Source: Albugo candida (lineage: Eukaryota). From it: 55,722 nucleotides of DNA. A model generated the notes under the pieces. It saw only the letters and a list, made by a program, of their open reading frames with translations. It made no database searches and was not told the origin of the DNA. The stretch spans positions 868,001 through 923,722 of the forward strand of contig JBDOQK010000004.1 of assembly GCA_040437565.1 (NCBI GenBank), written 5' to 3'. Made by a program: the position numbers and the translations under genes. The number at the start of each line of letters is the position of its first letter. Positions within the stretch are counted from its first letter, which is position 1. This document shows positions 1-55,722 of the stretch, one piece after another.

Positions 1-308
1 ATTTGAAGTTCTTTGGGCTGTCAGCGCTCTAGCTAGACTCCAAAAGCCAAAGAAGTGATGGCTTGCGCGCTTTCTTTGCATCCACTGCAATAAGATGAAG
101 CTAGTCCAGATGAAGAATGGAGTAATATGACACCAAGTAATTGCTAAGCTTCCTGAGATCGGTATGCGCGCAAAAATAAAACATTCAGCATTGTTGATTC
201 TAATGTGTTTTACAAGAATTCTATGTGTGGTAGTAGTTGCGACGAAATTGCACCTTGTAGGGTGCGACTTGTGCCAAGTCATATGTAGGATCTAAGTCGC
301 TATGATTA

Positions 309-715
309 CTATGTGTATCCGTTAAACAGTCCTGAGAACTTGGACTGAAAGACAATCAAGGCAAGATCGACATATAGATAGCTCCTGTTCAATCCAACGG
401 AACCAAAGTCGTCGTGTATAGCAAACAGCATCAATACGTCGGAAACGTGACACAATGGATAAAATCTGACCCCCAATGAAATGAAAAGCTTGCGGCTTCT
501 CTCTTTGCCAGTCAACAGAACTCCCACGCACAATATGAACATGAAACAGGACTCGTACAAAATTACAGCACCCTGCGATTGCGTCTCGACTTGAAAAAGA
601 AGAAATCCGATCGCAAACATGACAACGCCAAAGTATCATGATTTGAGGCAGAGCCAACCGGTACGTATTTATAAAACTGAAAGAAACAACTAGAAAGGGT
701 GCCGCAAATTTTCAA
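309..715 (-). pseudogene. Decayed secreted CCG-like protein gene
   Basis: A signal-peptide-like stretch KFAAPFLVVSFSFINT (~660-712) lacks a clean ATG. After a frame change it reads LYESCFMFILCVG (~522-560), one TGC>TTC change from CxxC-x4-G, and resembles FYESCRDCI in the 44411 ORF. Confidence 0.3.
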
Positions 716-1066
716 ATCGGGCATCAATGAGGGATTGCAGCATGAAATGGAGGTGATGGTAGACCAACATCACCGTCAACCACCGTACTGAATCAGAATC
801 GCAGCACTGACTTTACGATTTACTATTATGGACGACAAAGAAGCATGAGGAGGCTGTCAAAGGATGTAACAATAGCAAGTACCGCCAAAATGTATCGCGG
901 CGAAAGCAGAAGATACTACAAGTACGTCAAGCTGACAAGAGAAGTGAGCATGTATCCGATATATTAGTGCAAGCGTACTAGGAACCCTTCTCCTAGGAAA
1001 TTGCAGTACTCTTCGTCCGGCGAAGACGAGCATTCAGCAATCCGGAGGTACTCTCTGCCCATTTTA

Positions 1067-1921
1067 TCATTTCTTACAAATCATACTTTTCCACAATTTT
1101 AGGGGGTTGAAAGAGGGAAAATCTGATTTGGAAGTTGACTGCTGCGCATGTTTCGGTGATGACTTTGATTTTTCAAGCCGGACTATAGCCACAGTGTAAT
1201 CCACACGCATTCCATCCGGACTTCTTTCTAGCTCCATACTATAGTGCAATTGCTCAAGAACTGCCTTTCCAAAAACATATTGACTGTCGGTGCTTTTCAT
1301 TACTCTCAATTCGTTAACCTTGATTTCGTGTAAAGACGGAAATTGCACAATTACAAACGTGGCTTTTGTACGTTCGAATCTTCCAAACAAATCAGCTGGT
1401 ATTTCTAGAGCATCCGTATCCAAAGAAAAGTAGTAATCTCTGGCAAACCATAAGCTCTTATTTGTGTCTTTCACGTCACCAAATGACACAGCCACCTTCA
1501 TATCTTGGACCAATTTGATACCATTGTCTACTATTTCACCATTTTTTTCTTCATAGACACGTTCGAATACCATCATGTCACGTGTCCCAGATGAAGGGAC
1601 TCGAGTGACTCGAGTGTTTGAAGAGAACCCCGCCATTGTTTCTTCACACGTCTCGTGATTCTTCTCGTGTAATATAATCATTTCTAATCCATACGATTCA
1701 ATGCACACATTCTTGCAATCTTCCAGCTTCAAGTTGGCTTGGTCGATGTCTTTCAAAATATCGGGCCAAAGTTTGACTTCGTTGTCTTCAACGTATCTAC
1801 ATCGGTCGCCACTCAATGTGACGCGCATACCATTCGCATACGGGCACGTGCATCGAACTTTATTCACGGCCATTGATAACCTAAATAGTCCAAGAATGAT
1901 ACGACTGCGAAATTCTCTCAT
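1067..1921 (-). CDS. Hypothetical, probably secreted protein (284 aa from ATG 1921; ORF open to 2095)
   Basis: 342-codon uninterrupted ORF in an otherwise decayed region. The internal Met gives MREFRSRIILGLFRLSMAVNKVRC, a weak signal-peptide-like N-terminus followed by several Cys. No recognised domain. Confidence 0.6.
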   Translation of the reverse strand: MREFRSRIILGLFRLSMAVNKVRCTCPYANGMRVTLSGDRCRYVEDNEVKLWPDILKDIDQANLKLEDCKNVCIESYGLEMIILHEKNHETCEETMAGFSSNTRVTRVPSSGTRDMMVFERVYEEKNGEIVDNGIKLVQDMKVAVSFGDVKDTNKSLWFARDYYFSLDTDALEIPADLFGRFERTKATFVIVQFPSLHEIKVNELRVMKSTDSQYVFGKAVLEQLHYSMELERSPDGMRVDYTVAIVRLEKSKSSPKHAQQSTSKSDFPSFNPLKLWKSMICKK

Positions 1922-3869
1922 GTTAAGGGAAATGGGCTGTGTTGTACGGAGTAAATACCAAAATGATACAAAGATTTCCAAAACTTGGCTCAAGTATTTT
2001 GATCGCAGTGTCGTCATCGTCATCAGCTTTGGCCAATTAAAGATATGCAGACCATGGTTGGAACCTCGGTGTTGGCGTACTTTCTGTTGATCCATTCAGA
2101 AAACGCAGTTCTAGATTAAGAAAAAGGTAGCAAGCAGCTGGCTTTTTAGGGTTCAGACCCGTGTGCCCATCCCTACAACAAATCTAGAATACCTTTGAAG
2201 ATCATCAATATGTACCCCATCGCATTTGATTGAGAATAAAAATTTTGCTCTTGATTGCGACAACACTGCTTTATAGAAGAATACGAAGCAGCAGAAAGCA
2301 GCCGTTTCAACAAAAGCAGAATCACATGCGTCTGTTTACCACTATTATGTAGTCTTTGTTCTATAGCATGCATCGATCACAAATTTGGAACATTACACCT
2401 TAAGAAATATTTATATCAGAGAGAATTCATGTATATTTTGATTACTTCCTCTTGTCCACTCATTTTGATAAACCTGAATCAAAATCTGAAAGGTAACACA
2501 AACGCTACATATAAAATACAAAAGTGATAAAATAAGCAAAAAAATTGTCACCGCTTTTTTAAAGACAAAATACGCGAGGTATTCGTGCAGAGAACACTAA
2601 CCAGCGAAATGCCGTCTTGTGGTATGTAAGAACCCGTTTCTAATATTAATTTTTGTGACCATGCTCTTGGCTCACTACAAAGAGATTCTCGCGTTCCACG
2701 AGGGATCAAATTTCATGTATGGTGATCTGTGAATACCTTGCGCTCAGTCGTTATTGTGCAAGTAGTGTGAGAGTCGCTTATATGATACCAGGATTCTCAT
2801 GGCGGGGCTGCGGAAGATTTTTGCAGATAAATTCCTTACAACCGAAAAAAATGGATTAGAAACAGTCTCAACCATAAAGAATATGCTTAATTGGAAGCGA
2901 GTGCACCACAACATCTGCAAAGGAGGCCGGCTCAAGCCTGTACAGCTATCCTATTGGTTTGATAGTGCAGACGATATGGATGTCCCATTTGTTAGACAAG
3001 CGACATCATCGCGCTGCAGCATATGGACTCGATAAATCCAGTTCGTAGTATCTTTGATAGGCGTTCGCATTCGAAATAGAAGTTAGGAGCGAGTACTAAA
3101 TTGTATATTATGATGATCAGCTTCATCAAAATATGGCAGGAATTCAATCGGATATTTCTTAGTCTGTCTCCCACACACACATTTACAAGAAGACGCTCTC
3201 TTTCGCGTTTCTCATATGCTACAAAGGAACTATCAACAAAACCAACCTCATGTCGATTTTTTTCAACTCACCAGCTTTTGGCATCAGCATTTTATCGATA
3301 CAGCTTTCAGATGCGCTTCGAAATGGCAATCGTACAAACAGTTCACGTCTCAGATAACATGCTTATCGATTTTGATATGTGAGATAACATATAAAAGCTA
3401 TGGATAGAGTCACAGCTGCTGAGATTCAATTAGATGAGCAAGGCTCACGATCGGTCTATTGTGAAACATCTCTCCTTCTATATCCATTCAAAAGAGACAC
3501 ACCGCTGCGAATGAAAAGGATAGAGAGAGTAGTGCCAACGGGATCATTGTGCAGCGGCACGCTCAATTAAGGAGGTATTGTCGGGCGATTTCTATTTGTT
3601 CAATGTTAAAAGCCCTACAAGAATGCATTATATCGAGTCTTCATACTAAATCGCTTTTGCCCGCTCTTATCTGTAGATTTTTCAGCTCGCTCATTAGAGT
3701 CTTCATCATTACTATGGCTTCTACAGTCTGATAATAGTTTTACTATGTGCTTGTTGCATCTCAATGATCGTGTTGCGGTATCATCAAGCATCCCTATTTG
3801 TTCATTTACCGTCGACACTTGATCTCACTTGTATGAGAACGTACTTTTGACCTCTCTGTTGGACTTAGA

Positions 3870-6800
3870 TTGACCAGTTTGTTGCCTTCCAGTATCGATC
3901 TGACGGGATTGATGAATTATCGTCACGTCGTTGATCTTAAATGTTGCGTCCCAGTCGTCTTGTATTATTTTCCAATCTGATTTATATGCTCATCAAGTTT
4001 CTTCGCCTGTAACACCAGTAGCTTGTCCTAAGCTTTCATTTGGTGCTTGTAGCTCAAAAAGTAAACGTGCGCCTCTTTTCCTTTCCACTTCTTATAGGCT
4101 ATGGGAAATTCAGACTCAGCAAGACACAACTTGATTGTGAGTCGACTCTCAAAGATCCTATTTCTAGCTGATAATTTTATATACATTTGCTCAAGATCTT
4201 GTTCTTGCCTTGTGACCCGAGACCTCCAATAACTGCGTGAGATGTTCCTTTTCAGCTTTTTTTGGTGAGCAGAATTACGCTTTGCATCAATCTCTGCTTC
4301 AAGGAAGCAGATCGGTATGCTTTCTGTCAATGACTCCAACAGAGATTCCACTAGTCCTTTTCCTAGGCGTGCCTTTGCGTTATGACGGCTCGGAAGCAGC
4401 ATCTTGCAACTTCCTAAACGAGTTCTACCACACGTATCCTATTATTCGATAGCTTCCAATTGGCTCCATTCCTTTGCCGAATACTTTTCCCTGTTTCGCG
4501 ACCTCTCCTCGGAGTAAAGCAACGCTCTTTACCGATTCAGATTTTAGCTCAGCAAATTTTCGCTTCAACCATGTCTTCTGGCAGAGATGGGGTAAAACTC
4601 GACGTTTTTGCGCAAATGCACTCTGCTTCATCTCTCGGCTTCAAAATAAAAGTTTCTGCGCTTAAGCACAAAAAGATTTGATGATAGGTTCAATATGCTG
4701 AGCTTCCTGAAAGCAGTCTCCTTTTCCGAGTATGTAAGTTCGAGGTATCAATACCTTCTCTCCTCGTTCATTTGCCCTCCTTTCTGTAATTTTTGTCGCA
4801 CTATTTTTGTCAATTGATGGATCATATTTTTTGTAGGCGTCCTTCCCAAACTGTTGGATCCTCATTTCTGATTATAGAAAAGGATGTCCAAGAACGATAC
4901 TCTCCTGTTTTGAGTTATTTGAAGGAAAAGTGCTTCCTCACACGGTACGTGAAGTGATATGCTATCGCCATACAACTTTATAATCACGAGTAATCCAGGT
5001 TGTGCTTAGAGTCATCAAATCTTCACTGGGATTAGCGTCTATATCCCTTAGTACATTGTACCTCAGCGCGGTCATGGATTGATATGCTTAAGAGGAACGT
5101 AACCAACGTCTACCATGCGGGTATGCTGGTCCCCTTCCTTTCAGAGCTTTTCTGCTCAACAAACCTTTAATAGAATATTGGTTGAGGTTACAAATGTACA
5201 GCCCGCCACGACTGAAGATCATGTACTGCTTGCCTTCTTGGCTATGTATTGCTACAAGGTCTTGTCTGGATGCGCTGATTTGTAATCATGGCCATCTCCT
5301 TGTAGACTGCCAGACATCTTCCTGAAGCGCTGACTGTCAAATTAGTGGGTAAACAATCTCTTCTTACTGCGTAGAAGCTAGTACCTCCCAAGTATTCTCC
5401 TGTGAATAGTAACATTTTCGCTGACACAAAACTTCTGCGCGCGTACAACTACTTGCTTACGCTCGAATATTTTTTTCTTGTCATAAAGTTCCAATCATAC
5501 GAGCACCAATCTGACAATTTTGTTTCTCGAAAGCGAACAAAGCTTCGATACCAAAATTCACTCGTCGTCTTTGTCTTCTGGTATGACTACTCCTGTAAAG
5601 CAGGTAGCTTTTTTGCTAAAAGGTGTTCACATAATTCTTAACAGAAAATACAAGCAGCTCGACGTCTGTTTGCTACGATTACGACCTGCAGCGAGGCATA
5701 GTCGAAATCTGAATAACATGTAAGGATTCTCTTCTCACAAAAAANNNNNNNNNNNNNNNNNNNNNNNNNNNNNNNNNNNNNNNNNNNNNNNNNNNNNNNN
5801 NNNNNNNNNNNNNNNNNNNNNNNNNNNNNNNNNNNNNNNNNNNNCTCCAACAGAGATTCCACTAGTCCTTTTCCTAGGCGTGCCTTTGCGTTATGACGGC
5901 TCGGAAGCAGCATCTTGCAACTTCCTAAACGAGTTCTACCACACGTATCCTATTATTCGATAGCTTCCAATTGGCTCCATTCCTTTGCCGAATACTTTTC
6001 CCTGTTTCGCGACCTCTCCTCGGAGTAAAGCAACGCTCTTTACCGATTCAGATTTTAGCTCAGCAAATTTTCGCTTCAACCATGTCTTCTGGCAGAGATG
6101 GGGTAAAACTCGACGTTTTTGCGCAAATGCACTCTGCTTCATCTCTCGGCTTCAAAATAAAAGTTTCTGCGCTTAAGCACAAAAAGATTTGATGATAGGT
6201 TCAATATGCTGAGCTTCCTGAAAGCAGTCTCCTTTTCCGAGTATGTAAGTTCGAGGTATCAATACCTTCTCTCCTCGTTCATTTGCCCTCCTTTCTGTAA
6301 TTTTTGTCGCACTATTTTTGTCAATTGATGGATCATATTTTTTGTAGGCGTCCTTCCCAAACTGTTGGATCCTCATTTCTGATTATAGAAAAGGATGTCC
6401 AAGAACGATACTCTCCTGTTTTGAGTTATTTGAAGGAAAAGTGCTTCCTCACACGGTACGTGAAGTGATATGCTATCGCCATACAACTTTATAATCACGA
6501 GTAATCCAGGTTGTGCTTAGAGTCATCAAATCTTCACTGGGATTAGCGTCTATATCCCTTAGTACATTGTACCTCAGCGCGGTCATGGATTGATATGCTT
6601 AAGAGGAACGTAACCAACGTCTACCATGCGGGTATGCTGGTCCCCTTCCTTTCAGAGCTTTTCTGCTCAACAAACCTTTAATAGAATATTGGTTGAGGTT
6701 ACAAATGTACAGCCCGCCACGACTGAAGATCATGTACTGCTTGCCTTCTTGGCTATGTATTGCTACAAGGTCTTGTCTGGATGCGCTGATTTGTAATCAT

Positions 6801-7450
6801 GGCCATCTCCTTGTAGACTGCCAGACATCTTCCTGAAGCGCTGACTGTCAAATTAGTGGGTAAACAATCTCTTCTTACTGCGTAGAAGCTAGTACCTCCC
6901 AAGTATTCTCCTGTGAATAGTAACATTTTCGCTGACACAAAACTTCTGCGCGCGTACAACTACTTGCTTACGCTCGAATATTTTTTTCTTGTCATAAAGT
7001 TCCAATCATACGAGCACCAATCTGACAATTTTGTTTCTCGAAAGCGAACAAAGCTTCGATACCAAAATTCACTCGTCGTCTTTGTCTTCTGGTATGACTA
7101 CTCCTGTAAAGCAGGTAGCTTTTTTGCTAAAAGGTGTTCACATAATTCTTAACAGAAAATACAAGCAGCTCGACGTCTGTTTGCTACGATTACGACCTGC
7201 AGCGAGGCATAGTCGAAATCTGAATAACATGTAAGGATTCTCTTCTCACAAAAAAGCTTCGAAAGCATCATTGTGACTGCTTTGCACAGTCACAATGTTA
7301 TTATTTTGCGCCTTCTTCCCTCTGCTGCTTTATGCTTTAACTACTAAATGCATTCTTATTTTGCTCCATTCGTGATATGGCGTCTCCCGAGGCAAGCGCT
7401 GTATATATAAGCGCCATACTGAGATGCATCCTGAGCTTTGATCATGGAAA
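3870..7450 (-). pseudogene. Heavily decayed gene, basic/coiled-coil with possible IQ-like motifs (partly present twice because of the gap overlap)
   Basis: Chain of short minus-strand ORFs with K/R/E-rich helical composition (4028-4402, 4425-4631, 4662-4865) broken by stops and frameshifts. Family not recognised. Confidence 0.3.
4334..7255. repeat. Direct duplication 4334-5744 = 5845-7255 around the 100-N gap 5745-5844 (probable contig-overlap artefact)
   Basis: The sequence after the gap restarts at ctccaacagagattcc. Identical ORF translations at offset 1511. Confidence 0.9.
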
Positions 7451-7561
7451 GAGTCTGCATAGTTGGTGGATAGTTGTCGTGTTCCAAAATACTTCTATAT
7501 GTTGCTGGGATGATATGAACCGGCTCGCGGTATTTACTTCATAAGCGCTTAAAAGTTACTC

Positions 7562-7783
7562 ATGGACTCAAATTCCGCTCGTTTTTGTGTGTGGTTTTTG
7601 TTGATGTATGTGACAAGGTACGGAGTATCACAGAGCCGCACCCTGCGGGTAACAAATGTAACGGAATATTACGCTTTAGTGATTCATAGATTCCTTAATA
7701 TATTACTAGGTGAGAAAATTGGGATTTACTTTACTCTTAGTGTCCACAAAATTGTCGGCTTGCTAGGAAGCAGTGTCATATGA
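7562..7783 (+). CDS. Short or truncated secreted RXLR-motif candidate (possibly pseudogene or first exon)
   Basis: MDSNSARFCVWFLLMYVTRYGVSQS-RTLR: hydrophobic N-terminus followed directly by RxLR at residues 26-29. No EER; ORF only 73 aa. Confidence 0.35.
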   Translation: MDSNSARFCVWFLLMYVTRYGVSQSRTLRVTNVTEYYALVIHRFLNILLGEKIGIYFTLSVHKIVGLLGSSVI

Positions 7784-8627
7784 TCTCGTATTGATACCAC
7801 TAATGAAGTGTCGAAAAATCACAAAATCGTTTCCGGAGGTTCGAGATATCCTCTCCAACCACATGATTCTGACCAAATCTGGGCCTTCAAGCACAGTAGC
7901 GATATATTGCTTTCTCCATTCCGTCCCACGACACAATAGCAGTCTTGTTGACTCTTGTGACGGGATCTCCAAATGAGAATGCCTGACGATTCTCTTAAAA
8001 TTTCTATTTTCCTTTCCACAAGTCGAAATCTACATTGGTGTCGCGATGAAAGAAATGACAAGCTCCGTGTTTGTGTTATAGTAGTGCTTCAGAAGGTCCA
8101 GTGACATTTCGGAAGGATATTTGGCGTTACCTGTGCCATTGCATGTGCACTTTTCATTCCAGAGTTGATGAAACCCTGCGTAAGATAAGAAGAGAGTTCT
8201 AATGGTTGGCGGTATCCCCTGAATCTGATGCGATGCGAGTGATGTAAAGACTACCGACGTATGGCGCCAATTTGCTCAACCGTGATACCCTTGAAGCAAT
8301 ATTGGGTGGGGTCTAAACGCTGTGATCCCTTCCTTCTTTGGAAAGCGTGCGAAACATTCCGGTATCTTTGCATCGGCCCCTGTATTCAATGTCGCACTTT
8401 TACCACCTCGAACGAGAGACCTGCGTAGACACAATAACACGCTCTGATCCCACGCGAAAATGTCTTGCGATAGTCTAGCATTGCTGTGATATGGACACGT
8501 TGTTCGGAGCCATACGTGTCATTCGATAGGCAGAGACTCGCTATTGGGATATTGTGAAGGCGCTTGCTGGCGGCCACCAAATTTGCAATGACTAAGAAAG
8601 CAATTGGTTGTGGAAAGTATGGAAATT

Positions 8628-9107
8628 TCAATTTGAAAGCCACGTCTCATATCTCTCAGTCAGTAAAATTGGGTGAGGCGATTTGCCCATTAGATCTCTT
8701 TATTACACGGAAATACGTCAAGCCATAGGACAAATAGCACCAAGCCCATCGAATAATGATGTGACGCAGCGTATACGCACTAAAATGAAGTCAACTGGTG
8801 AAAAAGGACAAAGCACTNNNNNNNNNNNNNNNNNNNNNNNNNNNNNNNNNNNNNNNNNNNNNNNNNNNNNNNNNNNNNNNNNNNNNNNNNNNNNNNNNNN
8901 NNNNNNNNNNNNNNNNNTCAATTTGAAAGCCACGTCTCATATCTCTCAGTCAGTAAAATTGGGTGAGGCGATTTGCCCATTAGATCTCTTTATTACACGG
9001 AAATACGTCAAGCCATAGGACAAATAGCACCAAGCCCATCGAATAATGATGTGACGCAGCGTATACGCACTAAAATGAAGTCAACTGGTGAAAAAGGACA
9101 AAGCACT
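8628..9107. repeat. Direct duplication 8628-8817 = 8918-9107 around gap 8818-8917
   Basis: 190 bp repeated at offset 290 across the N run. Confidence 0.9.
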
Positions 9108-9242
9108 TGGCTCGTTCCAGGCCAAGTTTCCAGTCTAATTGCGTCTTTTCTGAGCTGAAGAGATCAGAATTGGAGCCAATCCTTCCGGACTTTGCTCAGG
9201 TTATATCGCATATGCGAAAATGTCTTTCTTTCAAGAGCTATT

Positions 9243-10378
9243 TATCCAAGAAGGTCGAAATAGTACCACTTTCGAGAACCAACAATTAGGGATATTGCAT
9301 CCTTTTCTATTTCTGCACGTAGTGCCGTGAGCAATGAATCTTTTGTGATCCCACTGCAGTGAGTTTCTATCGTACCAATTGACACAATGAGCAACGTTGC
9401 CCACTTTTTAGCAAACTCCGAGAAGCATCGCCTTTCTATCGATCGATAGCAACTCAAATCATTGTGAATTATCTGCAATAAACGTGGATATGATATACAT
9501 GAAGCAAGAGACAGTGATCCCACCGAAAAATTAAGAGCTAGTACGGCGAGCACTGCTTCAAGCGTCTCGTCCGTGGTTGCTTCCTTGGATGAGCCAAAAA
9601 TGATCAAACACCACTTCATTTCGCGGCTCGTAAGCGTGATCTTCCAGTGATGCAAGCTTTATTGAAAACCAAAGGCATTGGGAACTTTCTCAACGATCAA
9701 GACAATAATGGTAATACGGCTTTACATTTTGCTGCCGCAGTATCCAAACACGAGGAGAGTAGCACGATGGTTCAGCTTCTTCTTGAAGCCGGTGCGAATG
9801 TGGATGTTATGAACCATAAATCTCTCGGTCCAAGTGCTGTGCATATACTTACGTTGACCAAGGATGAGCCTAGAATACTATGCATCTTACTCGAATGCGG
9901 TGCGAGTCCGAATGCCAGAGTTGATGAAAGTACGCTTTTGCATATTACAGCACGACGTGGCTTCCCAAAGGTAGCGTATCACTTAGTTCGAAATGGAGCA
10001 TCTCACAGCGCAGGGAATCAGAACGGTTTGATGTGCGTCGAAGTGGCGTCAAACTGTGTGAGATACGCAATGTTTGAAGGAATCAGTTCGACACAACCGT
10101 ACGTTACTATCTCGCATCGTCGTCGCTGCATGTTGTGTGATAGACAATTGTATGGACAGAAGCGGAGAAAACTGTGCATTTTTTTTCATCAATTACTTGG
10201 ACGTGTGAAAAAGGAAAATTCGGAAAACTGGTATCATTGTGGTCCTTTGTACTGCAAGAATTGTTTGATCGAACAGAATCTTTCAAGCACTACACCAATT
10301 CGACTTTATCGATCGAAGGACGACGATTTGTCAAGGCAATTCTTTTGCTTTCAATGTCATTGGATCATACGCACATAA
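9243..10378 (+). pseudogene. Ankyrin-repeat + FYVE-like Zn-finger gene, 5' part disabled, 3' 243-codon ORF open
   Basis: ANK motifs NDQTPLHFAA (9599, just upstream of the ORF start), NGNTALHFAA...LLLEAGANVD and STLLHITARRG. C-terminal CMLC...HCGPLYCKNC...CFQC. One base missing in the A run at 9596-9600 shifts the frame, and the upstream frame has several in-frame stops. Confidence 0.7.
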
Positions 10379-11808
10379 CGTAATCAATCAACACAATGCA
10401 CTCGTATTTACACTCGGTGACACTTTTACTATCGACCCGGCAAATTGCGAGTAAATAGTAATATAAGTGATGTAAAAAAATGTAGATGTGTGTGAGCCTT
10501 TGCTGTCAATCCTCGCAGTGAACACAAGTCTATCTTAAAACAATGTTTTACCCTACTATAGCTGTCACGTCTACATTGTCTCGCTAACGCTATTTGCTTT
10601 AGAATAACCGCCGATTGAATCGATCGTTTTGCATAGACTGTGTGTTTGAAAACAAACCTTGAAGGAAATGGATTTGGCTAGTGCAAAGTCGTACGGAGGG
10701 ATTGGATGCATTAAATAGGCTCATGCGAGCGGAAAGTAACGTGAGGTAAAGCGAGCCTGAGAAGTCAATCGGGCTGTCACAACGGGTGCTCATGCATCTT
10801 ACTATTGGGTCTGAAGCGGATCCGGATCCGATTACGGGTCTGGGTACCGGGTAGCGGGTATACGGAATAACAAGGAGTGGTAGCTAGATAAGCCAGACTT
10901 TTCACCCACTAAATACCCACTAGGTACCGACTAAGTAATACACCACACGGGGGCCGTGTTAAAGAGAGCAGCGAGGCTGCGTTTCGAAGTGCGGACTTAC
11001 AACACTTCCTTAGCTGGTGTTAAGTGAGTAGCATGACCACTTTACAGATCAGCAGATCAAATCAAAGTACGGAGTGATTGAAATACACGGTACATCGCGC
11101 CGCCACATTATCTAAATTGCCATTCACAGAGTTCATACGAAATGCTAAAACGTATGATAACAGGACTTGTTATATATGCAATCGAAATCGCGTTTATACG
11201 AGTGCTATAATCGAGGGAGCATACCGATAATTGGTAACATCGATTTGTGCAGTATGAATCACATAATTGAGAGGCTTTACAGCAAAGCAGAAGGATTTAG
11301 TAAACCACAATAAAGGTGAAAAGAATGCACACTGCGAATTTCGAGACGAGACAGCCAGAACCCGGTTAGCTGACCGTTTGTTAAAGGTATGACTTGAGGA
11401 TTTAGTAGAAACATTTACTGACGGATCTGTGGAAAGAAAGTGGATCTAGACAAGCTAAAAATGAGAAACACTTTTCTCAAGTATGACTTTCGTGGCTGAT
11501 CAAGTTTCAAGAAAAATCACTCTGATTCGGAAACGGTAGGAGCTCATGCTAGCCAGGAGTGTCTATTAACATCTTCAGAACAGACTCACCACCAATTCTA
11601 ACGCCGCATTCATGCGTGCATGAATAGAACCAGTTCATGCTTTCTGTATCTCGTACAGACTAATAGGGGCTTGAAACTCGCAAATATTTCAAGATGGACC
11701 GTGTCCGAGCACTCTCGCGGGTGCATTTGACCATCATACTGTTTAGTTGATGTGTTGTGCTTCTAATGCGTTGGCGACATCACTCTTCTAAATGACAACA
11801 CATTTCTC

Positions 11809-11822
11809 TCATTTTGCATTTA
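11809..11822 (+). promoter_or_regulatory. Oomycete INR-FPR-like core promoter
   Basis: TCATTTTGCATTTA has one mismatch to TCATTYYNCAWTTT and lies ~55-65 nt upstream of ATG 11875. Confidence 0.4.
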
Positions 11823-11874
11823 TATAATAGCGTGGGATTCTATAGCACCTCATCTCCCCTCAAATTCTATAGTG

Positions 11875-12294
11875 ATGCATTTCCAAATCGTAGTGTTTTT
11901 AGCGACGGGCATCACATCATAATAGTCTCTATCTGTTCGTTGTTTTGGAGAGCAACGTAAAGTAGCATTGAGACCGGGTAGCAAAGAGAAAATCTAAATT
12001 TTGCGTGACAAATTCACAATTGGTGCGTTTAAATGAAGATCAGCTCGTAAATAAATGCTAGATTGTGAGTGTTAAGACTAATTTTTCGTAGTGATCAGAA
12101 CCGTCAACAATGATAATACCTTTACCGTTGTGTATCGCAAAAGGCAAAGAGTTGTGCCTCAAATGGCTGATCATGGAAGAGAGCTGGCACTTGAGCTGAT
12201 CGCATTTGGCGGCCGTCGTACCATTGTTTGGTATATTTATCGCAATGGAAACATCAAGGAAAGTTACAGCTGTCATGGAAAAAAAACTTCTTAA
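11875..12294 (+). pseudogene. Decayed small secreted protein gene
   Basis: MHFQIVVFLATGITS (signal-peptide-like) is in frame with ORF 12091-12294 but separated from it by several stops. INR-FPR-like element upstream. Confidence 0.35.
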
Positions 12295-12843
12295 TGCTAG
12301 AATTATAACAAAAATGTCAGAAATTTATATTACCGTGATTTCTGATCGAAACCTTGTCCACCCGTCCAAATCTACTCCTACCTAAGTGATTGCTTCACGT
12401 CGCCTTAATTATGGGCTTCAGTTTCTACAACCGTCAATTTAGTTGTTGCACACGCGGGGCTCGTAATAATGAAAGCAAAAGAAGCCTTCTTTGATCACCT
12501 CTAAGCATTGAGCAGTTGCTCCAACTAGTAAAGTCGATGCTTTACAATGCGAGGGCTCTTGATAAAGTTATTCACACTGATTAGAGCGAGTTTACGATCA
12601 GCGCTACAATTCGTCGTCAGTACGAAAGTACGTACGCCACCAAACACAATACTGTATTAATTTGCGGCGAGATTATGAAGTTCGGGTGCGATAAGAGCCC
12701 ACATTTCTCTCTCAAGAGATATCAGGAATGCTGAGTTCAAGAAAATTGTTCTGATAGTTAGACACATTGCACTATCACAGATAATCAAGCTATTGTTGCT
12801 ATACGCGTGTACTGTCGCACTGTAGGTGTACACATCTGAAAGA

Positions 12844-14358
12844 ATGGTCCAGAAAGCTTCACCGTTGGCTCTCGTCTTCTTGATCGGGAGTCTAGGTTGC
12901 TGTAAAAGTACTAGAATTACTTTTTCCATGAAAAAAGTTCCTATTCGTCTACTCAACTGCCGCGATTGCATTCTGAAACGCTTCTACGGTGATAGGATTA
13001 CATTAGTGAAACAAGAACCAGAATTCACGTACGAAGTCAACATTCCTGACTATTTTTCAGAGACCTTTCTTCGAGATGTATGCGAAGACTCAAATAATTG
13101 CGACGACATTCGTTTTAATGAGGTACAGTCTGTGACAAAGATGGCTCCTTCAATGTATACATCCATGGCGTATTGTATCGCTGTGGACTACAGATATCTT
13201 ACTGAAGTGGCCACTTGTCAAGATTGTCTGAACATGTATGGCAGCTATATGAGAAAAAACTGGATGATCATAGACACGTTCTATTATTGGATGTTTTGGT
13301 ATTATCCATCAACACAACATTCAGCCGCCTGTTCTCGTGAATGTGGTGGGATCAAAACATTGTCGCGTGCATATTGCGCAAGGGCTGAACCGCAAAATAT
13401 TGATCTAAATGAAATTGCAGAGGAGCCACCTTACCACGAGGTTCACCTGAGATTCAAAAAAAATGAGCGCGCAAAGTGCTTCAAATCACTCGCAAAACAC
13501 ACACACATTTTAGCGCGACTCGAAGGTGATGACGCGTCTGATCGTGCTAAAAGCTGCGCTGTTGTACTTGTCGAATTTCACACTTATACTATTGAACAGA
13601 TGCAAATTGATGTACAGCATGGCGAATCGCCCGCATGTACTTCATTTTCAATTGTGAACGAAAGACCTCATCAAGACACAAAAGAGGCAGATGCTTCGCA
13701 CCTACAAATCAATCGAAATCAGGGAATTGATGTTGAGGCATCTCAATGCTTATACATTATCAGTGCAACAGTACTTTTAAAAAAGTTGAGAGCCACTTTA
13801 ACAGAGAATCTGGAAACTAATGCGTGCCTGGATTGCATCAACAATCTTGTCCAAAATTCTGTGGGGTCCGATATCCGTCTCATATCAAATAAAAGTAGCT
13901 TCGTGTATTTGCCAAGGGCACCGCATCGGGGATATATTGCAGACAGGTGTGGTCAATGCTTGAGTATTACAGTATTTCCTAACGAGTATTGTCAACAAAC
14001 GGCGACGTCATCAATTCCATCATCAGGACTTCCAGCCACAAAATACCAATATCTGGTACTTGAAATCAATTGGCGTAACAACATTCAGATCTTCTATGAT
14101 GTTGTTCTGCGTGTTGTGTTTCATACCGATGTGTATCTGGTGACTACGCCTTCCGATCATATTCATACTAGCGTACATTCCCTTCATACGATCGCAAGCA
14201 TTTGCGCAGCTGTTGCTAGTAAATACGATATCGACGGGATATGCAGCGTTGTTATCGTAGATTTTTCAAGCCCCCTCCGTCCCTTGCCTTTTACAGCAAT
14301 TCTTAGATTGCTTGGTATCACCGGTATTGATCCACTCGAGCTGGCAAGAATTTATTGA
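12844..14358 (+). CDS. Secreted cysteine-rich CCG-like effector candidate, 504 aa
   Basis: Longest ORF in the window, intronless. Signal peptide MVQKASPLALVFLIGSLGCCKS. C39-RD-C42-ILKRFY-G49 near the N-terminus (Albugo CCG consensus is CxxCxxxxxG; here x6). Further modules CQDCLNMYG, CFKSL and CLDCINN. Confidence 0.75.
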   Translation: MVQKASPLALVFLIGSLGCCKSTRITFSMKKVPIRLLNCRDCILKRFYGDRITLVKQEPEFTYEVNIPDYFSETFLRDVCEDSNNCDDIRFNEVQSVTKMAPSMYTSMAYCIAVDYRYLTEVATCQDCLNMYGSYMRKNWMIIDTFYYWMFWYYPSTQHSAACSRECGGIKTLSRAYCARAEPQNIDLNEIAEEPPYHEVHLRFKKNERAKCFKSLAKHTHILARLEGDDASDRAKSCAVVLVEFHTYTIEQMQIDVQHGESPACTSFSIVNERPHQDTKEADASHLQINRNQGIDVEASQCLYIISATVLLKKLRATLTENLETNACLDCINNLVQNSVGSDIRLISNKSSFVYLPRAPHRGYIADRCGQCLSITVFPNEYCQQTATSSIPSSGLPATKYQYLVLEINWRNNIQIFYDVVLRVVFHTDVYLVTTPSDHIHTSVHSLHTIASICAAVASKYDIDGICSVVIVDFSSPLRPLPFTAILRLLGITGIDPLELARIY

Positions 14359-14899
14359 TGCGACAACTCGAGGTACGGCAGTCTAACGTATCGAAAGCGT
14401 ATGTTTATCAATCAAATCCCATACAAATGTGACTAGATGCAGCTGCAATTTTAGCGTCTTTTACATATGCCATAAACCTTAATACATTCACGGCAAGCCG
14501 GGCAATACTGCAAATGATTATCATCTGATTAGCATTCTCGCGACGATAAGCGTGTTATGTCAACAATATAAGGGCTCATGCTAGCAAATTACCTTGCGTC
14601 ATTTTGATTTGACTCATTGTCGTTTAGTTGCGAGAAAGCACAAACATCACCCCCAGAAGGACCGAATAATCAAAGTGTTTTGACTAATTGTGGCGCAGAT
14701 TAACCTCGCTCATATATATTCAAAGCTCCAGCCGTAAGCACCTCAAGTCGCACGCATAGTAGATCGGTAAATCACGCGATTCACATTGAATATATTGCAT
14801 GAGTACAAAGTTCAGATTGAACGTGAAAATACCTGTAGCACGGTCAGGCTGGTGGCTAGAACGCTGTCTAGTACCTGACCTGCGTCAGCGTGGCACTCC

Positions 14900-15800
14900 A
14901 TTGCTTTCGGTGCCTATATATTCTGAGCATATTAAAATGTCAAGATGGATGAAAGCATTGTATCGTCGCAGTCGTAGCTCTGTCAACTTTAGTGTCGGAT
15001 GCCGCCAAAAATTGCGGTATCGATCAGATTCAATATCTCAACATTATAGACCGATCCCCATAACAAGCTTCAGCAATTTTTGATGTGGCGGACTCGCTCC
15101 ATCTAGTGTGCATGCGAAGTGAATATCTATGTCATCTGCGTTAACGTTTAAGACCATTTTGGGTGGAGTAGAACCGGCCAATCTTAGCAAGCTGCGTTCC
15201 ACCATGCACTGAAGTAGACAGATTCACAATGACCTCATTTGGTTTGACTAAATCTACTGCAAAGACTGCATGGCCCCGTTCGGCAAATTCAAGAAGTATG
15301 TGTTACTTACCTATGAAATTACATTGATTAGATAGTTCGGGGATCGGCTTCAGAGTAAATTGTCCAAGTGAAATCCACCTGATCCCAAAACGTTTTGCTG
15401 ATCGCAGAAATGAAGAAGCATTCACTGTAATCAATGGAGAAATCTTCGTTGTGAGTGACTTGACAAGCTCGATGTCACATCCTTCAAAATAGCTACCTTT
15501 GGCGCAATGGAGCTCAAGTCTATGAAGCTTTAGTGTCAATCACCGTGCCGAACAACAACACGAAACCTGCGGATAACAATGACATGAAGATTGTATCCCC
15601 CAGTCCAATGAACAATGATGCACCAATTACCAGATAATTATTCGAAATCGTTGTAGATATCGAATCTGCGACGATAAGAAACGGAGGCTGCATCAGGTGA
15701 TCCATGATTTCACGCTATATTATGCTTTCAAGACCGAGGCTGAGCGGTATTCCTGTAATTGACATTCTAACAAAAAAACGGTAAATGCCATGATGCATCA
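14900..15800 (-). pseudogene. Possible decayed secreted Cys-containing protein gene
   Basis: Consecutive minus-strand ORF pieces (15715-15900, 15520-15705, 15303-15539) with protein-like composition and scattered Cys. No intact frame. Confidence 0.25.
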
Positions 15801-16699
15801 TTGTAAAAACAATGATTTGCAAGAGGGTGAAGCGTTCACTTGAGGCTGTGCAAACACATAGTTCGAAACTTCTCCTAGTATCCTTGTTATGAGAGCGCAA
15901 GCAGTAATTTGAGACATAGCTTCTGTCACCTGGCGGCTATTGATTGATTCATTTTAGGATGAGGCCTTTAGAAGATCACTTGCGCGTTAACTCTCACTCA
16001 TGCGTAGGACTGAATCATCACAAAGGATATGCGTTATATTTTGCAGATATCGCTTCATTGCGACTCAAAGTTGATCTCTTTATATTGAATTGCCCGCACT
16101 TTTGATGTCGGCGAGCTACGATGGCAAGAAAAAGCCCATGCTTTTTGATTACCATCTTTGTGCCGACATTATTTGACTCGATGTACCCTCAACTTGCCAT
16201 CACGCTGACACTCTTTGTAAAGAGCTATATAGCGGCCGGATTTTCATGGTCCACGGTTTTAGTTTACGAAGGCAACCTATCAACAAAGGCCGAACGCATT
16301 TCTGGCCGGTTGGGAAGATTCGATATATCGAAAGGAAATATCGACGTTCAGCGTGTTTTTGACCTGTTAATGAATATATCAGGGCATCTCAGAGCAGGAA
16401 ATTTCACCAGAATGGTATAAACGGCAAAATTAGTTGTGGTGTCGGCTAGTCGTGTAATCAATGGATGGGCAAAAGTATCTGTACGAATCAGACACGTAAA
16501 GAATCAACGGATAGAATTAGTTGAAAACCAATCAGCCCGTGTGTTTGCGCTGTTTGTTCGTGACGATACACAAAAATATACCTCGGGCATTATCATTGCA
16601 TCAACGAAATCGAAATCGACAAGGGGGCGTCCATTCAGAAGATCGTGACAGATAGATAGAGTTGCAACAGAAGAATCAAATCACGTGACGGAAGCTGAA

Positions 16700-18034
16700 A
16701 CCGGAATGGTCAACAATGTGAAAGAAGCAGACCCAACAAATTATCGCGACGCGATGAAGTGAGCGCGGACAAACGGAACTGGGAATCGGGCGATGCAAGA
16801 AGCATTACAAGCTTTTGCAGGGGAAAAAAAGTGGGGTAGATGGTGGTAACATCATATGGTGCGAATTGTCTGCATATCAAATGGGTGTATAAGACGAAAC
16901 GTGATGCAAATGGAAAACTGGTGCGATACAATGCTCGTTTGGTCGCGTGTGGAAAAGAACAAGTTCCTGGTCGTGATTTGATCGTTGCGGGTGTTTACAT
17001 CGACGATCTTCTCGTAAAGGCAACTGAACCATTGCAGATCGAAATGTTGTCTAGTGATTTGGAGACGCTTTCGGTGAAAGTGGGGTAATGCGCGTAGATT
17101 ACTTGGTATGTGTATTACTACAATGATGAAGACGGTTACGACATCGACCAAGAGGTAGCAATAGTGAACATGCTCAAGGAATTGCGATTGAGAAACGCTC
17201 GTGGAACGCGCACTCCTATCGGTGATACCACAAATGACATGCCCCAGAATGATGTCGCGCTCTCCGTTTGTACCACATCGGGTGGTGTTTCTGTGCAAAC
17301 TTTTCAGTCACTGATGGAAAGCTTACTATGGATATCACGATGAACCCGTCCTGAAATTTCGTATGCTATACATCTTGTGCCGAGACGTACGCATTATCCC
17401 ACTGAAAGTGATTCGTAATTTGCAAAGAGGATAGCAGGTACCTTCAAGGGTCGAAAAATCTTAGGCTACAAAGAGAGGACATGGCGTTTCGAGTGAACCA
17501 CTAATGTTGGTTGGTTACAGTGATGTAGACTTTGCCGAAGACAAGGCTGACCGGGAGTCTAAAACCGGAGGATAAAGGAGGTGGCGAGTATGCCTGTATA
17601 TGGTTAACTCGTAAACAAGAATGATTCTCCCTTTCTACTATGGAAGCAGAGCTCACAGCGTCGTCGGTTGTGGTTGCAGAGATGAATGGCATCGAAGAGT
17701 TCCTCGGATAGATAGGGATACATCGTATGATACCGATGCCTTTGAAGGTGGACAATCAAGCAGCATTGAAGCAGTGTGGCGGAAAATTTTCACCGAAGGC
17801 AAAACACCATGACGCGAGATCAAGTTTGTGGTATTGCATGCCAAATGTGGAATTTTATAGACCGAATATTTTGAAGGTTCTAACATGTCAGCTGATATGA
17901 TGAGAAAAGCGCTTCATGCACCGAGGTTGGAGGAGTTGAAAAATCTCATCGGTTCACATCGGAATACAAAGGACATGTGAAGGCAGCAGGTGCGCCTGCC
18001 GACGGCTTGAACGAAAACGCGCATGATGGAGAAG
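16700..18034 (+). mobile_element. Ty1/Copia LTR retrotransposon remnant (RT-RNase H end)
   Basis: DPTNYRDAM, KWVYKTKRDANGKLVRYNARLVACG, VYIDDLLV, GYSDVDFA, LSTMEAE, KVDNQAA and ADMMRKAL across frameshifts. Purine-rich gatggagaag at 18025-18034 is followed by TGTTGG at 18035 (PPT plus 3' LTR start). Confidence 0.9.
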
Positions 18035-18199
18035 TGTTGGAAATTGACTGACGTTGAAGCCATTGCACATAATCATTGGAGGTGATTTCAATGGTTAGAA
18101 TGATGTGTGCCGCTTCTTTTCTTACCTGTTGCTGACGTTCGAAAGTGACTGGTAGACATTTTCAAGCTTTTGAATAATACACACAAGGAGCACCACGGG

Positions 18200-18950
18200 A
18201 TCGATGAACACGCTACGCTGACCAAAATGGAAGGGCAGAATTTAGGGAGCTCTACAGTCAACGCGCCAGTCCATCAAGCCTTCTAGCTTCCGTGAACTTG
18301 AATGTCGAGCTCGTCTTGGAATGGCTCAATATGGGCCAATAGGTGCGGCCCGAATCCAAAGGCAGAGCTCAGAGGACAAAGTCGTCTGGTAGGCGTTGTA
18401 GATTATCTTGATTCCCTCAACGTCCGCTTTAGTTTACACTTCACGTGCAAATGTATCTACTTGCTGTAGTGCGTCATTTGGGGCCGTCTGTCTATTATGC
18501 GTCGTCCCAGGGAACTAAAAGCAGTGGCGCTTCGTGTAGTTGCTCTGCCACTGCTGTGTTGCGAAAAAAGATATGCCAAGGGGAATTTTCGGCTTCTTCG
18601 AATGCGCGGTTCTTGTGAATTGCTGACGGTAAAGAGACTTTGTCCCGAAGTAAGTCGATTAATCACTTCACGATGGAAGTTTCCGCAGATTGTGCTAGTG
18701 TAGTCACGAGGCCACTGTCATGACTGGATTGATAGCCAGAATTTGCTGCCGTACCGACGCGTTGCTCGATGGGCGCGCTGCTGCTTCCATTTGAAAACGA
18801 GCTTGCACGTTGGTTTTCTCAGACATTTCTCCATGATGGAGAAGAAATTTCCGACGATGGCGCTGATACTTGCTGTTGCGCAATCGTACGGCGGCCGTTT
18901 ATCTTTCTCCACGGAGACACGGCGCCGGTCAGTTGGCTTCGCCATATTTG
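18200..18950 (-). pseudogene. Unidentified decayed protein-coding gene
   Basis: Higher-GC stretch with broken minus-strand frames (18718-18945, 18457-18666, FGFGPHLLAHIEPFQDELDIQVHG at ~18290-18360), divergent from the CEP164-like relic. Confidence 0.3.
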
Positions 18951-19299
18951 TCGTGGATCACGATAACAAGCAGATTGTGTGTCAAGTCCATGACAAACCG
19001 TAGGCTCGTTGCCCTTCGTTCAATGCCACGCGTCCTAATACAACTACTGTGCACGTAATTGCGCGTGTGTGAATAGGGCCGCCTTTGACAGATATTCAAG
19101 TGTGCAAATGATGAAAATCTACACCAGCATCGACATTCGACGACTTGGACTCGAATGGTGGGATAAACTCTTCCTTCGAGCAGTCAGATGTGTCGTGAGT
19201 CAGCTGCAAGTTTAGATGACTGGAGAGATACTGCAGCTTGCTTGAATTTATATTTACTTCCGGAAACGGCCGTACTGAATTTAGACACTGATTTATGAA

Positions 19300-21954
19300 C
19301 ACAAAGTGCGGAATTCCAAGCCGCTCTTTGCGATCATGCAAAAGCATTGGGTGTCGATCTAGTATCAGAGCAGCATCTTCTTCCAATTGTACAGGAAGCA
19401 CTTNNNNNNNNNNNNNNNNNNNNNNNNNNNNNNNNNNNNNNNNNNNNNNNNNNNNNNNNNNNNNNNNNNNNNNNNNNNNNNNNNNNNNNNNNNNNNNNNN
19501 NNNGCAAAAGCATTGGGTGTCGATCTAGTATCAGAGCAGCATCTTCTTCCAATTGTACAGGAAGCACTTTAGCTGAGCTCCTCGTTGGATGGGAGCAAGG
19601 TCAAACGGACGATGGCATGCCTTACTACTTTGATGCTGAATCAGAGAAAAGCACATGGGAACATCCTTTGGACGAACACTATCGCCAGCAGGTTCAATTG
19701 GCGAAAGAAAAGACACATCGTTGGGAGGGTCCGCGTACCCCGTCATTGATATCGCATGAGATAGAAAACAACAATCCGAAAGTAACGGAATCGATACATA
19801 TCACAATGAACAAGTCAATGGCTTTTGGCCGAGATACTTCTTGGCTTTTGGACCAAGAACTTGTCATTGAAAAGCCTCTGATCAATACAGCCGAGGCAAG
19901 GCCTAGTTTCACGAAGACAGACAAAATGATACTTGAGAACGATTTCGAAGAAACTCGGATTGCGTTGTAAAAGTCTCAACACGTAGCAAAAGAAACGAGT
20001 TAATATAAAATGAGATTCGGCGATTCGAAAATGAGTTATCAGAGGCTGAAGGACTCATCTCACACAATGGAAGCAGCACTGGCTGATCAAGTTGCTATAT
20101 GCAAAGAGCGATTCGAATGTGTATGCATGGCTGGAGAAGAAGTACTGAAAGCACACCTGCAAATTCATGAAGTACGTCTTCATTTTTTGAATTAATAAAG
20201 GCCAACAAATCGGCTCAACAAGAATTTGAGCGCTTCAAAAGCATCACAAAGCAGCGTGAAATCGATCTTATACAACAACTTGAGACTTTGCAGCTTCAAC
20301 AAACTCAAGCAAAGTCGCAAGACACTGAAGTTATGGCCCAGGGTCGTCTGGACGCACAAAATCAGCTTGCACTTGAATGCTCCTTGACCCTTGAGAATGA
20401 TCAAAAGCAGATTCTCAAACTGCAAGAAAAGCTTCACCAAAGCATGATTGGTTAGCTGGAAGCCAAGGAAATTGCTCAAAAGCGCTCGCTTGAGGTACAA
20501 GAGCTCCGACTGCTGATTCTTACTGAAAATACTCGAGCATCCAGCGTGAATGAAGAGAAACTGGCAGCTCTGGGTGAATACGAGACTTCACGTCAGCAAT
20601 ACGAGAAGACCGTAGAAGCGCTTAAAATGGAGAATCGGCGGCTGGAATCAGCTTTGGAACAAGAGCAACTTTCGCTTGCTCGTTTCCAGGAACAAGCCGA
20701 GAAAATGGCACCACTGTGAGCATGCACGTATAGAAGACCAGCTTGCTCACACACAGCGCCAGCTTTCGGATGCAGAAGTTCATAAACGCAAATGGCAGAA
20801 TCAGGTCGCTAAGTTGCAAGATCAAAGTGTCGCTCTCAATGCTAATTGGCAAGCCGAGCTCGTGGATGCGCAGCAACAAGCTCGAGAAATGTGTCAGTCT
20901 TAAACAACTCGGCTGGAACGGGAGATACAGAGTCTTGATCGGGAGATACAAGACGCTTCAGATGGATTCCAAGACGCACAGAAGGAGCTGAGAGAAACCA
21001 AGCAAGAATTATCTCTGGAAAAGCACCCAACACAGCAAGACGCTCTCGACCTGGAGAACAAGAAGCGGTGGGAAGCCTTGTTACGACACGAGAAAGAAAA
21101 GCTTGCGGAGGAAAGGCATTCTGCTGGCTGTCAGCTCGCGAGCCTTCAGGCCGACCACAAGAGCCTCAAGCAGGAAAATGCGGACGAGAAGGAGAGATTT
21201 CTCGTTCTAAATCGAGAATTGGAATCTCGTTTGAAGCAGAAAGAGTACGACATACTGCGCGTGGAAGAGCGAGATCTCCATTTACTCCGACTCTCTGAGG
21301 AGATCGCGGAGAGTGACAGCAGAGTTTGGCCGAGCCGAGTTTGAAGATTGAGAAGCCCAGCATCAAAAACAAATCAAAGAACTTCACCAATCCATCGCGT
21401 CACAACTGCCGCAGTTGGCAACCAAGTGTGTCTCGCGAGCTAGCGAAGAAAGGATGCGTACCCACCGTGAATCACTTTCCAAGCGAGCAAATGACGAGCG
21501 TTAGACCTTGATTCGAACATTTCAAATTCGTGAGAAAGAATGGAGGAAAAAGCACGCTCGAGTTGTCGAGGAATCGGAGTTTTGGCGTTGAGATTTGCGT
21601 AAGATGGAATATTTGAATGAGCTTCAAACCCAACAGCTGCAAATGCAGTGGACTCAAAGATCTGCCTCACCGCCTCGGACGATCTCGGTACCGCCATACA
21701 AATCGAATAAACGTGTGAGCGTGCCGTGGCCTAAAGCCGCGTGGGAGCAGCCGATCGTACCCGAAGAGATGGCTTTCGAATACACCAAACTCGAGCATTC
21801 AGCTGATAGCAAACAATTCGAAGTAGAAGGGAGGATGTTGGTACGATCATTGGAATCGGTGGGCAAACCAAAAGTATCGCGAAAAGTCGATTGGAGAGAA
21901 TGTGAGTTTTCGGCTTGGTATCGTACAGATTATTGGAGACACAAGTATCAATGA
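19300..21954 (+). pseudogene. CEP164: CEP164-like WW-domain + long coiled-coil protein pseudogene
   Basis: HAKALGVDLVSEQHLLPIVQEAL/AELLVGWEQGQTDDGMPYYFDAESEKSTWEHPLDEHYRQQV matches the recalled CEP164 N-terminal WW region (GID...WDHPCDEHYR). Followed by ~2 kb of E/Q/K/R-rich coiled-coil coding with many stops and frameshifts (e.g. 19570, 19968). Confidence 0.7.
19338..19569. repeat. Direct duplication 19338-19403 = 19504-19569 around gap 19404-19503
   Basis: 66 bp repeated at offset 166. Confidence 0.9.
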
Positions 21955-23220
21955 GCTGACTTTAGCTTCTTTTTTGTGAGTCCATCATCGACCGATTCCG
22001 TCGACGGCTTTTCTTCGGCTACATCGTAAAGGTCAATGTGTGTGGTGAGCAAAGCAACGACACGTACCAAAGGAAAACCAATTTTTCGCGTGAAAGTGTG
22101 TCGAGGAAGCAATCGAAGGAGTTGTTGAGAGATTGCTTAGCTGAAAGCATCGGAAATATGGACTTTGACGATAAGCTGCGAGGCTTTTGGCACGAAAATA
22201 GCATCCAGAGGCTCACTCTCGATGGTGAGAGACTCTGACAGCGATGTGGACGTGTTGTCTGCAAATATTTTCAATGTTGGAGGTTGATTTTCCGACGTGA
22301 TAATCCTCAGCAAGGCAAAGCCGACGCCCATGATGACTACGATACAATCTGTAGATGGACACATTGCCAGCGTATGAACGCCACTTTGTGTGTTTTCAGA
22401 ATCGCACAACGTTTGGAATCCAACATCGTCGACTTGAGGTAATCCCAGAGCTTTATCGTGCCATCTTTGGGAATAGAAACCATCCAATTCTCAGCCTGGA
22501 AGCGCTGGCAGCATGCGACTTGGACCACTGCTGAAGCGTGACCGAGGCAGTATGACTGAATGAGGGCTGTCGGGGGGAATTGAGAGATGCGTATTTTATC
22601 ATCTCGATCAGCGCTGAGTACGAATCGACCTCTGGATGGATCCATGCTGATATCGGTGATCATGGAAGTCGTGTGCCCAAAAAGATGTTTTATGGACGTC
22701 AGAGCCTTCTACGTGCTCTCATGGAGTGGCCATCAGTTTCCCTGTTTTCTCACCAATCAGAATAACCTGGTTTGGTCTGGTTTTATCCATTGTGGGTCCC
22801 GTGAACGCGATGCAAATCGCCCGAGCATTTCGAGAAAGCGTTCTGCATGAGATCCTATATTAATACAGATGCAAGTTAATTAAGGATATTTGATGTACCG
22901 GAAGGATTGCAATTTCAAGGTCAAAATGGGACGTACGGTAAGGATGTAATGATACAGAAACCGCTCTTGCATGTGCACGAGTAGTGAGCGACATCGGCAT
23001 TACGGACATCCATAGTCGCCTTACAACTTGTGATATCATGCAGCAAGCCCGACGTCTTAGATTGATCACAAACTGCGGCTAATGGAAACGCATGAGGCGT
23101 TGCGTTGCCAGCGTCCACGCAAAGCACATGGACTGTACAGCGTCGAACTATAAAAAGCACATTTTGAGCGCCCTTTGCGTCGTAAATACGCTGCAGCGCC
23201 GCGCATTGACGCTTGGCCAT
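21950..23220 (-). pseudogene. WDR4: WDR4/TRM82 (tRNA m7G46 methyltransferase WD40 subunit) pseudogene
   Basis: GHTTSMITDISMDPSRGRFVLSADRDDKIRISQFP...IQSYCLGH is the WDR4/Trm82 signature. Probable GT..AG intron at ~22856-22937. In-frame stop at ~22718 and frameshifts near 22690 and 22410. Confidence 0.8.
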
Positions 23221-23319
23221 CCAAATGTAAATGTGTCCGAACCGTGCAGTCCGATTACCTCTATTAAGTCATAAATTACCGGAATGCGTGACACCAGTAA
23301 TCTGCTTACTGTTGATCTA

Positions 23320-24130
23320 TCATCCGCATCCGCGTTGTTTCTCGCGCTTTTGTGTCTTTCGTTTGGCTTTTTCCTTCCGTAGACGATCTTTTTCAAAAAG
23401 CTCTTTCTCACGTGCGACCTTTTTGGCATGCTCGGATTTCATTTTCTCACGTATACGGCTTGCGCTTGATGCACACAAAAATCATTGGTATTTTCTCAAC
23501 CGCAGCCATGGCATCCATCTTATGGTACAATCAAGTATGAGTGAATACCGAGACCAAAGATGATCGACCTTCTCATTAATTTTGGTGATATGTCCATCCT
23601 CATCAAATTCAGCCAACGCGCCATGTCCGTACTCGCGTATTAAGAAATCTCTTCGAACAAGCTCATCAGGGTGTCTAGAATAAGGTTTAGATCATTCACG
23701 ACTAGAGAGCTTCGCACATTTTCTGTCGCGTATTGAGCTCTTCCTGTTCTTTCGCGCGCGCGAGTTGTGCAGCTCATTTTTCAAGTTCGTAGAGACGCGT
23801 CTGTTGCAGCTCAATTCCTGCTATTCGGCTTGCTTCTATTTCCTTGCAAGTACATTTGAGCAATTGCAACGATTTCCTCCACTTCAGCTTTCATTTCCGC
23901 TGCATTTAACATCTTCGTTTGCTCCTCTTCAGCCAAGACACCAGCACTGGCACTAGACAGAAAGTCACAGGCATTACGCACATGTGCACTTACGTAGGAG
24001 TCTTCATCTTAAAGAGTGCCCATCACATAATCATTGTACACATCTTCATCAAGCAAAAGTGCTGCTACTCTCGTTCGAAACCAGTCATCCAGAGCATCGG
24101 ATTGGTAAATATTGCCAGACCCAAAATAAT
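23320..24130 (-). pseudogene. CCDC43: CCDC43-like coiled-coil protein pseudogene
   Basis: N-terminal LDDWFRTRVAALLLDEDVYNDYVMGTL*DED and C-terminal EKDRLRKEKAKRKTQKREKQR match the recalled CCDC43 termini. Internal stops. Confidence 0.6.
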
Positions 24131-24243
24131 AAGTATGTAACGGTGAAATGAGATAATTAAACGGGAAAAAATGCGTGTATTCAACCAAAAAGGGCCGTGA
24201 ATACATACTCCCGAAATACAGGATAATGCATCGATTTTACTTT

Positions 24244-25211
24244 TTAAGCACAATCCGTGCACGTGTCACAGACGTATGCAATAATACAACAACAGGCGAC
24301 ATAAGACGTGCACGAATGGATAGCTGCTCCACATTGGGAACAGCAGTAACAGCACATTTCAACTTGCTCTTGAGAACGCCGAGGAGAAGGCGATTCCGAA
24401 CGATGATGGCCGCGTTGCGGAGGCGCCTCGACAACATTAGTCGAACGATAATTGCCGTTTTCCGCAGCATCAACATAAGCCTGAATCTGTTCACGCGGAA
24501 AGACATCACGATAACGTGGTTGTGAGTTGGGTTGACCATACCCATAACTTTGACCTTGATAGTTGCTATGCGACTGATCTTGCGTCATCTGTTGATATGG
24601 AGGCGGATGTGCCGGATAACCAACAACCTGTGTATGGATTTCAGGGAAAAATCCATTGGAATAACAATAAGGGCAATGAGTTCTTCCATACGTATTTGGG
24701 TGGCCACAAGAAAAATTTTCCATCAATTGTCGCTTAGGAGTCTTTCTGGATGATACGCGTCGCGTTTTTTTACAGTAAGCAGAAACTTCTGCAATAATCT
24801 GTGCACACTTCTCCGCCTCCGTCGGGTCTTCTGATTCTCTTTTTTCAGCGTTACTGAAGCAGCTCGCAATTTTTGACATGGCCATTTCTACAACGTGGTT
24901 ATTTTTTAACTTAATGAGACACACTACCGGTCCTTACACATCCACCACATACCTTTCGGCGACTTTACATCTTCGTGGATGTCACCGTGCTGAATTCGTG
25001 AGCTAATGTCATTGACATGTGACTTGGAATCCATTCCCGAACTGAGACCTTGAGTATGGTCGCTGCTGAGATGATACTCCTCATTCCCCATTTTCGTGCT
25101 GTCCGAGACAGATGCCAATAACACTCTCTCTTCGGAGCTTGTTCGCAGGGTTTGTCCATTCGAGCAGGTAATAAAAGCCAGGATTACCGCAATAGAAATC
25201 GGAGATTTCAT
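24244..25211 (-). CDS. Two-exon secreted RXLR-like (QTLR-EER) protein, 300 aa, with PYQG-rich region and Cys-rich C-tail; exons 25211-24953 and 24887-24244
   Basis: Signal peptide MKSPISIAVILAFITCSNG, then QTLRTSSEER. A 65-nt intron GTATGT...TTGTAG (24952-24888) removes the TAG and joins the two ORFs in frame (PK-E-MAMSK). 259+644=903 nt. Perfect INR-FPR upstream. Confidence 0.8.
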
Positions 25212-25243
25212 CGTGTTTGCTTGTTGGAGTTGTGTTTTGAGAA

Positions 25244-25257
25244 AAATTGAAGAATGA
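25244..25257 (-). promoter_or_regulatory. Oomycete INR-FPR core promoter of the QTLR-EER gene (copy at 28667-28680)
   Basis: TCATTCTTCAATTT is an exact match to TCATTYYNCAWTTT, 33-46 nt upstream of ATG 25211. Confidence 0.75.
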
Positions 25258-25950
25258 ATGAATGATAGAGCGCTTTGTTTTCGGAAAACTTTGAAGGAAA
25301 ATTTGGACGGGAAAAAATTCAGGAGCATATCCCACTTTCTCCCAACATCAAGCAGGAAGAACGTTCCGTCGAGTGTGCAATTGTGCATTCTATCTTTCGT
25401 GATGGGAAGATTGATGCGTTTCTTGTGGAATTCTTTTTGCTACACACTTAAGGTCGAGCGAATTGCCCGCGTCAACTCGCATCTCTTCTGATACTCCACC
25501 TCAGACCGTGAGTTTATCAAACTCAAAAACTCCTCGTCTGTAGCGTGTTTGACGGCTTAAGCGGGAAAGTACCGCTTTTCGCACCAGTTGGACATCATTC
25601 TCTTTTCAACCAATCAGATAGAATCTTTGGTAGAACCGGGAAAATGTCGCAAGGTGAAAAGGAGAGGGGCACGCTTCTATTGGTGCAATAGCCAGAGTCA
25701 GACATACACTCGCGAAGCGTTCTTCAACTTGCGACGAACTTGCTCTAAAATAGAAGATTCTATATTACACACATTGCGCGCATGCCGTGCGTTCTTGAAG
25801 ACGATCACGAAGGATGGATGAAGAATACGTTTCGGTTCAATGAGCGCAAATATGCCAAGCGATTTTCCACAATTGCAGTGCCTGTATTGTAATTTCCTTT
25901 TTTTGTGTTGCATTATATACTATTTTGTTTATTGGTAAATGTTTTCAAGC

Positions 25951-26023
25951 GACTGCGTGGCGCAAAGGATAGCGCATCTGACTATTGTTAAAGAGGTTGC
26001 GGATTCGAGGCCCCTCTTGGCCA
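25951..26023 (+). pseudogene. tRNA-Arg-like pseudogene (duplicate at 29374-29446)
   Basis: 73 nt GACTGCGTGGCGCAAAGGATAGCGCATCTGACT...GGTTGCGGATTCGAGGCCC...GGCCA. Intact D arm (GCGC/GCGC) and A/B-box-like motifs. The anticodon loop reads CT-ATT-GT, and the acceptor, anticodon and T stems are mismatched. Confidence 0.65.
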
Positions 26024-26449
26024 TATCACTTACGATCCTTCATTGGAATGCGTGATTCTTATACTCAGCGAATCAAAGACCGTCCTTTGATGAATTTCTG
26101 TGTTATTGTGATTTGAAATGTATATTCTTGGGACTTGTAGCGTATACTTCAAAGATATCATTAGCTATAAGACTAAACGGTTCAAATCGATCAAATAGTC
26201 AGTTCGGATCATTTGTAAACTCGATGATACAATATTGGAGAGCTTCCTACGCCACGAAGATTTTCATTCAGTGATAGAGTTTAAAGCAACAATAAGTAAT
26301 TCGCGTATGTTCTCAATCTGCTTCTTCTCTGAGCTTTTATCGGATCATGCGAGTACTACTCGAGCTCCCCGATACAATGCCGACATCACCGTCAAGAAGA
26401 TTGATCTGTTGAAGAAGAGATGCAAGGTTGTTGTAACTTATTCAGAAAG

Positions 26450-27780
26450 CTCTTCCTCCTTGAGGATTGGTGAAAATCCGTTGCTGATTGTTACGATTCA
26501 GAGTTCCTGCCAAGCTTCAGCAAGCCATTCCACCACATCGTCGCGTTTGGGCGGGACGAGCTTGAACGAATCACCACCATTGCTGTGGCTGTCGAGCTGC
26601 TGGTGAAGCATCCCAGCTCACCGAACACGTAGCCTTTGCTTGCGAGGGGCATTCCACGACACATCAGCAGGTTGATAAACGCTTGTGTAACCAGGAGGCA
26701 CTCGCATGAGCACCACGCCAGGCTCTTCAGCGCAAATTCGCACTCGTTCTGACCAGTGTGCGGAAAATCATCCCATACTAGAAGGATGGGAGAAACTTGT
26801 CGCTCGCGCCGCTCATCGAAGTGGTACTCGAGAAAGCGCACTGACATCTGGGCATTCCACCACGCCGTCGCATTGGCGTAGATCTGCACTCCGAACGTCG
26901 ACTGCAGGTCACACATCTTAATCCACAGCCGCTTGCCGAAGCCGTGTCGCTTCGCATTATTCTCAGCGGCTGTTTCTTTCTTCAATGGGGTCGTGGTCTT
27001 GAAAATGAGAGAAGGCTGATATTTGTTGCCAAAAGAGTTACCAGGCAGCATACATGTCACTTGCTCCTTTGTGTTTCCACTGGACCTAACCCACACGGTC
27101 TGAGTTCCTTTAGCCTCTATCGTCTAGGTTGAAATGTGCTCGAAAAAGACTGGTTTTTGATCGGCGTTGTACACCACCTCGACACCGAGCTCACCCATAC
27201 GCTGCTGGAGCTCGGAAGAGAACGCTGCTGCCTTCGCGCTGATTCCAGCAGGCGAAATCTGTCCTTGGCGAGTTCTCATGCGGAAGGCAAGCTTGTGCCG
27301 ACAGAGAAACTCTTGCCACCACGTCCACGAAGCGGTAAATGCTGTAGCAGAGACGCCAACCTCGCTGGCAATCTGAAGCGATTTGCGCGTCAGCATCAAA
27401 GCCGAGATGGGAGCTCCTTCCAAGCGATATCCGTTGATCCACTTGATTAGATCCAGATCGGCGTCTCGAGGAAGCGTCGTTGCTGTGCCGTTTCTCGCGT
27501 ACGGTGCAGCTCGCTTGTCACCTGGGCTTTGCAAAGGCGCACGAGTTTCTCCCTGCCCTTTGCCACAGGTACACGCTCTTGCGCTTCGTCTCCTTTGCTG
27601 AGCCGACAACTCTTGGGCAGAACCTCTCGAGCGTCGCGGGTATGCCATGCACGTCGTAGTGGTCGATAACCGTGAGCCTAAAGCTGTGTGTCGGCACATT
27701 CTTCCTGTAGTGTCGTGGCTTCCTCCCTCCATTTTCGCTTTCAGTATTTCAACGCGCGGCATGTTGGTCAATGAGGAACA
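26450..27780 (-). mobile_element. pogo/Tigger-type DNA transposon, degenerate (CENP-B HTH + DDE_1)
   Basis: DLIKWINGYRLEGAPIS...FTASWTWWQEFLCRHKLAFRMRTRQGQ, YNADQKPVFFE, NATAWWN and ILLVWDDF. Stops and frameshifts. Confidence 0.9.
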
Positions 27781-29872
27781 TCAACCCAGTCAACGGGCTG
27801 ACTAGCCAGTAGCAACCAATACATTAGATTGACTCATACCATCTTATAAAACGAGTACGTAGCAAAAACCATGCAATCCTTTCGGCACGGATAAGAAATT
27901 GAAATGAAGTAATCCATTCGGTTTCGTTGGCCGTAATGCCTCTCCATACGGTCGTGGGCATTTTCCCCCTTAGCCACCAGACAATGCAAACAATTGCCGA
28001 CAAAGTGTTTCACATCATCTTCCAATGTTTTCCACACCACATGTCGTGACAATATCGCTAGCGTTGTCGAANNNNNNNNNNNNNNNNNNNNNNNNNNNNN
28101 NNNNNNNNNNNNNNNNNNNNNNNNNNNNNNNNNNNNNNNNNNNNNNNNNNNNNNNNNNNNNNNNNNNNNNNGATGATACGCGTCGCGTTTTTTTACAGTA
28201 AGCAGAAACTTCTGCAATAATCTGTGCACACTTCTCCGCCTCCGTCGGGTCTTCTGATTCTCTTTTTTCAGCGTTACTGAAGCAGCTCGCAATTTTTGAC
28301 ATGGCCATTTCTACAACGTGGTTATTTTTTAACTTAATGAGACACACTACCGGTCCTTACACATCCACCACATACCTTTCGGCGACTTTACATCTTCGTG
28401 GATGTCACCGTGCTGAATTCGTGAGCTAATGTCATTGACATGTGACTTGGAATCCATTCCCGAACTGAGACCTTGAGTATGGTCGCTGCTGAGATGATAC
28501 TCCTCATTCCCCATTTTCGTGCTGTCCGAGACAGATGCCAATAACACTCTCTCTTCGGAGCTTGTTCGCAGGGTTTGTCCATTCGAGCAGGTAATAAAAG
28601 CCAGGATTACCGCAATAGAAATCGGAGATTTCATCGTGTTTGCTTGTTGGAGTTGTGTTTTGAGAAAAATTGAAGAATGAATGAATGATAGAGCGCTTTG
28701 TTTTCGGAAAACTTTGAAGGAAAATTTGGACGGGAAAAAATTCAGGAGCATATCCCACTTTCTCCCAACATCAAGCAGGAAGAACGTTCCGTCGAGTGTG
28801 CAATTGTGCATTCTATCTTTCGTGATGGGAAGATTGATGCGTTTCTTGTGGAATTCTTTTTGCTACACACTTAAGGTCGAGCGAATTGCCCGCGTCAACT
28901 CGCATCTCTTCTGATACTCCACCTCAGACCGTGAGTTTATCAAACTCAAAAACTCCTCGTCTGTAGCGTGTTTGACGGCTTAAGCGGGAAAGTACCGCTT
29001 TTCGCACCAGTTGGACATCATTCTCTTTTCAACCAATCAGATAGAATCTTTGGTAGAACCGGGAAAATGTCGCAAGGTGAAAAGGAGAGGGGCACGCTTC
29101 TATTGGTGCAATAGCCAGAGTCAGACATACACTCGCGAAGCGTTCTTCAACTTGCGACGAACTTGCTCTAAAATAGAAGATTCTATATTACACACATTGC
29201 GCGCATGCCGTGCGTTCTTGAAGACGATCACGAAGGATGGATGAAGAATACGTTTCGGTTCAATGAGCGCAAATATGCCAAGCGATTTTCCACAATTGCA
29301 GTGCCTGTATTGTAATTTCCTTTTTTTGTGTTGCATTATATACTATTTTGTTTATTGGTAAATGTTTTCAAGCGACTGCGTGGCGCAAAGGATAGCGCAT
29401 CTGACTATTGTTAAAGAGGTTGCGGATTCGAGGCCCCTCTTGGCCATATCACTTACGATCCTTCATTGGAATGCGTGATTCTTATACTCAGCGAATCAAA
29501 GACCGTCCTTTGATGAATTTCTGTGTTATTGTGATTTGAAATGTATATTCTTGGGACTTGTAGCGTATACTTCAAAGATATCATTAGCTATAAGACTAAA
29601 CGGTTCAAATCGATCAAATAGTCAGTTCGGATCATTTGTAAACTCGATGATACAATATTGGAGAGCTTCCTACGCCACGAAGATTTTCATTCAGTGATAG
29701 AGTTTAAAGCAACAATAAGTAATTCGCGTATGTTCTCAATCTGCTTCTTCTCTGAGCTTTTATCGGATCATGCGAGTACTACTCGAGCTCCCCGATACAA
29801 TGCCGACATCACCGTCAAGAAGATTGATCTGTTGAAGAAGAGATGCAAGGTTGTTGTAACTTATTCAGAAAG

Positions 29873-31203
29873 CTCTTCCTCCTTGAGGATTGGTGAAAAT
29901 CCGTTGCTGATTGTTACGATTCAGAGTTCCTGCCAAGCTTCAGCAAGCCATTCCACCACATCGTCGCGTTTGGGCGGGACGAGCTTGAACGAATCACCAC
30001 CATTGCTGTGGCTGTCGAGCTGCTGGTGAAGCATCCCAGCTCACCGAACACGTAGCCTTTGCTTGCGAGGGGCATTCCACGACACATCAGCAGGTTGATA
30101 AACGCTTGTGTAACCAGGAGGCACTCGCATGAGCACCACGCCAGGCTCTTCAGCGCAAATTCGCACTCGTTCTGACCAGTGTGCGGAAAATCATCCCATA
30201 CTAGAAGGATGGGAGAAACTTGTCGCTCGCGCCGCTCATCGAAGTGGTACTCGAGAAAGCGCACTGACATCTGGGCATTCCACCACGCCGTCGCATTGGC
30301 GTAGATCTGCACTCCGAACGTCGACTGCAGGTCACACATCTTAATCCACAGCCGCTTGCCGAAGCCGTGTCGCTTCGCATTATTCTCAGCGGCTGTTTCT
30401 TTCTTCAATGGGGTCGTGGTCTTGAAAATGAGAGAAGGCTGATATTTGTTGCCAAAAGAGTTACCAGGCAGCATACATGTCACTTGCTCCTTTGTGTTTC
30501 CACTGGACCTAACCCACACGGTCTGAGTTCCTTTAGCCTCTATCGTCTAGGTTGAAATGTGCTCGAAAAAGACTGGTTTTTGATCGGCGTTGTACACCAC
30601 CTCGACACCGAGCTCACCCATACGCTGCTGGAGCTCGGAAGAGAACGCTGCTGCCTTCGCGCTGATTCCAGCAGGCGAAATCTGTCCTTGGCGAGTTCTC
30701 ATGCGGAAGGCAAGCTTGTGCCGACAGAGAAACTCTTGCCACCACGTCCACGAAGCGGTAAATGCTGTAGCAGAGACGCCAACCTCGCTGGCAATCTGAA
30801 GCGATTTGCGCGTCAGCATCAAAGCCGAGATGGGAGCTCCTTCCAAGCGATATCCGTTGATCCACTTGATTAGATCCAGATCGGCGTCTCGAGGAAGCGT
30901 CGTTGCTGTGCCGTTTCTCGCGTACGGTGCAGCTCGCTTGTCACCTGGGCTTTGCAAAGGCGCACGAGTTTCTCCCTGCCCTTTGCCACAGGTACACGCT
31001 CTTGCGCTTCGTCTCCTTTGCTGAGCCGACAACTCTTGGGCAGAACCTCTCGAGCGTCGCGGGTATGCCATGCACGTCGTAGTGGTCGATAACCGTGAGC
31101 CTAAAGCTGTGTGTCGGCACATTCTTCCTGTAGTGTCGTGGCTTCCTCCCTCCATTTTCGCTTTCAGTATTTCAACGCGCGGCATGTTGGTCAATGAGGA
31201 ACA
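29873..31203 (-). mobile_element. Second (assembly-duplicated) copy of the pogo element
   Basis: Identical translations to 26450-27780. Confidence 0.8.
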
Positions 31204-31256
31204 TCAACCCAGTCAACGGGCTGACTAGCCAGTAGCAACCAATACATTAGATTGAC

Positions 31257-33620
31257 TCATACCATCTTATAAAACGAGTACGTAGCAAAAACCATGCAAT
31301 CCTTTCGGCACGGATAAGAAATTGAAATGAAGTAATCCATTCGGTTTCGTTGGCCGTAATGCCTCTCCATACGGTCGTGGGCATTTTCCCCCTTAGCCAC
31401 CAGACAATGCAAACAATTGCCGACAAAGTGTTTCACATCATCTTCCAATGTTTTCCACACCACATGTCGTGACAATATCGCTAGCGTTGTCGAACTCCCC
31501 CCGATGCCCTGCTGGTCCAGCATGTGCTACTACACATAGTCGTTTTTGTAGGTTGATGGTATCATCAGGTATCCATATACGTCTTACTCCATCCACCCAT
31601 AGCAAACTTTCTTCATCTTTGATAAAATTGTAATGACTGTGCTTCTTCAACTCTTCTTCCTGAACCTTTCCTGTCTCCTTCAACGAAAGCCAATCAAATG
31701 CATCATTTTCCAACGGGGAAATAATGTCGACCACTGCCAACGCGCAACATTTCCTTGTTATATATGTAACTTCTTCAGATCTGGAGCACCCCCATCGGGA
31801 AAGTAGATCCCCCCACACATTTTCTTCTCCCGGTACATGGTTTACCGTATACCGAAACATCTGTAATATTATGGACCAGCGTTGCAATTTGTCTGCTCTG
31901 TATCGAGCCACTGTATTTTCAATACTCCGAGGATCAAAAAATGAACTTGAGATTTCAATGGGTGGTGAATATATGGAATCCATCCGTAGCAGTAGATACT
32001 CCAATCCTTTGCACGTCTCCACTATTGCGGAGGCTGTCTTCTCGATGGTAGCCCATCTCAGCATAGAACCGCGGAACATCCACTTATATAAGCGCCAAAG
32101 GAGAATGTTTTTGGTTGGACCTTGGTTTCGACAATTCCCCAGGCGCAAGCTTTGTAACGATTGCTCCCCGGTGATTTTGCGAAGCATCCGTATGAAAACA
32201 TACATCCTATGCCTCCCGTGGGTGTGTCAAAGGTACCATTGTACATAGTCCAGCCATGGTAAACCAACAATACATGGATGAGGTTTCGCTTTTTTCGACC
32301 TTTTGCAGCCTTTCATGCACGTTCCGACACGTCATGCAAATCGTTGACCAACGCTGCATAATTCGGAATAATTTTTCGCATCCAGTTACCGCACATAAAA
32401 ATTGCTGGAGTTCCACCGCCGTCTCTGGAGATTCAAGTTCACACAGTCCTTGTATTCGACTTTCGCAATGGCTGATCCCCCAAATTGAATTTTCTTTCCA
32501 CACCATATTGTGGAGTACGATATGAATGTAAATTTCTCCGGATTTATTTAGACCCCATATTCACTGCATTTTCTTAATGCTATCTCTAGCGTATCTAGCA
32601 ATTTGATTCCGTATCGGAATAACCGAGAACATCATCCAACCATACTTGCACTCCGTTACCCAAAAAGGGTTTCATCACTTGTTCAGCATCCGTTGATCCC
32701 ATTATGACTCGAGCTGCTGTAAATAAACCCATCGGAGTCACCATCGTAAAGCAATCCTGCTTCCTTCGTCCAGAGGTAACTGCCGATAAAATCGGAAACA
32801 GTCCAGCGAGAAATAGCACTTCGATCCTTCCACATTCGCCATGACTTCTAAATACGGCATGGGTCACGCCATAGGAACCGTGACTGCATTTATGGCTCGC
32901 AAATCTGCCGTCATGCGATATTCGCCGACTTGATTTTTCCCACAATTCGAGTGGCACTTCCCAACGCGAATCTGGATTACGATAGACTAAGCCATGTTCC
33001 ATCAGATCTGTTAGATGTCTATGCAGATAGTCCCTATGTAAAGGTGGTTAACGTCTGAATTTCGCCATTATGGATGCTGAGCCTTCTTTCAGCTTTACTT
33101 TAAGTGGTTCGAACTTCACTCAAGGATCCGCTTCAAATTCCACTCGAAAAACATCCTCATATTCTAGAAACAACTTTTTCAGACGTTCAATGAATTCATC
33201 TTCTGCGTCTCTTTTTTTCGCATACTTTATTTTGTTTTCCAGCACACCATGAATGAGCTCATCCTGTACATCCAATGCCCCCACTTCTGGTGTGAGTAAA
33301 TATTCTTCCTTTTCATCGCTGGGCTCATGTTCATCTTCGTACAACCTCTTCTCGCAACATTGTAATAAGTTACACACTGGGGCGTTCTGAGTAATGGTTG
33401 TTTCATCCCATAAGCATTCCTTCTCCCTTGCTCCCCCCAAAATTGTCTCGACTGAATAACCCATCTTCCCCATCAAATGTCCATCCATATTAAGTGATAT
33501 TGCTTCGTCCTCTTCATTGACCAACATTTCCAGGTTTCTCCATTTAAGCGGTCCACCATTGCTTTCGAACTCTACACATTGTGATAACACACTTCGTGTC
33601 ACCCTTGAGGTCATCACCAA
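31257..33620 (-). mobile_element. Ty3/Gypsy retrotransposon pol remnant (RT, RNase H, integrase Zn finger), 3'-truncated at the pogo element
   Basis: FTMVTPMGLF...VQVWLDDVLGY (RT), KLQRWSIILQMFRYTVNHVPGEENVWGDLLSRW (RNase H end), AHAGPAGHRG...CLHC (HHCC). Confidence 0.9.
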
Positions 33621-33882
33621 CCGGCGCTGTTAAACACGTTTTCTGCTATATTTTAGCTTTAACTATAGCTCCGATTTTTCCAACAACTGCTACCTGCTAT
33701 GTTAAATTCAGCATTTTGCAACGCAGCTGAATTTGGACGGTTCCCGATGTGTACCTATTGAAAGAACCTAGAGATAGAATTGAGGCTTTCTAGTCGCACT
33801 TTATGACTCCAGAACGAACAGATGAGTTAATAGGTCTACTACAACGGTTACCGTGTAGCTTTACAAGAACACATAAAAATAA

Positions 33883-34685
33883 GAGAATATTGGGATTTTA
33901 TACCACTTTGAACATGGTTTAGATACCAAAAGTTTCAGAAATATCGATTATACACCAAAATTTAAACAAATATGGTTTTTATACCAAAAGTTGAAACAAT
34001 ATGGATTTTATACCAAAAAAATATGGATTATATACCAATAGTTGAATAAATATGGTTTATATACCAAAACGAATATAACACGGGCGAAATTGAAAAAAAG
34101 AAAAATACACCAAAAAATCTGACGTTTATTTAAAAGTATGAAAAATATACCAAAAAGTCTGAAGTTTACACATTCTTGAGTGCTATATCGTTAGAATATT
34201 CACATCTGGCGACTATGAGGACTGCCAGCGACGACGTCTACGCTGGTGAGACACAAGAGTCAAGGGACGGCTGTTCACCAGGGGACTGGGCATACGGGCG
34301 TGCATACTTGTACTCACGCGACTACGCCAGTCGCGACGATATAACAAGTGCGATCATTGAATACAACGAAAAAGTTGGACGAGCGTCTCGTGTCATAACG
34401 AGCGACCATAGACGCTACAATGTATTGTGTGCCGATCCAAATTGCAGCTTCGCAGTCGCTTTTGCGTATGGTAGGGGATTTGAGCCGTCTCATACGTTCG
34501 TGCCGCACACATGCGACGCAACGAGGGTGACTTGGCTTCATACGAAGTGAGTCGTGGAAACAAGTCTTCATACGTCGCTTTGATTGACTCGGCCCTCCAG
34601 TTCGTCATTGATAAGGGTCGTGACGCCAGTCCAGCTGAGATGCAGAAGAAGCTGATGGCTGATGGGCGTCGATTGACGTACCAGA
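33883..34685 (+). mobile_element. MULE (Mutator-like) element: left TIR with tandem subrepeats and 5' part of a MuDR-type transposase
   Basis: TIR gagaatattgggattttataccac plus ~29-bp repeats (atatggWtttataccaaaagttgaa). ORF from 34215: SRDDITSAIIEY...SDHRRYNVLCADPNCSF...PHTC (MuDR C-x4-C...HxC domain), frameshifted, running into gap 34686-34785. Confidence 0.75.
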
Positions 34686-34785
34686 NNNNNNNNNNNNNNN
34701 NNNNNNNNNNNNNNNNNNNNNNNNNNNNNNNNNNNNNNNNNNNNNNNNNNNNNNNNNNNNNNNNNNNNNNNNNNNNNNNNNNNNN

Positions 34786-35751
34786 CGCTATGGCCACATA
34801 CATTAATACTACGGCCACAGACAATTGATCTAACCAATCACAGCTCACAAAATTATATTGTTGCTAAGTACGCCAGAACTGGCGAAGCAGCAAATATAAA
34901 TAGTACCTTTCGCGCAGCCGACCCCATGGCGACGTCATGACAATCCTTCGTTCGGACTTTCCCGGTTATACAACAGCTGAAGAACTCACCGAACGAAACA
35001 TTCGAAATCGTTATTTGGTTTTGCCCCTGGTGACATTTTTTAACATATCAACCGGAAGATCTCATATTACACCCTTCGGAAAGTATTTCAACAGGTTAGT
35101 TTATAATATTCCTTTCTTCCTACGTGTTTTTTACAATCACTAAAGTTTCGCAATGATAGCTACAAAAAGCTCCATGTCCAGTGGCAGCCGGCGCGAAGCC
35201 ATGCTCTTCTACTTATATTACTATTACTTTTAATTCTGAAAATAGAAGTTATAAAAAACAATTTTTTTATTTTTCTCAACAGCAACATTCACCTTTCCAC
35301 CATCCTAATCTTTAGTCTCTACTATTAACCTACCATATACAGATATCAGGAAAAACCGTACCTACGCTAGAACAACATAACAAAAAGCGTAAGAAACAGA
35401 ATGAGCTCGTGTACAAAAGTAGACAAGTGACCTGATTGGCTAGCGTAATTAGCAACAATATAATTTTGTGAGCTGTGATTGGTTAGATCAATTGTCTGTG
35501 GCCGTAGTATTAATGTATGTGGCCATAGCGGCTCTCTTTTGATAATTTTACATAATGTTTAGACCTTCTCGTGTATTTTTTTATAATTTTACGTGTAATA
35601 TTCGTTTTGGTATATAAACCATATTTTTTCAACTTCTGGTATATAATCCATTTTTTGTATAACTTTTGGTATATAATCCATATTCTCTTAACTTCTGGTA
35701 TATAAACCATCTTTTTTTGAAAAAAAAGTGGTATAAAATCCATAGGTTCCC
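34786..35751. mobile_element. Non-autonomous MULE-type element or right end with long TIR
   Basis: 34786-34867 is the exact reverse complement of 35449-35530. 35531-35751 is an inverted, diverged version of the 33883-34150 TIR, ending ...gtggtataaaatccataggttccc. Confidence 0.75.
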
Positions 35752-35889
35752 TAAAAACAATAAAAACAATAAAAACAATTTGCCAACCAGTCACGCCAAT
35801 CACGCTCACCTGCCCGCAGTATTTCTACAGCTACACGATATTTTCCTCTTCGTGTTGCGTTCGTGTTGTTAACTACACAACAGCCTGCG

Positions 35890-37230
35890 ATGGACCCACT
35901 CACCTACGATGCAGTTCTCGCGCTCTTCGATGACGAAGAAGAGAAATTTGCGCTTGTGGATTTTGTGCGACGCTCGCAGTGGTCTCAGTAACAAGAAGAA
36001 GCAGGCGGTAGAAGAAGCACGGTGGCTCATGTCCTGGAAGGCGCTCAAACCGAGGGAGAAGCCATCGATATGGTCACAACCGAATCATGTCTGACTACCT
36101 CGTCGAGCGCCCGGTGCTCTCTGACTAGCATTTCCGGCGGCGTTTTCGGTTGATCCAATCGGTCCTCTCGCGTGTAGTCGACTGCATTTCGTCAAATCCC
36201 GCTTATTTTTTTAGGAGCCAGACGCTGTCGATCGTCCGGGTCTCTCCGCTATCCAAAAAGCACTAAGCGCGATACGCCAGATTGAGTATGGAGCACCAGC
36301 AGCCCTATGGACGACTACGTCCAAATGGCGGAAACAACCGCGCTTGAGAGTTTGAAGCGGTTCTGCGTTGCTGTGGTCGACTCGCTAGGTGACGAATACC
36401 TTCGCGGACAGTCAACCCAGGACCTGTCGCTCTTGCTACGAATTGGAGAAGAAAGAGGTTTTCTGGAATGCTTGGCACTTTGGATTGCATGCACTGGCGC
36501 TGGAAGATCTCCCAAAAGGCTGGGCGGGGAAGCTCACCATAAAAGAGAAGGCGCCGACGGTCGTGCTCGAAGCTGTCGCAGACTATGAGGGCTGGATGTG
36601 GCACCTCTTTTTCGGCATGCCAGGGAGTCACAACAAAATCAACGTACTTGATCGATCACATCTATCCATCCACGGATCTCATGGATGGAAGGGCTCCTTC
36701 GGTATCGTACTAAATCAGCGGTACACATTACTCGATGGGCTACTATCTTGCGGACGGAATCTACCCGCCTTGAGCAACACTGGTTCAGACAATCTCCAAT
36801 CCTCAAGCTTAGAAGAAAAAGGTATGGAGAAATGCTGGTCTGTTTCATATTGACACTCACTTGTGTGCCACGAATTATTTGCTGAAGCACAGGAATCGGC
36901 GGTCGAGCGAGCGTTCGGAATGCTGCAATCCCTATACACGATAATGACAAGACCGTGCCGTCTTTCGAGTCAAGAAGACATGACGTACACTGTGAAAGCA
37001 TGCGTCATCCTGCGCTGCATGTAAAATGAGGACGACAGGGAGCCCGATGGAATCATTCCCGAGAGGAGTGTGCAAGACAGCATTACATTCTCCACCACGG
37101 TCGTCATTGCTCCTAACCTAAGCATAGATAGAGCATTTACGAGCTTCATTAGTCGTTACAAAGCTACTCGAAGCAGTGAGCAGCATTATCAATTGCGCAA
37201 TGATCTAACCGAACATCTGTGGGCTTGAAG
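35890..37230 (+). mobile_element. PIF/Harbinger transposase pseudogene
   Basis: MDDYVQMAETTALESLKRFC...DEYLR, LDCMHWRW, KEKAPTVVLEAVADYEGWMWHLFFGMPGSHNKINVLDRS, GYYLADGIYP, VERAFGMLQ and QLRNDLTEHLW. Confidence 0.9.
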
Positions 37231-37313
37231 TGGTAATCAGATTGCTCAGTAAAGTAATGCAGCGGCTCATAAAAATTCATTCGTAAAGAATATCAAAGTA
37301 CCTATGCAGCATA

Positions 37314-38740
37314 CTACACTCTTTCTAACTCTTCTTCCAATGCAGCACTTTGTGCGTCGGCCTCTTTTTCAGAAAGCGAGATGAGCTCAGGATCCATTGC
37401 CATGGTGACAGCTTGCGCCGACTCAATCTCTTGTTCTTGTTGGCGTAGATCTCGGAGAATACGACGCTTTTGTAGCATGAAATATTCACGCGCAACTTCG
37501 TTTAGGAATTCGACGTTCGTGCACATGATCTGGTTGTTCGCAGCCAGTCGCTGAGATTCAGCAAGCCTCTCGAGAGCGACAATCTTGTTTTCTGCTATCA
37601 CTGCTAATTTGGCGCTGCTCTTGGCGACACTCGAAAGAGTTTTGGCGATCGACGTGTCGATTTCACCTTGACGTGCCTTATATTTTGCTCCACGACGACC
37701 AATTGGGAGGCTGAAATTGTTCTCGCTGAGCTCTGCGTTGTTTGAAACGCTGGACTGGGTCGAGCTTGCTCCTTGCGACTAATTTTTCTTAGGTCGGCTA
37801 CGTTTGAGGTTCTCCTGCATTTATCAGCAAAAGTAGTGATAAAATACAGCGACGCGTGTTGCCAATATAGCAGAATTACTTTGCTAGGATCGATAAAATC
37901 TCTACAGTTCTGGCAATCCTTTAGCAGCTCCCAACAGGTCACGTGTTTGAATGGTCTACCACGATCTTGTAAATAGAGTGTGTGCGCGTTGGCAAGTGGC
38001 TTCTGTGTGGTCGTTGCGCCTCTCTCGTTACGCCTATGAATAGCTGAACAACAGCCTAAAAACTTGCTGACGGCTATTTGAAGAAGCTGCCAGCGATTCT
38101 TGCAGGCTTCGTTTTCTGAACGTCGTCAAACGACCTTGGCAGATGCGCCGAGAACTCTGCATGCACACGATCCGAAAAATTTTCGGCGCGCTGCTCGTTG
38201 CCGTGACGGGGTCCTGCGCGATTGCCAACCACCCTCGCACAAGCGTGTTNNNNNNNNNNNNNNNNNNNNNNNNNNNNNNNNNNNNNNNNNNNNNNNNNNN
38301 NNNNNNNNNNNNNNNNNNNNNNNNNNNNNNNNNNNNNNNNNNNNNNNNNTGCTAGGATCGATAAAATCTCTACAGTTCTGGCAATCCTTTAGCAGCTCCC
38401 AACAGGTCACGTGTTTGAATGGTCTACCACGATCTTGTAAATAGAGTGTGTGCGCGTTGGCAAGTGGCTTCTGTGTGGTCGTTGCGCCTCTCTCGTTACG
38501 CCTATGAATAGCTGAACAACAGCCTAAAAACTTGCTGACGGCTATTTGAAGAAGCTGCCAGCGATTCTTGCAGGCTTCGTTTTCTGAACGTCGTCAAACG
38601 ACCTTGGCAGATGCGCCGAGAACTCTGCATGCACACGATCCGAAAAATTTTCGGCGCGCTGCTCGTTGCCGTGACGGGGTCCTGCGCGATTGCCAACCAC
38701 CCTCGCACAAGCGTGTTTTCCTCAGCCTCCATTCAGTTCT
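37314..38740 (-). mobile_element. PIF/Harbinger second ORF (Myb/SANT-like, NAM-associated), degenerate and convergent with the transposase
   Basis: EENTLVRGWLAIAQDPVT, CWELLKDCQ and IMCTNVEFLNEVAREYFMLQKRRIL are typical of PIF ORF1. Confidence 0.75.
37882..38717. repeat. Direct duplication 37882-38249 = 38350-38717 around gap 38250-38349
   Basis: 368 bp at offset 468. Confidence 0.9.
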
Positions 38741-39179
38741 TCGCCTTGATTACCATTTTCACACTACGATGTTAGCAAGGAAACACAGATGGAGTACAGT
38801 AGTGGTACACGTTAGGGAAATTGGTGTGAATGCTTGGGTCTGATTAGCAAACTGTGTTTACCCTAACCATTATTTTAGCCTAAGTACCAAGTACGCCTGC
38901 AAACCTAAAATGTTAAGTTAAGTCCATTTAACAAATAGAAATGAAAAAACTCATTGGTTGGAGCTTTCGGCTTTTTGGCTAAAGTTAAACTTGATTTTGC
39001 TACTTCTCTGTACTTTTTATGGAAAAATTTAGCTGACACGTTCTGCCGGTTAATACACTCTTTTCGGTTATAGTACCCAAGCCATAGTATAAGGTGCACA
39101 GAACGGTATAATATCGTGCCCATTAGTATACCGTCCGTTCTGTAAAAAGAGCAATTCTCAGTCATTTCTTACCTCACTC

Positions 39180-40482
39180 AAATTGAACATCATGGCCCCC
39201 AGGCGCGTCTCCAAGACCAACCTCGAGAAGCGGGAAATCGTCGAGTGGATTGAAGGTCCCGGAGGTGGATTTCCAACCCGCGCTTTGAAGCACTTTCACG
39301 GATGGAAGGTGTCGGGTGCCCAGATTCGCTACTGGTGGAAGAATCGTGTTGCCATCACGAAGTCCCCGGCGCTGCAGCTGCGTTTGACAGATGGTGGCGG
39401 CCACCCACGACTCGGTGAGGTTGAAGACGTCTTGTTTGATCAGATCATGTTCATGAGAGCGAAGAAGGAAAAGGTGTCGCGTCAGTGGATTTAAGCATCC
39501 ACACGCGAGCTCGCTCAAGCAGAGCTCAACGACGATAAAGTCAGCGCATCTGACAGTGGCTCGCCCACTTCATGGCTCGCTATGGAGTCTCTCTCCGACG
39601 GACGACCAATTTCACTGTGTTGAGTGACGACGAGCTCACTGCGCGTGCTGTTCACTTCCTGGCGTACCTCTCATCAAAGAAAATCGTGCTCAACCCCAGC
39701 ACTACGCTCCTGATGGATGAGACGGTGGTCTTTTTCTAAGACCCGCGGCGCGACACTGGGACATCACCGGCACTCGTCATGTCGTGTTGCACCCGACGGG
39801 GTTTGCATCAATGCGGACCACTGTTGCACTCACCGTCACAGCCACAGAGAAAAAGCTGCCACTTCTTTTGATCTGGAAAGGCAAGAAACAATCGATCCAG
39901 AAACGTGGCGCAGTTTACGTCGCGCATCAAGAGCGAGCGTGGATCAGCAGCGAACTTCTCCTGAAGTGGATCGACCTGATGCTCCCAACAATTCTGGACT
40001 CTTGCGGTGCCCGAGGGCTCATGTGGGACTCCATGCGAGCGCACATAGCAAAGGACGTCAAGGCGAAGTGAATCAATAAGAAGATCGTGGTGATGGTGAT
40101 TCTTGGAGGGCTGACGCCGTACCTGCAGGCAGGGGACATCGGAATCTTCTAGTTGTTCAAAGATCGTCTCTCTACCGTGATTGACGAATGAAAGCGATCT
40201 GACCAGGTGCAGTACATCAAGGGTGGGAATCCGAGGCCACGAAACGTGGAGGAGGTGGTGGCTTGGGTCAGCAGTTCGTGGAAGTCTGTCTCCAACGACG
40301 TCGTACGGAGACCGATTGACGCAGCTGGGTTCGCAGTTGACTACCGCGACTGGCACATTGCCAAGCATGACGTGTACGGCGGACTCTTTCAGAGTAAGTG
40401 GTTGGGAGATGACAAAAATGTGTTCGATGATACAGAGAGTGCTGATAATGCCGACGAGTTTGACGAGCTAGTCGTTAAATAA
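39180..40482 (+). mobile_element. pogo-type DNA transposon (second family), degenerate
   Basis: HTH ...QIRYWWKNR, EVEDVLFDQIMFMRAKKEKVSR, LMDET, QERAWISSELLLKWID, LMWDSMRAH and GGLTPYLQAGDIGIF, with stops. Confidence 0.85.
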
Positions 40483-40789
40483 GGGCATTACTTGTGGTTG
40501 CAGCGCTTGATCTCATTTGGACTGTATTACATAGAAATCAAAAAGACTTACGTGGCGGTTCCAAATTCTTTGTGTAACTTTCAGCCTGCTCCACCGCTCC
40601 ACCAGTGCCATCGTTTATTATCCTAGAGAGTGTTATTAGCCAATAAGAAGGGTGAAACACGACCAGGGCATATTTTGGAAGAATTCAAGGACTCGGAAGC
40701 GCAATTAGCCCAATGCCCACAAGCTTCCGGATTGGGTGATATAGTTACTATATTCGCACTTTTTCCACCAATCTGTGCGCTGAAGATGG

Positions 40790-43070
40790 ATCTTCAAAAT
40801 TGAAGCGACACAATTGCACGTGAATTCTCAATCACTCGACTGCGCACCTTATTGAGCGACAATCGCAATCCTTGACCGCTCACCCATATGGAATCCCCGC
40901 ATGCAATGGGTCTCGCAACGGATAGTCGAGTCTTTCGAGACAATTGTGACTCCCAAAGATGCAAATGAGTTCCTCCTGAACGATGGGGTAAAGAGCACTT
41001 TCGACGACCGTCAAGGCGGTAAAGAACTCTGCAAAGTCTTTATACATCACGTAGCTGAACCTCCACCTCCCAGTGAGGCTGACAGCCAGCTACTTGATTC
41101 AAATGCCTTGGAGCCTCAGGTATTAGCTCGTGAGGCCAATCTTTGTCTTACGTTAGGCTCTTCCTCGCACTTGCGTTCCAAATCGTGCTACTTCTTACGT
41201 GTAACCTCAGACACCAAGCCAGTCGACGTTCAGAAAGCTTGTGACGCAACGCTATACTTTGGCGAATTAGCACCCAATGTATTTCGAGACGTGGGCAAGA
41301 CGCTCAGATTCCCTTCACGCCGCTTTTCAAGGCCAAAGATGATTGGGTACCAGCAGATATGGAGCTTCGAAATGAATTCATGAACGAGTGGGCAAAGTTC
41401 TCCAACGATCTGAAAAAAACCCCTCAATAGCATGTATAGCGCTTGGAGCTCCGACGGCCTAGTCCTGAGATCGTAATAGACGCAACCGCTTCGTCTCGTA
41501 CCTCTGGTGGAAGTAATGGGTCCCTACAAACACGTTCTGTACTTCAAGTGGTTGATCCCCCAAAAATCATCTCAATGAGGAGGTTTTAGGAAGCTGGTGT
41601 GACGTGATCTCCGCCGATGTGGAGACCACCAACGTAGGATCATCCGACGTCAACAACATCCTTCAAGACGAAGATGCCATCGAAGATGAGGGGCCGATGG
41701 GGAAGTTGGAGTACTGGCGGCGTCGTATGCAGAGGATCATGAGCATCACTGAGCAGATCAAACTGAGCGACATGAAAGACGTCTTTCTCGTACTGCATCG
41801 AGCTTCCAAAAGTGTGCACGAAGACCTCCGTCAACGTTTGCATAATTTGCTGCGACTCTGGAAACAGGTCGACATTCGCATCACCGAGGCTGTAAACGAA
41901 GCAAAGGATAACGCAAAGTCCCTTTCAACCTTGGAGAAATTTCTGATCTCTCTGTACAACCGGACGCCAAGCACGATCATCAACACGCTCCCAGCCCTGA
42001 TAAAGTCGATCAAAATGATCCATTCGATAGCTCGGTATTACAACACGAATGAGAGAATGACGGGGTTGTTGGGGGAAGACCACGAGTCAAATGATTTTCA
42101 ATTGTAAGAGCCATGTCACTGGTGGGGAATCCTACAAAGGCTTTTGGGAAAAAGACCCACAAGAGCTCGCGCCAGTTGAACGCCTTCCTGAAGCTCAATG
42201 AAGCATACCAAAAACAATATCGCGTCACGAAAGAAATGCTTTTCGACTCAACCAAAGGTGGAAAAGCAGTTTGAATTCAATGAGATGAGGATATTTGGAA
42301 AGTTTGATCTATTTTGCCGTCTAGGGTCAAATTGATTGACACGTTTACGACCATCCACCAATTCAGCGGCTTGGGATCCCACAAGCTGGAAGGTATGGAG
42401 AATTTGATCGCGAAATTCAGTGCCATTGTTCGTGAGTTTCGGTACCGGAATCACGACTTGATGGACTACAAGAAAAAAATCGATTCGATCGCGATTTTGT
42501 CGAGTTCAACGTGCGAATATCCGACCTGGAAAGCCATCTATAAAAGTTCATCCACAACTCCTTCGAGAACTTCACTTCCATCGAGCAATCTCTGCGCATT
42601 TTGCGCAAATTCCAGGCGAATTTGCAACGGGAAAACCTCAAAGCCGATTTGGATTCCAAACTTAACGTCATTTTCCAAAAGTACGGATTGGAAATGGAGC
42701 ACGTGCTTCACGAATACGAGCGAGAAAAGCATGAGCCTCCATACCCCCGAAATCTGCCCCCAGTAGCCGGAAATATCACGTGGGTTCGTCACCTGTTACA
42801 GGGAATCGAGGAGCCTATGAAGAAATTCGAGACAAAGAAGAACGTTCTCGCGAGTAACGACGACAAAAGGATCATTCGCATGTACAACAAAGTTTCGCGG
42901 ACACTTGTTGCGTTTGAGTACATTTGGTATCAGTCATGGACGCAATACATTGACACTGCCAAAGCCTGATTGCAAGCAACGCTCATAATACGCCATCCTG
43001 ATGATAACAAGCTGTACGTGGATTTTGACCCGGAAATACTCCAGATTTTACGATAAGCGAAATGTGCTGA
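40790..43070 (+). pseudogene. Axonemal outer-arm dynein heavy chain (DNAH5/DNAH8/gamma-type) 5' fragment, DHC_N1 region
   Basis: GPMGKLEYWRRRMQR, ITEAVNEAKDNAKSLSTLEKF, IKMIHSIARYYNTNERMTGL, IFGKFDLFC and PRNLPPVAGNITWVRHLLQGIEEPM. Many frameshifts. Ends abruptly at a Tc1 ORF. Confidence 0.9.
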
Positions 43071-43072
43071 AT

Positions 43073-44310
43073 ATGGCTGAAACTGCACAAAAACATACTT
43101 TGATAGCCGAGGAACGTTTGAGCATTGTTGGAATAAGGCAGGCTGGTACCAAAGTTGGAGAAATAGACTACAAGTCCAACACAGCTGAACGACAGGTGTG
43201 ACGCATCATGGAGAGTTGGAATAAAGAGCACATAGTTATGCCAAAAAGAAGCCCTGGAAGACCGAAAAAACACTCTTGGGAAGGGACGTCAGAGCTCTAT
43301 TCCGCAGCACCAAGGGTGCAAGACGTTCCACTCTGGCCAAAATTACCAACAACATACCAACTAAAGCTGATCAGACTGCAATGAGAAAGACTTTACATGC
43401 CGCTGGTCTCTTTGCTCGTGTGGGGGTTAAAATGACCTTTTTGAACAGGCCACACACTGCTAAGAGGCTGGACTTTGCAAAAAGATATCAGAATTCCACC
43501 ATGAAGTTCTGGAAATCAATCTGCTGGACTGATGAGGCCAGGTTTAAGATTGGGAAGAATTTTCACCGACCTCTGTTCTGGAGATCTACCAATGAGAGGT
43601 ACCTACCAGACTGTCTGGTACCTTCTTACAAGTCAGGAAGTTCATCAGTGATGGTCTGGGGTGCCTTTTAGGATAGCAAGAAAATCCAACTTGTGCGTAT
43701 GGCACCAAATCGTCAAACAGCAGCTGACTTCGTCGCACAAGTGTACGATGTCGAGTTGGCTGACTTCTGGGAAGGCCTTGTCAAGGCTGAAAGTGCCATA
43801 CTCATGGAACATGGTGCGCCTTTCCATCGCGCAAAAGCGCCCGAAAAATGGCGTGTTGAGTGCAGCGTTGGCAAGCTTGAATGGACGGCAAACGCTCCTG
43901 TCAATCCCATTAAGAATGTATGGGCAAAAATGAAAGCAGCCATTGAAAAGCTCCCCAAAGCCAAAAACAGCGAAGAACTATGGCTCCAACTTAAACAGAC
44001 ATGGTCTGCTATTGATCCAGAGTGGCTACAGCATCTTGTTAAATCCATGCCAGAGAGGATCAAAGCAGTAATTGAAGCAAAAAGGAGTTCTACTCGCTGG
44101 TAGCATGTATTTTCTATATTGGTTATTTCCATCATCATTCAGAAAGAATGCTTTGTAGGATTGCAGCTTTGAATATTGTAGAAGTTTTGTACCAGATTTC
44201 ATGGGTAGATGACTCATCAGATGTGTGTACCATGATTCGTAAGTCAAAGTCTTTGTTGCATAAAGTGGTAAAAATTCGGGGCAAACAATCTTTTCCGGAG
44301 CGTAATGTAC
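43073..44310 (+). mobile_element. Tc1/mariner (DD34E-type) transposon, degenerate, left TIR not seen
   Basis: HTH MAETAQKHTL..., GRPKK, RLDFAK, WTDEARF, SVMVWGAF, MEHGAPFH, NPIKNVW and LVKSMPERIKAVIEAKRSSTRW. Coding ends at 44103. Confidence 0.9.
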
Positions 44311-44410
44311 TAGGAAAGGGACACTTTAAAAGAACAGAGAAACTACTGTTGGATCATTTACAGCGGGTATGAAGTGTTTATCACGTACAATCAAGTCAAC
44401 AGTCCACTGA

Positions 44411-44890
44411 ATGATGGATGATGCTGATCCTCAACCCCATCCGTATTTCCTGCTTGGCATGACCGACAACACCCAAACTTGGCTATTATCTGATATGAAT
44501 TTTAGTGCTGCCACGTGCACAATCTCGTCCGTGGAAAACGAGAATTGTTACGCTGGATACTATAAACACTTCAACTCGACACCGATTGGCGACCGAATCT
44601 CTACTTCCGTACCAACGTCAAGCAGAAAGAATAGCAAACCGGATTATTACAGTGAGTGTGTATTCGTGTATTCTCGATTTTACGAATCATGTCGTGATTG
44701 TATTAGTGATTATATCGATCGTACAACTAAGCTCTCGAAATTGAAGTTTCTGGTTGTGGTCAATGAAAAGAACGAAAATTTATATCGTCGCATCAGCACA
44801 GCTTCTTTGAATGACATCTGTACCGGCTTTCTGCTCCCCCCAGCGAAATCTATTTGCAGGATAGTATATATCCAAAAAGACAGAAGATGA
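44411..44890 (+). pseudogene. 5'-truncated CCG-like Cys-rich protein fragment
   Basis: 159-codon ORF with FYESCRDCISDY (cf. CRDCILK in the 12844 gene). No signal peptide. Flanked by Tc1 and Gypsy remnants. Confidence 0.45.
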
Positions 44891-45228
44891 GCTTCGTGCC
44901 ATCATCGGGTTCTGAAAGTGACGAAAGCTCTTCTTCTCAATCCAGTGCACAAATTGGGTTAAGCTTGAGAAGTCTAAGAAAGATGCCGACGGGAACGCCT
45001 TCATTATCAGCAACGGTTGGAAGTTGAATATACTCTACGAAAATGGTGTTTGATGAATTGGATCGAAATTTGGTAAATTTCATACGATCCATATACGAGC
45101 GTTCACCACAGATAGCAGAAGTAGGCTCCTCTCGCTCTACTTCGAGTGGTGGAAGCCCCACGCACAAGTCTGATCCGAAATGTAGTTTTGTGCTGGTGAA
45201 TATCGTACTACAGAGTGCTTGATGTGTC

Positions 45229-46900
45229 TTGCTCTTGTACTATAGTATAGACGTTGAGTATACTCGTCGTGTCGTCGTCGTTGCACGTAATGTAAACCTG
45301 AAGTATCACATCCTCTATGAGATACATGATACTGCTCTAAGTGGTCTTATGGGTCGTGAGACAATCTATACTTTAGTGAGATGCGGTTATTGGTTGCCCA
45401 AGCTCTATAGATGGGTGAGCACATATGTGTGGACTGCGAGGCGTGACAAAGAATTAGACCCTCATCACACGGTTACGCGATGATCGCTTGTCTTCTTGTA
45501 TGCAACGGTGTGTTCGGACTCAAGAAGTATGGAATTTGTATCTGGTCTCCCAAAAGATTCGACCGAACTATGGGTACTGTTAAGTTGTTTCTTGGCAGTG
45601 TGTTCTGTCATCACGGACTTCCTACGGCTAGTATCTCTGATCGAGATCCCCACTCTATTGGGAAGTTTCGGAAGTCCATCTTCCAGGTGCTAAGCACCAG
45701 ATTGTCTATTTCCATCTCGGATCATCAACAGACCGATAGATAAACTAAGAACGTCAATCGCGTCATCGCGGATCTTCGTAGCGTTTGTAAGCGTTGGACG
45801 TCAATGCTTGGTGTTGTTGAGTTTGCGTTGAATAACGCCGTTACACGATTCTACCGACCATACTCCGTTATATGTAAACATCATGTACAACCGCGTCTTC
45901 CTTCAATCTTCCATTACATGGTGCAGGGATTGGTGGGGGAATATTGCCTGTCGGCTTGTTGCTGTTACCCCTTCCATTTTTAGAAACAAGCTAGCAAGCT
46001 CCTAGCAACGCGCTACAATGTCTTCGTTTTCAGCCATTAATGTACAGCACGTACATTTCGTGAGAAATTTGAGCGCGTTGCTAGGAACCCGCTAAGGAAC
46101 AAGCAGACGCCTAACCCAGAGGCTATATCAAACGTTATGAGGTCGGAGAGCAAGTTCTGCCGAACACTGAGAGCCTACCTACAAATATGACGATCTCAGT
46201 CCTCGGGAATAAGTTGGCTTCGCGCTTTATCGGGTCGTTTACGATCGTGGCCACGAGGTGCCTGAAGTAGACGCTAAAATTTCCACGTGTGGCTGTGCAC
46301 ATATTCCATATTTTCCATTGGCTTGCACGAACCGTATTGGGATCATGCTCACATGAATGTAGGGGCACTTAGGCAGGAGAATGCCAAGTTCGCTGTGACG
46401 CGGATATCTACTTCTTCATCAGAATGGCCATTTGGCTCTTTAACGAGTTTGGCCTTGCTCCAACGTACGTACACTAGAATCCAACCGAATCGGAAGAAAC
46501 AAAGAGACTCACTTGGTCACGAAGACCTTGAACCTCACCATTGAGTCGTGAATCTATTGACGGAGTTTGGTACGAATAGAAGCAAATACAACAACCGCCG
46601 TTGGCTCTTTCATGAGAAAAGGAACCTTCACATTGATTCAAAGAAACTTTTGTAGCGGCATTGTCGTCAAGAAAAATACCAGTTCATGATGCATTGGCGT
46701 GGATACTCTATTTCCAAATTACATTGGAGTTCGAGGTTCTCCTCCGTCATGATTGACTTGCGCTGTCGATGTTTTCGAACGTCCTTATCGGGCCATCTCA
46801 CAACCCAAGATGCCTCTATCAATAAAGGTGGAAGGAAATGGTTCTTCGGACGTAGTATGACATGGAGCCGTGACTGCAAGGAAAGCAGTAGAAGAACTAC
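45229..46900 (+). mobile_element. Ty3/Gypsy chromovirus remnant (integrase + chromodomain)
   Basis: ILYEIHDTALSGLMGRE...YWLPKLY, SMEFVSGLP, HGLPTASISDRDP, DHQQTD, KLASRFIGSF and chromodomain-like KYQFMMHWRGY. Confidence 0.85.
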
Positions 46901-47223
46901 TTTGATGAGCCACGAGAGACAGATTGGTTTACCGGTTTCACTTCATGAATAATGAATGACGTTTGGCTGCAAACTTCGCATGCTCGTATTAAAGGTTCCA
47001 TTCAAGTCGAAGATGGGCCACGTCACTACTTACTCGACGAGCTTTAGCGCTTCTTGAGTAACAGGCTCGATGAAATCAACAAACCATCCATCTTGATATC
47101 ACGATCTCCTGCAAACAAAAGTATTGGAATCGTCCTTAATTGAGAGAAAAGAGGCATCGCATGCCTAAGTATTTTATGGATCAGGTACTCTAGCATGGTA
47201 GTGACCTATGGAGTCAGGTACCT

Positions 47224-48232
47224 CTAGCGGAGAGCATTACGCGTTTCAATATCGGCAGCAGCATAACCTCCTTTACAGTGATTCACTCGACTACGACTAA
47301 CCGGCGGTATGGCGTAATCAAGTCGTACCTGAGCTGTTGATATAGTCGTGTATCTAAGGCGCTTACTCTTCTCGTAGTTACCCTGTTGGTGCTGTTGCTC
47401 GTCGAGCGGATATGTAAAAATGCCAGCTAAATTCCTGCATCTGAGCGACAAGGAGAGCAAAATCGGGCTGTTACGTTTTCGAAACGGATTAGGTGGAGTA
47501 CGAGAGTCATCCCGATACACAGAGGTGTCATCAGTTGTGTTGGCAGGTGAGCGAAGACGGTTGCATTGGGAAGACATTGCCGAAACTGGCGTTTCATTTT
47601 TAGAAAATAAAACTCGTAATCAATGGTTTAGATCAAGTACAATGTGCGACTAGAAACTTGAAGCACATTTTTAAGTCTCTCCAACAAGTTGGTCCGTGCA
47701 CAACATCAAAAGCCACACGATTTCCCCCGTTCTGATCGTTGTTCGTATCATATTCATCCCTAATTCTTTATCCGATCCAAGTTAAAACGCCCAAGGCTAA
47801 TTCAGCTCTTCAGCTTGGATTATGAAACCCGCATATAAAGATTTCTTTTTTCCATCGGTGTTTTTTTAGACTGCGTGCTTTAAAGTAGGATCGATGACTA
47901 AGATCTTTGATGCTGTTAAATTGTGTTACTAACCGCAGTATTGTCAACCCTCAAAGGCTTGGAGTCTATCTTAGACGCGCCTTTATAAACCAGCACTGTA
48001 TTGGGACAATTAGAAAATCTTGGAGTATTACGTTGAAAATCTCGGCGTCACAATCGATCCATAATGTGTCATTGCCCGCCAAAAGCATGTCATTCTCGTG
48101 TAGGATTCCTTGTCCCGTTTCTTCCATTGAATTTCGCAAAGAAGTTTTGCAGAATCGAAAAGCCCGAACAGATTCATTATTGACCGTGAAGAAGACGAGT
48201 ATCAGTCTTAAGGACGGCAAAATGATCATCAT
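47224..48232 (-). pseudogene. Decayed secreted protein gene, CCG-like
   Basis: Signal peptide MMIILPSLRLILVFFTVNNESVRA, then FCKTSL. Stop after 88 aa. Downstream KMCFKFLVAH (~47640-47672) resembles AKCFKSLAKH of the 504-aa protein. INR-like GCTCACTT at ~48281-48288. Confidence 0.45.
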
Positions 48233-48999
48233 ATTGTTTATGTAAAATATCGAACGATTGCCTGGACGATGCTGGCGATTAAGTGAGCAGAGAGGCCATT
48301 GAAATTGCTACATTGTGACATAGCTCTATACATTCATTCCTCAGCAACGCAGAAAACATAGGAGCACTTGAACTTGATAAAACATCAAGTTCACTACTCT
48401 ATCAGTCTAATGGGAGTCTGACTGTCTAGATAAATACCGCATATCCGTATGTCATTAGGCGTATTCCATTCTGCAACTCCCAGGGAACGTGATATGCGAT
48501 TTCTCACACGTCATACGTGGAGGAAGAACCCGCTCTTTTGAGTTTTTTTCTTACAATAAGTACACTGAGGTTTATGTAAAGGCTTCAGGTGCTTCAAATC
48601 GCCTACAGTGGTTGATGCTTTCAACTTGGCCTTGGATCTGCGTTTCAAGCGCTAATTAAATGACACATATGTATCTATTAAAAAGGCAAAGACATCGGAA
48701 GTAAAACTCCACCCATTTTTTTCGATGCGTAAGATAACGTCTCAACAGTAGCTCAATCAGAATTGACAAACGCTTTCCATCAACAAAAACGGCATGTCCA
48801 CGCACTTGCGCTGTCAGTGAGAATAGAACTGACCTGGTAACAGAGTGAACAGACAGCGACAATTAATATGGCCCAACCGTTTGATGAGTCCTCGAAATAT
48901 GTAAGCAGATTAAAACGTTGCATTACATCTACGTTTCCTCTTAATTGTATACCGTGAAGGTCCGTGCAAGGAAGCCAATATTGAATGCCGTCATGAATT

Positions 49000-50331
49000 C
49001 TTTGTGTATTAACTGCCAGTAGCGTTAAGCAGATATTTCTATTTTTCTTGAATTAATTTCTTTGCGGCCATTGCTCCACTTCATCAAAGAGCAATATGAA
49101 TAAAGAGGTAGGATGAGAATGATGGACAGCGCGAGTTGTAAGCGGTAACATGGCCCGGCAGAGAAATGTGCAAGCTCTTTGTTGCATCTGTTTTCTTGGC
49201 TGAAATGTGATGTGCGATAGAAGTGTGGTGATAGATGTGGATGGTAGGTAAGAATATGAAGGAGATTTTGTTGCTCGCGTCGATGTTGTTGACTACATTA
49301 CTTGCGACATTAGCAATTATGATGGCGCCATTTCCGTATACCACTAAATGTTATACCATTCTACTCGTCAAGTTCGCACACAAACAAATATGGTTAGTAA
49401 GGCTATTTGAGATGGAGAATGATCAAGCCGATTGAGATGAAACCGCATGTTTTAATAGTAACGGTTGTCAGAAGTGCGCTCTATTTGAACTGATTACGCA
49501 TTCACCATTCGCGCTACATCAATATGGATACTTGCAGGCGACCGTATCATCAGACGAATCGTGATTGCCTCACATACTGAGAAATAGACCACCTCTTAGC
49601 CGATAAAAATGACTTTCGGGTCATTCCTTTAAGGTCACCAATACTACTCAAGATCACTTAAACGAAGAAATGATATGTACAATGAGATTGTGATACAAAG
49701 ATGATAAGTGATGGAGGATTATGCTTATTTATTTTTGACTGGAATTTGTTTTGGTAGGCTATTTCATTCAAACTTCAGCATGGTATACCTACCTTTTAGC
49801 GCACAAGAACGAAGAACACCCTTGCATGAGCGACTTTGAGGTAGACAAAGATGATCGCCACAAGATTAAGATGTTTTCCTGCACTTCTACTCTTAGACTA
49901 CGTAAAATGCTCGCTAAGCGCTAAAAGCCAATGAGGAATAGAAAAGTGATGAGAGTAGCATTCATCTTTCAACAATGTAACGGATGGTGTTTGGATGATA
50001 TGAAATAAGTCTTATCCGAATTTGCTTCGAGCGCGTCAAAGCAATGCACTTTCTTACATCCCTTGGCTTGCTTGAACGAGTTCTCGGGGCAAAGATTTGA
50101 GAAAATGATTGGACCATGTAAAGTTTTTACCTGATGTATGAAGTCCATCATGAGAGTTGCCAGGAACAATTCAGAAGACTTAGGTCCTCCAATCGTTTTA
50201 ATACTACAAAATACAAAGAAATAATGTTGTTTCAATAGATTCAAACCTACGATCTTTGTTGCTGGCCCTACTTGCGGTGAGGTGGAATTTGGCTGGACCA
50301 TGTGCAAAAATGAATCCGTTAGAGAATGCAT
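49000..50331 (-). pseudogene. Possible decayed Cys-containing gene cut by the adjacent Copia element
   Basis: Minus-strand ORF pieces 49969-50331 and 49084-49344 with protein-like composition. Not assignable. Confidence 0.25.
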
Positions 50332-50682
50332 GTTAAAAGATATTGGTAATCGTAAATTTCATATTTTTTGGATGCGAGGCATCAACTTAGACTGTACTAG
50401 ACGCTTAATACCTATACATGATTAATAGGATCTGTTCAATTCGAGAGTATTGAAATATGAGAAGGATGCGCGAAATATAGACCGCCATTTTGTAATTTGG
50501 ATGTCAGCTTACTTTTCTGATGCAGCAAGAGCTCGATCTTACCTTTACCAAAGAAGCTCTAAAACGGGAAGAAAAAGAACTATCAATGGAGGCATTGGGT
50601 GATGGTATAAGAGAGGACGAAAAGTTGGTAATATTGCTGGGAAGGCTATCGGATGAAATTGATCAGATAAGCAAGATCATTT

Positions 50683-50725
50683 AAAACATTCAACATTTGA
50701 AACATTCAACATTTAAAACATTCAA
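50683..50725. repeat. ~15-bp tandem triplication (aaacattcaacattt) inside Copia gag
   Basis: aaaacattcaacattt-gaaacattcaacattt-aaaacattcaa. Confidence 0.7.
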
Positions 50726-53208
50726 GGGACCAATATTTTACAGGCTAAAGAAATGTTCCGCAGAGAGTTTAAAGGCTTACAAAGAAAGGAAGCTAATCAA
50801 GTGGCGTTGCGAGCTACGAGGTACAAGAACAAAGGTCCCCGTAGGGAATGGAATAGGATTAAGAAACTCCACAAAAAGGTCGATATCAAATGCTTTCATT
50901 GTAACAAGCTTGACATATGAAAAAGGATTGCTAGAAATTAACAATCAAAATAAAGAAAAGAGCGAACACGCTTTTTCTTCCTATGAAAGTAATCAGTGTG
51001 AATGGATACTACTGGATAGTGATGCATCTGGCCACATGCCATTCAATCAAAAAGATTTCATCCAGCTTCACCCGATGAAGAACCATGTCAACATATCAAT
51101 TGCAAATGGAGGGAAGCTAGAAGCAACGGGTATCGGAAATATACATTTGGCACTTCCAAATGGAGAAAAGATTCGCGTGGAAGATGTTATGTATGTTCCA
51201 AAGCTCGACAAACGACTCTTGTCAGTACTGCAATGAACAGAAAAGGTATACAAGTAACTTTTGGAAAGTCAAATTGTGAAATCAGCAGTGAAACGACAAA
51301 GATTATCACTAGTGAGCGCAGTGGAAAAGTATTCGTATCATATGGAATTATATCTGAAAGTGCTCTTTTTGACAAAGAGCAGCAACACACACTAGAAGCG
51401 AATGAAGAAATATGGCACGCAAGATTAGGACACATATCAAAATAGAGGATGGAAAAAGCTAAAAAGTACGTGACAGGATACAGAATTAAGGCTCAACAAA
51501 GCTATTTGGAAAACGAAAACGTTTTATCTGAAGGATGCTTGGATAGAAAAGCTTTTGTAAAACCTAAAATCAAGACAAAGAAAACTCTGGAATTAGTTCA
51601 TAGTGATGTCATGGGTCCAATGAGGAAAAAGTCACAAGGTGGTACAAGGTAGATGGTATCATTTATCGACGATTATTCCAGATATGTCAAAGCTTAATTC
51701 ATGAAATTCAAAACCGAAGTAGTGGACTCATTCAAAAACTACAAAGCGTTTATGGAAAATCAGACCAGTAAGGAAATCAAGAGCATCAGAACCGATAATG
51801 GCACAGAATATATGAAAAAATCATTTGGAGCAATATGTCTTGCAAATGGTATCCGACAGCAAACGACTGTTCCTTTCTCTCCGCAGCAAAACCAACTAGC
51901 TGAAAGGATGAACAGAAAATTGACGGAAAGTGCACGTTCAATGCTTTCACACATGAACTTGGATGAAATTTGGTGGGCGGAAGCAATGAATACAGCTACC
52001 TGTATTACAAATCGTCTACTGAGGGCATCAAACGGAATCAAAACACCTCGTGAAATCATGTTTGGAAACCGGATATCTCACATTTCATTATGTTTTGCTC
52101 ACCTGGATTTGCGCACGTCGACAAATCGGAAAGATCGAAATTCGAGAACAAGGGCGCTCCTTGTATTTTCTGGGCTAATTCGAAGATGCAAAAGGATATC
52201 GCATCGGGAATCAAAAACGAAGACGAATTGAGCTAACACGTTCGGCAACGTTTGAAGAAAAGACCCCGCTCAATTGTTGTAGAAATATTACACACAGATG
52301 GTAATGCAACAGACCAGGTTTTCGAAGATTCGGATAATGATGAAATCACACTTGATGCACGAAATGATTTTAATGATGTCTCGATGGAAAACATTGAAGA
52401 GAATAACGATCAAGGATGCCACGATACCGAATTGGAAGAAGACGAGGTTGACAGAAGCATTGTACCTAGGGGGAGCATAGATGGTTCGAATGGCTCGCCG
52501 TTATTTGTCCCATATAGGTCCAATACTGCACTACCGACTGGTACGAACGAGCAAGAAATAGTTACTTATGAACAATCAACGGCAATAGTACCATCACACG
52601 ATCGTCCATGAAAAATATACAGGATTGAATATGAGCAGGCAAACGCAGCATTAGAGACATCTGCGACATATGACGAAACAGTTCATTCTCCAGAAGGTAG
52701 ATTCTGGAAGCAAGCTATTGAAATTGAGCTGTCAGTATAAAAGAACATAATGGTTTGGACATGTGTAGATCGAATTCCGCTGAAGAAGGTCATTGGTACA
52801 AAATGGGTATTTACAATTATCAGAAAGGAGTACGGTAAAATTGACAGATACAAAGCCCGAGTAGTTGCTTGGATATAGACAAACGCATGGGGTGGACTAC
52901 ATGGAAACTTACTCGCCTGTGGCCAATATGAATTCAATTCGAGAATTTTTAGCTTATTGATGTCACATTGGAGCTTATATTCATCAATTTGATGTGTACG
53001 CGGCATTCTTAAATGGGAACTTGAAAGAAGAAGTGTATGTTTTTCTCCTAAAGGATTCAAAATTCGTTCAAACAAAGTTCTAAAATTAAATCGAAGCCTC
53101 AATGGATTGAAACAAGCTGCATCGACTTGGTACAAGACTATCTCAGACTTTAACATTGAAATGAACTTCAATCAGTGCAAGAAAGACCCCTGCATCTTTG
53201 TTAGACGA

Positions 53209-53962
53209 CAGGGTAAATCATTCTTACTGGTCACATTGTACGTTGATGATATACTCATTGGATCACAATGCAAGGATAGAATTGGCGATTTTTGACGATG
53301 AGTTATCAAAACATTTTAAGCTCAAGAAACTTGGCAATGTTCGATTCGTAGTTGGTATTGAAGTAAACTATGATCGACTGGAGAAAGTAATGTGTATCAG
53401 TCAGAAAGCAAGCGTATCGAGAATGGTCGAGAAATACAATCAAGTCAAAGCTAAAGAAGTTGCTAATCCTTGTATTAAAGACACTTCCTCACGAAAATCG
53501 AAACAAAAGATCAATTGGCTGATTTCTTAACGAAANNNNNNNNNNNNNNNNNNNNNNNNNNNNNNNNNNNNNNNNNNNNNNNNNNNNNNNNNNNNNNNNN
53601 NNNNNNNNNNNNNNNNNNNNNNNNNNNNNNNNNNNCAGGGTAAATCATTCTTACTGGTCACATTGTACGTTGATGATATACTCATTGGATCACAATGCAA
53701 GGATAGAATTGGCGATTTTTGACGATGAGTTATCAAAACATTTTAAGCTCAAGAAACTTGGCAATGTTCGATTCGTAGTTGGTATTGAAGTAAACTATGA
53801 TCGACTGGAGAAAGTAATGTGTATCAGTCAGAAAGCAAGCGTATCGAGAATGGTCGAGAAATACAATCAAGTCAAAGCTAAAGAAGTTGCTAATCCTTGT
53901 ATTAAAGACACTTCCTCACGAAAATCGAAACAAAAGATCAATTGGCTGATTTCTTAACGAAA
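53209..53962. repeat. Direct duplication 53209-53535 = 53636-53962 around gap 53536-53635
   Basis: 327 bp at offset 427. Confidence 0.9.
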
Positions 53963-55100
53963 GTCATTTCGACGAAACAATTCCAGCAATTGGTGCGGAA
54001 ATCAAACGTCTGGAATTGTGCATCGAAGAGTGTCGCAATGGCATCAGCCAATCATAAGATCGGAAAGTGGTTCTGCCAATCGGATGCTGATATTCGAGGT
54101 CAAGAAACAATGTAAAGACAGTGCATCATATTCCACCAATCAAGATTGATAGAGCGGAGCTTATAAGGCAATGCGTAAAGGCTAGGGCTTAGAATAGTAA
54201 CAACAACTAAGAACCGTAATATAATCACTTTCCCTTGTACCAACTAAAACAACATAAATACATATTGCACATTGTCAAAAGTAGACTGCGATTGATCTAC
54301 TATATAGCAGTCAAATGTAGAACGAAATTCCTAACCGATTCTCCCTACTCAATGCTTTCATTTGATGTTATTATCAAGCGACAACGCATTCGTAGGCTAA
54401 CAAAGGACATTTGAGCTTCTTTAAAAAGCATGTAATGAACTTTAAAAAAAGATTAATATTTATGAACTAAAAAAAGCTATACTATTCTACACTGACTTTG
54501 CTCGCTGAGTGACGCGGTTGTGCACGGAACAATATTACATCCAGCTCCTCAACTTCACTGGCTTCAATTGCGTCGGATGTAAGGAGTGGACCATTAAGAT
54601 CGTCTACGCGCTTTTTCACGGCTTGCAAGTCACTGGCAAGCTATTCCTATACTTGGTCATCCTGGCCTTGTTCAAGAATGAGCTCTTCCAGACGAAAATA
54701 GCGATCTTGGACTTGTCGCATGTGCCCATCATCTTCCACCACCGTTTCCAGATGACGCATCTGGTTATGTCGAGCCAACTCATTCCTGGCGTCCGCGTCA
54801 CTTTTAATGCGCTAAAAAAACGTCTCTTATTCACGCGTGGGACAAATCTCGTCTCCTCAACGAGATTTCCATTTGCGTCTATCTGCTGGTGCATCTTCCG
54901 GCAATGGCGACGCTAATTCCTTGCCACCATCGTCCTACGTCTAGCAAGAGAAGGAATAAGGCAGACCCCTCCAACATTACTTGATTCAGACATTGCGTTT
55001 GAACAATGAGTGTATTCGTCGTTTCGCCGAACGGTTTTATACACTATCCATTTTTGTTTTGAAAGCTAGGGTCCGTTTCGTCGCATTCAGAGAAGTGAAG

Positions 55101-55137
55101 GAATAATGAATAATGAATAAGGGTTTAGGGTTTAGGG
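55101..55137 (+). repeat. (GAATAAT)x~3 abutting an internal telomere seed GGG(TTTAGGG)2
   Basis: gaataat gaataat gaataa gggtttagggtttaggg. Confidence 0.9.
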
Positions 55138-55254
55138 TGCTGATATACGGGGAGAGATGCCCAGACGAGAACTGTGTAGACCCAAAGAGCTTGAGATTCT
55201 ATTAGAAAGTTAACACAGTAGTGAGAAGACTATACAATAGAGCTAATAGTCTAA

Positions 55255-55280
55255 TAGCGCACTTTCGCTGACTTCATCAG
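55255..55280 (-). ncRNA. Minimal type I hammerhead-ribozyme-like motif
   Basis: Minus strand reads CUGAUGA-A-G-UCAG-C-GAAA-G-UGCG-C-UA, inside inverted repeats (55245-55251 with 55287-55293; 55236-55243 with 55306-55313). Confidence 0.55.
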
Positions 55281-55337
55281 TGGGCCAACTATTGACACTC
55301 ACCTTGCTCTATCAATAACACTTGTGTAGTACAAGGT

Positions 55338-55492
55338 AAATTGAATAGTGAGCACGGAAATGCAAAATCGATGGCCAGGAGCGTCCGAGAAAGCTGATAG
55401 GCTTTTAACGGGCTCCAGAGGGCTCTCCGTTGGTCCATAAAGTCGTAAAAACTGCGCATTGGCTGTTAAGTAACGTGCTGGACGCGGATTGG
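55338..55492 (-). promoter_or_regulatory. Centromere-facing Pol II-type promoter: INR-FPR (55338-55353) and two CCAAT boxes (55458-55462, 55488-55492)
   Basis: GCTCACTATTCAATTT versus oomycete consensus GCTCAYTYYNCAWTTT (1 mismatch). CCAAT boxes ~110 and ~140 nt upstream on the same strand. Confidence 0.55.
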
Positions 55493-55658
55493 CGGAAATA
55501 ACGGGTGGCGTAGCCAGGAGGAAAGGTGTTGCTGGGATGTGGTGGGAATGTATCGGGTACCGGTTGTGCCATCAGGAGTGAGGAGGAATATGAAGGCTCC
55601 CAGCAATTCACGGTACTATTGGTGTGGATATGTGTGTGAGGGCATATAGAGGTGCATG

Positions 55659-55722
55659 GGGTTTAGGGTTTAGGGTTTAGGGTTTAGGGTTTAGGGTTTA
55701 GGGTTTAGGGTTTAGGGTTTAG
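55659..55722 (+). repeat. Telomere (TTTAGGG)n, chromosome end
   Basis: GGG + 8 perfect TTTAGGG units + TTTAG running to the window end, G-rich strand 5'->3' towards the terminus. Confidence 0.97.

What the first reader, a model, noticed from the sequence alone, without database searches (positions are those of the whole stretch)
55121..55722. Telomere-capped ~520-bp non-coding unit with inward promoter, hammerhead motif and 3' C-strand telomere repeats: candidate non-autonomous telomere-attaching (Penelope-like) retroelement
Seen, reading the minus strand from the chromosome end inwards: (CCCTAAA)n cap, two CCAAT boxes, INR-FPR (predicted start ~55349), a hammerhead-like core (55280-55255), then ACCCTAAACCCTAAACCC (55138-55121). 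No credible ORF. Established: endonuclease-deficient Penelope-like elements (Athena/Coprina type, reported in rotifers, fungi, stramenopiles and plants) sit at chromosome ends with 5' ends facing the telomere. They carry short reverse-complement telomere repeats at their RNA 3' end, thought to anneal to the G-overhang, and are capped by telomeric repeats. Penelope-like terminal repeats carry hammerhead motifs. Inference: 55121-55137 marks a previous chromosome end onto which an RNA was reverse-transcribed and then re-capped by telomerase. The unit would be a compact promoter+ribozyme module mobilised in trans by a PLE RT or by telomerase. Alternatives are a promoter for antisense subtelomeric RNA or a telomerase-RNA-like gene with a CCCUAAA template.
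Basis: partly seen in the sequence, partly recalled or inferred. Interest (0 to 1): 0.9.

Follow-up and report, generated by a model that had tools for sequence, protein, structure and literature searches.

The report
Patchwork chromosome end, not a ribozyme retroelement
The window ends in a real telomere with a short older telomere remnant 520 bases further in, and the non-coding stretch between them is a cut-off piece of a low-copy repeat with no self-cutting RNA motif, so it looks like an ordinary rebuilt chromosome end, though a telomere-attaching retroelement is not excluded.

Summary
The geometry is confirmed. A (TTTAGGG)9 cap lies at 55659-55722, a 2.7-repeat internal tract at 55120-55138 in the same orientation, and 520 non-coding bases lie between. 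Contigs of three DNA runs (X1, X3, X4) bridge the internal tract, so that joint is not a mis-assembly.

The hammerhead is not supported. Rfam gives no hammerhead at E<=10. The core pattern occurs at chance frequency. Only 7 bases separate CUGAUGA from GAAA, which leaves no room for helix II.

An oomycete-type INR-FPR start motif at 55338-55353 (-) is credible, but no ORF follows it.

The 520 bases are not a discrete unit:
- They are a mosaic of low-copy repeats, about 1-9 times single-copy depth.
- A related copy reads on past the cap site without telomere repeats.
- Another copy is capped after 55205.
- X4 lacks the window's cap and X1 lacks the other one.

Best reading (0.5): a telomere-associated block was joined to an eroded former telomere, then cut short and healed by telomerase. 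A 5'-truncated telomere-attaching retroelement remains possible (about 0.17), but no defining Penelope-like feature beyond geometry was met. Interest is low to moderate.

The parts
55659..55722 (+). Terminal telomere array, (TTTAGGG) 9.1 copies, running off the window end
   Evidence: The junction at 55658/55659 is covered by an X1 contig (55535-55661, 0 other letters) and an X3 contig (55287-55685, 3 other letters). No X4 contig listed shows this junction.
55120..55138 (+). Internal telomere tract ('seed'), 2.7 perfect repeats, same orientation as the cap: remnant of a former chromosome end
   Evidence: It is the only internal match in 55.7 kb. It is bridged, with 45 or more letters on each side, by contigs 54182-55183 (X1, X4; 1 other letter each), 54192-55183 (X3; 0) and 54884-55206 (X14; 0).
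55139..55658 (.). 520-base non-coding block, 47.7% G+C, G-rich on the + strand in its distal 200 bases; a cut-off mosaic of low-copy repeats
   Evidence: no coding signal; summed contig depth relative to the single-copy flank is 3.0-9.0x over 55140-55310, 1.5-2.8x over 55311-55538 and 0.8-7.6x over 55539-55652. Variants carry 0, 7 and 20 other letters per about 140. There is no second copy inside the window.
55338..55353 (-). Oomycete-type INR-FPR core-promoter-like motif; the predicted start A is at 55349, pointing inwards
   Evidence: 9 sites against 1.65 expected in the window. The consensus is quoted in PMC4636286 (passage). The first ATG downstream, at 55277, opens only 8 codons. Transcription was not tested.
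55263..55280 (-). CUGAUGA-7 nt-GAAA: the claimed hammerhead core, judged a chance match; it holds the first ATG after the INR
   Evidence: Seven bases cannot form helix II plus a loop (read from the sequence).
55101..55120 (+). (GAATAAT) 2.9 copies abutting the internal tract; a 7-base period like the telomere unit, unexplained
54255..55100 (.). Single-copy proximal flank with decayed minus-strand frames; 54659-54766 has low-copy relatives
   Evidence: depth 7.77, 59.6 and 133.1 in X1, X3 and X4, with loose ends at 54659, 54695, 54705 and 54766. One search lists the frames. One search finds no Pfam family. Searches give only low-complexity or coiled-coil matches.
54031..54254 (.). High-copy repeat at the end of the copia-type element upstream, about 20-40 times single-copy depth
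   Evidence: bins 54057-54227, loose ends before 54031 and behind 54254; integrase core (26.5 bits, below Pfam's cut-off of 32.6) and Pol beta-barrel ORFs at 50685-52231.

Best explanation
This is a rebuilt chromosome end of an oomycete-like eukaryote, not a mobile ribozyme module.

An earlier end lay at about 55138 and had eroded to about 2.7 TTTAGGG repeats. A piece of a low-copy telomere-associated sequence was then joined to it.

The route I think most likely is this. The short remaining repeats paired with an internal telomere tract at the head of a related block on another chromosome end, and that block was copied outwards. This is break-induced copying, as with yeast Y' elements. Simple end-joining of a broken fragment is the alternative route.

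The new end was later broken or eroded at 55658, inside the repeated sequence, and telomerase healed it with the present cap.

The inward-facing INR-FPR and CCAAT motifs are either a relic of whatever the donor sequence carried or the start of a non-coding subtelomeric transcript. They are not part of a retroelement life cycle.

Shown:
- the two telomere tracts and their shared orientation;
- the reality of the inner joint in three DNA runs;
- several diverged copies;
- a related copy that reads on past the cap site;
- a second cap position;
- differences between isolates;
- no hammerhead and no coding signal in the block.

Inferred:
- the order of events;
- the joining mechanism.
For: - Tracts and orientation.
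- The inner joint is bridged by contigs of X1, X3 and X4, and also X14.
- Beyond 55183 the contigs branch. The stretch 55177-55316 exists with 0 and 7 other letters in X1 and X4. In X3 the same stretch exists with 0 (55154-55316) and 20 (55158-55302) other letters. 55325-55556 exists with 0 and 17 in X1.
- Copy number is uneven and not monotonic. The ratios along the block are, for X1, 4.4, 3.0, 3.0, 2.7, 2.2, 2.2, 2.8, 3.3, 1.4. For X3 they are 9.0, 6.1, 7.2, 2.5, 2.2, 2.2, 2.2, 6.9, 7.6. This is the pattern of a subtelomeric patchwork.
- An X3 loose end behind 55642 shares the last 8 letters before the cap at the same offset. It then goes on with 8 non-telomeric letters, so 55658 is a cut inside a longer sequence (read).
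- An X4 contig of 3349 letters covers 55527-55658 with 12 other letters and a 13-letter insertion, and is mostly off the stretch.
- A contig in X4 (depth 95) and one in X3 (53.3) join 55205, 16-19 other letters and at least 27 letters of telomere repeat. X1 shows no such joint, and X4 shows no window-type cap.
- No hammerhead. No direct repeats in the block. No coding signal.
- Precedent in an oomycete: in Phytophthora parasitica a conserved 1,080-bp block whose head is imperfect TTTAGGG repeats lies just inside the telomere at four ends (PMC7290008, passages).
- Precedent for the mechanism: critically short telomeres starting DNA synthesis in internal telomere tracts in C. elegans (bioRxiv 10.1101/2022.09.04.506531, abstract start in the listing). 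The yeast X/Y' arrangement is recalled, from no call.
Against: - The same geometry is what endonuclease-deficient Penelope-like elements leave: an internal telomere tract, an element with C-strand repeats at its 3' end, a variable distal cut, and a telomerase cap (PMC3846280 and PMC8557442, passages).
- In all three DNA runs, depth is highest right next to the internal tract. A series of 5' truncations would also give this.
- Bookkeeping on the binned depths suggests that the unlisted extra copies reach 7-15 letters into the bin that holds the internal tract. A conserved telomere-type head on several copies would fit either copying from an internal tract or retrotransposition, and would argue against one-off end-joining. 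The tool warns that summed contig depth is not a copy number.
- I could not read the other copies. 168 contig pieces and 34 loose ends were not shown, and no genome is held. What the longer copies encode is therefore unknown.
Confidence: 0.5

Rival explanations
1. The block is the 3' terminal 520 bases of a longer retroelement. The element attaches by its C-strand repeats to the G-overhang of a short telomere, is reverse-transcribed from there, is 5'-truncated, and is then capped by telomerase. It could be an endonuclease-deficient Penelope-like element or another RT-dependent terminal element. This is the reader's idea, amended: a truncated copy rather than a compact non-autonomous module.
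For: - Geometry and orientation.
- Several copies, two different cap positions, and longer copies.
- Depth is highest next to the internal tract in X1, X3 and X4.
- 16-19 extra letters lie at the other cap, as often seen at 5' joints of retro-copies (the comparison is recalled).
- EN-deficient elements are described from protists including diatoms (PMC13159263 and PMC4209133, passages).
Against: - No hammerhead, although the literature read here reports such motifs in all PLE sequences examined, near the 3' ends (PMC8557442, PMC4209133; tests).
- No RT or other coding similarity in the block or the flank.
- No RVT-type domain in the 20 of 30 long ORFs of the window that I scanned.
- No terminal direct repeats.
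- Depth rises again at the distal end in X3 and slightly in X1. A pure 5'-truncation series cannot give this.
- A RepeatMasker table for one Albugo candida assembly lists 0 Penelope elements (PMC13585763, passage). This counts only if the window is from that genus, which no call shows.
Confidence: 0.17
2. A one-off capture. A broken 520+ base fragment of a dispersed low-copy repeat, for example a piece of a transposon or of a gene's upstream region, was ligated by end-joining to a critically short telomere and then capped. No other copy carries a telomere tract at the position of 55139.
For: - The flank contig ends at 55183 in X1, X3 and X4. The other copies therefore differ from the window at or just before 55153.
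- The 878-letter X3 contig aligns only from 55158 outwards and is otherwise off the stretch.
- The block carries a promoter-like motif, as an upstream region or an LTR would.
Against: - Depth bookkeeping suggests that the extra copies reach into the internal tract.
- A second telomere-capped copy in the same orientation argues that the family lives at chromosome ends.
Confidence: 0.15
3. Whatever its origin, the block works as an inward-firing subtelomeric promoter. It would make a non-coding minus-strand RNA from about 55349 that carries CCCUAAA repeats about 210 bases downstream, an antisense-of-TERRA type transcript. This concerns function and does not exclude the explanations of origin.
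For: - An INR-FPR match at 55338-55353(-), in a window where the motif is five-fold enriched.
- Three CCAAT boxes upstream.
- No ORF downstream.
Against: - No transcript evidence of any kind.
- The motif has 2 mismatches.
- The CCAAT count is barely above the background rate.
Confidence: 0.25
4. A telomerase-RNA-like gene with ACCCUAAACCCUAAACCC as its template.
For: A template-like run on the minus strand downstream of a promoter-like motif.
Against: - 2.6 repeats is longer than the templates I recall (recalled, from no call).
- The run lies about 211 bases from the predicted start.
- The block is multi-copy and variable between isolates.
- No Rfam family matches at E<=10 apart from a 13-bit telomere-letter match.
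- No fold signal.
Confidence: 0.02
5. An assembly artefact: a telomere-bearing contig wrongly joined to the scaffold through the short repeat.
For: The scaffold has seven 100-N gaps, each flanked by exact duplicates, so the assembly is imperfect.
Against: Independent contigs of X1, X3, X4 and X14 bridge the internal tract with 45-68 letters beyond it. A zero-difference path to the cap exists in X1. A 3-difference contig reaches the cap in X3.
Confidence: 0.03

Closest known systems
Endonuclease-deficient Penelope-like elements (Athena, Coprina; e.g. Coprina-1_Alen of Ascochyta lentis)
   Same: They sit at the very end of a chromosome. [quoted passage not shown] Telomerase caps the truncated distal (5') end. 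C-strand repeats lie at the 3' end if the minus strand is the sense strand (PMC3846280, PMC8557442, PMC13159263; passages).
   Different: No hammerhead, no RT ORF, no coiled-coil ORF and no terminal direct repeats were found here. The block is a mosaic with uneven copy number. The primary paper (Gladyshev and Arkhipova 2007) is not held, so I know it only through the papers that cite it.
Phytophthora parasitica 1,080-bp block headed by imperfect TTTAGGG repeats, with a PpSat1 solo repeat, just inside four telomeres
   Same: It is in an oomycete. An internal TTTAGGG tract heads a conserved non-coding block that lies next to the telomere at several ends (PMC7290008, passages).
   Different: Its size differs, and it is associated with a satellite. 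No sequence comparison was possible. The alignment is in a supplementary figure that I did not see.
Yeast X / internal TG tract / Y' arrangement, and Y' spread by recombination when telomeres are short
   Same: A subtelomeric block is separated from unique DNA by a short internal telomere tract. It is shared by some ends, in a fixed orientation, and spreads without a dedicated RT (recalled, from no call).
   Different: Y' is 5-6 kb and encodes a helicase. Here the block is 520 non-coding bases, cut short.
Chromosome breakage and healing by de novo telomere addition; internal-tract-primed synthesis at short telomeres in C. elegans
   Same: The cap sits at an arbitrary point inside a sequence that continues in a related copy. 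Cap positions differ between isolates. The C. elegans work is known to me from the abstract start in the listing.
   Different: Healing alone does not explain how the block came to lie beyond an older telomere remnant.
Type I hammerhead ribozymes of Penelope-like elements
   Same: The letters CUGAUGA and GAAA, in the right order, on the strand that carries the C-strand repeats.
   Different: Only 7 bases lie between them, so there is no helix II. Protist and fungal PLE hammerheads are described as having a large helix III and a stable monomer fold (PMC4209133, passage), and nothing of the kind is found here.

Membership tests
Endonuclease-deficient Penelope-like element (Athena/Coprina) | ORF with a PLE-type reverse transcriptase (DKN motif, RT1-7, thumb) | tested here: not met
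   0 of 8 frames of 54485-55659 hit Pfam at E<=10. The 84-aa frame has no homologue. A 5'-truncated copy could lack the ORF.
Endonuclease-deficient Penelope-like element (Athena/Coprina) | Hammerhead ribozyme motif near the 3' end, next to the reverse-complement telomere repeats | tested here: not met
   no Rfam hammerhead at E<=10; pattern at chance frequency; z = -0.52. There is no room for helix II.
Endonuclease-deficient Penelope-like element (Athena/Coprina) | Short reverse-complement telomere repeats at the 3' end; terminal position; distal end capped by telomere repeats | tested here: met
   This geometry is not specific to the family.
Endonuclease-deficient Penelope-like element (Athena/Coprina) | Several copies at chromosome ends, same 3' end on different flanks, variable 5' truncation | tested here: inconclusive
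   Several copies and two cap positions were seen. The 3' ends of the other copies were not visible. The depth profile is not monotonic.
Endonuclease-deficient Penelope-like element (Athena/Coprina) | Flanking direct repeats (pLTR) | tested here: not met
   No direct repeat in or around the block.
Hammerhead ribozyme, type I | Conserved core with helices I, II and III and a cleavage site | tested here: not met
   and the 7-base spacing read.
Telomere-associated subtelomeric block headed by an internal telomere tract (Y'-like; P. parasitica 1,080-bp block) | Block lies between an internal telomere tract and the telomere, in the orientation of the telomere | tested here: met
Telomere-associated subtelomeric block headed by an internal telomere tract (Y'-like; P. 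parasitica 1,080-bp block) | The same block, with its tract, at several chromosome ends | tested here: inconclusive
   Copies at about 1-9 times single-copy depth and a second capped copy. Whether the others carry the tract is only hinted at by the depth bookkeeping.
Telomerase RNA | Single conserved gene with a template of about 1.5 repeats, a pseudoknot and a three-way junction | tested here: not met
   The block is multi-copy and variable. There is no Rfam match and no fold signal. The template length criterion is recalled.

The most novel reading that the evidence does not exclude
The block is the 3' end of a telomere-attaching retroelement family in an oomycete that lacks the hammerhead. 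The family would pair its C-strand repeat tail with eroded telomeres, be copied by an RT encoded on the longer copies (or by telomerase or a LINE RT in trans), and be capped by telomerase at variable 5' cuts. The differences between isolates X1, X3 and X4 would then record recent activity.
Probability: 0.15. Interest if true: 0.65.

Novelty: new member of a known kind. Interest (0 to 1): 0.3.

Why it matters
If the ordinary reading holds, this is one more example of how chromosome ends are rebuilt: a former telomere remnant, a copied subtelomeric block, then breakage and healing. It comes from a group, plant-associated oomycete-like organisms, whose subtelomeres are barely described. The cap position differs between isolates, which could serve as a strain marker.

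If the retroelement reading holds, it would extend telomere-attaching retroelements to oomycetes. It would also show that the hammerhead is dispensable for them, which bears on the proposed kinship of such elements with telomerase.

Tried and rejected
- Whole-genome search: no genome is held for this window.
- Earlier findings of this scan, by sequence, by place (genome, relatives) and by words: nothing for this genome. The word search 'Penelope telomere' gave only rotifer cases.
- Metagenome contigs, scanned with a 28-base stretch of the block: 0 matches. I did not use the second scan. That stretch lies within the overlaps of the listed contigs and shows no listed difference in the three DNA runs, so a blank means the organism is not in that collection.
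- RNA evidence: no RNA holder is listed. X14 is only guessed to be RNA, and its depth pattern follows the DNA copy numbers, so I draw nothing on expression from it.
- Coding reading of the block. I checked by hand whether the differences of the X3 variant restore a frame after the ATG at 55277. One stop is changed but a second remains. A hydrophobic frame next to it has no start codon, so I dropped the idea of a secreted-protein gene 5' end.
- Flank frame 54650-54811(-) against 1.84 billion representatives: 2 hits at E about 1e-7. Both are long low-complexity or coiled-coil proteins with many spurious Pfam rows, so this is uninformative.
- Naming the organism: the 510-aa ORF 12826-14358 found 3 relatives, all unnamed and from run assemblies. 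'Oomycete' rests on three things. These are the TTTAGGG repeat (proposed for oomycetes, PMC11139960, passage), the INR-FPR enrichment and the plant-metagenome holders with about 35 million letters of contigs. The genus Albugo was a guess of mine, used for two literature look-ups, and no call shows it.
- Bacterial promoter and terminator scan: irrelevant for a eukaryote.
- Gladyshev and Arkhipova 2007 is not held.
- Supplements were not opened. The alignment of the P. parasitica block (a supplementary figure of PMC7290008) and the element lists of the PLE papers might bear on the comparison.
- No positive control with a known hammerhead was run for the Rfam searches.
Full report
**What is there.** The window ends in 9.1 perfect TTTAGGG repeats (55659-55722). 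A second, 2.7-repeat tract lies at 55120-55138 on the same strand. A 14-base telomere pattern with up to one mismatch matches only these two places in 55.7 kb. That is 8 matches, 7 of them overlapping in the cap, against 0.00 expected. The 520 bases between them (55139-55658) are 47.7% G+C, and the distal 200 bases are G-rich on the + strand.

**The hammerhead.** The claimed core is CUGAUGA, seven bases, then GAAA (55280-55263, minus strand).
- Rfam's covariance models give no hammerhead at E<=10 in 54000-55722 or in 55100-55420, and none at gathering score in the whole window.
- The only row is a 13-bit match (gathering score 86) to a Plasmodium telomere-associated RNA, carried by the telomere letters.
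- The pattern CTGATGA N3-33 GAAA occurs 3 times in the window against 2.10 expected, and 40 of 100 shuffles have at least 3.
- CTGANGA occurs 30 times against 35.2 expected.
- Seven bases cannot make helix II with a loop.
- The surrounding 131 bases fold no better than shuffles: z = -0.52, and 64 of 200 shuffles fold at least as well.
- Protist and fungal Penelope-like hammerheads are described as stable monomers with a large helix III (PMC4209133, passage). Nothing like that is present.

I reject the hammerhead. I ran no positive control.

**Promoter motifs and coding.** The oomycete start-site consensus GCTCATTYYNCAWTTT is quoted in PMC4636286 (passage). With up to 2 mismatches it has 9 sites in the window against 1.65 expected, and 0 of 100 shuffles reach 9.
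- Two pairs of these sites lie in an assembly duplication, so about 7 are independent.
- Three CCAAT boxes lie upstream on that strand, at 55458, 55488 and 55618, against about 0.7 expected.
- Downstream, the first ATG (55277, inside the 'CUGAUGA') opens 8 codons, and nothing longer than 92 aa follows.
- 0 of 8 frames of 54485-55659 hit Pfam at E<=10.
- The 84-aa frame that is open at the cap has no homologue among proteins of near or longer length.

The block is non-coding, with a credible but untested inward promoter.

**What other isolates show.** No genome is held. I therefore laid contigs of three DNA runs of 'organism A' from three studies (X1, X3, X4) and one run of uncertain kind (X14) on 54000-55685.

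(a) The inner joint is real. Contigs 54182-55183 (X1 and X4, 1 other letter each), 54192-55183 (X3, 0) and 54884-55206 (X14, 0) bridge the internal tract.

(b) Beyond 55183 the contigs branch.
- 55177-55316 exists with 0 and 7 other letters in X1 and X4. In X3 the same stretch exists with 0 (55154-55316) and 20 (55158-55302) other letters.
- 55325-55556 exists with 0 and 17 other letters in X1.
- Summed depth relative to the single-copy flank is 3.0-9.0x over 55140-55310, 1.5-2.8x over 55311-55538 and 0.8-7.6x over 55539-55652.
- The tool warns that such depth is no copy number, so these are rough figures.
- The profile is highest next to the internal tract in all three runs. It rises again distally in X3 and slightly in X1.

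(c) The cap site is a cut.
- An X3 loose end behind 55642 carries, at the same offset, the last 8 letters before the cap. It then continues with 8 non-telomeric letters.
- An X4 contig of 3349 letters covers 55527-55658 with 12 other letters and a 13-letter insertion. The rest of it is off the stretch.
- If record coordinates are given in the record's own direction, that contig runs on for about 3.2 kb beyond 55658. I cannot verify that convention, so I lean on the loose end.

(d) There is a second cap. A contig in X4 (depth 95 against 133 for single copy) and one in X3 (53 against 60) join 55205, 16-19 other letters and at least 27 letters of telomere repeat, in the same orientation.

(e) The isolates differ.
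- X1 and X3 show the window's cap: contigs 55535-55661 and 55287-55685.
- No X4 contig listed shows it, and depth in X4's last bin before the cap (55596-55652) equals that of the 3349-letter variant contig alone.
- X1 shows no 55205 joint.
- X3, with twice the contig letters, shows both.

**Reading.** The 520 bases are not a self-contained module. They are a cut-off, mosaic piece of a low-copy family that lives at least partly at chromosome ends.

Two families of mechanism give exactly this picture.
- The first is recombination and repair. A telomere eroded to 2.7 repeats either invaded an internal telomere tract at the head of a related block on another end and copied it (as yeast Y' elements spread; recalled), or was ligated to a broken fragment. 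Later breakage and healing by telomerase set the present cap.
- The second is terminal retrotransposition, as in endonuclease-deficient Penelope-like elements (PMC3846280, PMC8557442; passages).

I prefer the first (0.5, plus 0.15 for the one-off ligation variant) for five reasons.
- Every feature specific to the second that I could test failed: hammerhead, RT, direct repeats.
- The depth profile is not the monotonic series that 5' truncation gives.
- Subtelomeric patchworks with internal telomere tracts at block borders are common. One is described in an oomycete: a 1,080-bp block headed by imperfect TTTAGGG repeats just inside four telomeres of Phytophthora parasitica (PMC7290008, passages).
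- The window's last 5 kb hold a copia-type element on the other strand and no PLE-type RT. Among the 20 of 30 long ORFs that I scanned, none has an RVT domain.

I keep the retroelement reading at about 0.17. Its positive predictions were partly borne out: other copies, the same orientation, variable caps. I also could not see what the longer copies encode.

**What stays open.** Depth bookkeeping suggests that the unlisted extra copies reach 7-15 letters into the bin holding the internal tract. If true, several copies start with a telomere tract. That would favour copying from an internal tract or retrotransposition over a one-off ligation. It is an indirect figure from binned sums, so I give it little weight.

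Expression is untested, because no RNA holder is listed. 'Oomycete' is an inference from the repeat type (PMC11139960, passage), the start-motif enrichment and the plant-associated holders. A RepeatMasker table listing 0 Penelope elements in one Albugo candida assembly (PMC13585763, passage) counts only if my guess of the genus is right.

**Verdict.** This is a new member of a known kind, a subtelomeric block behind a telomere remnant at a healed end. Interest is 0.3. The boldest reading still open is a hammerhead-less telomere-attaching retroelement in an oomycete, with probability 0.15 and interest 0.65 if true.

Noticed in passing
window 5745-5844, 8818-8917, 19404-19503, 28072-28171, 34686-34785, 38250-38349, 53536-53635: There are seven gaps of exactly 100 N. 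Six are flanked by exact duplicates of 66 to 300+ bases (families D1-D5 and D7). The seventh, at 34686-34785, abuts one arm of a 91-base inverted repeat (see that item). One duplication repeats about 3.4 kb (24749... and 28172...), which doubles the ORFs of a pogo/Tc5-like element. These look like scaffolding artefacts, and they inflate repeat and motif counts.
   Followed up: partly
window 55101-55120: (GAATAAT) 2.9 copies directly abut the internal telomere tract. The period is 7 bases, like the telomere unit, but the letters are unrelated. It is present with 0-1 other letters in the bridging contigs of X1, X3 and X4. It is unexplained.
   Followed up: no
window, 9 sites (11807, 20624, 23772, 25079, 25244, 28502, 28667, 51271, 55338): The oomycete INR-FPR start-site consensus is about five-fold enriched in the window (9 against 1.65 expected). 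This supports an oomycete origin and could be used to place gene starts.
   Followed up: partly
window 50685-54254: A copia-type retrotransposon lies on the + strand just inside the end. It has a Pol beta-barrel domain, an integrase core (26.5 bits, below Pfam's cut-off of 32.6) and RT-like ORFs. An N gap interrupts it. Its terminal repeat at 54031-54254 has 20-40 times single-copy depth in the runs laid.
   Followed up: partly
window 34786-34876 and 35440-35530; 34018-34082 and 35592-35656; 35605-35715: There are two nested inverted-repeat pairs (91 nt at 98% and 65 nt at 92%). Next to them is a three-copy repeat spaced about 30 bases apart. They lie about 0.7 kb upstream of a PIF/Harbinger-type ORF (36389-36853, Plant_tran). 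These are possibly the ends of a DNA transposon or a foldback element.
   Followed up: no
window 54659-54766: A short stretch inside the otherwise single-copy flank has relatives at about 3-8 times single-copy depth, with loose ends on both sides. It lies in decayed minus-strand frames that look like coiled coil. Its family is unknown.
   Followed up: partly
window 9593-10378, 19299-19970, 41556-42107: Ordinary host genes lie within 15-45 kb of the end: ankyrin repeats, a WW domain and the N-terminal region of a dynein heavy chain. The subtelomere is therefore gene-bearing, not purely repetitive.
   Followed up: no
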